A DNA stretch of 64,000 nucleotides from Ylistrum balloti (GCF_031769215.1 NW_026782370.1:868001-932000); one strand, 5' to 3'. Counted from the first letter of the stretch, positions 1 through 64,000 are shown. Translations and numbers: made by a program. The notes: generated by a model not told the origin, from the sequence alone.

Positions 1-492
1 ATTATATTCAGCAGTTGTCTGGTTTAGTCTACTTCACGATATTCAGTTTCATGTTTCCCTATCAATTTGTATCTATAAATAGGAATTACCAAGATTTTGA
101 TTCACTTTTAAAATGTTTGCTGGAAATTTAATGTCATGTCATTGTTCCTAACTGCAAATATAATGAAATCAAACTCCTGGCAAATGTAACAAACAATACA
201 GTGTTACAGTATCCTGTAATAAGCCCACCTCCTGATTGTGAGTTATTGGTAATTACGTGTTGGACCCTTGTGCTCACTGCAGTATATATACAGTAGTATA
301 GTGATGACCCAAACTAACTGAATAAGACAAAGCATTGATTACATAAGATATTTGTAACCGAAAGGTTTTTGGTAGATTAATGAATATGATCTAAGGACTG
401 CTACAAGACTGTAAAATTCACAGGAAGCCTAAAACCAGTGCTATGGATTTGCTTGGGCCATACATGAACTCTGCGGTGAAAGTAATTCTTAC

Positions 493-606
493 CTCTGAAG
501 TTCGTCCCAGAGAACTATAGGACCGCTCTGAACAAACACTTGATGTTTCACTGGCCGCATCATCAGAGTCATATGTGTCGTAACGTCTCCGCATCGGACC
601 TTTGTG
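493..606 (-). CDS. CLASP: CLASP exon (HKGPMRRRYDTYDSDDAASETSSVCSERSYSSLGRTSE), 114 nt, phase 0-0
   Basis: ttctcag|CAC...GAG|gtaaga; matches the CLASP RRRYE...DDDANSDASSVCSERSY block. Confidence 0.96.
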
Positions 607-1473
607 CTGAGAACGATAAGGTGAAAGTCATCTTATTTCATACCTATTGTAAATACTGTTTCTTGGAGTTTACACATTTTGCATACAGCCTCAGAACTCA
701 GTTAAAGAAAGAAAAATTTCCTCAGTACCATGAAACATTTACAAAGTTAATTAAGGGCATCTTTCCTATCTAACATTAGATTTCAAAACAATTATCATTT
801 TTAAACAAGGATTTTTTTTAAACATATTATTTGGATTCAGTATGTTAATTGATCAATTTGATATAGGATGTGAAGGTACACAAAAATTGGTGACACATTT
901 AAAAAGTACCCAAGAAATGATGACACACTTGCAAAATACACAAAAACTGATGACATACTTAAAAGGCTGAAGGGATAAACTCTATAGGACATTGGAAATT
1001 ACATGTTTTATCAATTTCATTTATGAAGCCTATGATATAGTACCAATAAAAAGAAATATAAGCACAATACTATTAGCAAATTAAATAACAAAATCAAATT
1101 TTGTGATTGATGATGAAGAGTGTATTGCTCAAAACAAAAATAACATAATGAATGAAAAATTTGCCAAAATATCAGGTGCTGAAGGAGTTGTTTACCACCA
1201 TGGTAAGTATCACAACAAGCAACTCAAATAAAGACCCACATAAAACACAACATGTAATAAAAAATTTCCTTGATTCATTTATAAATAAACATAAGTGAAA
1301 TATTTTTCTCTTATTTTGAATAAGGATTTTCCTGTTTTAGCAGTTTTACTAGACTGATTAATGCAAAATGAATATTTTACAATAAACAAAGATTAACATG
1401 AACATTATTTTTGTGATTTGATACATGTATAATGATGATTCATGCAACCCTTGTACAATGACATCAGTCTCAC

Positions 1474-1497
1474 CTTTGGGTGCTCTCCCCTTGGCGA
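1474..1497 (-). CDS. CLASP: CLASP 24-nt microexon (SPRGEHPK), phase 0-0, probably alternative
   Basis: ttgtcttgtttttttataag|TCGCCAAGGGGAGAGCACCCAAAG|gtgaga; frame-preserving, lies between phase-0 exons. Confidence 0.78.
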
Positions 1498-1776
1498 CTT
1501 ATAAAAAAACAAGACAACAGTTGCGTCCAATCAAAAATTTATGCTATTATCAATCTACTATCCGTATATAAAACACTTCTTGGAAATACAATTTCTTTAC
1601 CAACTTTTATAAAATATCTCTGAATATTTTCTAATCAGAACTATTTGTAAACGAAGAATACATCACTTCTATATTAACACCTCTATAAAACAAAGAATTC
1701 TGAGGTGACTTTTGTGAGGGTGCCTAACACAACAGTGTATTTGTGAATTTGTGTTCAACTGCTGCACCAATCTTAC

Positions 1777-1841
1777 CAGAGCATCCGCCATCGCATCTTC
1801 CAACTCTGAACCTGGGCGTAACAACCTCTGGGCCATCACAT
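1777..1841 (-). CDS. CLASP: CLASP exon (NVMAQRLLRPGSELEDAMADAL), 65 nt, phase 1-0
   Basis: ggattttatag|AT...CTG|gtaaga; homologous to AMRVLSTSTDLEAAVADAL. Confidence 0.95.
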
Positions 1842-2014
1842 CTATAAAATCCAACAACATGTTTTAGTGTTATTCCTAAACAACTATATTGATACAGCAA
1901 TGATCCCATGTCTGGTAATAAGCACAACTATATATATTGTTATTCAGTAGCATTACAAACAAAACCTATTTTATTGTCATGTACAAGACCATTATTACTT
2001 CTGAGTCAAAGGTA

Positions 2015-2350
2015 AAATGTCTTGCCCTTTGTGTACTGATTTTTTGGTGTACTGATTAAGTATCTTGCCTTCAGTATATTGGTCTAAGATCCTGTCCTTT
2101 GAGTACTAATTTAGGATTTTGTCCTTGTGTACTGATTAAGTATCTTGCCTTCAGTATATTGGTCTAAGATCCTGTCCTTTGAGTACTGATTTAGGATCTT
2201 GCCTTTGATGTTTTGATTTAGGATCCTGTACTTTGTTTACTGATTAAGGACTTTGCCCTTTGATTACCAAATTTAGATCCTGTCCTTTGGCAACCGATTT
2301 AGGATCTTGCCTTTTCTGTACTGATTTAAAATAATGTTCTTTTGTACTCA
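2015..2350. repeat. Degenerate minisatellite (about 26-27 bp subunits, with an 80-bp duplication)
   Basis: Repeated gtactgatt(a/t)aggat(c/t)ttg(c/t)cctt; near-identical blocks at about 2049 and 2129. Confidence 0.75.
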
Positions 2351-2485
2351 CTGTATGCCCATAGTAGCTCATGATTTAATTCCACTTGACTTTAAGTTTT
2401 GTTTTCTTCCTTCCCTCATTACAAAGCCATTTTCCTAGCATCCTTAACCTTACATGTGGTAAGTGATCATTTATTCTATACTTAC

Positions 2486-2545
2486 TGCCTCCCTTGCCGC
2501 CTTTGTTTGCAGGTAGCTTGCTGCCACTCAGCCTTCTCTCACGAC
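2486..2545 (-). CDS. CLASP: CLASP exon (GRERRLSGSKLPANKGGKGG), 60 nt, phase 1-1; contains an SxLP motif
   Basis: gtatgttacag|GT...GCA|gtaagt; open frame, positioned at the second EB-binding motif. Confidence 0.88.
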
Positions 2546-2866
2546 CTGTAACATACAAACATTTACAGGCCAAATTACTCACTTACCACATCCTCAATAC
2601 CATACCAGCTTTACTTAGTTACATAACAAATATCAAAGAATTTCCAACGATAATGATCTGCCTGCATCCAAGTAACCTCAACTAAAATAGAGGCAAGTAC
2701 ATAACAGCAACATCTGCCTCTGATTTACTTTACAACACGGCACTCATTAGAGTAAACTTATCATGACACCACTGAAGTGACCAAGACAGACAGTATCCAT
2801 TCAAAGCTCTGGGAAAGCCTAATGACCAAGTTGTCTGTATGAGCTAAAATTAAACATGTCTGTTAC

Positions 2867-3031
2867 CTGGCTGTAGGTTCATGCGAGTAGGGCTACCCTC
2901 TCGACTCGCTCCTTGACTTCGGGCAATCCCTGACCTGCGGGGACGTCCAGGAGTCATGGTGGACTCTGCGCGGCCTGTTGTGTGTGTGAGATAACTTAGA
3001 CGCGACGAGGGAGACCCTGAACGGCTGTTGG
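2867..3031 (-). CDS. CLASP: CLASP exon (PNSRSGSPSSRLSY...RRSGIARSQGASREGSPTRMNLQP), 165 nt, phase 1-1
   Basis: ctttgtgttttag|CC...CAG|gtaaca; homologous to SRSSSPG...RSKIPRSQGCSRETSP. Confidence 0.95.
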
Positions 3032-4438
3032 CTAAAACACAAAGGGGAATTTCAGTACAGACCGTTGTACACAACTACATAAGTAAATAAACAACAGCTT
3101 ATTATGCGTTCACAGTAGCAATACACGCCTTACATATTCTTACCATATCATTATATTAGAACAAGAGCATATCTGGTAATAAAAGTACTTATTGTGTGTT
3201 CCATGGTTTGATTATCAAAGAATTTTTGGCATTCTAAAAAATGTTTTCTCTGAGAATATTTTTTGTTTAAAGATATTGGAAACTTGCTTCAATCAAAGCC
3301 TCAATAAAAAAACTAGAAGAGGTTTTAGAAAACCTGGAAAAAAGAAAATTATTTTTGTAACAAATTAATTCCTCCTTCCCATGACATGCTGCATATGCTT
3401 CATTTTAACAACAAATTTACCTTCCTGCTAAGCTAATATAACACCGTAAAATTACTTGATATGTAACTATTACTAAATTTTCATGTCCTAGATGAAAAGA
3501 ATTTGAAACATGAATTTTAAAACACAATTACTCTGTATAAAGATCTTCAAGTTAGTATTTGAAGTGAAATCAAAACTGTTTTAATGAAAATCAGAAGATG
3601 TTAATTTCAACATCTAGTTCTAAATTAGCTAGTTCAGTAGTGCACATCAAGTTTCACTAGAAGTGTTGATAGCAAGCAGTCACTAGCAGCTAACTAGAAC
3701 ACAGTTAATACAAACACACCACAAAAAATGCTACTTTCACTTTGGATACATAACAAATTGCATATATATTTCACTTTCACTTTAGGTATACACTACACAA
3801 AGTTAAATATTGAATAAAAGGGAAAACACATGATCATGCATAGAGAGAAAGAAGATTACAGAAATTTAAGGTCTGATAATTGGGAGGGACATGGAAGAAA
3901 GTAAAACAATCAAGATGTACAAAGGGTGGGTACATGTGGACACAAGTTTTGCTTAGTGATGTAAACACTCTCTGGGATGGAGTTTGACAGAAATGGTGTC
4001 CAATGGTGAGGAAGGTTCACTGTGATGATGAAAATACTAATCAGTTTACAAAAGAACAAAGGAATTGTGCTGAGACTTCAGTGTGTTCAAGTTTCCAATC
4101 ATATTGGTGACATATCTTCCAATAATGATGATTGATACAAGTAAGACAATAAAATAGACAAAAACAAGTGTAAATATTCTATACACATATTCACACACTA
4201 ATGTGTAGCATGTTCCATTCTCAGAGAAGATGTGATACTAGTATAACCGGTCAAGGTCACACCATGCATCATGTAAAGGTCAAAATGACAAAGAAAATTC
4301 ACTAATACAACATCAAATCAGTCTGTTTATTAAATTGCATGCGCAACGAATATTTCATGTTTCAATCCTTCAAAATTCGATCAAGCCTCTGGACCAAGGT
4401 CCCCACCCCAGGGGACAGAGCCCTGGGGGGATACTTAC

Positions 4439-4528
4439 GTTGAGATTGTGAGGAGGTTGTGGTTCGTCCACGGGGTCGGCTTCGTTCAGGAGGAGATAAC
4501 ACACTTGAAGCAGAGCTTTTCTGTCGCG
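4439..4528 (-). CDS. CLASP: CLASP exon (RQKSSASSVLSPPERSRPRGRTTTSSQSQ), 90 nt, phase 1-1
   Basis: ttttattacag|CG...AAC|gtaagt; homologous to RRQSSGS...RGRSRAKVVSQSQ. Confidence 0.93.
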
Positions 4529-5739
4529 CTGTAATAAAATCAAGCATTGCCAGAAATGATGTCACAGACAAGAAAAGTATGCAGCACAACTAATCAGGAC
4601 AAGCAGAGGCTTTGTTTTCTTGGGAACAAAGGCACTATGGTAGGTTTAAACAGGACAGCATGATTGTGATTTACAAAATCAAATGACATGACAGTGCCAT
4701 TGTTCTGAAAAATATCTCTCATCTTAGGAATATTTCTATGTAAACAAGAATTTAAGTCAAATCATAGCAAATGTTTCTTTGTATCAAAAAATCAAACAGC
4801 AAGTTTCTAACTGTTCGAAGAAATATAGCAATGAACAGTAGTATCTTAATAAACCAAACTCCACTACAAACATAGTAGCTATCAAACTAAGTCAACTTTC
4901 TTCTTTCATAAATTTATAAAACTAGCCACTGTAACGCTTAACATCTCCCAACTGTTTTGTAGTTACCCTAGAAACACTCATATATCAGAGCCATATTTTA
5001 AATTAACATTGTTTATGTCTACAGTGATATACTCGTCTTCTGTATCCAGTTTATCAATAACAGACAGATCCATTACAATCCAGACATTAACAGACTTATG
5101 CCTGTTTCTATATAAAGAATATAATCTATGATACAGGTGCCCTATAATAAGCTCATGTTAAATTTGGTAAATATCATCAGTGATGTTTTTACCATTAAAC
5201 CATTAACACCAGTTAATACCCATTAATTTATTATAATTATAAGTTATTATGGAAAGTTGTTAAGCACTAACCAAATACTCTATAGATGATCTTTACTGTA
5301 TACTTTTTAATATTAACACTTTATATAATATATATATAATTTAGTGTAGTAAGTTGTAAAACGCCAGCAAGTTAAAACTAGTGTTATATATAACCGACAT
5401 CCTGGCAGTAAAATCACATTCTCTGAGTCTGATTTTCTATATATCTATTTAATAAAAAGTCTCTGATGACTCAAACTTCCATATCATTGTTGTTCAGGAT
5501 AATGACAGAATCATTACCAAAGGGAAGTAACTCTACGCCAAAGTTATAACACACCGTCAGAATATTACAATACAAATCAAAGGATACCATGAAAAAGTGG
5601 AACTCTTCTCTGTCGTTTTTAACCTGCATGGTAGTACCATTTATATCTGTACCTAAAAACAGCTTCAGTTTTGACTGGGTCAAAATCTTTATCATCGACT
5701 GGCCAGATTTATTCAATCAAAATGTTATAAACTAATTAC

Positions 5740-5970
5740 CATAATCATAATTATTATTTTCCTCTAATTTCATTATTTCTTCTTCAGTGTCCCAGCCATC
5801 ATCTTCCTCCTCCTCGTCATTGTAATTGTCATTCTCATCACCCCTACCAGGAATTTCCATCACATAGGGAAATATTGCAAAATGAACACGACGATTCTTG
5901 TTTCCAATCGTGTGGTTATTTTGAAACTTTTTCCCCACCCGTAAAACACCATTCATCAACATAATGAAAT
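5740..5970 (-). CDS. Candidate alternative CLASP exon, 231 nt, phase 1-1 (FIMLMNGV...KNRRVHFAIF...DEEEEDDGWDTEEE...NYDY)
   Basis: catatag|AT...TATG|gtaatt; open in the CLASP frame, length a multiple of 3; no homology recognised. Confidence 0.42.
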
Positions 5971-6030
5971 CTATATGTATTGAATCAAACAGTCCACCAG
6001 TTGTTCATGTATGGTGGCAGAAACACACCA

Positions 6031-6454
6031 ACCATAACACTGTGTCTGTGTAGTCCCAGGATCAACTGACCATAACACTGTGTCTGTGTAGTCCCAGGAT
6101 CAACTGACCATAACACTGTGTCTGTGTAGTCCCAGGATCAACTGACTATAACACTGTGTCTGTGTAGTCCCAGGATCAACTGACTATAACACTGTGTCTG
6201 TGTAGTCCCAGGATCAACTGACCATAACACTGTGTCTGTGTAGTCCCAGGATCAACTGACCATAACACTGTGTCCGTGTAGTCCCAGGATCAACTGACTA
6301 TAACACTGTGTCTGTGTAGTCCCAGGATCAACTGACCATAACACTGTGTCTGTGTAGTCCCAGGATCAACTGACTATAACACTGTGTCTGTGTAGTCCCA
6401 GGATCAACTGACCATAATGCTGTGTCTGTGTAGTCCTAGGATCAACTGACCATT
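6031..6454. repeat. 38-bp minisatellite, about 11 copies
   Basis: accataacactgtgtctgtgtagtcccaggatcaactg in tandem. Confidence 0.97.
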
Positions 6455-9400
6455 ACAACTTCACCAGGCAAACTGGTAAACATGGATCCCTCAAATCAAT
6501 ATGTAAATAGAGTTCCGTTTTTAATGTTCTCACCTGACTAAATCTCATTTGGAAAAAAACAATGGCAGAAGTTTAAAATATATCAGAAATAACACAGAAA
6601 ATAGTTACAGGTTCTCTGTTGGTAGGTAAATCCTTTACAGATATGAGAATGCTATGTATTGTTCTGGTATCACAAAGATTTCTTGGAAAGGCTATATGTT
6701 ATGAGAAATACAGTGACTGACAACAGGTATATCCCAAGGTATTAACAGTCCATCACACATTACATTCTACTGTATCAGAACATATACCATCCTTCAACTG
6801 TAAATGATTTCCAGTAACCAATTCACAACAAGTGAGCATGAGGTTTCACACTGTGAGCTGTACTCACATCCTGAACACAGCACTAGGCCAGCACTGGTGC
6901 CACTCCAAGAAGGACAGAAATGACCACGTACATCTGTGACCCTGCTGACTCCATGGAACAGTTGAACAAATGTACTGAACACTGGATCTTTGAACCACAA
7001 TTGTTCTTTTATAAACATTCCAATAGAACAGTCATGTCTTCTAATCTGTTTTAGTTACAACTGCCTACAGACAGTATTCACCTAGTCAGACAGAGATAAT
7101 CCTAGATCACTGTACACGTTTTAATGCAGATGAAAAGACACCCTCCTAAGCTGTGCTGATCACAGCATGTTAAAATCCAAATCCCTTAAGTTTACAGGTT
7201 TTTTCAACAGGACACAACACTAGTTACACTAGCTTTGTTGACTGAAGTTGGAGTGCATAACATCTTCTGTAATTACTGATCCTGAATTTGAATTACACTG
7301 ATATCTTAACTGCCCAAACCATTTCTTAATACTACTGAAAATTTCATATTCCACACTTCAATCTCTGCTCAGTCCTGATTGGTGTCAAACGCTTCTATTT
7401 TAAATTTTTAACAGATACTTATAAATTGTAAAGTACATTTACTTATACCATGTAAGAAGACTTCTGTATGCACAACATAATGACTGTATGACATGGTCTT
7501 TTGTGAAAGACAATCTTTGACAGCTGTAAATCCTATTTGACATGACTGAAAAAAAAAATTGCGACACTGATGTTTTGATTAAATAATGAAATTAAAATCC
7601 ATCATAAAATTAATTTTTCACATATATCCATTTAAAAAAAAAGTGAATCTAACAATAATTTGATGTATTACTCCAAACATCTAACATAAGACACTATGAC
7701 CATGTATGTATAAGCTATATATAGGCCATCACTGGAGAAGTGACGAAGTTGTAACAGAGAATCCAACCATATCACAGAACACTTCCAGGTAAGACTTCCA
7801 AACACAAATATTTCTCAGGTGACTTCTGAATCTCAAGGTCATTTCTATCCTACAGAAGCTGATGGATGGCCGCTCTGATAGGGTGTCCAGACTAATTTAC
7901 GTCCAGTCCTGGGAAACAATGGGATGCTTGAAGTAAGTTGTACAGACTAACAGATGTTTGAGCACAAGATACTAGCTGGTCAGATCTATCCTCATCTGAC
8001 CGCCTCGTCAGGTGGTGACTCAAGGTGACCAGCGAACAATAAACCTGTCAGAATATCACCGACATCAGAACAGCTGACATGTCTTTTACCTGTATCAGGT
8101 AAGTATTAATTACAGGTAAGTGGTTTATTCTAATGCACCTGTTTATGTGCATCCAATTGGCTATAAACAACTGGTCAGTGTACTATCCTACCAGGCTTCT
8201 TCATAAGAACACTGGACACGACTGGGGAAACTGCTAAACATGCCTCCAGCTTTGCTGCTTTAGTGGTCAGTTAGTGGTCAGTTAGTCCATGCCCCATTGC
8301 ATTGTATTTCTGAGTGTATATATATTCAATATGCTGAATCTGTGACCAACACTTGATCAGTATATATAGATCTTCTGGTCAATTGACCAATGGTCAAGAC
8401 ATGTCACAGTTGAATGGACCACAGAGGTGATCTCTATGTAATGTGTTCAGTTATACAGGTAGCCCATTTGTGATAAACAAGCTGACATCACAGTTAGGTA
8501 CCACGACCTTCTGCAGTAATAATGTTAATATCAGTGTGACAGTGTTGACTAAGTGAGTGTGGACAATACAATAGCACAGACAGTATCAACCTTAGTCTCT
8601 ATCATTCCACTACAGTATTACAAAACAACTAACGTTTAAAGTAAACCTCCAATAGATGCTATGTTTTTACACTCAATAGACCACCAAACATCAGTATAGA
8701 AGTGTCTGTCCTGTTACCATCTCAGGTTATCTTCCATAAAACACTCCCTTACATTATCACAAAGTCATCACAAATGATTCCTAAATACCTTGTCCATTCA
8801 CAATACCTGTGGTCAGACCATAGTCAGTGTGTCCGGAGTGAGAGATAATATCTTTACACAATCAGAAATGTCCACCTTGCCGGTAGTTGTGGAGGGGTCT
8901 GATTGTAGCTGTTAAAATCATAACAGAAAATGATAAAATCCACAGAAATGTTAGTTCACTGATACAAACAGCAAATCCATATTCATCTCGTTACAAATGT
9001 AATTGATTGAGTTTTACCATATATGGCAGCCAGAAATTTCAGTTGTCACTTTTTTCACAGGTCAAAGGTCGAGTTATCTTACAACACGAAGCACAAGGAA
9101 TTCCAGTGAAATCTTCTCCTAATTCTAAAACAAACAGTCTCCACAAATTCTTCCTGCTGTGTTTACAACATGTTAAGGATAGGTGACATCAGAGGTTGGA
9201 GGTCAACTACTGGTAGTCGTTGAATGTGATGATGACCAGTACCTGGGTACCAACAATACTTGCTATACGTCTATGGGAGTTTGACATACGAAAACATCTT
9301 CACCCAAGGATTCCAAATATATCATATATATATCATATAGATACAGTGGTTTGATAATTTTCACCTTTGCACCAAATCAAAGGTCTCCTTATATACTGTA

Positions 9401-11182
9401 AATATCAGGTTCCATAACATACACAGGTATATAATTATACCTTCAATTGGTCATACCTGATCTCCAGCCGTCAGTCACCGTTCATATCACACAGCCATTT
9501 ACCTTTCAGCCTGTTAAAGCTTCATAAACTAGAGACTCCATCTTTACTATAGTTTAAAGACTTTTTGATGAAGATAAAAGCATCGAGGTAGATATTTATA
9601 TAATTATGATAATCCAAAGCAACTTTCATTCCTTCAGCACTTGTTTCAGTATAAGCCTTTTTATACATGTTAAGAAACCTGATTTAGTCAGCATATCCCT
9701 GAAATCCTCTTAACACTGATATGGCAAGTTCTGGTCAGAGCATTAGGATGTAAATAACGGTACTGTTACACTGCCAACAAAATACCTTTATCCCTGATTT
9801 GTAACATGTAACTACGGTCGATGTCCTATGTTTTTGAAATATTCCCAAGCAACCTGTGTACAAATTTAGACTGAAACTGATCAATACAATATCGTCTAAG
9901 TCATATATATAGCCTTGGTGTTAATGGACTACAACAGTCCATAAAATTTTGTTTTAAAAGGTTGTTTTTTTTCTTGCAAATTTATTTTCCAGATAAATCT
10001 ATGAGCAACAGAAGGACATCTACCATAAATGCGTGTGATTAACCTGCGTACAGTATGAATTGGGATTAAAGATTCAAGTACACATAGAAAATTGTGAATA
10101 TTGAATAACTAGCATGTGGCTGTTCTTTGTTCACCTCTAGTGTATTAGATGAAAATATTATGTTAACAATACAAGTAAATCCGTACAACTTTCTAATACC
10201 AGTCAGACTTGATAATGTGTTCCATTCATCAGCTCTAGGTAAACTCTCTGGCCTTGCAGGTGCCTTGTTGTATTGTCCGAGCTTTATTAAACCACCTGGA
10301 CAAAACAAGTCTCCCTATCATTAGGATCAGCAATCCCTTCAAAGCCGATCTCAACAAGGTCTTTGACTTCTGTTGTTATTGAAAAATAAACAATCACCAT
10401 TTGAACCTTGACCACCATATAAGGAAATCCTGTCACTGCTGAAATAAGGTAATGGATCAATGTTGTAACAAAACAAAATTTGAGCGATTCATTCTACTAG
10501 AAGATTGTACTTCTTTCCTTACTTTTATCAGTCTAAAAGCCTGGACTCAGTATAACATATTATACATGATTGGCCTGATTCAGCTTATTCAGTTTAAGTA
10601 ACATTTCGGGGTTGTATCATGGTCCATCTATTTCTCTAAAGACCCTACAATTTACACCTGGATTTTACCTCACAAACATCTTAAGTAAGGTGTTACCTGT
10701 CTGAAGGGCTGTCAAAGGTCAAGCCCTAGACAGGTAGGCTGAAAGTAAGTGACAGTCAGTGGGGGATATCAGTCCCAACTTAGGTGCCTACATAAACACC
10801 AGTAATGGTTCGTCAGCAGTCTGGCCTACAACACTACCCAGTGTCACTCTAAGAATTGTTACCTGGAGTATAGATTATATACAGCTAGACCTTTCCTAGA
10901 CTTCAATATTTTATTTACCATGTATACAGTATAAACAAGGATATCTATCTGTCAACTTGTGATGTTTTCTTTATATTTCTCCCTCCTTATACTGCCAAAC
11001 CTCTTTAATGTCATTCTCATAGAAAATGGTGGGAGTATCATGGAAGTGTTTTTATTCTCAGTCTGACTTCAAACTGTTAATACCCTGTATTTATCCACCT
11101 CAGCCATTGTCTGGTAAAAAGCTCACCCCTTTATATTGAATCAGAGGGTTATGTGAGGATCCCTGGACTTACAATCCTATCA

Positions 11183-11492
11183 TAATCCCATCCCTTGCCA
11201 TTCTATTTTAACACCCCCTTCCCCCCACCTACACCCAGACATCCAGGTTATTGGTAGTTGTTTTGGTTAATCTCATCCCTTGTCACCCTATTTTAACACC
11301 CCCCCCCCCTACACCCAGGTTATTGGTGGTTGTTTTGGTTAATCTCATCCCTTGCCACCCTATTTTAACACTCCCTTCCCCCCCTACACCCAGACATCCA
11401 GGTTATTGATGGTTGTTTTGCTTAATCCCAGCCCTTGCCATCCTATTTTAACACGCCCCACCCCCAGGTTGCTGGTGGTTGTTTTGGTATCC
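11183..11492. repeat. About 70-85 bp tandem repeat x4 with variable poly-C tracts
   Basis: taatctcatcccttgccaccctattttaacacccc...ccaggttattggtggttgttttgg repeated. Confidence 0.85.
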
Positions 11493-14054
11493 TTACATTG
11501 AAGATCTAGGACAACCTTCCTCGCTATTATTTGGAAAAACTGGTAAATATCAGTAATCAGAAACACTTCTTAAAATAAAGAAATTGTTAATTATCAATAT
11601 TCCCCCTCCCCCCACCCCCCAAATGTAAATGTACATTCCAAAGTAAGGTAAGAACGATCAATTTCAATATTTCCAATAATACATATTTTCCATATGTTAA
11701 CTAAATTCAACTCCCATTTATAAAGAAACAGTTGCAGTGAATATTAAACTACTTTTAACAACATTCTGTTTGCTTTTAACATTCAATACTAAATTTCAAA
11801 GACCAATAGTGGAAGAACCTCGACTCATGCTCAGCTGATACATAAAAAACTAAATCAATAAAAATTCCTGCAAATTTCAAATCAACACATTGTCGTACAA
11901 TTCAACTGCTGAATCGGATACTGTTACTATCAACAGACATAAAACAACATTTAATGTGATTATCTCTGAAATTCAATATTCTGTAGAAATTGATTATATT
12001 TTGTAATACACAAACAGTGTTGCTTCACTCAGTTGTAAGTAAACATTTCGATAGGGCAAAAGTATCGGATAATAACAAAATGTATAACTTTATTCCAATA
12101 AACATCCCCTACCCTTGTTCCAACTAGCCTTCAGTTACCCGGTAATAGGAAATATAAACGATGTTTATAGGTCTGCAACTTTGTTACAGCTATCTGGCTT
12201 TACACAATAAACAACACAATAAAGATCTTGCTAGCTTTAACACAAATGTTTTTACTTCTGGAACTAGCCACTGATCGATAAATCCCCTATTCTTTTGATC
12301 AATCATTAAAGATAAATCCACCCTGCTTTAAAACATATTTACTACAGAGAAATTCTCCCTGTCTGACCTCTATTTTATATCCTAGCTGCATGTTCTCCAA
12401 TATTCAATATGAGTTCCAATGTTAAGAAAATTGACCAATAACTACACAGAACCATTAAAACCAATCATTGTAACTGATTACATGGATCTGTGTGATTAAA
12501 GAGCTTTCCTCCCCAATAATCGTATCTGTGTCCTACAAGGGAAAACCATTTCATATCCGTCCCATCCTTCTGACATCATACGACCTGACAAAGAAAATTC
12601 TTAATACCTCATATTGCTTTTAATTTTTTGATGTGATTTTCCTTATCCTTGATGCCTTGATGTTTAACTAGAACTTCGATGGTTTGATGTTTAACTAGAA
12701 CTTCGATGGTTTGATGTTTTAGTTCTCATTTTCAGATTTTACAGAATGCTCACCAAAGTATCAAAATTGACACAATTACACACATGACTACCAAATAGCC
12801 TGAATTGATCACAAATGAAGTGTCAATGTTTGTCCCTGTCAAATATTGACACAGTAAAAAGCTACTAATCCGCTGAACCAGTCGCAGAGTACAGTAATTG
12901 ATAACGGCAATATCTACATCAGGTAAGCATACAATGAATGAATATACCTGATCTCTTCACACAACAGCTACCAACTGATGTCTGACAAACTCCAGGCTAT
13001 TTATAAATGTACCGAATCTGTCCCAGTAAATGCCCTATCACTGGTCATTGCCCCAAGGAAAAAATCTCCTTGAAGACCTTTCTAACTGGACAGTGTAATA
13101 CATATGTCTGTGTGAAGAAGCAGAGATAGAACTTCAGGGAGTCTTCAACAACATTTAAGAAGGAAAAATAATTTTACTGTAGAACTATATCCTTGTAGAT
13201 CATAAACCTATAACAGATATCCCTTCCTTCACTATTCATGGTAAAAAGTCTTAATAATCATATTTTGTTGCAACTAATTTTTCTACCAACCCCTGGGGCT
13301 TATAAGGATGTTGAGTTTTATAGTGTAATTCAAACATCTGTTTACAAGATTTCCCCGGTAAAATATTCCTACTAGTACCTAGTCCAGTGTAATACTATAC
13401 CCATGGAAAATTTCATTTCTATAAATCTCTCATTCAGTTTTATTTACAGTAGATACATATCTATGGTCAAATCAACACAAGCTCTTCTGCTCTTTATCTC
13501 CCCTGTATAAAATACTTCCGTTATGATACGAAAACTGACACTGCCGACATACAATACATAAATATATAGGAGATTGTGTCTGCATACCTGTTTGAGTCAT
13601 CTCTCCACTATTCCATTGTGCCAAGCTATTAATTGTACCTGTAACTGGTATTAATGCTACCTGTGCATATAGGAACCCTTGTGATCCCTAACAGAGACAA
13701 AACAAGCTCCCCTTAAGGGGACAGTAATCGGAAACTTTCTTCTATATCTCTAATACAATTTCATTTTGTCTTATTACCTGGCTGTGAGTCAAAACGGTGA
13801 ATCACAGAGTGTACTTATAAATCTTACAGAAATATATCACAATAATTAATATATTAATAAGTATTACAGGAATTATGTATACATCAGATAGAGTATATAT
13901 CTACATATACATGTCATACACTGATACTGTGATGGTAAATATAGGTACACATGAGATACACAAAAGTATCAACTATGAACATTACCATATAAACTGAAGA
14001 GGAGGTAGAGCAGTATGTTGTATGTTTCTGATCCCTCACACAAATTAGAATATA

Positions 14055-14926
14055 CATCATCCTAACACCTAACTGTCCCTACTGATCTACAACAGGAGCA
14101 TGGCACAGTACATCATACTAATACCTAACTGTCCCTACTGATCTACAACAGGAGCATGGCACAGTACATCATACGAACACCTAACTGTCCCTACTGATCT
14201 ACAACAGGAGCATGGCACAGTACACCATACTAATACCTAACTGTCCCTACTGATCTACAACAGGAGCATGGCACAGTACATCATACTAACACCTAACTGT
14301 CCCTACTGATCTACAACAGGAGCATGGCACAGTACACCATACTAACACCTAACAGTTCCTACTGATCTACAACAGGAGCATGGCACAGTACACCATACTA
14401 ACACCTAACAGTTCCTACTGATCTACAACAGGAGCATGGCACAGTACACCATACTAATACCTAACAGTTCCTACTGATCTACAACAGGAGCATGGCACAG
14501 TACACCATACTAATACCTAACTGTCCCTACTGATCTACAACAGGAGCATGGCACAGTACACCATACTAATACCTAACTGTCCCTACTGATCTACAACAGG
14601 AGCATGGCACAGTACACCATACTAACACCTAACTGTCCCCTGATCTACAACAGGAGCATGGCACAGTACACCATACAACAGGAGCATGGCACAGTACACC
14701 ATACTAACACCTAACTGTCCCTACTGATCTACAACAGGAGCATGGCACAGTACATCATACTAACACCTAACTGTCCCTACTGATCTACAACAGGAGCATG
14801 GCACAGTACATCATACTGACACCTAACTGTTCCTACTGATCTACAACAGGAGCATGGCACAGTACATCATACTAATACCTAACTGTCCCTACTGATCTAC
14901 AACAGGAGCATGGCACAGTACATCAT
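14055..14926. repeat. 56-bp minisatellite, about 15 copies
   Basis: catcatactaacacctaactgtccctactgatctacaacaggagcatggcacagta in tandem. Confidence 0.97.
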
Positions 14927-15004
14927 TCGTTTGTATTCCTTTATCACAGACAAACTTGACGATACATCTTCCTAATACCTAACTGTTTCCACTGATCTAC
15001 AACA

Positions 15005-15149
15005 CTTTCACCTTACATAATGCTGTTCTTCCTATATCTCGTTTCACCTTACATAATGCTGTTCTTCCTATATCTCGTTTCACCTTACATAATGCTGTTC
15101 TTCCTATATCTCGTTTCACCTTACATAATGCTGTTCTTCCTATATCTCG
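15005..15149. repeat. 36-bp tandem repeat x4
   Basis: tttcaccttacataatgctgttcttcctatatctcg. Confidence 0.95.
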
Positions 15150-15327
15150 TGTGTCTGAAAACAAATCAATGAAATATACAACCTCCTGCAATGAAACGAC
15201 CCTTCCACCAAACCTTTCCTTACCAATGACTGTAACCCTTACCACAGACTATAGAACCACTCCTTCAAATGTACTAGAAACTAGTAGTCAAGCATTCTAC
15301 TTGTGTACAGGGTAAAACATGGCTTAC

Positions 15328-15603
15328 GAAGTGAAGTTGTGGCACCGGCTGTCATCCGTGACAGAGCCGCAACTTGTGCTGGCGTGCGACGCCGCGGTGT
15401 GTACGTTGAATATCCTGAACTTGTGGCTGCAATTGAATATGGGCCTGGACTCGTGCGCCCATATGGACTTGGAGATGTCCGTCCATACGGACTTGGACTT
15501 GTGCGTCCATTGGCCAGGTCAACTGCACTGCTTGACCTCACGATTCTGTCCTTGGGTGTATTGGATGACTTACTGCTACTGCGTATAGGAGTATCAAGGT
15601 CAG
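15328..15603 (-). CDS. CLASP: CLASP exon (DLDTPIRSSSK...RSSSAVDLANGRTSPSPYGRTSPSPYGRTSPGPY...ATTSL), 276 nt, phase 1-1
   Basis: ctgttccag|CT...TTC|gtaagc; open Ser/Pro/Arg-rich frame; RSSSAVDL resembles CLASP RSRSDID. Confidence 0.9.
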
Positions 15604-16270
15604 CTGGAACAGTAGTGTGTCAGATGAAGAAGCAGACTGGAATACTGGGTGGGTGGGATGGGTGTGATAAGGATGGGGAGACAGGGATACAGGTGTAAGG
15701 GTTGGGCAGTAACAACTACTTGTTGGGCAAAGGAGGAACAGGGAGAATGAGGAAAGGCAACGTGTAAAAATCAAGACAAAAAAAAGTAAAACGTTACGAA
15801 AAACAAGGAAGTGACAAAAATAATAAAGACACTAACAGAGAGTGTTAGTACCTCGCTATAGGTCATATATACTTATACATACAGCGTTTATATATATTTA
15901 TATGATATATATAGTAGTATGCAATCAGTATATAGTAAACTGTTTCAACAAGATTTGTTTCCAAACAAAAAGAAATAAAATATTGAAATTGGTTTTGCTC
16001 TATGCTATGGTAAGTTGAGTTATCTCCCTTTAAACAGTTGAAACAGCTTTATGTACAGAACAGTTTAGATAAGAACTGCAAACTCAAAGCAAACAGAGTT
16101 GATGATTAAAGAAAAATATAAAACAAAGCATCAAACTTCTATACCAGCTAAAACATAAGCACAGCAGCAACAGTGTAGTAGAGATGTTTACATGGTCAGT
16201 GAGTACATGCAGGTCACATGATAGTCACATTACTGACTGGTCATGTGACCCAACCACCACTTTCTCTTAC

Positions 16271-16309
16271 CTTCCACAGTTGGTTCATGTTCCCCTTCAA
16301 CATCCATGT
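16271..16309 (-). CDS. CLASP: CLASP small exon (DMDVEGEHEPTVE), 39 nt, phase 1-1, probably cassette
   Basis: Long pyrimidine tract tttttccttttcatttctcatatcacatccag|AC...GAAG|gtaaga; frame-preserving. Confidence 0.8.
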
Positions 16310-18392
16310 CTGGATGTGATATGAGAAATGAAAAGGAAAAAGTGATCGTATAAAGAAAAAAAAAACATGCTGGCAAAAAATTGTGCATTCCAACAAAACC
16401 AATCATTCTACTCATCGTTATCACTCTTTCAACTAACAAGCCATTTGCTATATGCAAACCAGCATTTTCACATTTGAAATCAAGTTAAAAGAATCATGCT
16501 TCTTTGTAAGTCAAGAGGTTTGAATCCATCACCCTGGAGTTGTTTTGTTTCAGAATTCTCTGAAGACCGGTATATCTACCACATCCAAACAGTCACCTAA
16601 TATTCCTCTGGCAATAGAGTTTAATATGTGATTTTATCATACATACGTTCCAACACCAAAGTAAAACCTGTTATGTTCCACTTTCAGAGAAGCTAAAAAG
16701 TTTAGTTATTTGCCCAGCAGTTGCTTACCAATCTCTCACACAAGCAGTGCACGCTGTATAATATGTAGGTATGTGATAGTAGTCTGCCACTGGATATATA
16801 ACCTTGACAGACAAATTTCATGTACAAAATAAGCAACCCCATAAAATCGGCATAAATCTGTATCATGCACAAATCCAATTAGTAAGTTGATATTTGTAAA
16901 AACCAATATTTTTGTACCTTGGTCACCCCTTCATATTGTTCAGGATTATAATAGTACTGCTTGTTTAACCATGAATTCTTCCACTATCTAACAAACAACT
17001 TTAAATTCTAAATGTCATGCTTTGGTAAACTTAAACTACAATGTAATTTGAATATCATATCCCCACACCATCTAGTATCTAACATCAAGAACCTTACATG
17101 ATATATAAATTGTGTTAATGATTCAAACATGCCACCACTCCATCCAGGAACCAAAAGTAAATTGAGCAGCAATTCACTCATGACCATTTTATGATGTATA
17201 GCTACACATAATTTATACAAAACAAATCAATTTGTCAATCACACAAAAATTACATTAGAGATAAATATTTTGTGTCCTTTCAATTCTTCATTATTGATTT
17301 CTACATAATAAACAGCAGGGAATCACAAGAACATTTCCTGTGAAGGTCATGTGGTTGAGGAAAATGTGATATAAAATGAAATGTGGTATTAAATATCATG
17401 ACAATAAGTGGTATCAGTTGTGTATGTCTGCAGATTCACATCCTGTGTTAATAAGTCTGGTGTACATTTTAGCCATACAATTCCTGATTATAGCTTAAGA
17501 TCAATTAGCACTGTTTAATATTGGCATGAATAACATGATGGAGATTTTGGACTCTGTAAATTTTGCGAAAGCCTGTGATTGTTTTTCACCTCATGCAAGT
17601 GGTGTACACAGCGTAAAGGCAGATTCTCTTTTTCAGCCAGAAATAATACTCTTTTTCTAAATTGATTTTTAAAACTGTAAATCTTTCTCAGTTTGGCACA
17701 GGTATCTTTTTCAAGAATGTTAAAATCACATCTTCAGAAAGAAAAACATCTGACTGATTTCAGGGACCCATTGGATCAATGCAATCTTTCAGAAGACTTT
17801 TGTGCTGCCACAGCCAACTGATAATACACATTAGAAATCCAGCATACAAAATAAAGCACATTTACAGTAATCTTGATGCTGTTAGTTAAATCATGCTCAA
17901 ATTTTTTCACAAAATAAAAAAAAGAGAAAAATAAATGAAAAATAAATGAAGAAAGAAAACCAATGAACAGGGATTTAACGGTTTCAAATAAAGTATGGGG
18001 GAGGAACACAGAACAAAGAAAAATTACGAATGAACAAGGGCAGGGTCACAGGGTCACGAGGGGGGTCACAATATTGGCAACAAAAAACAGGTATATATAG
18101 CAAATAAACAATATTTCAGTTGGTTAGGAAAGAAAATTAACCATAACCTTCGCAATCATTGTAAATTAATTGAAAATTTACTTATAAATTAATATTTCAA
18201 GCTTGAAATTAAAAGAATACAGTGAAATTAAAAAGACAGGAAAAGTGATTTACTGTGCAAACAAAGACACCAACAATTAGCAAAATGAATCTTAGTGAAG
18301 ATCAGAGACTGAAGAGAAGTATTTGTAGATTTTGTAGATGTGTGAGCGTGTGATATTGTGAACTAGCCTGGGGATGGTCAGATAGTATTTAC

Positions 18393-18451
18393 CTGCTCCT
18401 GTGTCACTACGCGCTGAACTGACTCTGGAATGCTTTTTCTTTCCTATCCGT
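18393..18451 (-). CDS. CLASP: CLASP exon (RIGKKKHSRVSSARSDTGA), 59 nt, phase 2-1
   Basis: ttcttttgtag|A...CAG|gtaaat; needed to bridge the phase 2 and phase 1 neighbours. Confidence 0.9.
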
Positions 18452-19073
18452 CTACAAAAGAATTCATTTACAATTTATAATTTTGGAATTCTGACTGAAA
18501 GAAAATTTTCCAGTGATTTTTCAACAATCTAATAAAGAAAGTACTGGGTATAGACATACTGATTATGGTATGCCCATGCTTGGTAACAATCCCAACAGCC
18601 TCAGATGAAATGCCAACAAATATGATACATCAATGTCCAGTAATAAGCCAACAAACTATTTTAGTTAGAGAAATCAATTGGTGTTTTTGGGACAGAAAGC
18701 CGACATTTTTTCTTCAATATCAGAATAAATGACTACACTAATCCAATACATTATTCAGCAAATGTCAATCAAGAAATGACTTTGGACAAGCTATCAGAGA
18801 ATAGACTCCGGGAAATTCCCATATCGGCAATCAATATCTTTATATTGGCAGCCATTTTGCTTATGAGAGTCATGTGACTATATCTGAAAGTGATTTAGTC
18901 ATGTGATACATGTTGTGTCCATACTTAATTGTATTTAGCGAAGTTCAGGCTAGTACGTAGACAAAATTAATTATAATGAAAACTCCATATGCTGTTATGA
19001 TTGAAGAGTGAAGAGAATTGTTTTCTGGGTAATATGACAGGACTTCAATAGGCCAGATATGTCTGTTGCTTAC

Positions 19074-19277
19074 CCAAGTGTACTGGAGTCAAATCCACGA
19101 TCCTGACTTGCTGATCGTGGCCGAGATTTTATACGTAGCCCCTCTGCACTGTTTAAGGAGTTATTACTTGATGAACCACTCAGTTCTCCTTGAAGCATCT
19201 TCTGTTTGGCAGGCTCCAAGGCATTGAGAAGGGCATCAGCCTGATCCTTAAAATGTTCCGCAAATCCCCAAAAAGCC
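19074..19277 (-). CDS. CLASP: CLASP exon (AFWGFAEHFKDQADALLNALEPAKQKMLQ...), end of TOG2, 204 nt
   Basis: ttttctctttcctcctcag|G...TGG|gtaagc; homologous to CYWGFHSHFSREAEHLYHTLE. Confidence 0.97.
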
Positions 19278-19564
19278 CTGAGGAGGAAAGAGAAAACTTA
19301 AGTTGACTCAAGCAATCAATATCAGGTCATGCATGTATGATGAATAGTCTACAGATATGATGCTTTTATTATTCAAAGAAAATTGGATACATCACGATGT
19401 GTCAATTTTTATTTCCAAATGTTTGTCGTATATACAAGATTCTTTCACTTGTAATGATATATCATGCCAGAATTAAATTACTCGTCCTACAGAGATGGGA
19501 GCTATCTCTGGTTTTGGGATCTAATGAGACCATCATCTGACGCCCGTGAACATGGTATACATAC

Positions 19565-19702
19565 TTGCGAGAAAAGGCCCTGGCGTCACTGTCTGGATCA
19601 CTGATTCCCCGTTTGATTGCATCCTGTAGGTTGGCTATGTGTTTCTCTAGGACGTGTGTTGGCCAGTGATGCAGCACCTGGTTCAGAATCTCACAACAAA
19701 AC
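19565..19702 (-). CDS. CLASP: CLASP TOG2 exon (FCCEILNQVLHHWPTHVLEKHIANLQDAIKRGISDPDSDARAFSRK), 138 nt
   Basis: gtattttatag|G...CAA|gtatgt; homologous to EWQTHSLERH...KGIHDADSEAR. Confidence 0.97.
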
Positions 19703-19900
19703 CTATAAAATACATACAGATTTTCTTAAAGCACACCACTAACAGGAGTTTCCTAAATCAAAGGGCAGATAAAACAGATACTTACTCAAGCAATAATAAG
19801 TCATTTTTAAAGAAAACATTTTATTCTTTTATTCATTTAATTTTCAAAAGCTGTATCAATGGAAAAATATCAATGATAACAAGATCAAGAGCTGATCTAT

Positions 19901-21030
19901 CTGTGGATAATACCCAGGTAAAAGAGGTAGTAAGACAAATCTTACAGGTAAAAGGTCACATGTCCACTTACCTGTGGATAATACCCAGGTAAAAGAGGTA
20001 GTAAGACAAATCTTACAGGTAAAAGGTCACATGTCCACTTACCTGTGGATAATACCCAGGTAAAAGAGGTAGTAAGACAAATCTTACAGGTAAAAGGTCA
20101 CATGTCCACTTACCTGTGGATAATACCCAGGTAAAAGAGGTAGTAAGACAAATCTTACAGGTAAAAGGTCACACGTCCACTTACCTGTGGATAATACCCA
20201 GGTAAAAGAGGTAGTAAGACAAATCTTACAGGTAAAAGGTCACACGTCCACTTACCTGTGGATAATACCCAGGTAAAAGAGGTAGTAAGACAAATCTTAC
20301 AGGTAAAAGGTCACATGTCCACTTACCTGAAGATAATACCCAGGTAAAAAAGGTAGTAAGACAAATCTTACAGGTAAAAGGTCACATATCCACTTACCTG
20401 AAGATAATACCCAGGTAACAGATGTAGTAAGATAAATCTTACAGGTAAAAAGTCACATGACCACTTACCTGCAGATAATACCAAGGTAACAGATGTAGCA
20501 AGACAAATCTTACAGGTAAAAAGTCACATGACCACTTACTTGCGGATAATACCCAGGTAACAGATTTAGGAAGACAAATCTTACAGGTAAAAGGTCACAT
20601 GCCCACTTACCTGAAGATAATACCCAAGTAAAAGAGGTAGTAAGACAAATCTTACAGGTAAAAGGTCACATGCCCACTTACCTGAAGATAATACCCAGGT
20701 AACAGACCTATTAAGACAAATCTTACAGGTAACAAGGTAACATGTCCACTTTCCTGTGGATAATACCTAGGTAACAGATTTAGTAAGACAAATCTTACAG
20801 GTTAAAGGTCACATATCCACTTACCTGAAGATAATACCCAGGTAACAGATGTGTAGTAATACAGGTAAAAAGTCACATGACCACTTACCTGTGGATAATA
20901 CCAAGGTAACAGATTTAGTAAGACAAATCTTACAGGTAAAAAGTCACATGACCACTTACCTGTGGATAATACCCAGGTAACAGATTTAGTAAGACAAATC
21001 TTACAGGTAAAAAGTCACATGACCACTTAC
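19901..21030 (-). repeat. 71-bp tandem array x16 starting exactly at the 5' splice site; each unit GTAAGT...YAG
   Basis: Minus-strand unit GTAAGTGGWCATGTGACYTTTTACCTGTAAGATTTGTCTTACTA...TTACCTGGGTATTATCCACAG. Confidence 0.97.
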
Positions 21031-21101
21031 CTGCGGATGACATTAGACTTGGAGGTTAGGTTCCCTGTGATAATTGGTATCAGCCTATAAGAATGTGTGT
21101 A
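21031..21101 (-). CDS. CLASP: CLASP TOG2 exon (YTHSYRLIPIITGNLTSKSNVIRR), 71 nt
   Basis: cttctctcttacag|TAC...CAG|gtaagt; homologous to HTHIPRLIPVITSNCTSKSVAVRR. Confidence 0.97.
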
Positions 21102-21656
21102 CTGTAAGAGAGAAGAAAGTCTGGGTTATTCAACATAATCATAAATATTGTGCTTAATAAAATACCTCCATGATTTTCTTTTCTGACAACATCAATTCTA
21201 ATCCTGATTTTTCTAACTTTCCCAAAGTTACTTCAATGTTACCTGATACTGTATCAGCCATATAAAAGTATGAGAAACATCCAGATTTGTGAACTGAAAC
21301 TTCAGGTAAACATTCTACAGTTTAATGTGTATGGATGTTTCTCTTTCAGTACAATTACTATTGATAGATTTTTAAAGATGTCTTGATCTTTTCTATAACT
21401 TCCAAATTTACAAACAACATCAGATTATGATAACTTTGTGACAGCCCATTGTCTTCACAACTGTTCTTTGAATGTGTATCTAACGAAAATTGAAGTCAGA
21501 CTCCATAATGTCTAAATTCTTTAAATCAAACCATTTCTTTCAGAGAAAAAACTTCCTTGGGAAGGGGAAGTATATGAAAATAAATTCTGTACTGAAAACT
21601 TATGATAATAAGAGCTGATATCATTAACCAAAGAAAGTATTGGCAGCACTGTGTAC

Positions 21657-21792
21657 CTGAATGATGAATCGGATACAAATAATGCCTGAAGACGCCATGA
21701 CCTTGGCACTATTGGGGATGAGAGCTATGAGATTAGGCAGCTGCGTCTCCGTGAAGTGATCAAATCTATTGCCAAGCTGTTGTGACAGGTAT
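21657..21792 (-). CDS. CLASP: CLASP TOG2 exon (YLSQQLGNRFDHF...LIPNSAKVMASSGIICIRFIIQ), 136 nt
   Basis: tttgtgttgtag|A...CAG|gtacac; homologous to LGNKFDH...LIPNSAKIMATSG. Confidence 0.97.
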
Positions 21793-22203
21793 CTACAACA
21801 CAAATTACAAAATCTCCTTTAGTACATTTCATAACAAAATTTCAAAAACTTAAAACCAAAATGTAGGGAAGAGCTATACATTCCAAAAGCAGCTAGCAGA
21901 CACAGGTGATTCTCTACGTACCTTGAGAGAAATTTGTATAATAAGGTACAATCCCACAATATATAAACAAAGTATATGTTCCTATAGCAGTGAATGATCA
22001 CGATATAAATATGTATTTACTCTACATGTATACATAATAAATAATGATCAAACCACAAAATTTAACCCAAAATAAGCCCAGCGACCAAACTAGAAATTCT
22101 AACTGAAAGTTAAGGAGTGGATATATTCCAGGGCTAGGAAAGATAAATTTTTGTAATCAAATTCCACTGAACTGGCTTTTAACTAAGCATGTATTTACGG
22201 CAT

Positions 22204-23365
22204 TATCAATACACTATAAATACACATCTATTGTATCTAATTATCTAAGTATCAACATGGAAATACACTATAAATACACATCTATTGTATCTAAGTATCT
22301 AAGTATCAACAGGAAATACACTATAAATACACATCTATTGTATCTAATTCTAAGTATCAATAGGAAATACACTATAAATACACATCTATTGTATCTAAGT
22401 ATCAATAGGAAATACACTATAAATACACATCTATTGTATCTAAGTATCAATAGGAAATACACTATAAATACACATCTATTGTATCTAAGTATCAACATGG
22501 AAATACACTATAAATGTATCTAAGTATCAATAGGAAATACACTATTAATACACATCTATTGTATCTAAGTATCTAAGTATCAATAGGAAATACACTATAA
22601 ATACACATCTATTGTATCTAAGTATCTAAGTATCAATAGGAAATACACTATAAATACACATCTATTGTATCTAAGTATCAACATGGAAATACACTATAAA
22701 TACACATCTATTGTATCTAAGTATCAATAGGAAATACACTATAAATACACATCTATTGTATCTATATCAACATGGAAATACACTATAAATACACATCTAT
22801 TGTATCTAAGTATCAACATGGAAATACACTATAAATACACATCTATTGTATCTAAGTATCAACATGGAAATACACTATAAATACACATCTATTGTATCTA
22901 AGTATCTAAGTATCAACATGGAAATACACTATAAATACACATCTATCTAAGTATCTAAGTATCAATAGGAAATACACTATAAATACAACATGGAAATACA
23001 ATAGGAAATATAAATACACATCTATTGTATCTAAGTATCTAAGTATCAACATGGAAATACACTATAAATACACATAAATACACATGTATCAACATGGAAA
23101 TACACTATAAATATATTGTATCTAAGTATCAACATGGAAATACACTATAAATACACATCTATTGTATCTAAGTATACACATCATCTAAGTATCAACATGG
23201 AAATACACTATAAATACACATATTGTATTGTATCTGGAAATACACTATAAATACACATCTATTGTATCTAAGTATCAACATGGAAATACACTATAAATAC
23301 ACATCTATTGTATCTAAGTATCTAAGTATCAACATGGAAATACACTATAAATACACATTTATTGA
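22204..23365. repeat. AT-rich 45/46-bp satellite with variable 8-bp gtatctaa insertions; scrambled in its distal part
   Basis: gtatcaacatggaaatacactataaatacacatctattgtatctaa in tandem. Confidence 0.95.
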
Positions 23366-23554
23366 ATTAAATTATCTTAAGAATAAATAGGAAAATTAAA
23401 AATATTGGGGAGACTATTAAGAGATAAGAAATTGTTATCTTACAGCCCATAAATTCATGACCAAACCATTTATTGTGTTGTCATAAATTTCAAACAAGGA
23501 CGTGAAAGTGAGCTTCCCTGATTTACTGAAGTGACAGGTATGAGCCAAACTTAC

Positions 23555-23700
23555 GCTAGAGTGACACAGGCCTCTCTCACAATCTGTGAACGAAGGTCCT
23601 TGACCGCCATAGACATACAAGGTTCTAAAGTCCTCAGTTGAGAAAGGAAATCGTCATGTTGAGCACCTCCTGCAATCATGACGCCTCGCAACGTCTTCAT
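23555..23700 (-). CDS. CLASP: CLASP TOG2 exon (MKTLRGVMIAGG...KDLRSQIVREACVTLA), 146 nt
   Basis: tgttttatag|ATG...AGC|gtaagt; contains the KDLRSQ(V/I)VREAC signature. Confidence 0.98.
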
Positions 23701-23812
23701 CTATAAAACAAAAAAAGACCCACAGAATATTACATAACACTGTCATAGATTATAAGTAACACACATTTCTGATATACTGCAATAAGCCTAAGGAGTCAAC
23801 ACAAAGTCAACA

Positions 23813-24214
23813 ATGGGCTTATTACAGGACACTGAACAGCAAGAAATGTGGAGGATTTATCACCAAGCATGGGCTTATTACAGGACACTGAACAGCAAGA
23901 AATGTGGAGGATTTATCACCAAGCATGGGCTTATTACAGGCCACTGAACAGCAAGAAATGTGGAGGATTTATCACCAAGCATGGGCTTATTACAGGCCAC
24001 TGAACAGCAAGAAATGTGGAGGATTTATCACCAAGCATGGGCTTATTACAGGACACTGAACAGCAAGAAATGTGGAGGATTTATCACCAAACATGGGCTT
24101 ATTACAGGACACTGAACAGCAAGAAATGTGGAGGATTTATCACCAAGCATGGGCTTATTACAGGACACTGAACAGCAAGAAATGTGGAGGATTTATCACC
24201 AAGCATGGGCTTAT
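23813..24214. repeat. 56-bp minisatellite, about 7 copies
   Basis: atgggcttattacaggacactgaacagcaagaaatgtggaggatttatcaccaagc in tandem. Confidence 0.97.
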
Positions 24215-24324
24215 TTCTCAATATATATAGCAATAACAAATATCTATTATATGAACTGATTGAGATGTTAGAGTTTTGACAATGTTAGAAATACAGATGA
24301 TTCTATTGACTAAAAATAACTCAC

Positions 24325-24417
24325 CATATCAAGACGTTTTTCCCAGGCTGTGTTTGGATCGGAGAGCGTATCTCGGATCTTTGTCATCTGATCATGGAGA
24401 TCTCTTGAGGAAAACAA
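24325..24417 (-). CDS. CLASP: CLASP TOG2 exon (LFSSRDLHDQMTKIRDTLSDPNTAWEKRLDM), 93 nt
   Basis: tctgttttttcag|TTG...ATG|gtgagt; homologous to IYSSRDLEESINKIREILSD..WEQR. Confidence 0.97.
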
Positions 24418-24825
24418 CTGAAAAAACAGAATACTTGTGTTTGTCAAAAGAATATGTATATATCAAAGTAGACTGCAGAACAATGTATAGGCTGATTGCT
24501 CTACAAAACTTTCACAGTAAAACCCTATCCTAACTGACACCAAGATGGTCTCAACTGTTTCATTAGCCATGACAATTACGAAGTCTTTGATATCGTAAAA
24601 TAAACAGATGTTTACTGACGTATCTTATTCACATCAATTTGAATTTCTACAAATCAGTTTGAAGACAAATATTTATGATAACTAAAATATCGACAGGTTA
24701 AATGTACCTACAAAAAGAAGCAAATTTTCTGACAAAAATGTTTTGGATGAATAGAAAACTCCAAACAACAGTACTCTCAGCAGACTACTATTACAAACAT
24801 ATAGAAAGTTGATGGGCTTTCTCAC

Positions 24826-24896
24826 CTGTACTTTGGCTACATCTTCAAAGGACTTCATGAAATAATCCTCATCCACACTGCCTGCTCCTGATGATC
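24826..24896 (-). CDS. CLASP: CLASP exon (SSGAGSVDEDYFMKSFEDVAKVQ), 71 nt, phase 1-0
   Basis: ttttcctgtttaag|GA...CAG|gtgaga; homologous to GAGAVDEEDFIKAFDDVPVVQ. Confidence 0.97.
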
Positions 24897-25487
24897 CTTA
24901 AACAGGAAAAGTCAAACCGGTAAAGAAAGTCACATTACATTGACATACACAGCAAACTGTGATCTTTTAAACTCCATCTGTAGTGATAAGAGGTTTCTAC
25001 TGAAAATTAGAAATATTTCTATCAATTATCTTGTCAATATTTCTTTATAAAATCTTTTTTATTTAAACTTGAATTGTATAATGATCATCAGCAAATACAA
25101 AATTTTTAATGGGCTGTGAATATAAAAGTTGAGAAGAAACTTATTTTTAAAAATTGGTTATAACTGGTATGTAATAGTTAATGCTTAAAATCTGTTAAAA
25201 ATATTTAACTAATAATGCTAATACATCAATAATTTGAAATCAATTTTAATTTGTGTAGTATAGATTTGTTATATTTTCTATAATTTGAGTATTTTAGATT
25301 ACAATGTGATATTGGAAGGTTGAGAAACAAGAATAGACTACATTCTGACAATGTCCACAGAGATTCTAATAAATTATATACATACACAATTTTTAAAAAT
25401 GTACTAACAGGCATTCCTGAACTGACGAAAAAGTCAGAAACATCAAACAAAATACAACTGACGTACAAAAAAACAAAGTAGAATTGT

Positions 25488-26090
25488 CAACATGAGGATT
25501 ACTAATACCCCTCCCAGATGCAAAGACTTCTATATATACCAAATTTGATCAGGACTCTATGAAAAAAGTAAAAAACAGATGAAAATCAATCAGAGGCCAG
25601 GATTTGGTTGCCGTAGTAACTGAAACACCTAATATGTACTACTACAGGTTTTAATTAGTTATGCCATTTGACCATAGTCAATCTTTGTTGAATTACAACA
25701 AGTAATGACCATTGGTAGTATTTTAGTTGCCAGTTATTAGGGCAACCAAAATTCTGGGAAAAATAAAGGAAAACGCCATTAATTCATTAATCCATGTTAA
25801 ACAGTACTGTTCAACAAAGATGGAACCAAATTTCAAGTCAATTGGATACTCGGAAAACAGCTGTTTCTCAAAATGTATGGCTGGACAAAATTGTTAATTT
25901 TAATGTAAAAGGGGGATAACTCTCTGAAAACAGAAGAGAAAAAAAGCAAAGTCACTTTAAGGGGCACATCTCCATATTGTACTGGCACTTTGTAAACTTA
26001 GCAAATGCATTGACGGACAATGTTCATCTACATTAGATGGGCAAGGCGATTCTAGTATACACCCCAATTTAATCGCGGGAGTATATAAAC
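25488..26090 (+). mobile_element. Probable non-autonomous Helitron/HINE-like bivalve repeat (degenerate)
   Basis: 5' aacatgaggattactaatacccc, internal aaatttcaagtcaattggat and aaagggggataactc motifs, 3' ggcgattctagtatacacccc...gggagtata hairpin; recalled as typical of mollusc HINE elements, not verified by search. Confidence 0.5.
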
Positions 26091-27487
26091 TTCATTAAAA
26101 ATGAATTACACACAAAACTTTGGTTACCAGTACTTACCAAACCAATAACGAAGTGCTCTATGGACGGGCACAAATTGATGCGACATCATTAATGATTTTT
26201 TTATCCGAACAACAAAAATCCACACATACAACTGTTAGTGGTCAATGACACACTACTGACCACAAAACTCACCATTAGTGACCAGTGATACATAACATCC
26301 GTTAATCATTACAATACACCATACTTAGTATAAGTTATACATCTTTGAGAATTGCTTCAGGTAAAAAAGGTCCGCCTAAAACTAGTAAGTATTAATACTT
26401 GTCAGAAATCCACAACGTTATAAATACAACCACACAAAGTTACAATCCTGGGGACATTTTACACACAAAATGACAATATTAATCACTGAATTCAAGCTAC
26501 TGCTTTTAAAAACAGTGAAAGAAAGAAAGAAATTTTCAGGTATAATGTTTTTTTAAAAATGAAGTTAACCAGAAGGATAAACCCCTCAGGGTTGAATATA
26601 GACTCTTCCATAAAGAAAGTTAAATAGAAGACATCTACAGCTGATAGGGATGTGAGGTGGCTTACTGAAAGACATGACCCCTCGGGGTACTAATTAGATT
26701 TCACCACATCAAAGGCAGGACATATACCATTGCACATGTAAGGGAAGGGCAGGTGATGATGTGAGAGAACAATGATGCTGTGTGTTGTGACTACAGAGGT
26801 ATAGTGTACAGGTATTGGTGAGTAAGTTCTGAGTGAGGGTATCGGCTGTTTGGAGGTGATACATCTCCAGTAATCACTAAAATCTACATCACTACCAATC
26901 ATTGTACATTTGGGGTACATAGGGTAACAGTAACTCCAGTGTTTACACTAAACGGTAAAACTTTCCAAACGAGAAAGAAAAAAGAAAAAATGAACAATAA
27001 CATTTGGTTGTTATAAAACAAATACAAACGCAGTATTTCATGTCATTAGGCATTACACACATTTATACCTGGATCTCCTTATATTTCATAATTTTTCTAA
27101 TTTTCTTCCAAAAATGTATAGTTAAAATCCTGGCTGGAAACACTAGAGCAGTTAGACTTTTTTTTAAAGATTGTTTTCAATTTTTTTTTATATTAAACAT
27201 ACTCTGACTCCAAAAACTCTGCAATCTTCCTAGATCTCTAATAAGTGGTCTGTTTTGAGAGTGTTGGCCAGGATGTGATGAAATATTTTTTTTAAATAAG
27301 ACTACTTTTTCAAGAATAATTTAGTGATACCTGGAATATGTATATCTATTTATAACCCACATGCAATATTATCACAAATCAAAGGGAGAGAATTGATTCA
27401 AAGACTTCAAATTAAACGTACAACAAAACCTTCTATAAATCTTACCAGACAAAAGACACAAGAAGGGGAAGTAAAGCAGTTTGTTAC

Positions 27488-27526
27488 CTGTGCTAGATAT
27501 GGATCGACGACGTCTCAGGGTGACGG
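27488..27526 (-). CDS. CLASP: CLASP small exon (VTLRRRRSISST), 39 nt, phase 1-1, probably cassette
   Basis: cctcctctcgtctttctcttactaacttggacag|CC...CAG|gtaaca; CTAAC branch point; frame-preserving. Confidence 0.82.
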
Positions 27527-28585
27527 CTGTCCAAGTTAGTAAGAGAAAGACGAGAGGAGGTTAATGTAAGGGTCAAGGACTAATTGTGACCTTTACCCCA
27601 CATCCCGTAACCCCAAAAATGGGTTAACCATGGAAACTAGAGGATTTTACACAGAAATGATACCACAAATTACTGGAAACATTTGATTGAACTTTTCTGG
27701 ACTCCAATATTAAAAGGAAAAGAAATCAAATATGATAATTGATGATGCTACAATGTAATTTACTACAAAAAATGGAACAATTAATGAATTTAGTAATTAA
27801 GTATAAAAAGTGCATTGATTTAAAGTTATAGTAGTGTACTTTTGCAATGAGGTGAAAATGTTTTCACATCGGTTAATCATGATAACATTAAGTGAAAATA
27901 GTGAAATATGTTAATAAGTTTGCACCACCTGTGTAAAGTGACAGGTATATTTATTGAGGATAAGAACGACTGGTACCTAAATCTGTTTATTCAGGATTTA
28001 TAAATTATTCATTTGAAGAAGATTTCACAAGTAAATTAACTTCAGCACGACTTTTCAGTGCTGAATTTATGTATTTAAGCCTTGGAAACCTTTGTATCAA
28101 CCAACATTGTTCAAATTTAACAGAAACTTCCCCATGATGGACAGGGCAATAACAAGGCTGGACTATAAGTCTCTCAAAATAATGACACCCAAACTGTAAT
28201 TATTTGACAACTTCAAAATAATTGTCCACGACATGGAATTCTAGAAAGACAGTTCAGCTAAATATTATAGAAATTGCTAATTTACACAAGAGAATTAGTC
28301 TAATTGATAAAATTATCAAATTTGTCCCTGATTTTTGAAGGGAGGTAACTATTACAAATACTCGATCAGAATATTTTTCCTCCAAAAGATTTCTTTTCTG
28401 ATTTGCACCAAAAATGTCTTACGGCTAAAATTACAGTATACCTGAAGTGAGGCAAAATTTCTGATGTTTGATAATCTGCTGTTTTATAAATCATGTGACA
28501 CCTGAATCATGAATTGTTTTAACAAAATGTATATGTCAAGCAATGTTGATAGAGTACAATCCCTCCCCGGAGGTTTAGTAGATAC

Positions 28586-28714
28586 CTGAGGCACTGGGTG
28601 TCTTTCTCCCTGAGGCAAGGCCACTGCTGCTCGTCTTCTTGGCCTGTGGGACTTTAGTGGATAGAGGCCGAGCAAATTCATTATCATCACAATCAGATGG
28701 CCCTCGGCTTGGAG
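28586..28714 (-). CDS. CLASP: CLASP linker exon B (PSRGPSDCDDNEFARPLSTKVPQAKKTSSSGLASGRKTPSAS), 129 nt, phase 1-1
   Basis: ttttttgatttctgaag|CT...CAG|gtatct; open frame; corresponds to the FDDEDSVDGNRPSS linker. Confidence 0.85.
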
Positions 28715-29145
28715 CTTCAGAAATCAAAAAATTTGTGAAAGTTAGCAAACATGAGTCAATGATGCAATAACATTTTGAAATTTGTTCTTATTTGAATTGT
28801 GATTTAAGTCTGAAACAGAACCTAAACCTTATTGTGATATCGTATTTGTAATCAGGTGAATGAAGTTCAGTGTTATATCACTAATTATCAAGCCAATCAA
28901 GTTATTTGCAATATCAATAATGAAGACCTGTGTGTTTATTGTGATATTATTTTCTGTAGTATATCTCATCTTAAATTGATTCCAAATACTCAATATCACA
29001 AACAATAGACAGTAACAAATTATGATTTCCTTAGTGAGATTTCATGAGAAAAGCAAATGTTTGATTTTAGTCCTTATTTTTTCCTTACGCTGAGATAAAA
29101 GCACTCGATACATCAATGTTTACTACAATAGTTATCTCCCCTTAC

Positions 29146-29250
29146 CTCTGGGTACGGAGGACGAACTAGTACTGCGCTTGGTCTGGCCACTACGGTAGGA
29201 GGACGGTCGGCCAAAGTCGAGCTCATCATCAGTGCCTCCCCGACTTGGTG
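29146..29250 (-). CDS. CLASP: CLASP linker exon A (PSRGGTDDELDFGRPSSYRSGQTKRSTSSSSVPR), 105 nt, phase 1-1
   Basis: ggttttgtctttgcag|CA...GAG|gtaagg; strong splice sites; paralogous to exon B. Confidence 0.87.
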
Positions 29251-29883
29251 CTGCAAAGACAAAACCAGGGTTATTCAGTTTTCATCTTAGTGTTACCAAA
29301 ACTTAGAGCAACAACAAATGAGTGCCGTCTGTTCAGCTCTAATTAGAAACAGACTTTGCAGGGCCATCAATAGTGAGGCGGCACAGACGGCAAACATTCT
29401 TCACAACTGCAAGGTGAAGGTACTTGTGTATATCACAATGTACACAGGAATACTTCTCATTATATAAACATTTCAAAGCATAATGTCATATAAATGTCGG
29501 AGATCCCAGTAACACATTTTTATCTAGGACATCTTGTTATCTCGTGTTTAACCCTTCCATTTAAACCAGATTTTTTCAATTACACATTTGACAAAACATA
29601 TAAATATACAGCTGAAAAACACACAAACTCCCCAAGACTGCAGTGTAGCCAAGGACTCCAGTTTCAGTAATTCTAAGCATGCTGTGACTAATTATATAAA
29701 ATTAATCACCTGGTTGGTTTACACATTTACAAATGATTAATATGCCACATTACAAAGTTGCCTCAAAATTCTGCCTCTCTGTAGGAATGGGAGGGAGGGG
29801 AGAAGAGGAAATAGCTCACACCTGTGTTTCATCAAATAGGTTTCCTTTCCCCTTCCCTGCCTTTATATACACATCAGAACAAA

Positions 29884-31388
29884 AACATTACTGTTGGAGT
29901 CCCAGATAATGATAACATAACTGTTGGAGTCCCAGATAATGATAACATTGCTGTTGGAGTCCCAGATAATGATAACATTGCTGTTGGAGTCCCAGATAAT
30001 GATAACATAACTGTTGGAGTCCCAGATAATGATAACATTGCTGTTGGAGACCTAGATAATGAGAACATTACTGTTGGGAGTCCCAGATAATGATAACATA
30101 TCTGTTGGAGTCCGAGATAATGATAACATTGCTGTTGGAGTCCCAGATAATGATAACATAACTGTTGGAGTCCCAGATAATGATAACATTGCTGTTGGGA
30201 GTCCCAGATAATGATAACATTGCTGTTGGGAGTCCCAGATAATGATAACATTGCTATTGGAGTCCCAGATAATGATAACATTGCTGTTGGAGTCCCAGAT
30301 AATGATAACATTGCTGTTGGAGTCCCAGATAATGATAACATAACTGTTGGAGTCCCAGATAATGATAACATAACTGTTGGAGTCCCAGATAATGATAACA
30401 TTACTGTTGGAGTCCCAGATAATGATAACATTGCTGTTGGAGTCCCAGATAATGATAACATAACTGTTGGAGTCCCAGATAATGATAACATTACTGTTGG
30501 AGTCCCAGATAATGATAACATTGCTGTTGGAGTCCCAGATAATGATAACATAACTGTTGGAGTCCCAGATAATGATAACATTACTGTTGGAGTCCCAGAT
30601 AATGATAACATAACTGTTGGAGTCCCAGATAATGATAACATTGCTGTTGGAGTCCCAGATAATGATAACATTGCTGTTGGAGTCCCAGATAATGATAACA
30701 TTGCTGTTGGAGTCCCAGATAATGATAACATTACTGTTGGGAGTCCCAGATAATGATAACATAACTGTTGGAGTCCCAGATAATGATAACATAACTGTTG
30801 GAGTCCCAGATAATGATAACATTGCTGTTGGAGTCCCAGATAATGATAACATTACTGTTGGAGTCCCAGATAATGATAACATTGCTGTTGGGAGTCCCAG
30901 ATAATGATAACATAACTGTTGGAGTCCCAGATAATGATAACATTACTGTTGGAGTCCCAGATAATGATAACATTACTGTTGGAGTCCCAGATAATGATAA
31001 CATTGCTGTTGGAGTTCCAGATAATGATAACATTGCTGTTGGAGTCCCAGATAATGATAACATTGCTGTTGGAGTCCCAGATAATGATAACATTACTGTT
31101 GGAGTCCCAGATAATGATAACATAACTGTTGGAGTCCCAGATAATGATAACATTACTGTTGGAGTCCCAGATAATGATAACATTACTGTTGGAGTCCCAG
31201 ATAATGATAACATAACTGTTGGAGTCCTAGATAATGATAACATTACTGTTGGAGTCCCAGATAATGATAACATTGCTGTTGGAGTCCCAGATAATGATAA
31301 CATTGCTGTTGCAGTCCCAGATAATGATAACATTGCTGTTGCAGTCCCAGATAATGATAACATTGCTGTTAGAGTCCCAAATAATGAT
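29884..31388. repeat. 27-bp minisatellite, about 55 copies
   Basis: gttggagtcccagataatgataacat(t/a)(a/g)ct in tandem; source of the long spurious ORFs. Confidence 0.98.
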
Positions 31389-31719
31389 CAGACAATTTGT
31401 CTTTTGAGGTTTTCACGGTACAAAAAAATATACTTTTTTTGCACACACTCAAAATCTAGTTCATTCACTATTTTCACCAGATTAATGCAACAATAAATTG
31501 ACACAAAAATAAGGCTGTATTTGACCTAATGAGCCAACCTCTCCTAATAAGCATACCCCCTTCCTTTTCTTCCAAGGAAAGAGGATGGGAATGTTGCAAC
31601 TTGTATAAGGTGAATGTTACTAACTTCACTGATCAACATATACTACATTTTTTCTTGTTGCTTCTACAATCAATGTAAAACCCCATCCATTTAATAATTT
31701 ACAAATAAACTCTCTTACG

Positions 31720-32136
31720 TTTTTGTAAGGTACATTGTATTTTTTAGGTAGAGTAAGGTATTTGCTATGATGTTTTTGTAAGGTACATTGTATTTTTTAG
31801 GTAGAGTATGGTATTTGCTATGATGTTTTTGTAAGGTACATTGTATTTTTTAGGTAGAGTAAGGTATTTACTATGATGTTTTTGTAAGGTACATTGTATT
31901 TTTTAGGTAGAGTATGGTATTTGCTATGATGTTTTTGTAAGGTACATTGTATTTTTTAGGTAGAGTATGGTATTTGCTATGATGTTTTTGTAAGGTACAT
32001 TGTACTTTTTAGGTAGAGTAAGGTATTTGCTATGATGTTTTTGTAAGGTACATTGTATTTTTTAGGTAGAGTAAGTTATTTGCTATGATGTTTTTGTAAG
32101 GTACATTGTATTTTTTAGGTAGAGTAAGGTATTTGT
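31720..32136. repeat. 53-bp minisatellite, about 8 copies
   Basis: ttttgtaaggtacattgtattttttaggtagagtaaggtatttgctatgatgt in tandem. Confidence 0.96.
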
Positions 32137-33077
32137 TTCATTTAGAGCTATAATCTTAAGTAATGCACTTTGAGTAAAACCTCAAGTTGTCGTTAATGAC
32201 TTAAACAAAACCTTCATCTCCAAGTCCTTGGCCATTACTGTAAGTTTGATATAAATATTGCACATTAATTACCACTATTTTGACTAATGAATGTGCAATC
32301 TAAGAACATATTTAGACAACACATTTACCAAATGGAATGTACATCAGTGTAAATTAGGTAGAAACTGCAACATGTATACATTCTGTATAGTATAGCAGTG
32401 CAGCTGTATGTTAATGGCTGTTTTAAGTATAATCCACAGTCGACCTGGCCTGCTCTCATTACCTACCTGGAGGTATGCAAGTATTTATGTAAATTAATAA
32501 ACCAGACAAACATCTCTAGACCTACCCTTGGCTGGTATTCTCTTACCAAAATGGTAAATTTTAATTAAATCATAAGTTTTGAGTGTATCTTTGAGAGATG
32601 AATGTAGGAATTGGACAGGGTAGCTATGTGTGGGGAGGCCTTCACATTGTAACCTTATCTTTACTCATCACTGGTATCAGTTAGATCTAGGAAAGTAAAA
32701 AGTCCAACAAACGCATCTATGATAGTATATGTTGTAGATTCTTATCAGCATGGGAAACCTTAAAAACTGCCCTAAACACGGAGCTAGAGTAGGTTACACA
32801 TGAGGTAGCTATAGTATTTCAGTATGAACCAATTATGTCAATCGTTCAGGTGAATTGTGAAAGGAAATATTATGTAATAAGGCTAGAGAAGAATAAAAAA
32901 AAAATGTTATAATTTGTGCAAGTCATGTACAGAAGTGGGTAGTGACAGTAATATATCTGCCATTTATCAAGGCTATCTGTCCTCGACAATATTGGCAGCA
33001 AATATATAATTTCAACCTAAAGGACATATAACCCTTACGTAGCAAGGTACCAACTAAACTAAAAGGCTGCATGCAAT

Positions 33078-33250
33078 AAATCCATACACCACTCAAATGT
33101 CCTGTAATAAGCCCACCTATCTATATTACTGCTCTGTAGAATTATCATCCTACACCACTCCAATGTCCTGTAGTAAGCCCACCTATCTATATCACTGTTC
33201 TGTAGAATTATCATCCTACACCACTACAATGTCCTGTAATAAGCCCACCA
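33078..33250. repeat. About 66-bp tandem repeat x2.5 carrying CCTGTAATAAGCCCACC
   Basis: tacaccactc(a/c)aatgtcctgta(a/g)taagcccacc repeated three times. Confidence 0.85.
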
Positions 33251-34177
33251 TCTGACTAGGTTGTTAGTCTCAGGGGCTTACTCCAGAATAAATATGTTAA
33301 CAGATATATTCTTGTGGAAAGTTATATAACAATTCATTATCAATTTGTGCATTAAGTAGATGTGGGTACCTATTACATAGATTGGTTAATTTTACACTAC
33401 CTTAGAATAAACATCAATTTTATAGCAAAACCTAATGTACACAGGCAAGCCAAAATCGACAACATTGCAGAACCTGGATCTCAGCCCAAAGCACCAAACC
33501 AGCAAAAAGTCTGGAATACCAAATTGTTTGACACCCTCTACAAAACATGTCATCACAATCGCGATTAATCAAATTTGTGAAAGTGGATTTGATTTTTTTT
33601 CTTTCTTTTTCCGAAATTTATGAAATGCATTGACAGCTACGCTGATGATGAATAGTACGTTCTAAAAAGCTTTCACATTAATGTTGAGCTGATAATGTAC
33701 AATCTGATCCACTTTACAAAATTCTGAAAGTTTTAGTTACAATGAAATAAGCAAGCTCTTCCATCTGTATGATGTGACAACACATTCATGGGACTTATCA
33801 GATCTTTGACAATAACAAGTTTTACATACCAAACTGGCTGTTTGTTTGTACATCAGGATTTCACGTTGAGTTATTTCAATGCGATGCAAAGTTTGGACTA
33901 AAATGTTGCCAGCCCTTTGAAACTAGTCAAGTTTTTGCCCATTATGACAAATTTATTACCCAATTTGAAGTTATATGCACTACAAAACAGTTTAGTAGGG
34001 TGTTTACCTGTTATCTGACAATGGAAATATTTAACACCAGAGTGGGGCTGTGGACAATGCTAACATTTATGAGTCCAGAGAATAACTGAATTATTATAAA
34101 AATAGGAATTATCAGGCATAGGGAACACTGGAGTCACTAGTGGTGACATGAGCTACAGAACTTTCAAGGGACTCGTC

Positions 34178-34283
34178 CTATGTACTGTTAACATTTCTAA
34201 CCATTAGTCCCTATGTACTGTTAACATTTCTAACCATCAGTCCCTATGTACTGTTAACATTCCTAACCATCAGTCCCTATGCC
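34178..34283. repeat. 33-bp tandem repeat x3
   Basis: ccctatgtactgttaacatttctaaccatcagt. Confidence 0.9.
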
Positions 34284-35181
34284 TGAAAATGATTGCATCA
34301 CTAGACACTACATCCCAGTAGGATACCAGCTACTGATACAACAGAGAATGTGTGTATTGTATTGTGTCTAATACTGTTTACACTGATCCTTCCCCTGACC
34401 CTATTTCTGTAGTAGCTACCCTCCTCCTCCTCTTCCTCCCCCTCCTCCTTCTTATCCTCATCCCTCCAACAGTCACACAGTCATAATCTCTTTTCTTGTG
34501 ACTAAGACCAAGGATGATTGAATGGTTACTAACAAAATGGAGAAGAAATCACCACAGGATATGATGACTTATGATGTTCTGAAGAGGATAGGAAGCAGAT
34601 GGGGAGAGGACCCTGAGAATGTGATTTTTATGCTATACTGGTGCAGATATGAGCCAATAATTTGTAAACATTCTCCACAGCTATCTACACATATATCTAT
34701 ATTTAGAACTGAGAAATAATTAATCTACATTTGAGTCCACATGTTGCATAACTTGTTCAGAAAACTATCTCCCAAATAAAAATGTCTTTATCTTTACAAT
34801 ATTAGCTAACTGTAAGACAAATTTGTTACAACATTGTAAGAGATATTTAAGACATTTTACAAGATCATTTAAATGTAAGACATATTTGAAAAAAAATAAT
34901 CAGAGAAAATAAGATTTACAAAATGTTTGGCTTTAAGATACATTGAATGTTCTGAAATATTAAGACATGTTACAAGATGATCTGACTGTGTAATACATTT
35001 AAACATAATTATCATACAGATTAAGATAAAATTAGGTAATGAAGTGAATTCACCAGAAAAACCAAGCCAGTATGTACAGCAGACAGTACATACAACAACA
35101 CAGTAGAACAATACAACTTAATGGGACTATCTGTCTCCACTACTTATCACTGATACTGTAAATCAGTACCCATATGTTTAC

Positions 35182-35275
35182 CTTTCTTAGTGGAGCCAAT
35201 GAAAGCCTTGTATTTCTGTATGATCTTTTCCTTGATGGAAACCATTTCTGACTCCGAGTTACCCCAACATATATC
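35182..35275 (-). CDS. Candidate alternative N-terminal CLASP exon (ATG at 35245: MVSIKEKIIQKYKAFIGSTKK), phase-1 donor
   Basis: AAAG|gtaaac donor in the phase needed to join exon A or B; possible weak acceptor at 35275. Confidence 0.5.
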
Positions 35276-35597
35276 CTGGTTACATAATTATTTATAATCT
35301 CCCATCATATACATACACCCTTGTCCAGCAGGATAACATCCTGGTCCACCAGCTGGCTGTAAACTATCTAGTTATCTGTATATTACCAATCATAACAGCC
35401 TGTCCTTCAGCTACAATGAGCTGTTCCAATGAATACTAATAATGATGCTGATATATCCACACTAATTTTGTTAAGAACCAAACATCGTACTAACTCATTG
35501 AACACAAAACAGTTTGTCAGTGCAAGATCCAAGCTTGATGACTCTACAACAGTTTGGAAGCACAAGCTCCAAGTTTGGCAATTTAACAAAAGAATGG

Positions 35598-35740
35598 CTG
35601 TACAAGCCCCTAGCCTGATGATTCCACAAAAGATCAAATGTACAAGCTCCTAGCCTGGTGATTCCACAAAAGATTAAATGTACAAGCTCCAAGCTTTGTG
35701 ATTTCATGAAATGATTTGGTTGTACAAGCTCCAAGCTTGG
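35598..35740. repeat. About 40-bp degenerate tandem repeat
   Basis: tgtacaagctcctagcctggtgattccacaaaagattaaa x3-4. Confidence 0.8.
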
Positions 35741-36963
35741 TGATGTGGAATATGTGAGCTCCTGCCTCAGTGATTCTGTGACTATGAAGTATGATCTCCT
35801 CCTGTGATGATTCCACAAGACTAAATTGGAATCAAGTTTAAATAATTTCTCATCACTTCCTCTTCATGATTCAGAAATTCTATACATCAAACTCTAAACA
35901 CACATCAAATTGGACTTCGTTAGATTTTTGAAGCTATGAAAGACTTCACATAAGATCACAGAAATTTTGAATATGTTTTGTTTGAATTTTGTGTACATTT
36001 ACTTGTAGATTCTTCAAGATTAACACAACAAGACATTACGAAGGACTTGAAACATGTTCATCTTCATCAGGAAAACTCCTTGAGGAAAAAGTTGAGAAAC
36101 TAAACATCAGAGAAACCAGGAATGCTGGGAAGCCACTCCATACACCAATCAGCTGACTCGTACAGAAGGATTATTAGTCAATTATCTCTGCCTAGTCAAT
36201 CGAGACTGCGTCCCATTCTCAAACACCACAGTGACTCAGAAAGCCAAGAAAAAAATTCCTCCTCGAATACCAGCTGTCTAAACCAAAATTATAAAACACA
36301 CCTCTCCTTGAGGTTGTATAAATATCAAAATTAAAAACATAGGTTTTCTTCTGTGAAAGTCGAAATCAAAACACCAGTCTCCTATTGTAAAAGGCTAATT
36401 CAGAAACGTGAGCAGCCTAAGCGAAATGCTTGTTAGGTGCTACTTAGCAAGCTATTAGCAGGAGGTGCCAATGGACTGGAGTGCCAGATGGTCTGGAGCA
36501 TGGTATCCCCATCACACTGTGATCATCACCCTGTGAGGGGTAGCCAGTCGAGGGAGGCAGCCTCCGTACCCACAGCTCCAAGGTAAGTACTACTGCATGT
36601 ACACATGCATGCCAACCAACAGTCGATGAATGGGTGTTGTACACTTCATGTGTGTAGGGTATGAGTGAATTAAGTACCTGTCTCTAATGTTTGACATCTG
36701 CAGGCTTTAACACAGGTTAAAAATCACAAAAATATTTCATCAATACATATTTCATTCTGTGAAATTTCATCAAACCAGGAAGGTTTTTTTCTGATGTTTA
36801 TGTTCCTGATCTTTCAGAAATAACAATAACCCTATGTACCAGTAAGTGATGTGTGCCATAATGTTGTTTTCTATATCAATGTCAATTCAACAAGTTTTAA
36901 GCATCATCAATACATCATGGAAAAATAATAAACAATGTCACTATGACTCTAATAAGTAACATA

Positions 36964-37320
36964 AGGCCAACATTATCTGATCAGGCCAACATTGATCAGG
37001 CCAACATTATCTGATCAGGCCAACATTGATCAGGCCAACATTATCTGATCAGGCCAACATTGATCAGGCCAACATTGATCAGGCCAACATTATCTGATCA
37101 GGCCAACATTGATCAGGCCAACATTATCTGATCAGGCCAACATTGATCAGGCCAACATTATCTGATCAGGCCAACATTGATCAGGCCAACATTATCTGAT
37201 CAGGCCAACATTATCTGATCAGGCCAACATTGATCAGGCCAACATTATCTGATCAGGCCAACATTATCTGATCAGGCCATCTGATCAGGCCAACATTATC
37301 TGATCAGGCCAACATTATCC
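36964..37320. repeat. 15/19-bp two-variant minisatellite
   Basis: gatcaggccaacatt(atct) units alternating irregularly. Confidence 0.95.
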
Positions 37321-37339
37321 AAAACAATAAAATCAAGAC

Positions 37340-37730
37340 AAGCAATTTTAACCAGATAATTACAACCTTGACGGGCAATTTCATCCAAACAATTACAACC
37401 TTGACGGGCAATTTCATCCAAACAATTACAACCTGGGCAGGCAATTTTTACCAATTACAACCAACGCAGGCAATTTTTACCAGACAATTACATCCTTGGC
37501 GGGCAATTTTAACCAGACAATTACAACCTTGACGGGCAATTTCAACCAAACAATTACAACCTGGGCAGGAAATTTTTACCAGACAATTACAACCTGGGCA
37601 GGAAATTTTACCGATTACAACCAAGGCAGGCAACTTTAAGCAAGGTAGGCAATTTTTCCCATTATTACATAGGCCGGCAATGTTTACCAATTACAACCTA
37701 GGCAGGTAATTCTAACCAGACAATTAACAC
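37340..37730. repeat. About 33-bp degenerate minisatellite
   Basis: aattacaacc(tt/tg)g(a/g)c(g/a)ggcaattttaaccagac repeated. Confidence 0.85.
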
Positions 37731-37908
37731 ATATTGCTAGTACAACAGGTAATTCTAACTTATTCTTGACCTAATTTTCCTACACTAATTCATTAAATGA
37801 CTGGTTGGTTGATGCCTGCTGGTGCCTTTAAACCACCTTTAACAAGTCTGTCATACCTGAGATAGCTATATTAAACAAATCTGCATCAAGATCTCAAAAC
37901 AATAAATA

Positions 37909-39043
37909 ACTAGACCAATGTCGAGGAAGGGCCCCGCATAATACCTACCCCTTATGATTGAGTTTCTTAATATTAAGAAATATATGGACAGGTGTCAAGT
38001 ATTGAAAGCAACTTTCATCAAAATCCAATGAAAATGGACAGATGGACAGATATATGGATCGACGGACAGGCCAAAACTGATCAGGCCAACAGACAGGACA
38101 GGGCCAACATTATCTGATCAGGCCAACATTGATGTACAACAGTATCACAAGCAAGTTTTAAAGAAATCCCAAACATTCCTTCAGCCAACATATGATCTGT
38201 AAAACATTCAGCCAATCAGATTGCAGCAGCCTCATTAAATATCAAGCGGAATTTGGCAAACATCGAACTTGAGCGAGGGACTTATGTACCAAGTATCATA
38301 AGCAAGTTTCATCGAAATCCCATCATTCCTTCTCAAGATATCGCGTGGAAAGCAAAACCGACAGACATGTAAAACATTCAGCCAATCAGATTGCAGCAGC
38401 TTCATTAAATATCCGAGGAATTTGGACAACAACCAACTTGAGCAAGCGACTTATGTACCAAGTATCATAAGCATGTTTCATCGAAATCCCATCATTCCTT
38501 CTAAAGATACCGCGCAGGAAAGCGAAACCGACATTACATGTAAATTTTTCAGCCAATCAGATTGCAGCAGCCTCATTAAATATGGGCGGAATTTGGCAAA
38601 CATCAACCTGAGCAGGAAATTTTACCGATTACAACCAAGGCAGGCAACTTTATCATAAGCAATTTTTCCCATTACTACACAGGCCGGCAATGTTTCCTTA
38701 CAAGATATCGCGCGGTAAAAGCGAAACACATATTGCTAGTACAACATGTAAAACATTCAGCCAATCAGATTGCACAGCTAATTCATTAAATATGCACGGA
38801 ATTTGGCCAAACATCGAACTGTCATACCTGAGGGACTATATTAAACAAGTATCATAAGCAAGTTTCATCGAAATCTCATCATTCCTTATTAAGAAATATA
38901 TGGACAGGTGTCAAGGAAAGCAAACATCAAAATCCAATGAAAATGGACAGACAGATATATGGACAGACAGATGGACAGACAGACGGACAGACGGACAAGG
39001 TGATTACTATAGGGCACCCGCATCGCGATGCGGGGCCCTAATT
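37909..39043 (+). mobile_element. Pearl/HINE-like non-autonomous Helitron-type element (subterminal IRs, about 170-bp core repeats, GACA/GACG microsatellite, 3' hairpin)
   Basis: gggccccgcat (37929-37939) is the reverse complement of atgcggggccc (39028-39038); hairpin gggcacccgcatcgcgatgcggggccc; core aaaacattcagccaatcagattgcagcagc at about 38201, 38371, 38542 and 38750; (ggacagac) repeats at 38936-38998. Confidence 0.85.
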
Positions 39044-42000
39044 AAATCTGTTTTAGCAGCAGGGGAGGGGAAGGGAGGTTGATCAAATCTGAGCGTTTGA
39101 CAATGTATTGCTATTATTTTATTTCCAGTGTGTGGGGAGGGGACGGGAGTTCAAATCAGAGTGCTTGACACAAATTGCTAATATTTTATTTCCTGTATGG
39201 AAAAGTCTAACACTATATTTAGTAACCTATGATCCTAATCATGGTAATTTCACATGACCACCCAGGCATGGAAAATAGACATCTTCATTCATCACTGTTC
39301 ATGTACTCTCTGTTTTACGTATTTTGTCATGCCCTGATTAAAATGACAAGTGATGAATGCCTCAAACATTATTCAGCTATTTTCACATAAATATTAAAAA
39401 CGGTAGCTTTTATTTTATTTCTTCTAACATTTAAAATGATTTTACAAGGCAATTCAAAACTGTAGCCATAAAAGTTGTATGGAAATTTCAAAGGTTCACA
39501 AGATATTAAAAGCCTATAACTAAGTAAGAAAGATTGCGTAAAGCCTGCCTTTGAAGTCACATAATCGTACAAGTCTGTAAGAACTATAGGATACTAGAAA
39601 TAAGAGATTGATGCAGCCTCTTATCTTTATTCTTTCCCCTTCCATTCTCATACAAATCAAACCATCTCCAGACTTTTTTCCTCCCTGCCTATAATCATGT
39701 CCTTATCAGCGACATATTCTGTGATCCTTCTGGTGTTGTATGGACAGCCTTTACCCATCATCACTCTGATCAAGTTAACATAGTCAAGCCAATGTTGTTA
39801 AATTATTTTTCAAATCTACACATTTTTAAGAAGGCATTTGAACTACTGATCCACAGACATTGATTTATGTTACAACTGTCGACCAGTCCTACAGAGGAGA
39901 AGCTATCTATGTGTGCTTGATATAATGTACCCAAAGCCTTGTATAATTCCTATATGATACGAGAATGTACTAAAAAAGCCTAGGTGATGCTTGCCCCTGA
40001 TAATTTCCTGGTAAACTTTAACACTGTCACTGACAACAGCTGATGTTGTAAGTCAACCATCCCAGTCTTAACATTATCAGCTACAAAAATTTATCTCACT
40101 AAATCTTTTACATTGTTCCTAGATTTATTTTCCCACGAAGGAATTTCTAAAACTTTCAACTTCAAGTATAAAGTGACTGATTTCACATAAGCAGTGATTT
40201 ATGGATTTGATTAACATATGTTTAACATTTTCTTTATTCATTTGAGAGAGGGGGAAAGAAGGGGGAATGTCTTATTCTACTTGTTTTTGTACTTTCCTTC
40301 AAATATCAACCTGTATTGCTAAGACTGCAGATGAAATATTTGAAGAGAAGGAAAGGAAGAGGGAAGAAATAGGTAGGAAGAAGAAGGAAAAGGAAAGTAA
40401 ACATAATATGCTGTTTTTCGTCTCATTTCCTTATTACACCAGCTTTCCATTGAGAGCTGTGCATTTCCTGAGTTCCCAATGTTCCTTGCTGTCTGTCAAG
40501 TTTCCATTCTGTAACCGCATAAATATAAAATATCTCATTCCCAAGGCACACTGTACACATACATCATCATAGACAAAGTGCCTTTCAATTTTTTCCAAGT
40601 TGAGATGAAGTGTACAAGACCAAGTGTTAGGAGGGGGGAGGGGGAGGGATTACCTCGTAGTTATTATGTATACATTATACTTTGCAGCTATCATAGCCAT
40701 ATCTGCATCCCATCTACAGTACATTCTTTGCAATACATGTCAAATATTCTATTGACAAGAATGTACACAAGTTCCAATTTGGGTTAACACTTCTATATAC
40801 TGTGTATGTGGGTACATATTTCTGAAGAATAATGAAGACTGCTTTAGAACACATCAGGCATACCAGACTTCGAGACTGCCAGATGGTTAGGGAGAAAGAG
40901 AGAGAGCATGTCTCACACATACGGAAAGAAGAGAAACATATGCTGTAATGTAACCATGATTGTATACATTACAGCTGCACACCAGCCAATTCAATGGTCT
41001 GTGTAAGTCTTCCACAGTCTCTCAAGGAGATCACCATATAACCCCCTCTACAATACCCTCAACATCAAATTGAATGAATTCTGAAGACGATTCTAATCCA
41101 CCTTTCTTTCAAAGTCTACAACTTCAAGATCTAAGATGCTGCTCTAGGCTGTTGTAAGCAAGACTTTTTCTTATAATATTTACACTTCTTTTGAAATATT
41201 AAGTGAGTTACTGAGGATCTGAGCACAGAAAATGTCTGTAATATGTCCTGGACTGGCCACAAGTCTTTAAAACTCTCTTCAAAATAATCATTATATTTGT
41301 AAAAAATATAACAGGCTGACTACAAGTCATTATGAAGCCCTTAGTGAAAGTATAAGGATATGTAGATACTTGCTGAAAGTCATAAGGGCTTACCCACAAA
41401 CCTTAAAGAAGCCCTCAGTGGAAGTATTCAAGTACAGATGTACTTACCATATGTCAATAGCAGCCAATCACCACAAGATTATGGGAAACGGAATTATGTT
41501 CGCGGTAAAAGTAGACATGGTACGGCATGAAGCATTTCAAAGACTATGAAATTGATATAGTTTACACTATCTTGTTAAAGAGAATGTCACTTTTATTAAA
41601 TCTACACTGTATATCAGCATTCTTATAAAGCAAATAAATATAGATTTTGTTCCATACAGCCATTCGAGATAAAAAACTTTTCCATTTATTTACAGAAGAA
41701 TTCACATAATTATAAATGCTTTTATGCAGTAAATAATTTCCTTGTAAATGGTTTCCCATGAGTGTGTGGTCTGTACTTAGAGTCCTGACATCTGTTGTCC
41801 TCTCACTACACAATTCTGACAGGTACATATCATATCTCCTGATAAATGGAATTTTCTGAGTAATTTTGGATTTTAAACCAGAGGAAGGTCCATGTAGATT
41901 GTTTTGGTCTAACAGACTGTTAAAATTACACACAATATTACTGACTGGACTGAGTCACCAGCTCATACAATCTTTTCTGAAGTGTTGAAGTTTTTTTTTT

Positions 42001-45000
42001 TCATATTTGAAATTACCAGAAATACTACTGCAATGTATTTTTACATTGGCATTTTGTGTGATTCTTTTCTGGAGTTGTCATTTTTTGTTTTACATTTTTG
42101 GATATTGGCAAGTATAATATTTCAAACTGTTGTATATTTACCTTAGATAGGACTGAATTCTACACAGGTAGTATATTGTATTGCTACAACTGAACCAATA
42201 GGTTAACTGAGGTATACCCTTCAAAAAACAGCTTAATCAGCCTCTGGTGTTGACCTGGAAAGGACACAGAGGCTCTGTGATCACCATGATATCAGGCCAC
42301 AATAAACATAGGGTCAGTGTGTATTAGAGAGATACATCATCTGATATATATCTCCTACAGACAGCCCACACCTCTCAATGCTATCATATCTCATCTCTTC
42401 TATAAAGGAGAAAACAATGTTTAAATTAACACAATTGTTTGTTTTTAATTTCATACTCAGAAAACCTCTTGAAGTGAACAGATACACATATCTTGAAAGT
42501 TTATTTACAAGCAATCCTTGATCATCACCAACTTCAGTACCCCCATTTTCTGGGGAAGTGTCAGAGGTCTGGTGGAGTCTGGTAATAAAACCTGGATTGA
42601 CCATTAGCATGCAGACTGACCGTGAGTCATACATTATTACTCTTGTCTGACTGGACATTGGGCAGCTAAGGATCCTGTAAAAGTGTTTGCAGTGAGGATG
42701 ATTACACCAGGTGGAATGTATCACTACAGGCGTTACAGGATCACAGTCTGTCAAAAACACTTCCAAAGATAGAAAATAGATATACAGATTGCTAGCTGTA
42801 CACTGATTTGAGGCAGTTTTGCAAAGAGGGTAACAAAAGCATATAATGTTAGGAAATGTACCATAGTCATGTCATCATAGGTCTTTCATATTTTATAATT
42901 ACCAGAAAGATGAGAAATGTTTTCAGCAATGAGCAACTTAACATAACTTCAACTCAATTTGATAGGGCCTAATGATTTTTCTTCATATTTTTCATGTAAC
43001 TTGAACCTTTTTACAAAAAATGTTCAACACTACAACTACTGAGTGTCCCATTGGTGTTTGGTCCACAACCGTCCAAATGGACAAAGGTATGGAACTCAAT
43101 ACATAAACTACATCAATCACCAGTTACATAAAACGCTGAAATTGTCCTATGAGGAAATCTGAACCGAACCAAAATTGTCAGGCATTTGACAATGACAATG
43201 GGCTGCCAGCTCTTTTGGGATCCTCCCATTGTCTGTTGGTGTGGGTATAGGTTTGTACCTGTACCAACGCTAACAACACAAACTCTACTTTCTGTAGGTC
43301 AAACTTAAATATCAGACAAAAATATCCCCGGACATATATGCTGTAAATGCCGTTGACTTATGATAACTGAAAATTCCTATAGATATCACATTGATTTAGC
43401 AATTAGCTCATGCCAGGTAACACTCACATCCATAGCAACTACTGTTCAATAGAAATACCTAAAAAAAGTAGTCATTGACCTGTAATAAGCCCACCCTCTG
43501 ACTTCGGAGTCAGGTATAATATGCTGGCCCCTAGGGCTTTTTGCTGGATAAGTATAAACTTCTTACTAGTCTTACATTTGGGATGTTTCAATTCATTCTG
43601 GTAATAAGCTTATAGATATAGCAAATTTAAGGTTATTTTGACACTGTTACCTGACATCACATGCCAATATCATTTGACAATGGATTTCACTTGAATATTC
43701 ATGATCAAAATTTCCTGAAATTTATTGTACTACCCAAAGTACAGCAGACCTTGGAATACTCTTTAAACTAGTAGTAAAATGTAAACAAACTACTAGCATC
43801 TAAGTACATAAATCATGACAAGATTACACCATTTTCTTTGAAGAGGAAAGGAAGTCTTTAATCGTTGAATTTCCCTACATATATCCATGCAATCGCCAAT
43901 GTAACACTTGGTAATTACCTTTTTCCTCTTTATAATCCTTTTTGAGCCAGGTGAGCTAAAAATCACACAATCAATAGATCAATTTATCTTTTTTGAAAGT
44001 CAGGCCAAACTTGGCTCTGTAAATAACAGTATATTAATCTAAGGTAAACAACTTTAGGCAGATTTCACAGAACTATCACCAACTCTGGTGTTCTGGTGTC
44101 TGTGTATATCTGTAAGGTTACAAATCCTTACACATTAAATGAAACACGTATGATTTGAATGATTTCCTTAGTTCAATCAGCTTTGAAAGCTCGTCCTAAA
44201 TTGTAGCCACAACCTCTTTTGTTGGCTATTTCAAATGTATCCATAAATCTCATCAATTATTTCCATATTTTGTCGATCTCTTGACCTCAGAATAAATTTA
44301 GAATCTATCTCTGAAGAAAAGAGGTATATACATACACAGCATACAATTTCAATACTGATACTGAAAGCTAGTACTATGTAAACTGAAGGGGAAACATCAA
44401 TAGACCTAACCTGTACTTTGGTAGAGTATTCACCAATACCTACTTGACACAAAACCAATAACACACAAAACCTGCCAATTCAAAATCAATTGAATATTAA
44501 AAGGGAGAAAATGCCACTGAAATGAAAACAAGTATTAGCTATTGACCTCCATTCAGAAGTGCTCTCTTTTGATGGACTGTTATACCAATATTTTGGAGCT
44601 ATTTCTGAGGTGCTAGTATAGGGTCCGCCTTGGAACCAAATATTGACATGAAGGTCCAATATCATAGTGTTAATAATCACCTCCAAGCTGATATAGAGAC
44701 GTGACAGTTACCTGTGTAGGAATGCCTACTCCAGATTAACAAGTCTTTGTATTATATTAACATCATTTATATAAAGTGAAGCTTGCTGTGAATTGTGCTT
44801 GAACACCAGCTTTTCATTGTATTCTGCCAATAACAATTAGGTCAGTGAAAATTTTAATATTTCATTATATACAGACTGTCCCATCTCTATGAACTTACCT
44901 GGACCAGTAGTCAGTATCAACAGAATGTAGGGTGTCTATTTCTTGGTCAAGTTTTACACGTGATCTCTGTGTAGGTGGCTTAAGACCTTTGTATGTCTTG

Positions 45001-45166
45001 ATTTTAGAATAAATATTTGTAGAACTTCAAATGATATGATGACAGTTCTAACCAAATATTCTACTTACCAACAACTGACAAGTGACAACTTAAAACCCAA
45101 GTTGACATGCAAATCTCTGTAACAGACTTCTGTCAGAAGATCTGGAATGGAGTTGCTAAGCCAGTG

Positions 45167-46335
45167 CTCTACAGCTTTCCTGCTAAACCAAGAACTCTAT
45201 AGCTTTGCTGCTAAACCAAAAACTCTATAACTTTCCTGCTAAACCAAAAACTCTATAACTTTCCTGCTAAACCAAAAACTCTATAACTTTCCTGCTAAAC
45301 CAAAAACTCTATAGCTTTGATGCTAAACCAAAAACTCTATAGCTTTCCTGCTAAACCAAAAACTCTATAACTTTCCTGCTAAACCAAAAACTCTATAACT
45401 TTCCTGCTAAACCAAAAACTCTATAGCTTTGCTGCTAAACCAAAAACTCTATAGCTTTTCTGCTAAACCAAAAACTCTATAACTTTCCTGCTAAACCAAA
45501 AACTCTATAACTTTCCTGCTAAACCAAAAACTCTATAGCTTTGCTGCTAAACCAAAAACTCTATAGCTTTTCTGCTAAACCAAAAACTCTATAACTTTCC
45601 TGCTAAACCAAAAACTCTATAGCTTTTCTGCTAAACCAAAAACTCTATAGCTTTTCTGCTAAACCAAAAACTCTACAGCTTTCCTGCTAAACCAAGAACT
45701 CTATAGCTTTTCTGCTAAACCAAAAACTCTATAGCTTTTCTGCTAAACCAAAAACTCTACAGCTTTCCTGCTAAACCAAGAACTCTATAGCTTTTCTGCT
45801 AAACCAAAAACTCTATAACTTTCCTGCTAAACCAAAAACTCTATAACTTTCCTGCTAAACCAAAAACTCTATAGCTTTGCTGCTAAACCAAAAACTCTAT
45901 AGCTTTTCTGCTAAACCAAAAACTCTATAACTTTCCTGCTAAACCAAAAACTCTATAGCTTTGCTGCTAAACCAAAAACTCTATAGCTTTTCTGCTAAAC
46001 CAAAAACTCTATAACTTTCCTGCTAAACCAAGAACTCTATAGCTTTTCTGCTAAACCAAAAACTCTATAGCTTTTCTGCTAAACCAAAAACTCTACAGCT
46101 TTCCTGCTAAACCAAGAACTCTATAGCTTTTCTGCTAAACCAAAAACTCTATAGCTTTTCTGCTAAACCAAAAACTCTATAACTTTCCTGCTAAACCAAA
46201 AACTCTATAGCTTTTCTGCTAAACCAAAAACTCTATAGCTTTGCTGCTAAACCAAAAACTCTATAACTTTCCTGCTAAACCAAAAACTCTATAACTTTCC
46301 TGCTAAACCAAAAACTCTATAGCTTTTCTGCTAAA
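45167..46335. repeat. 28-bp minisatellite, about 41 copies
   Basis: ctaaaccaaaaactctata(g/a)cttt(t/c/g)ctg in tandem. Confidence 0.98.
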
Positions 46336-47809
46336 TAAAAGCCCTGTAGTTTTGCTTCTAAATCAATAGCTTTGCTGTTAATTCTAAAGTACTGCACGTA
46401 GCTATAGAATTTGACTGCAATTTCTGACTGCAAATTCTACAACATCATCATCAGTTTGTAGTGCTGATGCAAATACATTTTCACCAATTATACATACTAA
46501 AGAATATTTTTATCAAGCCTAGAATGATTGACAAGACATCAAGTTACATGTAAAATTGAATATTGATTTGAGATTTTCTATTTTTCTGGCATCTGTATAT
46601 AAACAAAGACCTGTTTTTAACAGATTACATAACTACACAAATCATAGATTGATTCTGATCACACATGTAACCCTCCCAAACACTCATTCCAACTCAAATT
46701 AAATGATAATTTTCTGGAAAAATTTCAAAACCTACATATATTCATTAAATTGACACTCACTAAAACCTTGGGCTATTTGAACTATCATTCTTTGAATGTG
46801 ATAAGAATTTTAACTTTACAAGATTGACTGCATTATATTTAAACAAATAATCATAAAGGAATGGCTTTTACCAGAAGTTTGAGAACATCACAAACATTCA
46901 TCTAAATCTGAGCAGTTTAATGACAGAAAGATACATTAACTATTTGTTTACTTATATGGATTGTTTATGTACAACATCTTTCTATAGACCTTTGTGTCCC
47001 AATTTATTAAGTCTTATTATTAACATAGCAACAACATAACCTTAGATTTAAATTTCATTATGTTCTAAACATTTTGAAATCCAAAAAAGTAAATTCAAAG
47101 AAACAGGATCAAATTGAAACCTTTGAAACAAACAACACAAACAAATTTTTAATATCTGTATATTTCCTAAAATAATTTGAGAGTTAGTCTTCAATACTAT
47201 TAAAAGCATTTAACATTTATAATCAGGAGATGTTTTCTTTCAAACTTCCCCATCACAGTAATCATGTTTACCCTTATGACCACAGAGAACAAACCAATTT
47301 AATCCAGGCAGAAATCTTAAAGAATTGCATTATGACATACAATTAATGTCTTAAGATTGATTTCCCCTCTTTTAAAATAACTTTAGCAAGGCTCTTTATT
47401 GTAAGACAAATATACAGTGTACTGTTACTGTGCATTTGCCTTACAATAAAGAATAAGGGCTTTCCCTTGATGGGAGATTGACGGCCTCCTATCTGTATGC
47501 TTACACACCAGGAGGGACTGGTGAAGAACTATACACCAGAATGTTCCTGTCTTGAGTGTTGACACTATCTTCACCAAAGATTGCAGTTCCTTCACACAAC
47601 AAAGAGTCTATTGTCATCAACAATTAGTCAATCACGGAAAGCACAATATGGGATTTTTCATCTCTGAAACTAAGGGAGTTGGCCAGTGTTTTTCATATAA
47701 TGGGCAGAGGTATCTCTCACGGTGTGAACACAACTAGCTACTGAAAAATGTATCATCCCAGAATTTTGTCTGGGGGTGGGGGCTGTGTTACACAATATAT
47801 TGTCTTCAG

Positions 47810-48345
47810 AGTGCAGTTCTTTGATTGTTGGGGAGTTTAATACAGTGCAGTCCCTTTGACATTGTAAGGTGTCATACCGGTAGTTTGTTGGGAAGTTTCA
47901 GACAGAGTGAAGTCCCTTTGACATTGTAAGGTGTCATACCGGTAGTTTGTTGGGAAGTTTCAGACAGAGTGAAGTCCCTTGACATTGTAAGGTGTCATAC
48001 CGGTAGTTTGTTGGGAAGTTTCAGACAGAGTAAAGTCCCTTGACATTGTAAGGTGTCATACCGGTAGTTTGTTGGGAAGTTTCAGACAGAGTGAAGTCCC
48101 TTGACATTGTAAGGTGTCATACCGGTAGTTTGTTGGGAAGTTTCAGACAGAGTGAAGTCCCTTGACATTGTAAGGTGTCATACCGGTAGTTTGTTGGGAG
48201 GTTTTAGGCAGAGTGTAGTCCTTTGACTTTATAAGGTTTAAACCAGCACTTTGTTTCAGTTTCAGACAGAGTGTTGTCCCTTAACTTTATAAGGTGTCAC
48301 AACAGTTGTTTGTTGGGAAGTTTCAGACAGAAGGCAGTCCCTTTA
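47810..48345. repeat. 61-bp minisatellite, about 8-9 copies
   Basis: cagagtgaagtcccttgacattgtaaggtgtcataccggtagtttgttgggaagtttcaga in tandem. Confidence 0.96.
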
Positions 48346-51201
48346 ATAACATTAAAACCTAGTATTCTGTTTTACTATATAACCCATTGTTGTAACAGCT
48401 GATGACAAACACTCAGAGATACAATCAGCCCTGACATTGTCCACACTGATCCCAGCTGCTTGTCTTTTCTGACTGGGTCATGACATTCTTGAACATCTTT
48501 ATCTGCTACTAGCACTACTATTTGCCAAGTCTGTTACAAAAAATACAATACAGATTTCTGGATTAAGCTCATTTGAGACTGTAATTACCGTAGTCATTTT
48601 TATATTGTTGGAAAATTGCCTACTATGAAGACCCAGCTACAACATAATGTCATGAAAATTGTACAAATGGTAACATTGTATGACCTAAATAGCCGTAAAA
48701 ACAGGTAAAGAATCCAAGAGACTGAGATCTAGATCATGATGGAATCAATTGCACGCCCTTATTACCATGATGATATCTTGGCTTTGTCAATCCAATAGAT
48801 CAACAGGACAGGACATGTACATTTCCGCATGTTTACAAGCTTAGCATGTTTAAATCTTCCTTGCTTAGGTTTGTAAAATGAGTCACTTGGATCACTGTTC
48901 CATGTGCTGTTTACAGTCTAAGTCGGTCAGTGATCACCATTCAGCACCCGTCACCACATACTAAATTTAACATAGACCAATAACAATAGGATCTAGGAGC
49001 TTCTTTAGGAAAGATAACTAAAATCAACATCCAAGATCAATTAGACAACCAAGTACACTCAACTTCCAGGCTTAATCACTGGCACCAACAAATTAACAGA
49101 CCGGTATCAACAGAAATATGTATATATATGGTAGACTTTTTCTAGACAAAATGTGTTGAAATAGTTTCAAAAGAGGACATCATCCATATACTGTTCACTG
49201 TTTAGTACTAAACAGTCAGATTATTGCTGCAATACCAGATCACCTTATTACTACTTCATAAAATCTGTACTGGATGATACCCTAGGGTAACAAGCATGAA
49301 TCACAAATTACAGTTTTACCAGTCTCACACCCCTAAAAACTTAATTCACCTATAGTTCCAGGTGAATGAAAACCTTATTTATTGGTGACTTTACTGGTTC
49401 CTAGCCATTGTCTGGTCCCATCTTGATCCCCTAGCATACTGTAACTTAGGATGTACAGACCTCCCACCAACTATGTTGTTCCTGGAGCCAAGAACGTCAT
49501 ACATAGCCGACAGAAATGTCATACACAGACAGGAATATCATACATACAGACAGAGGTCATAATTGTATGACCTCTCGGTTCTCTTCCAGCTTCATTCTGG
49601 ATTGTTATCACTGTGAAAGAACAATTGTAATTACATTTTTTTTCTTCCTTTCTTTTTTACAAACATTTTTCCATTTGTTTTTTTTGCAAATAATTTATAA
49701 TGTCTAAGGTCTTCCTATTGCAGTGAAATGCACTTCTTTATTTCAAATCAATTTCTGATGCTGACTAATTGATAAAAGGTTAATTTCTAGATTTCTATCA
49801 TGCTTATGACATATTAGCCAATTAAAAGATGATGAAAAAATTTTTGAGGATAAAGGTGTAGTTTAATGTACAGCTTAAGATACAAATCTACAAGTACACA
49901 TTATCAAAGTGAGGATAATCCCTCTTAGGACCAAAGGAGCAGTCTGGCGCCCAGTTACAAGGACAGGCATAGCTGGCGCATTGACCACCACATCATACAC
50001 AGTTAGGCAGGTGAGAGTGGAACCACAAAGTCCATAAAAGAATGTCACCCTTCCTTATGTAATGTATAAACAGCTTAGGTATATCACTATTAACTGTTCT
50101 GGACCAGGTCAATATGGCATTACCACAGGTCAGCTTAGCCAAATATCACCAACATACCACATTGTCCCTTATAATATCATTATATCTGAGCTAAATTCAT
50201 GGATAGTCCTAAGGTTGGAAAACATTAATAGCTGCAATAAGCAAAGTAAAATATTTTCTTTCGGTTTTCATAAATGATTTAACTATCCTCCATACAACCA
50301 ATATATGTAACAAAATAATATGACCTGACTCATCAAACAAAACACAATTTCAGGAAACCTATTATCAGCCAGTCCTAATGAATTAAATAAATTTGGCCAT
50401 ACACAGAGTAGGAATGTACTGATATCGCTAACGATGTTCCAACAATCCACCAATTATTTGCCTGGACCACTAATACACCATCCCACTTAAAACAGTCTTC
50501 ATGCTTCACTGCCTTTTACAGAGGTCAGGGTTTGGTCAAGATTCCAACTGGACATCATGACTGGACATCACCTGACCATACCCCTGACTGGACAGTACCT
50601 ATTACTGTATGTGTTTCTTTTGGCAGTGTTTCCCCTCACACGAGGTAATCAAGCCATTGTAAATAAATTACAGTGGAAAGGTTCAGAACAGTTCAGACAG
50701 AATTGAAGATCACGTGTAGATCATCCAAACTTCTACTAACACCCAATCCCGTTTTTACAGGGGTATCACAAATCTGACCACAGAATCATTTTAAAACTAG
50801 TTACTTTGGTAATGTATTGCTGAGTAAGTGTCCAGTATACCTAAGAAGCTATTCAGTGGTCACTGGAGGATAGCTTTGTAATTCTAAACTGACGTCTATT
50901 GTCCGGAGGTGTCGTCCATCTCCTGACCATCTGTACTTTTGTGATAAGATACTCTTTTACTGAAGTAAAACCAGCTAGATCTATACAAACAAACCCTTTA
51001 ATGCAGTGATCACCATCAACATAAAACTGTGGTATCAGACAGATTGTCACTTCTCCGTGGATCAGTATCGGATCAAAATTCACATGAAATTTTATGCCAT
51101 GTGACTATTTTGAATGATTGGGAGGTGGGTTGTAAATTAAAAAAAAAAAATTCAATAAATCAGTAATAAATCCAGAACAGTTTATAAAAATTTTAAAACT
51201 C

Positions 51202-51629
51202 GTAAGACAAGCTTTAACTACTGGATGTAAGGGAAGTAATTCTGTTCAGTAAGACAAGCTCAAATTACTGGATGTAAGGGAGGAATGGAAAATTCTGTTC
51301 AGTAAGACAAGCTCAAATTACTGGATGTAAGGGAGGAATGGAAAATTCTGTTCAGTAAGACAAGCTCAAATTACTGGATGTAAGGGAGGAATGGAAAATT
51401 CTGTTCAGTAAGACAAGCTCAAATTACTGGATGTAAGGGAGGAATGGAAAATTCTGTTCAGTAAGACAAGCTCAAATTACTGGATGTAAGGGAAGAATGG
51501 AAAATTCTGTTCAGTAAGACAAGCTCAAATTACTGGATGTAAGGGAGGAATGGAAAATTCTGTTCAGTAAGACAAGCTCAAATTACTGGATGTAAGGGAA
51601 GAATGGAAAATTCTGTTCTGTAAGACAAG
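51202..51629. repeat. 53-bp minisatellite, about 8 copies
   Basis: ctgttcagtaagacaagctcaaattactggatgtaagggaggaatggaaaatt in tandem. Confidence 0.97.
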
Positions 51630-52140
51630 GTTACGGGAAGCACACTTCTTTTTAAAACCTTTTCTTTCTCTGCATTTGTGTTTACATAATTCTATTATCA
51701 AAACATAGAAAACTGGTTTGAAGTATTCAGTAGCTGGAATGACAAGGAGAATTTTCAGTGTTTACTTTTTGAGAAGAATTATTGAAGTAGCATTAAAAAG
51801 TTGAGCAAATACCAGTCCTTTCTGGGGTCTACTGGCAGAGATTTACTTTGTATTACTGAGTTTATGACGTCCAATAAATTCCCAGTGACAATCTTTATAA
51901 AAACCATTCTTATCAGTGTTAGTACTTCTACAATTCTGTCAACACTGGGGATCAACAGACAAAATTATCTAAAGGTCCCTATTTTCATACCCATTATTGA
52001 CCCTACTGACCCAAGCTGTCAAAGGCCTGTTGACTTTAGACAGAAGTTAATACCCATGGGGAGATGCTAATTTAGGCATGTTTTCCTTGATGACAAATAT
52101 TTTGAAAGTTTCCTTATTCTGTCATTTCTATAAAGAAAAA

Positions 52141-52628
52141 TTGTCCTACAAAGCAAACCACAATAGTGCCCAGCTAGTCTTACAAAGTAACCCACAATAG
52201 TGCCCAGCCTGTCTTACAAATTAGCCCACAATAGTGCCCAGCTTGTCTCACAAAGTAGCCCACAATAGTGCCCAGCTAGTCTTACAAAGTAGCCCACAAT
52301 AGTGCCCAGCTTGTCTTACAAAGTAGCCCACAATAGGGCCCAGCTTGTCTTACAAAGTAGCCCACAATAGTGCCCAGCTTGTCTTACAAAGTAGCCCACA
52401 ATAGTGCCCAGCTTGTCTTACAAAGTAGCCCACAATAGTGCCCAGCTAGTCTTACAAAGTAGCCCACAATAGTGCCCAGCTAGTCTTACAAAGTAGCCCA
52501 CAATAGTGCCCAGCTTGTCTTACAAAGTAGCCCACAATAGTACCCAGCTTGTCTCACAAAGTAGCCCACAATAGTGCCCAGCTAGTCTTACAAAGTAGCC
52601 CACAATAGTGCCCAGCTTGTCTTACAAA
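52141..52628. repeat. 34-bp minisatellite, about 14 copies
   Basis: cttacaaagtagcccacaatagtgcccagcttgt in tandem. Confidence 0.97.
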
Positions 52629-55600
52629 CTACTACCTTCTATAATTTTATCTTCTTGGAATCACAAATATGTAAATGAATTATTCGCAGGACGAGTTAAT
52701 TATACACAACACATAATTTATCAAAATAATAAGTACACGAGGTCCAATTTCAAACATGATAATTAAATTACACAATTTCTGAAAGTCATTAATGTGTGAT
52801 TTATGTAAATCTTATTCGAACAGGGTTGCTATTTCTGATCACAATATTCTAAATACATAGAAGATTCAATTCCACATAGATTAAGTAGAATATTTTCAAG
52901 CCATTAAATTAAAGAGAAAAAGAAAACATTCTGAATGCTATACTACCAATGTTTGTGTTGGGTTACACTTGCTGGGGTATTTCAGTTTAGTTTGCATTAT
53001 CAATGACAAGGCTGAATTTCATTGAATTCAAAAACAGTCTGATTTGGCAGATCATCAACGACAAGCACATAAATGAATCAAATGATCAATTACTAGCAAT
53101 ATTCAATATACTATCTACAATTCTACCCTCAAGAGATTTAAATATGAAAATAACAAAAAAAACCATACAGTCATGAGATTGCATGTTTAAAGTCAGGCAT
53201 GACCTACAAGGATAATTATTCTCGTCGGTTCTAATATTTCTATACATGAATTATTTCCCTCAGTATATATATAGATATTGATATCTGTTTATCTACATCT
53301 CTAATCGAGACAGTGTACACCAGAAGATTAAGTTATTTGTACGAGTAGATATGTACTCTAAGTCTTTATTCATATCTTTAAGAATATTATATGACATTGA
53401 ATAGAAGAAATCAAACTTTGACAGATTCAATGTTTTGCCTGACATGGTATTGATAAAAGTCTTTACTGACAAATGTTAACACCACATACACACATCCATT
53501 CATCATGATCACTATGACAAAAAATTAGCGAATTGATACATAGATATCCGATTTCCCTCTAACACCATAAGTTCAATCAATTATCTGCATTACAGTATCA
53601 CATTCTCAAAAATGAACATACACTTTCGAATTTTCCGCACTGTTTTGGGCCAAAAAGTACAGGTATTAGATAAATATAGGTCCATTTATAGGGTTGCAGA
53701 TGAGCCCGAAGAGGACATTACATACTAAGTAGACTTAGATAGGACATCTATCTAGATAAATCTGTGGTAGATCCACCATCAGTAAACAAACCTCTGATGA
53801 CAGACAGTTTGATAGAACTAATACATTTATCTGCATGTCATGCCAGAGTTGTAGATCAAATCTACAATAAGTACTTGGAGATTAGTGGTGGAGGAACTGT
53901 CAATACAGAACAGATCAAATCTGTTAGAAATTGGGGTCAATTTACAAGTGGTATCTCCATATAACATCTCAAAATTCAGAGAATGCTTTCAAATGAGAAC
54001 ATTCTACAATGTTGAATGTTGTAATCATGTACTAGTTTGCTAGCAACCCTTTAATTTTACAATACCAATGGCATAAACCTTGGCCCTGATAAGACTATAT
54101 AATCAATGATCGATATTCTCTACAGCAAGTATATGCGTCACTCTATATTATTGTTTTGGTTTTTTAAATCAAGAGCAGAGGACATGTTGACATCTGTTGT
54201 AATGTTGTAATGGTGAGTCAACATGATCTATCATGATATTGCCCCCCAACATAAAATAACACACATCAATAGTCTATGTAATAAGTATGTAGATTTACAG
54301 TAACATTTAGATCTGATGTGATTACCTAGAAATCTGTTCTGATAAATATCAACATTGTATACAGTTATAACTGAGATATATTTTACAATTTTGAAGTGTA
54401 GAATAAAACAAAACAAAACTGAACTCCTATGATCTACATAGTATAAAATTTAGACCAATGAGTAGCTATAAAAGAGATTTACATATTTCTGTTGTTGATT
54501 ATTTCAAACATAGTTACATTTGGGTAGTGAAAAAAATCACACAGGAAGAATGCCACACACACCAACAATTATCTTCCAGGATAAGTAATTTGCCTTAAAT
54601 TTGTTAGCCATGGTGATAAGTAAGGAAAACTAGGACCATTAAAGCCTTTGGCTGGTACCCAACATCAATGCTTAATGACATCCCAACAATCTATTTGTTC
54701 TGAGCGTGAGGTACCCGACGGTAAGCCACGATTCAACACTTGGTATTATCAGGCGCCACTTCACCTATCAGCCATTTGTAATATATCCTAGTGATTAAAG
54801 CTCAACGACTGAAACAGCTCCTCAACCACATACTGGCCAGTACCTCCACGGCTGTCATTATGTACAATTTCATTTTAAAACTTGTAATGAGAATGAAATA
54901 ATGAATAGCTCCTTTTGTATTTTCTTCATCGTGAAATACTGGACAAATCCACTAATATCTCACTGTCTCCTGTAACGACTCACTGCCTCAGTACACTTTA
55001 TTAACGTAGACTACCCTGTAGGTAATTAGTCGCCTGCACCCATTACTTAATGGGGTGTAAGATCATGACAGTTCCACAAGTGTCAAGTGAAGATTTTGTC
55101 AGTATACCTTTATAACTACAACCTGTCGACAGTGTTTCCTATATAGATACCCCCTGTCCTGAAATCAGGAGACAATACTGTGTCCTGACATCTACCAGGA
55201 ATAACTTTGTTCTCAAGCCATGAGACCAAGACCTCTTGAATTTACCAGAGACACTGGGATTTTAAGATTGCTGAGGTTGATGTCCCTGTAGTTCAGAACA
55301 TTTCACCCTATTTCTGCTTAAGTCTCCCTATAACAGATGAGGACACAACATTTCTCATCCTTCCATTCCAGGCATCACTAAAAAAGTATAAAGCTATACA
55401 GCGTCTGAATTTTCATGTATGGCCCTGACTACTTCATTTGCTTTCTACCATGTACGTTTTAAAAGAGTATCCCCAAACACTAACTTCTGGGTTTGTCACA
55501 TAACCTTGTGGCAACCTAGTCCGATTCATAGGTACTTGCCTTCCATCTAGATGTGCTGGGTTTTATTCCCTGAGTGGACGTAGAAGGATATGGGGGTCAC

Positions 55601-57651
55601 CTGCTGGACTGATTTTCTCCCACAGTGAAGACCCCTTGCATGCTTCCAACAAGAGTGATTGGTATAAGTTACAATAACTTGTTGCCCAATTGTTGTAAAG
55701 TTTAATCTAATTAAATAAACAACAGCTTACAGGAAATCTAAAAACACATCAAGGCTTTTTTTCAAGGTGGCTGCCAATAGGTTTATTAGTAGTAGAGGGT
55801 AAATCAAATCCTGAACGACACATATATCAAGGGAATTAGGTATATATGAACTTGGTAATAGGACCTCAGAGCCTGTCACAACTTGGTGCCGGTGCAATCT
55901 CCTGACAATGTCTGACCCTTGGTACAACAAAATTATGCATAAAAAAAAAGAACCAGATCTTTATCAGGGTAGAAAAATGTCTCTGATAAGACTCGAGTGT
56001 TTAACTGATGGTAGTCAAATTTCAATTGATTATCCATGATAAGTTCTATCTATCAACACGGTATACTCATACACAGTTGTCTATAGAACAAGTCTGGGAA
56101 CCTCTGCCAAGTTTTATCCTGTAATTTTAATTGATATATTACAGAGGTAGAGCCTACCAGAGTGATAAATAGACAAGCCCGCCATGGACTTATTTGATTA
56201 TCATTATATTAAGTGTGGTGGTGATATCAACAGGTAGAAAAATTGTGTAGATCAAAGTTTGATGTCCACATCTTCCTGTAGAGTCAACTCTTGAAGCAAT
56301 TCACATTAACAAATTTCATCTAACATCATTTATTGGATAATGCTTATGATTTCATCTATGAAAATAATGCAAACATCAATCTATTTTTTAACCTTTACTA
56401 ACAATACCAAAACAAGTAAATATCAACATATTATATATACTTTTTGCTAATCAACTCTAGATTTCCAAGATCCTACAATCTAGACAAATTAAAATACCTT
56501 AACTATTAAAGATGTCTGTTTAATTTGAATATTTTATTCATAGCTAGCAAAAATTCTACACAGAGCAAATCCAGTCTTACATGCCTATGTTAATTCTAGG
56601 CAGCCGAGAGACTACTTATTGTGCTAAAGGGCAGTGAATGTCACACGAAGTTCCCAGGGCCAGTCTACAATATACTGGTATCTCTGGACAAGAGATGTTA
56701 CCTCATATATTACTCTACTGTCATCTACACACATTTAATTGAGTATGAATTTCCACTTATCAACATCAATTTACAGTGGACCAATTAACTTTCAGAAAAT
56801 AAACACTTTGAAGTGAGAATCATTTGTGCATTTCTAACGCCTGTCACTATTCTAAAATTCTTGTCAACAAAATGTCCCAAGACAAACTTTATCATGTTAA
56901 AACTTAACATTTCTGCATAATTAATTTCCATGATTGATAATACAATAGTATATTATCTTATAAATATTCATGAATCTTTTTGATGTTTATCAAATTGCTG
57001 CCTTATTTGCATCAAACATGCACGACTACACTAGCATGAGATATCAGTTACATAATTGTTACTGTGATGATAAATTTGGTTTACTCTTCTTAACAGTCAA
57101 TTAATAAAACACATACTAAAAATGATTTAACAAGACAAAAACAAAAAACATTTAATCATACACAAATCCTGCACCACATATCCTTGAAGTCTTCTGTCGT
57201 ATATATAAATATCATGTACCATATTTATCAATCACTATATATAATACCTCATGTTTGGTAATATGATCAACACCACTATCTGTGGAAGTAGAATAACAGT
57301 ATTTACAAGTAATAAGCCTCCTTATTCCTTCCCTTCCCCCCTGTCCTCTCTTATTATGTGGTGTTAATATCTCTGGGCTTATTGAATTATTGAGTGATAA
57401 GACAATATGTATGCCATCAAATCCCTAATAATTAACAAGCTGAAATATTAATCAGTGTCCCTGATATGATTGGTCTGAAACAGTCCCAAACTGGAATGTC
57501 AACTAAAAAACCAATCAAACACAAGAACTACAAATAGATCAAATGTTGACTTATCATTAATTCAAAACATTAACATTGAGCAATATTAGTTATCTCTATC
57601 ACAAAATCTAAAATCTTAACTAAAAATTGAAAACCCATGTTTAAAACTTAC

Positions 57652-57823
57652 TAGGAATTTTAGATGTCTTCGGTGTTTCTGGAAATTGGAAGACATTATC
57701 ATTTTCATCAATGTCATCAAACAGTTCCTTGAAATCATCAAATGGCGATGTGTAGTGCATTAACGGCGATGACCAAAGATCACCATTGAGTTCCTCAGAG
57801 GTGGGGGATTGATCTGAACTCAT
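57652..57823 (-). CDS. Candidate alternative first coding exon of a TOG1-less CLASP isoform (MSSDQSPTSEELNGDLWSSP...FPETPKTSKIP)
   Basis: ATG in AGAATGA context, 57 codons, then a perfect phase-1 donor CCTA|gtaagt; upstream acceptor ttttgtatcatag| at 57904 with stops in all frames before the ATG (5'UTR). Confidence 0.68.
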
Positions 57824-58854
57824 TCTCCTTCACTCAGAAGCTTGGCATTGATGGTATGATGCTATGATACCATTCTTCTTCTTTGCTGCTTGATTCTCAC
57901 ATATCTATGATACAAAACCATGCACAAAAACACACCAATTCCAAGACCATCGTTTTCACCAGAAATCCCGTTGAGATCAAGTATAAATCCCATATATTAA
58001 CTCCTGTATCACATTAATCCAGTAGGAACATTAAGGTGACAAAGAACTTCTCTTAACTGTTTAAGATTGGGCATCATATATACATTACAAATCCTATGAT
58101 GCAGAAGAAAAAACAATTTAAAACTTTTTAATTTTACAATTTTTCACATTCTCCACATTTCACAGGCGATTTCACTGCACAAACATGGGGCTGAATGACA
58201 TCTCTCACGTAGTGTGTCAGTGAATATCTTTGTACAACACTGAATACACACACTTATTTTAAATGCTTTTTACACTTCTACATAATGCTTTCATCAACCA
58301 GCTCTATTTTTCCACAATCAAAATACATTTTTTTTCTTTTTGTATTCCAATATCTTTCCTCTGGGCCAGCACTTCTCTGTGTAAGTGTTATCAAACAAAA
58401 CAAATAATCAACAGTACATAGAAAATGGATCTGGTCCAATTCTGTTGGTGAGAAATTTAAATTCAATCAGTCATCTTCTGACATGATTATGAAACATAAG
58501 AGGGCGATATGGTATGTATAGTTCACCATGCCTGAGCGACCTACGACCGCCTGAAATGGACTGATGAAAATCTAATAGGTAAAGACATGATATATGAAAA
58601 GCTGCCTCCAATCTAGGTACGTTTGATTATCCAGGTAAAACAGTATTGAGCGTCGTCCGATCTCCAATCTGCTGACAATAGTGGATCCCGACCCCAGGCC
58701 ATGTTAAGGTTAGGGACATTTAATCCACTGGAATGGTGCCATGATTAGTGTTTATATAGCGTTCTACACATGGTCACCCGTCCTCAGCATACTAGTCCTC
58801 AGCTTACTAGTCCTCAGTGTACCAACACTGACGTATGTACAATATTGTAGATAA

Positions 58855-59847
58855 CAGGTGAAAACAAGAGTCCATCAGTATCTCACACAAATATCCAGTT
58901 GACTAATGAGTTGATATGATCAAATTAGTACCAACATGCAGTCAGTTAGGGAGGTAGATAGTCCTGGACAGGTGTTTGTTAGTCCACCCCCTAACGTATC
59001 TACCCTGTCACTGACTCGACGGTGTTTGTATACAATCATTATACACACATGTCCTCATTACATACCTTACACCTGTCTTTCTACTGACGACTTGTGCACA
59101 GGAAAAGTACAGGTGTAAGAATGCATCAGCCAATCAATGACACCTGGTCAGAATCTTACAGGTAGTACAAGATGTATTTCTAGTGGTCACTAACATACTC
59201 ATTGGGGTAATGGTCAGCTGCATAAAGAAAGGCTCTAAAGGTACTCTACAGGTAAATCACAGGTACTCTTCAGGTAAAATACTACAGAATTCTTCAGGTA
59301 AAACACAGGTGCATAAACGCTCCGTAGGTCCCTTGAACTCCAATTTCACCTTGGAAACGGATTACTTTGAACCTCAAAGTTACCTATATGGAAAGAAAAC
59401 ATATAGGCAATCACAGTCACTGATGAACTCTACCAGTTCTGTACCATGAAAATGTAAATCTGGTCACTGAATCTCATCCAACATTTACTGTAAGTACTGA
59501 ACATCTAGAGTGGCCAACTGACCGTTCATAAACCAGACGTCATCCAGGCGGTTAATGAGACCTTGGCAGCATAATGTACCACTTTAAAAGTCAGGTGTGT
59601 ATCTGTGTAGTGATATCCTTGCCTGTCATCACAGCACAAGTATATCAGAAACCTGTCATAACAGTTTGTGCACTACTCAGGTGTAAAGGAGCACACACAG
59701 TTAATTCAAATGTCAGCTGGCATCACGATACAAAAATCCTGCAAATTATTCCACAGCACTGAAAGATTTAATTCACTCTGTCTGGACGGCCAGAACCAGG
59801 AAATAACTGAGAGGGTAGCTAGCCAGCTCACTCAATTACCGCAGGTG
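58855..59847. promoter_or_regulatory. Homotypic CAGGT(A/G) E-box-like cluster, candidate cis-regulatory region upstream of the 57.9-kb alternative exon
   Basis: 13 CAGGTR/YACCTG sites counted in about 1 kb, plus CCAAT at about 59130. Confidence 0.35.
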
Positions 59848-62163
59848 TAACACTTCACATTTTTGAATTTAGAATTCAAACAATGGCAGAAAACTTTTTC
59901 CATAATGAAAGTGAAATATATTCTCAGATTAACTAGAATCTGTAATTACACTTCAATGTCAAGACAGGTCTTAAACATTCCCAGACAGAACACATGTGTC
60001 TTTTAGTGTTATAAATTTCTGATAAAACTTTTTTGAAATCTGTCTATGACCTTGAAGCATGACTGACACCTTTTCTCACAAGGAACACTGCTGATGTCAC
60101 AAACACATGTGATGACCCTTATTTGCATAATAACACCCTTCAAGGTAATTATGTACAACTTATCAGTCAGATCAAAGCAAGTTTTTAATGTGGCGTAACC
60201 AGGGCGTATGTATGTCACTTGAATATGATAACGCATAGTATTTTACAGCGCACTGCTCTTACTACACACAACTTCTACACATCCCCAGTGTTATATACAG
60301 TTGTCTTCTGTATAAAGAGACTGTAGATTTTTCTTCAGAATGTAAACACAGACACAATCAGTACAAAAATGATATCCAAATTTCAGTAAATTGTAGTTAA
60401 CACAAAACAAGAGGCCTCAATTGTTACTGGAGATAAGCAATATTGAATATAAATGTTATAGGGTAATTAAGTTGCTTTATGTGTCACGAAAAAGATATTG
60501 TGACAATGATGACAGGTAGGTCTTGTTGCACAAACCTGTTACAACATTGCTACTGTGGTTACAAAACTGATGTTCTGATCAGAGTGTAAAACAACAATAT
60601 CATCTCTTTTCTTTTCCTGAACAAATCAAACTCTAAATATTTTTCCAAATGGTGTGAATAAAACTTCGGAAGTAGTTCGAACTATCTGTTCACGAGGAGT
60701 TATGTTGGATTGTGGACCAAAGCGAAAAAAAACTCAACTACCCAGTAAATTCTTTGGTTATACTTTTTTTCATATTTATATAAAATTTTGTACAACAATT
60801 TTATATTTTTGAAATATTTTCTCAGGATCATCTGACAGTTCCTTAGTTCCTCCTATAGGGACTCCACATAATAATTATGAAGAGATTTTTCAGTGTCTGT
60901 ATTGAGATTAAGAACAGGTCTATACATATAAGCTTAACACAGAGCACATTCATTATTCTTTAATCACTTTTTTGTACCTAGAACCAGAAGGGTATGTAAA
61001 TTGGTAATAATACCATCAACAACCCAAAATAGATTACCTTTGACACACATTGGATAATGCAATTTTTTTTCATCCCAAACCATCTGTGAAGATGTTGGTT
61101 CTCTAACGCCCTAAAATCTCCCCCAAAAAGGATGTGACCCCAGCAGGTAAACTGTTTCACCTGGCATCTTTACAATGACAAATGATTCAGCTTTAACCAT
61201 GTAGAGACAAGAAGTTAACAGGCAAAAATGTCAGCCATGTGGTAAAGATATTCCCACAAGCAATGAATGAAATCATACGGCATGGTATTATAGCGACAAT
61301 TACTGGGGACATTACACATAAAATCTGTAGCTTCCCGGGCCAAGTGATGTGTGGAACACATTGCATTACCTCTACAACATGATACCTAAGGAGGGACTAA
61401 ATACAGCTACTTCAGTACCTATCTATATACCTATATCTGTCCAAGGTCAACCAATACCTTAAATATATTACAGTACATTAATATAACAAATCAGATTTTT
61501 CTCCAAACATGGGAACTACTTTTCTTAAGGTAGAATTACAGTAAAACCACATTAAACGAGTTCAAATTGATAAATATTTCATTTGGTTATCACTAAGATG
61601 TACTTCATAATAGATAAAATCTTAATGTATTCCTATATCACAAGTTTTCAGATTAAGTCTCACCTGGCTCCCTGGTATATATATAAAGCCCTGTATCTGC
61701 TCAGGATCTAATTTCATCTTTAGGAAACACAAAACCAGTACTCCAATAAAGATACTGGACACACCATCAAAAGAAATCGGGTTCCATTCAATAAGTCCTC
61801 AACAAAACAACTTCATTTTCTTCCAGATTTTAGTTTCTATTTGCCTTGTATAGTGTATGAATATATTATTTGCACCTGAGAAAAATGATGCAAAATCTGC
61901 AAAGTCATTGTTAATTTGATATCTTTTTTTTTTCTTTTTAAACTTTTGTTTTTGTGATAAGAACAATACAAAACAACATGGACAGGAGAATTTTAAAGCT
62001 TTTGATGCAGCAGCTGTAATGTAAACCATGTGTTGACTGTCCTCTGTCACCCCATTGTACCAGAGTTGATAATATGTGTTACTATGATGGGTGGAGCTTG
62101 TGTATAAACAGTACTTTGACCAAGTCTTTTATGTCAGTAGATATATACAGGGTGGGATAGAGA

Positions 62164-62495
62164 CAAGACCATCAGTACTATGATACCTTACTACAAATAC
62201 CAACAAGTTTTGAATGTCATAAATACAATGTTAATTGCTACTACTTCCTCTAGAGCACCCATGAACTTAGAATCAAGACCATCAGTACTATGACATCCTT
62301 ACTACAAATACCAACAAGTTTTGAATGTCATAAATACAATGTTAATTGCTACTACTTCCTCTAGAGCACCCATGAACTTAGAATCAAGACCATCAGTACT
62401 ATGACATCCTTACTACAAATACCAACAAGTTTTGAATGTCATGAATACAATGTTAATTGCTACTACTTCCTCTAGAGCACCAATGAACCTAGAGT
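62164..62495. repeat. About 110-bp tandem repeat x3
   Basis: caagaccatcagtactatga...agagcacccatgaacttagaat starting at 62164, 62274 and 62385. Confidence 0.95.
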
Positions 62496-64000
62496 CATTC
62501 TCATCTGACTTTCAGGGTCTAACAGGTCAGATACATTCAATATTTAACTTTTCATCCATTTATTACTTTTTTTCAAATGTATTAACAAAGTTGGTCATTT
62601 TTGCCAGACATTTACCACCTGTAGTTATCATAACTGAATACATATATCTGATATATCTAGATATCAGTGTTAGTAAGATATGCCTGCACTAGTGTGGAGT
62701 ACTTATATGAATACAAACTGATACACTACCTGGTTCAGTCACCCAGACATGTATATAACCTAGACTGTCAGCATCACATATCAGGATAGGACATTTCAGT
62801 TACAAAAGGCTCCACGGGCCTGTAAATGCTGATTTGGGAAGCTTTCTGTAATGACAATGGGTCTGGGTTTGACAATGGAAGGTATTCCAGATTATAATTT
62901 CCCTGACAACCTGGCATGTAAATCCTCAGTCAGAATTTACCAGTGAAATGTTATCCTCGTTTGCTGTAAGCTGGCATGTCAGTGCTGCCAGCTAACAGCA
63001 ACATGCCTGTCTGGTGTTTTTATCACCGCAGGAGGTCTAGTACTATTTTCTGTAAGGAGCATGTGCAGAAAGCATACATAATTGGTCGCTAACTACACCC
63101 ATAGTTTCTACATAAACTCATCGGGGAATGCTGCCTTGTAATGCACTTAACCAACCCCTGTATGCGTTTCTCACACAGTGACAGGTACCACAGTGTATCA
63201 TATTTCTATTTTTTACACACAACAATAAAACTATAATATGAGATCTATAACAAATTTCTACTAATGCTTTGTTTTGAAAATCTGAAATGCATTACAGCAG
63301 ACATCAGCTACCTATGTATATATTGATGTAGCAGATGCAAGAAAATAGCTCAAGGTTATTTCTTCTGCACACACATCACATGACAGTATTGTGATGCTTC
63401 CTTAAGAATGATGGATCTGCTTTGATGGGATGGTGGCTCATATAACTTTTCTTTATCAACCATGTGGTGTGCTATTACAGAATTAGTTGTTTCAAGATGA
63501 GGGGATCATTTTCTGAGAGGAGACAACAAAGTACTATAAGTCAGTGACCGGATTTTAATCTTAATTCAAATAATCCTCTTAAATTACAAATAGGCCACAT
63601 TAGGATAGGTGTTGGATTATACACACTTTTAATATCAAAATAATAGACATTAATGTTAATCTACCTGGATTAGAAATGCAGGTTACAAAGCTCCAGAAAT
63701 ATGTAATCAGGCAAATTCTCATTTTCGAGGGAGGTAATCCTGTAATTCCTTAGTGAGATAATCTATCAGGCAATTATTACTAAATATTCCATCTCAGTCT
63801 TTTGTTGCACAGAGTTTATTTCAAGTGATAATTTTAATCAACACCTTGTCAGCTTCTAGACTAGAAATTGTTGATCACATACATGTATTAAAGTTTGTCC
63901 AGTCTGAAAAATTATCTCCCTTTAATTCAAGTGACAGATAAAGATTTTAATTGTAGATTACAACATTAACTATTTTGGAGGTTGTACTAAGATATACGTC

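Follow-up and report, generated by a model that had tools for sequence, protein, structure and literature searches.

The window, meaning here the whole 64-kb stretch of Ylistrum balloti DNA that was analysed, carries on its minus strand a gene that was identified from the protein it encodes as CLASP, at the region coding for TOG2. Four exons (A-D, Table 1) are 100% identical to, and contiguous in, the NCBI protein "CLIP-associating protein 1-A-like" of Y. balloti (P0219), and this predicted model joins the end of exon B straight to position 19702 in exon C. A continuous join between exons B and C was also found in the Pecten maximus model (P0222), which differs by one residue across exons A-D, and, with a few more differences, in the Mizuhopecten yessoensis model (P0234) and in P0233, a Logan transcript protein from the same cluster as models of Argopecten irradians. 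Exons were searched singly.

The intron between exons B and C (21030-19703) has a length of 1328 nt and begins with a tandem array, which Tandem Repeats Finder (TRF) reported as a single array at 19901-21038 on the minus strand with a period of 71, 16.1 copies, 92% matches and a score of 1763. Individual units were delimited on the sense (minus) strand by cutting at every G[T/A]AAGTGG. This procedure yielded 16 tandem units within 19901-21030, comprising 14 units of 71 nt, one of 64 nt (unit 3, which carries a 7-nt deletion) and one of 72 nt (unit 5, which carries a 1-nt insertion). The units follow one another head-to-tail, start with GTAAGTGG and end in (C/T)(A/T/G)CAG. The original prediction had placed a 71-nt array from the first base of the intron that follows exon 21031-21101, built of units running from a GT donor to a YAG end; TRF and the 16-unit table both agree with this placement, and the unit table with this layout.

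Table 1. Positions of the CLASP exons and of the features of the intervening array, in window coordinates.
Feature	Position	Strand	Detail
Exon A	21791-21657	minus	100% identical to P0219
Exon B, CLASP TOG2, 71 nt, encodes YTHSYRLIPIITGNLTSKSNVIR + 2 nt	21031..21101	minus	P0219 residues 474-496
Exon C, CLASP TOG2, 138 nt, G + FCCEILNQVLHHWPTH...AFSR + AA	19565..19702	minus	P0219 residues 498-542
Exon D	19277-19074	minus	100% identical to P0219
Authentic donor CAG|GTAAGT	21025..21033	minus	9/9 nt match to donor consensus
Unit starts 1-8	21030, 20959, 20888, 20824, 20753, 20681, 20610, 20539	minus	
Unit starts 9-16	20468, 20397, 20326, 20255, 20184, 20113, 20042, 19971	minus	
Broken junction CAG|GA	20753..20754	minus	Unit 5 donor destroyed
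Broken junction CAA|GT	20539..20540	minus	Unit 7 acceptor-like AG destroyed
32-nt imperfect palindrome, first copy	21003..21034	minus	CAGGTAAGT pairs with TTTTTACCTG 20 nt downstream
Unique intron tail, 198 nt	19703..19900	minus	Outside TRF array; ends with real acceptor ttttatag

Intact CAG|GTAAGT is present at 13/15 internal junctions, in agreement with the earlier count, and the two broken junctions are those that had been named beforehand, CAA|GT at 20539 and CAG|GA at 20753. The end of unit 7 retains an exon-type G (CCGCA). The donor consensus CAG|GTAAGT is complementary to U1, and 14 perfect donor-consensus sites, together with 27 copies of TTACCTG, lie within the 1.1 kb of the array; on the sense strand of the entire window CAGGTAAGT occurs 15 times in total, 14 of these occurrences being inside the array and including the real donor. 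When exon B is read through into the array, the reading frame continues as CGC AGG TAA and stops at once, as had been foreseen for the use of a distal donor alone.

The repeat reaches 8 nt into exon B, where the exon reads ATCCGCAG and most unit ends read ATCCACAG. The repeat monomer joins the last 8 nt of exon B to 63 nt from the intron start; the match between the 71-nt unit and the exon end is limited to 8 nt, or ~12 nt at most. Units 11, 14, 15 and 16 are identical to each other, as are units 12 and 13, units 1 and 2 differ at a single nt, and pairwise comparison of the central units gives differences at 4-13 positions. This pattern of identity is one of ordinary minisatellite turnover, which is still ongoing. 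In an alignment of the 16 units, 29/72 columns are variable, with 2/9 variable columns at the junction versus 27/63 elsewhere (one-sided Fisher p = 0.21), and 24/72 circular windows of 9 columns are at least as conserved as the junction. The 16-unit alignment holds no signal of extra conservation of the junctions relative to the rest of the unit, and a lower mutability of the junction positions, raised earlier as a check, is not supported.

A word search with the reading frame of exon C led to two metagenome-derived mollusc-like contigs, L013 and L014, which encode matching CLASP exons with 77-80% identity. The exon B orthologue of L013 (887-957) is also 71 nt long and ends in AA|GTAAGT; it is followed by a phase 2 intron of 303 nt (958-1260), within which TRF detected no tandem repeat, and exon C runs from 1261. 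The L013 intron splits the same Arg/Lys codon after base 2 as the scallop intron does, and exon C of L014 (225 onward) begins at the identical codon position, behind tttttcag. Reduced to one unit, the scallop intron would measure ~270 nt, near the 303 nt of L013. Because the same codon position and phase 2 are found in L013 and L014, the host intron is old, and demonstrably older than the array.

The same comparison bears on a proposal in the original prediction, namely that the locus is a snapshot of intron gain by tandem duplication, which would mean that duplication of an exonic AGGT segment made the intron itself. Such a mechanism has been documented elsewhere (PMC3265369, PMC4974935), and the microhomology to which the prediction had pointed does exist, as a short direct repeat (ATCCGCAG / ATCCACAG) at both array ends. 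However, both L013, with its 303 nt and no repeat, and L014 have the intron at the identical codon position and phase, exon B has 71 nt in scallop and L013 alike, exon-matching sequence makes up only 8 nt of the 71-nt unit, and 198 nt of the intron are unique. Set against these observations, a birth of the intron by duplication is scarcely credible.

The distribution of the unit was examined in the 648-Mb genome, where a 213-nt probe found the CLASP locus as its sole match and a 34-nt degenerate unit core, allowing for up to three mismatches (≤3), was found at the CLASP locus only, the reversed-pattern control giving 0 matches. The unit core was also absent from metagenome contigs in a pattern scan. 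A transposon or a dispersed satellite was ruled out, the unit being confined to one locus of the 648-Mb assembly. Around the CLASP intron array minisatellites are commonplace, the 64-kb window containing 19 arrays that amount to ~10.6 kb (16.6%), with periods of 19-111 nt plus some higher-order ones; among the mapped exons, only one of the 19 arrays touches an exon, and this is the array at 19901-21038. Examples of the other arrays, all within CLASP introns, are those at 29884-31388 (30 nt x 50), 45167-46335 (28 nt x 42) and 22235-23364 (46 nt x 24).

Independent DNA came from X1, the only public run in which the stretch was found. Its contigs (records 4, 5, 6 and 7) cross the array edge on either side with 0-6 differences, record 4 bridging the unique intron tail and the array. 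Across 18900-21900 the X1 contigs are even over exons and introns and show no exon-exon joint; X1 is genomic DNA, and is uninformative on splicing for that reason. Single-base differences from the window come to ~1% over the same interval, and the sequence points to a different haplotype or individual. An X1 contig also carries a 16-nt insertion, TCCCTTTGAACAGGTA, after 21232, in the intron upstream of exon B. The array interior (20011-20919) is without an X1 contig, and both the copy number of 16 units and the arrangement of the interior are taken from the assembly alone. The gap may stem from filtering, or the individual sequenced may have an array of another composition; it is there although units 3-10 have variants that set them apart.

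The lack of X1 contigs over 20011-20919 is the one observation in favour of an assembly artefact in the copy number or the array interior, and a gap of this kind is no proof in itself. The edges, however, are bridged by independent contigs, the word depth of these edge contigs is 2-3x that of the flanks, as expected of collapsed identical units, and the interior units carry ordered, distinct variants, which are atypical of a collapse or expansion error. We consider an assembly artefact very improbable.

The array is best described as a locus-specific minisatellite at an exon-intron boundary, of the kind known as mirages and from IVS7 of human F7, the first donor of which is predicted to be used and the others to be silent or harmlessly re-spliced. 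This description as a whole is likely to be right; our confidence is higher for the origin of the array and lower for the predicted splicing. Three features that mark boundary minisatellites were found at the locus: the array is intronic, its first monomer lies across the donor, and the host intron is independent of the array. From the anatomy of the locus, CLASP would already have had an old intron of ~270 nt, at the start of which a 71-nt segment, made up of 8 nt of exon end and 63 nt of intron start, would have been duplicated in tandem. The direct repeat ATCC(G/A)CAG at both ends and the 32-nt palindrome may have promoted this duplication, after which unequal exchange or slippage would have brought about growth to 16 copies, with the youngest copies lying at both array ends.

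Since the monomer copies the whole consensus donor, including the exonic CAG, CAG|GTAAGT recurs at each boundary, and the exon-type CCGCA of unit 7 is consistent with unit ends that derive from the exon. The AG|GT signature, for all its likeness to recursive sites, is a by-product of copying and not an evolved signal. No evidence of array function was found here, and we regard the array as probably tolerated, without function.

Boundary-spanning minisatellites have been described in human F7, IFI6 (6-16), CBS IVS13, LMNB2 and PDGFA intron 4 (Borensztajn et al. 2006, PMC1557585). The monomer of human F7, a 37-bp VNTR, consists of the last 4 bp of exon 7 and 33 bp of IVS7; the first donor alone is used in LMNB2, PDGFA and F7, and the next two copies are used too in IFI6 and CBS (PMC1557585). 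In F7 minigenes the pseudo-sites were functional but lost to the most upstream site, and only those with perfect consensus drew some splicing (PMC1557585). The choice among identical donors, which had been raised earlier as a new question, has already been studied experimentally in this human gene (PMC1557585). The CLASP array resembles the F7 type in having an authentic donor, then a row of identical pseudo-donors and one acceptor. Its 16 copies are near the numbers given for F7 (5-9), CBS (15-20), LMNB2 (10-15) and PDGFA (16-18), and its 71-nt unit is near in size to those of LMNB2 (100 bp) and PDGFA (81 bp). In contrast to the weak site of F7 (UGG|gugggu), the CLASP array repeats a perfect CAG|GTAAGT; its unit, with 71 nt and an AG end, is formally a mini-intron, and its host is a mollusc.

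A second precedent is provided by the mirages of amphioxus. These minisatellite-like tandem repeats duplicate exon-intron boundaries of the Adh3 gene and of globin genes and leave splicing undisturbed (Ebner et al. 2010, PMC3087553, citing Canestro et al. 2002). As in mirages, the CLASP units are copies of exon end plus intron, many units contain AG/GT, and the host is an invertebrate genome rich in arrays; concerted evolution, with the boundary units left out of homogenisation, is a further likeness. Mirages, however, span more exon sequence, affect either boundary and have been proposed as a path to new introns, whereas the CLASP intron predates its array. Perfect-consensus pseudo-donors, units formally bounded by GT...AG with a length near the intron minimum, and a mollusc host set the CLASP array apart from the known cases.

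If the human precedents hold in the scallop, the first donor, adjoining exon B, would be joined to the acceptor at 19703 and the 13 intact copies would be mostly silent. In-register splices from unit to unit would only shorten the array in the RNA, leaving the normal mRNA reachable at a later step; because such a splice merely shortens the array, occasional splicing at unit boundaries would be largely harmless. Dead ends are predicted if the exon donor is spliced to the acceptor-like site that closes unit 4 or unit 16, as the exon end would then lack a usable donor. In the case of the acceptor-like end of unit 4, no donor would be left because of the CAG|GA at 20754|20753. A further dead end would follow from splicing of the unit 8 donor to 19703, which would place the broken CAA of unit 7 against exon C and so leave the remaining units without an acceptor. 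Transcripts caught in any of these dead ends would carry an immediate stop codon.

As a rival to mostly silent copies, the unit boundaries might act as dual-specific AG|GT sites, with substantial multi-step splicing that removes 71 nt or multiples thereof per step; the minisatellite origin would be unchanged. Each unit is, on inspection of its ends, formally bounded by GT...AG and of near-minimal intron length, and the 13 intact CAG|GTAAGT junctions count in favour of such splicing. The TACTAA-like branch motif noted originally in some units is restricted to units 1, 2 and 4, TACTAC being the form in most units; motifs of the yUnAy type lie 18-30 nt before the unit ends (CTTAC at ~30 nt, TTTAC or GTTAC at ~18 nt), and most units have no AG between these motifs and the terminal AG. 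The share of pyrimidines at -23 to -4 is 0.60-0.70 at the unit ends and 0.50 at the real acceptor (19703), compared to 0.80-0.85 at the acceptors of exons B and D. Human UBC uses dual-specific sites in tandem repeats (PMC10809524), the sequence logic is such that most in-register paths would still arrive at the correct mRNA, and the CLASP pseudo-donors are perfect, as were the only sites that drew some splicing off the first donor in F7 minigenes.

Several observations nevertheless speak against multi-step splicing on a substantial scale. A strict peel of one unit at a time, which the original prediction had presented as a necessity if the decoy donors were not ignored, halts because the exon, after units 1-4, abuts GAAAGT and has no donor: the ratchet regenerates CAG|GAAAGT after unit 4 and stalls at unit 5. 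The dead ends from exon to unit 4 end and from unit 8 to 19703 would be costly if frequent, in a gene that is a conserved, single-locus microtubule regulator. The junctions are without extra conservation, and the stretch before the terminal AG of the units is G-rich and interrupted by GGG and A residues, which makes it a poor pyrimidine tract; the mapped CLASP introns in the window are ~290 nt or longer, versus units of 71 nt. Each of the pseudo-junctions can be sequestered in predicted hairpins on either side, at -8 to -16 kcal/mol. In human boundary minisatellites, splicing proceeds from the first donor or from one of the first two or three copies (PMC1557585), and the recursive sites of flies serve very long introns (PMC6110457). 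On balance, substantial multi-step splicing is unlikely, though it retains some weight. The fuller version, in which the CLASP intron is lost by stochastic multi-step splicing at the 13 AG|GT sites, the units are real mini-introns and TTACCTG hairpins choose which sites are open, is in our judgement more doubtful still; if true, the locus would be a naturally occurring system in which to study how donors are chosen and re-spliced beyond vertebrates and flies.

Recursive sites consist of a juxtaposed acceptor and donor (PMC8605326), and in flies they are found mostly in introns >40 kb (PMC6110457). The likeness to the recursive sites of Drosophila and human lies in the (Y)AG|GTAAGT, which would regenerate a donor after a first splice, and to this extent the earlier recursive-site reading stands, AG|GTAAGT being juxtaposed at 13/15 junctions; the remainder of that reading does not, given an intron of 1.3 kb and the lack of junction constraint. 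Known recursive sites are single and conserved, have strong pyrimidine tracts and lie in introns that measure tens of kb, whereas the CLASP array, in an intron of only 1.3 kb, has 13 copies spaced 71 nt apart, with weak tracts and without added conservation. For annotation this carries a warning, in that an intronic run of AG|GTAAGT need not equal recursive splicing.

All units contain the 32-nt palindrome, whose left arm includes the donor, so that the hairpin, as predicted, would cover it. Donor hairpins are predicted to reach -16.2 kcal/mol for the real donor, -11 to -16 kcal/mol for most copies and -7 to -10 kcal/mol for three variant or broken junctions. Pairing with an upstream TTACCTG is predicted at -8 to -11.6 kcal/mol for most pseudo-donors and at -0.3 kcal/mol for the real donor, which is the only one without an upstream TTACCTG partner. 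We speculate that this lone-sided pairing, as modelled, could give the real donor a brief kinetic advantage during transcription. Single units are predicted to adopt branched folds, with energies of -13 to -15 kcal/mol and z = -0.6 to -1.6. A search of Rfam returned matches to mir-552 only, at 20861-20963 and 20086-20188, with 34 and 28 bits compared to a gathering score of 100, and these sub-threshold matches arise because neighbouring copies of the palindrome pair together. A mirtron or miRNA cluster was ruled out on account of the branched unit folds and of Rfam matches below the gathering score.

Structure also enters into the possibility that the array is regulatory, either as a copy-number rheostat acting through NMD or as a cluster of U1 sites with TTACCTG decoys that tunes splicing rate, nuclear retention or premature polyadenylation. 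In its favour may be cited the immediate stop that follows from the use of any distal donor alone, the density of perfect donor sites and U1-like TTACCTG motifs (14 and 27, respectively, in 1.1 kb), and predicted folding of the region that is better than that of shuffled sequences (z = -3.7, at the exon-array boundary, and z = -2.1). The structure, however, results from one repeated palindrome, there is no conservation signal in the 16-unit alignment, two of the junctions have decayed and the 18 other minisatellite arrays of the window are without evident function, so that we rate a regulatory role as highly unlikely.

An explanation for tolerance has been put forward for repeats bounded by AGGT, as in UBC and VCX3A: their persistence is attributed to the possibility of removing them by splicing (Duan et al. 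2024, PMC10809524). The CLASP array shares with UBC the AG|GT at unit boundaries, and the same argument of tolerance applies to it. The UBC units, however, are coding, 228 nt long and in frame, with dual use shown by RT-PCR, whereas the CLASP units are non-coding, out-of-frame and lead to an immediate stop. The CLASP array amounts to a natural construct, in which one real and 13 intact identical perfect donors, each placed after an AG, stand in a gene that is conserved and belongs to a non-model animal. It bears on how the first donor wins among equals, and on whether AG|GT-bounded repeats persist through being spliceable out.

Another mollusc-like genome also shows a boundary duplication, here on the opposite side of the orthologous intron. 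In L014, a contig from a hydrothermal-vent metagenome, the acceptor end of this intron is duplicated in tandem (172-250) as two 39-nt copies, each made of tttttcag followed by 22-25 nt of exon start; the copies are spaced in frame, and 13 residues would be added if splicing used the upstream one.
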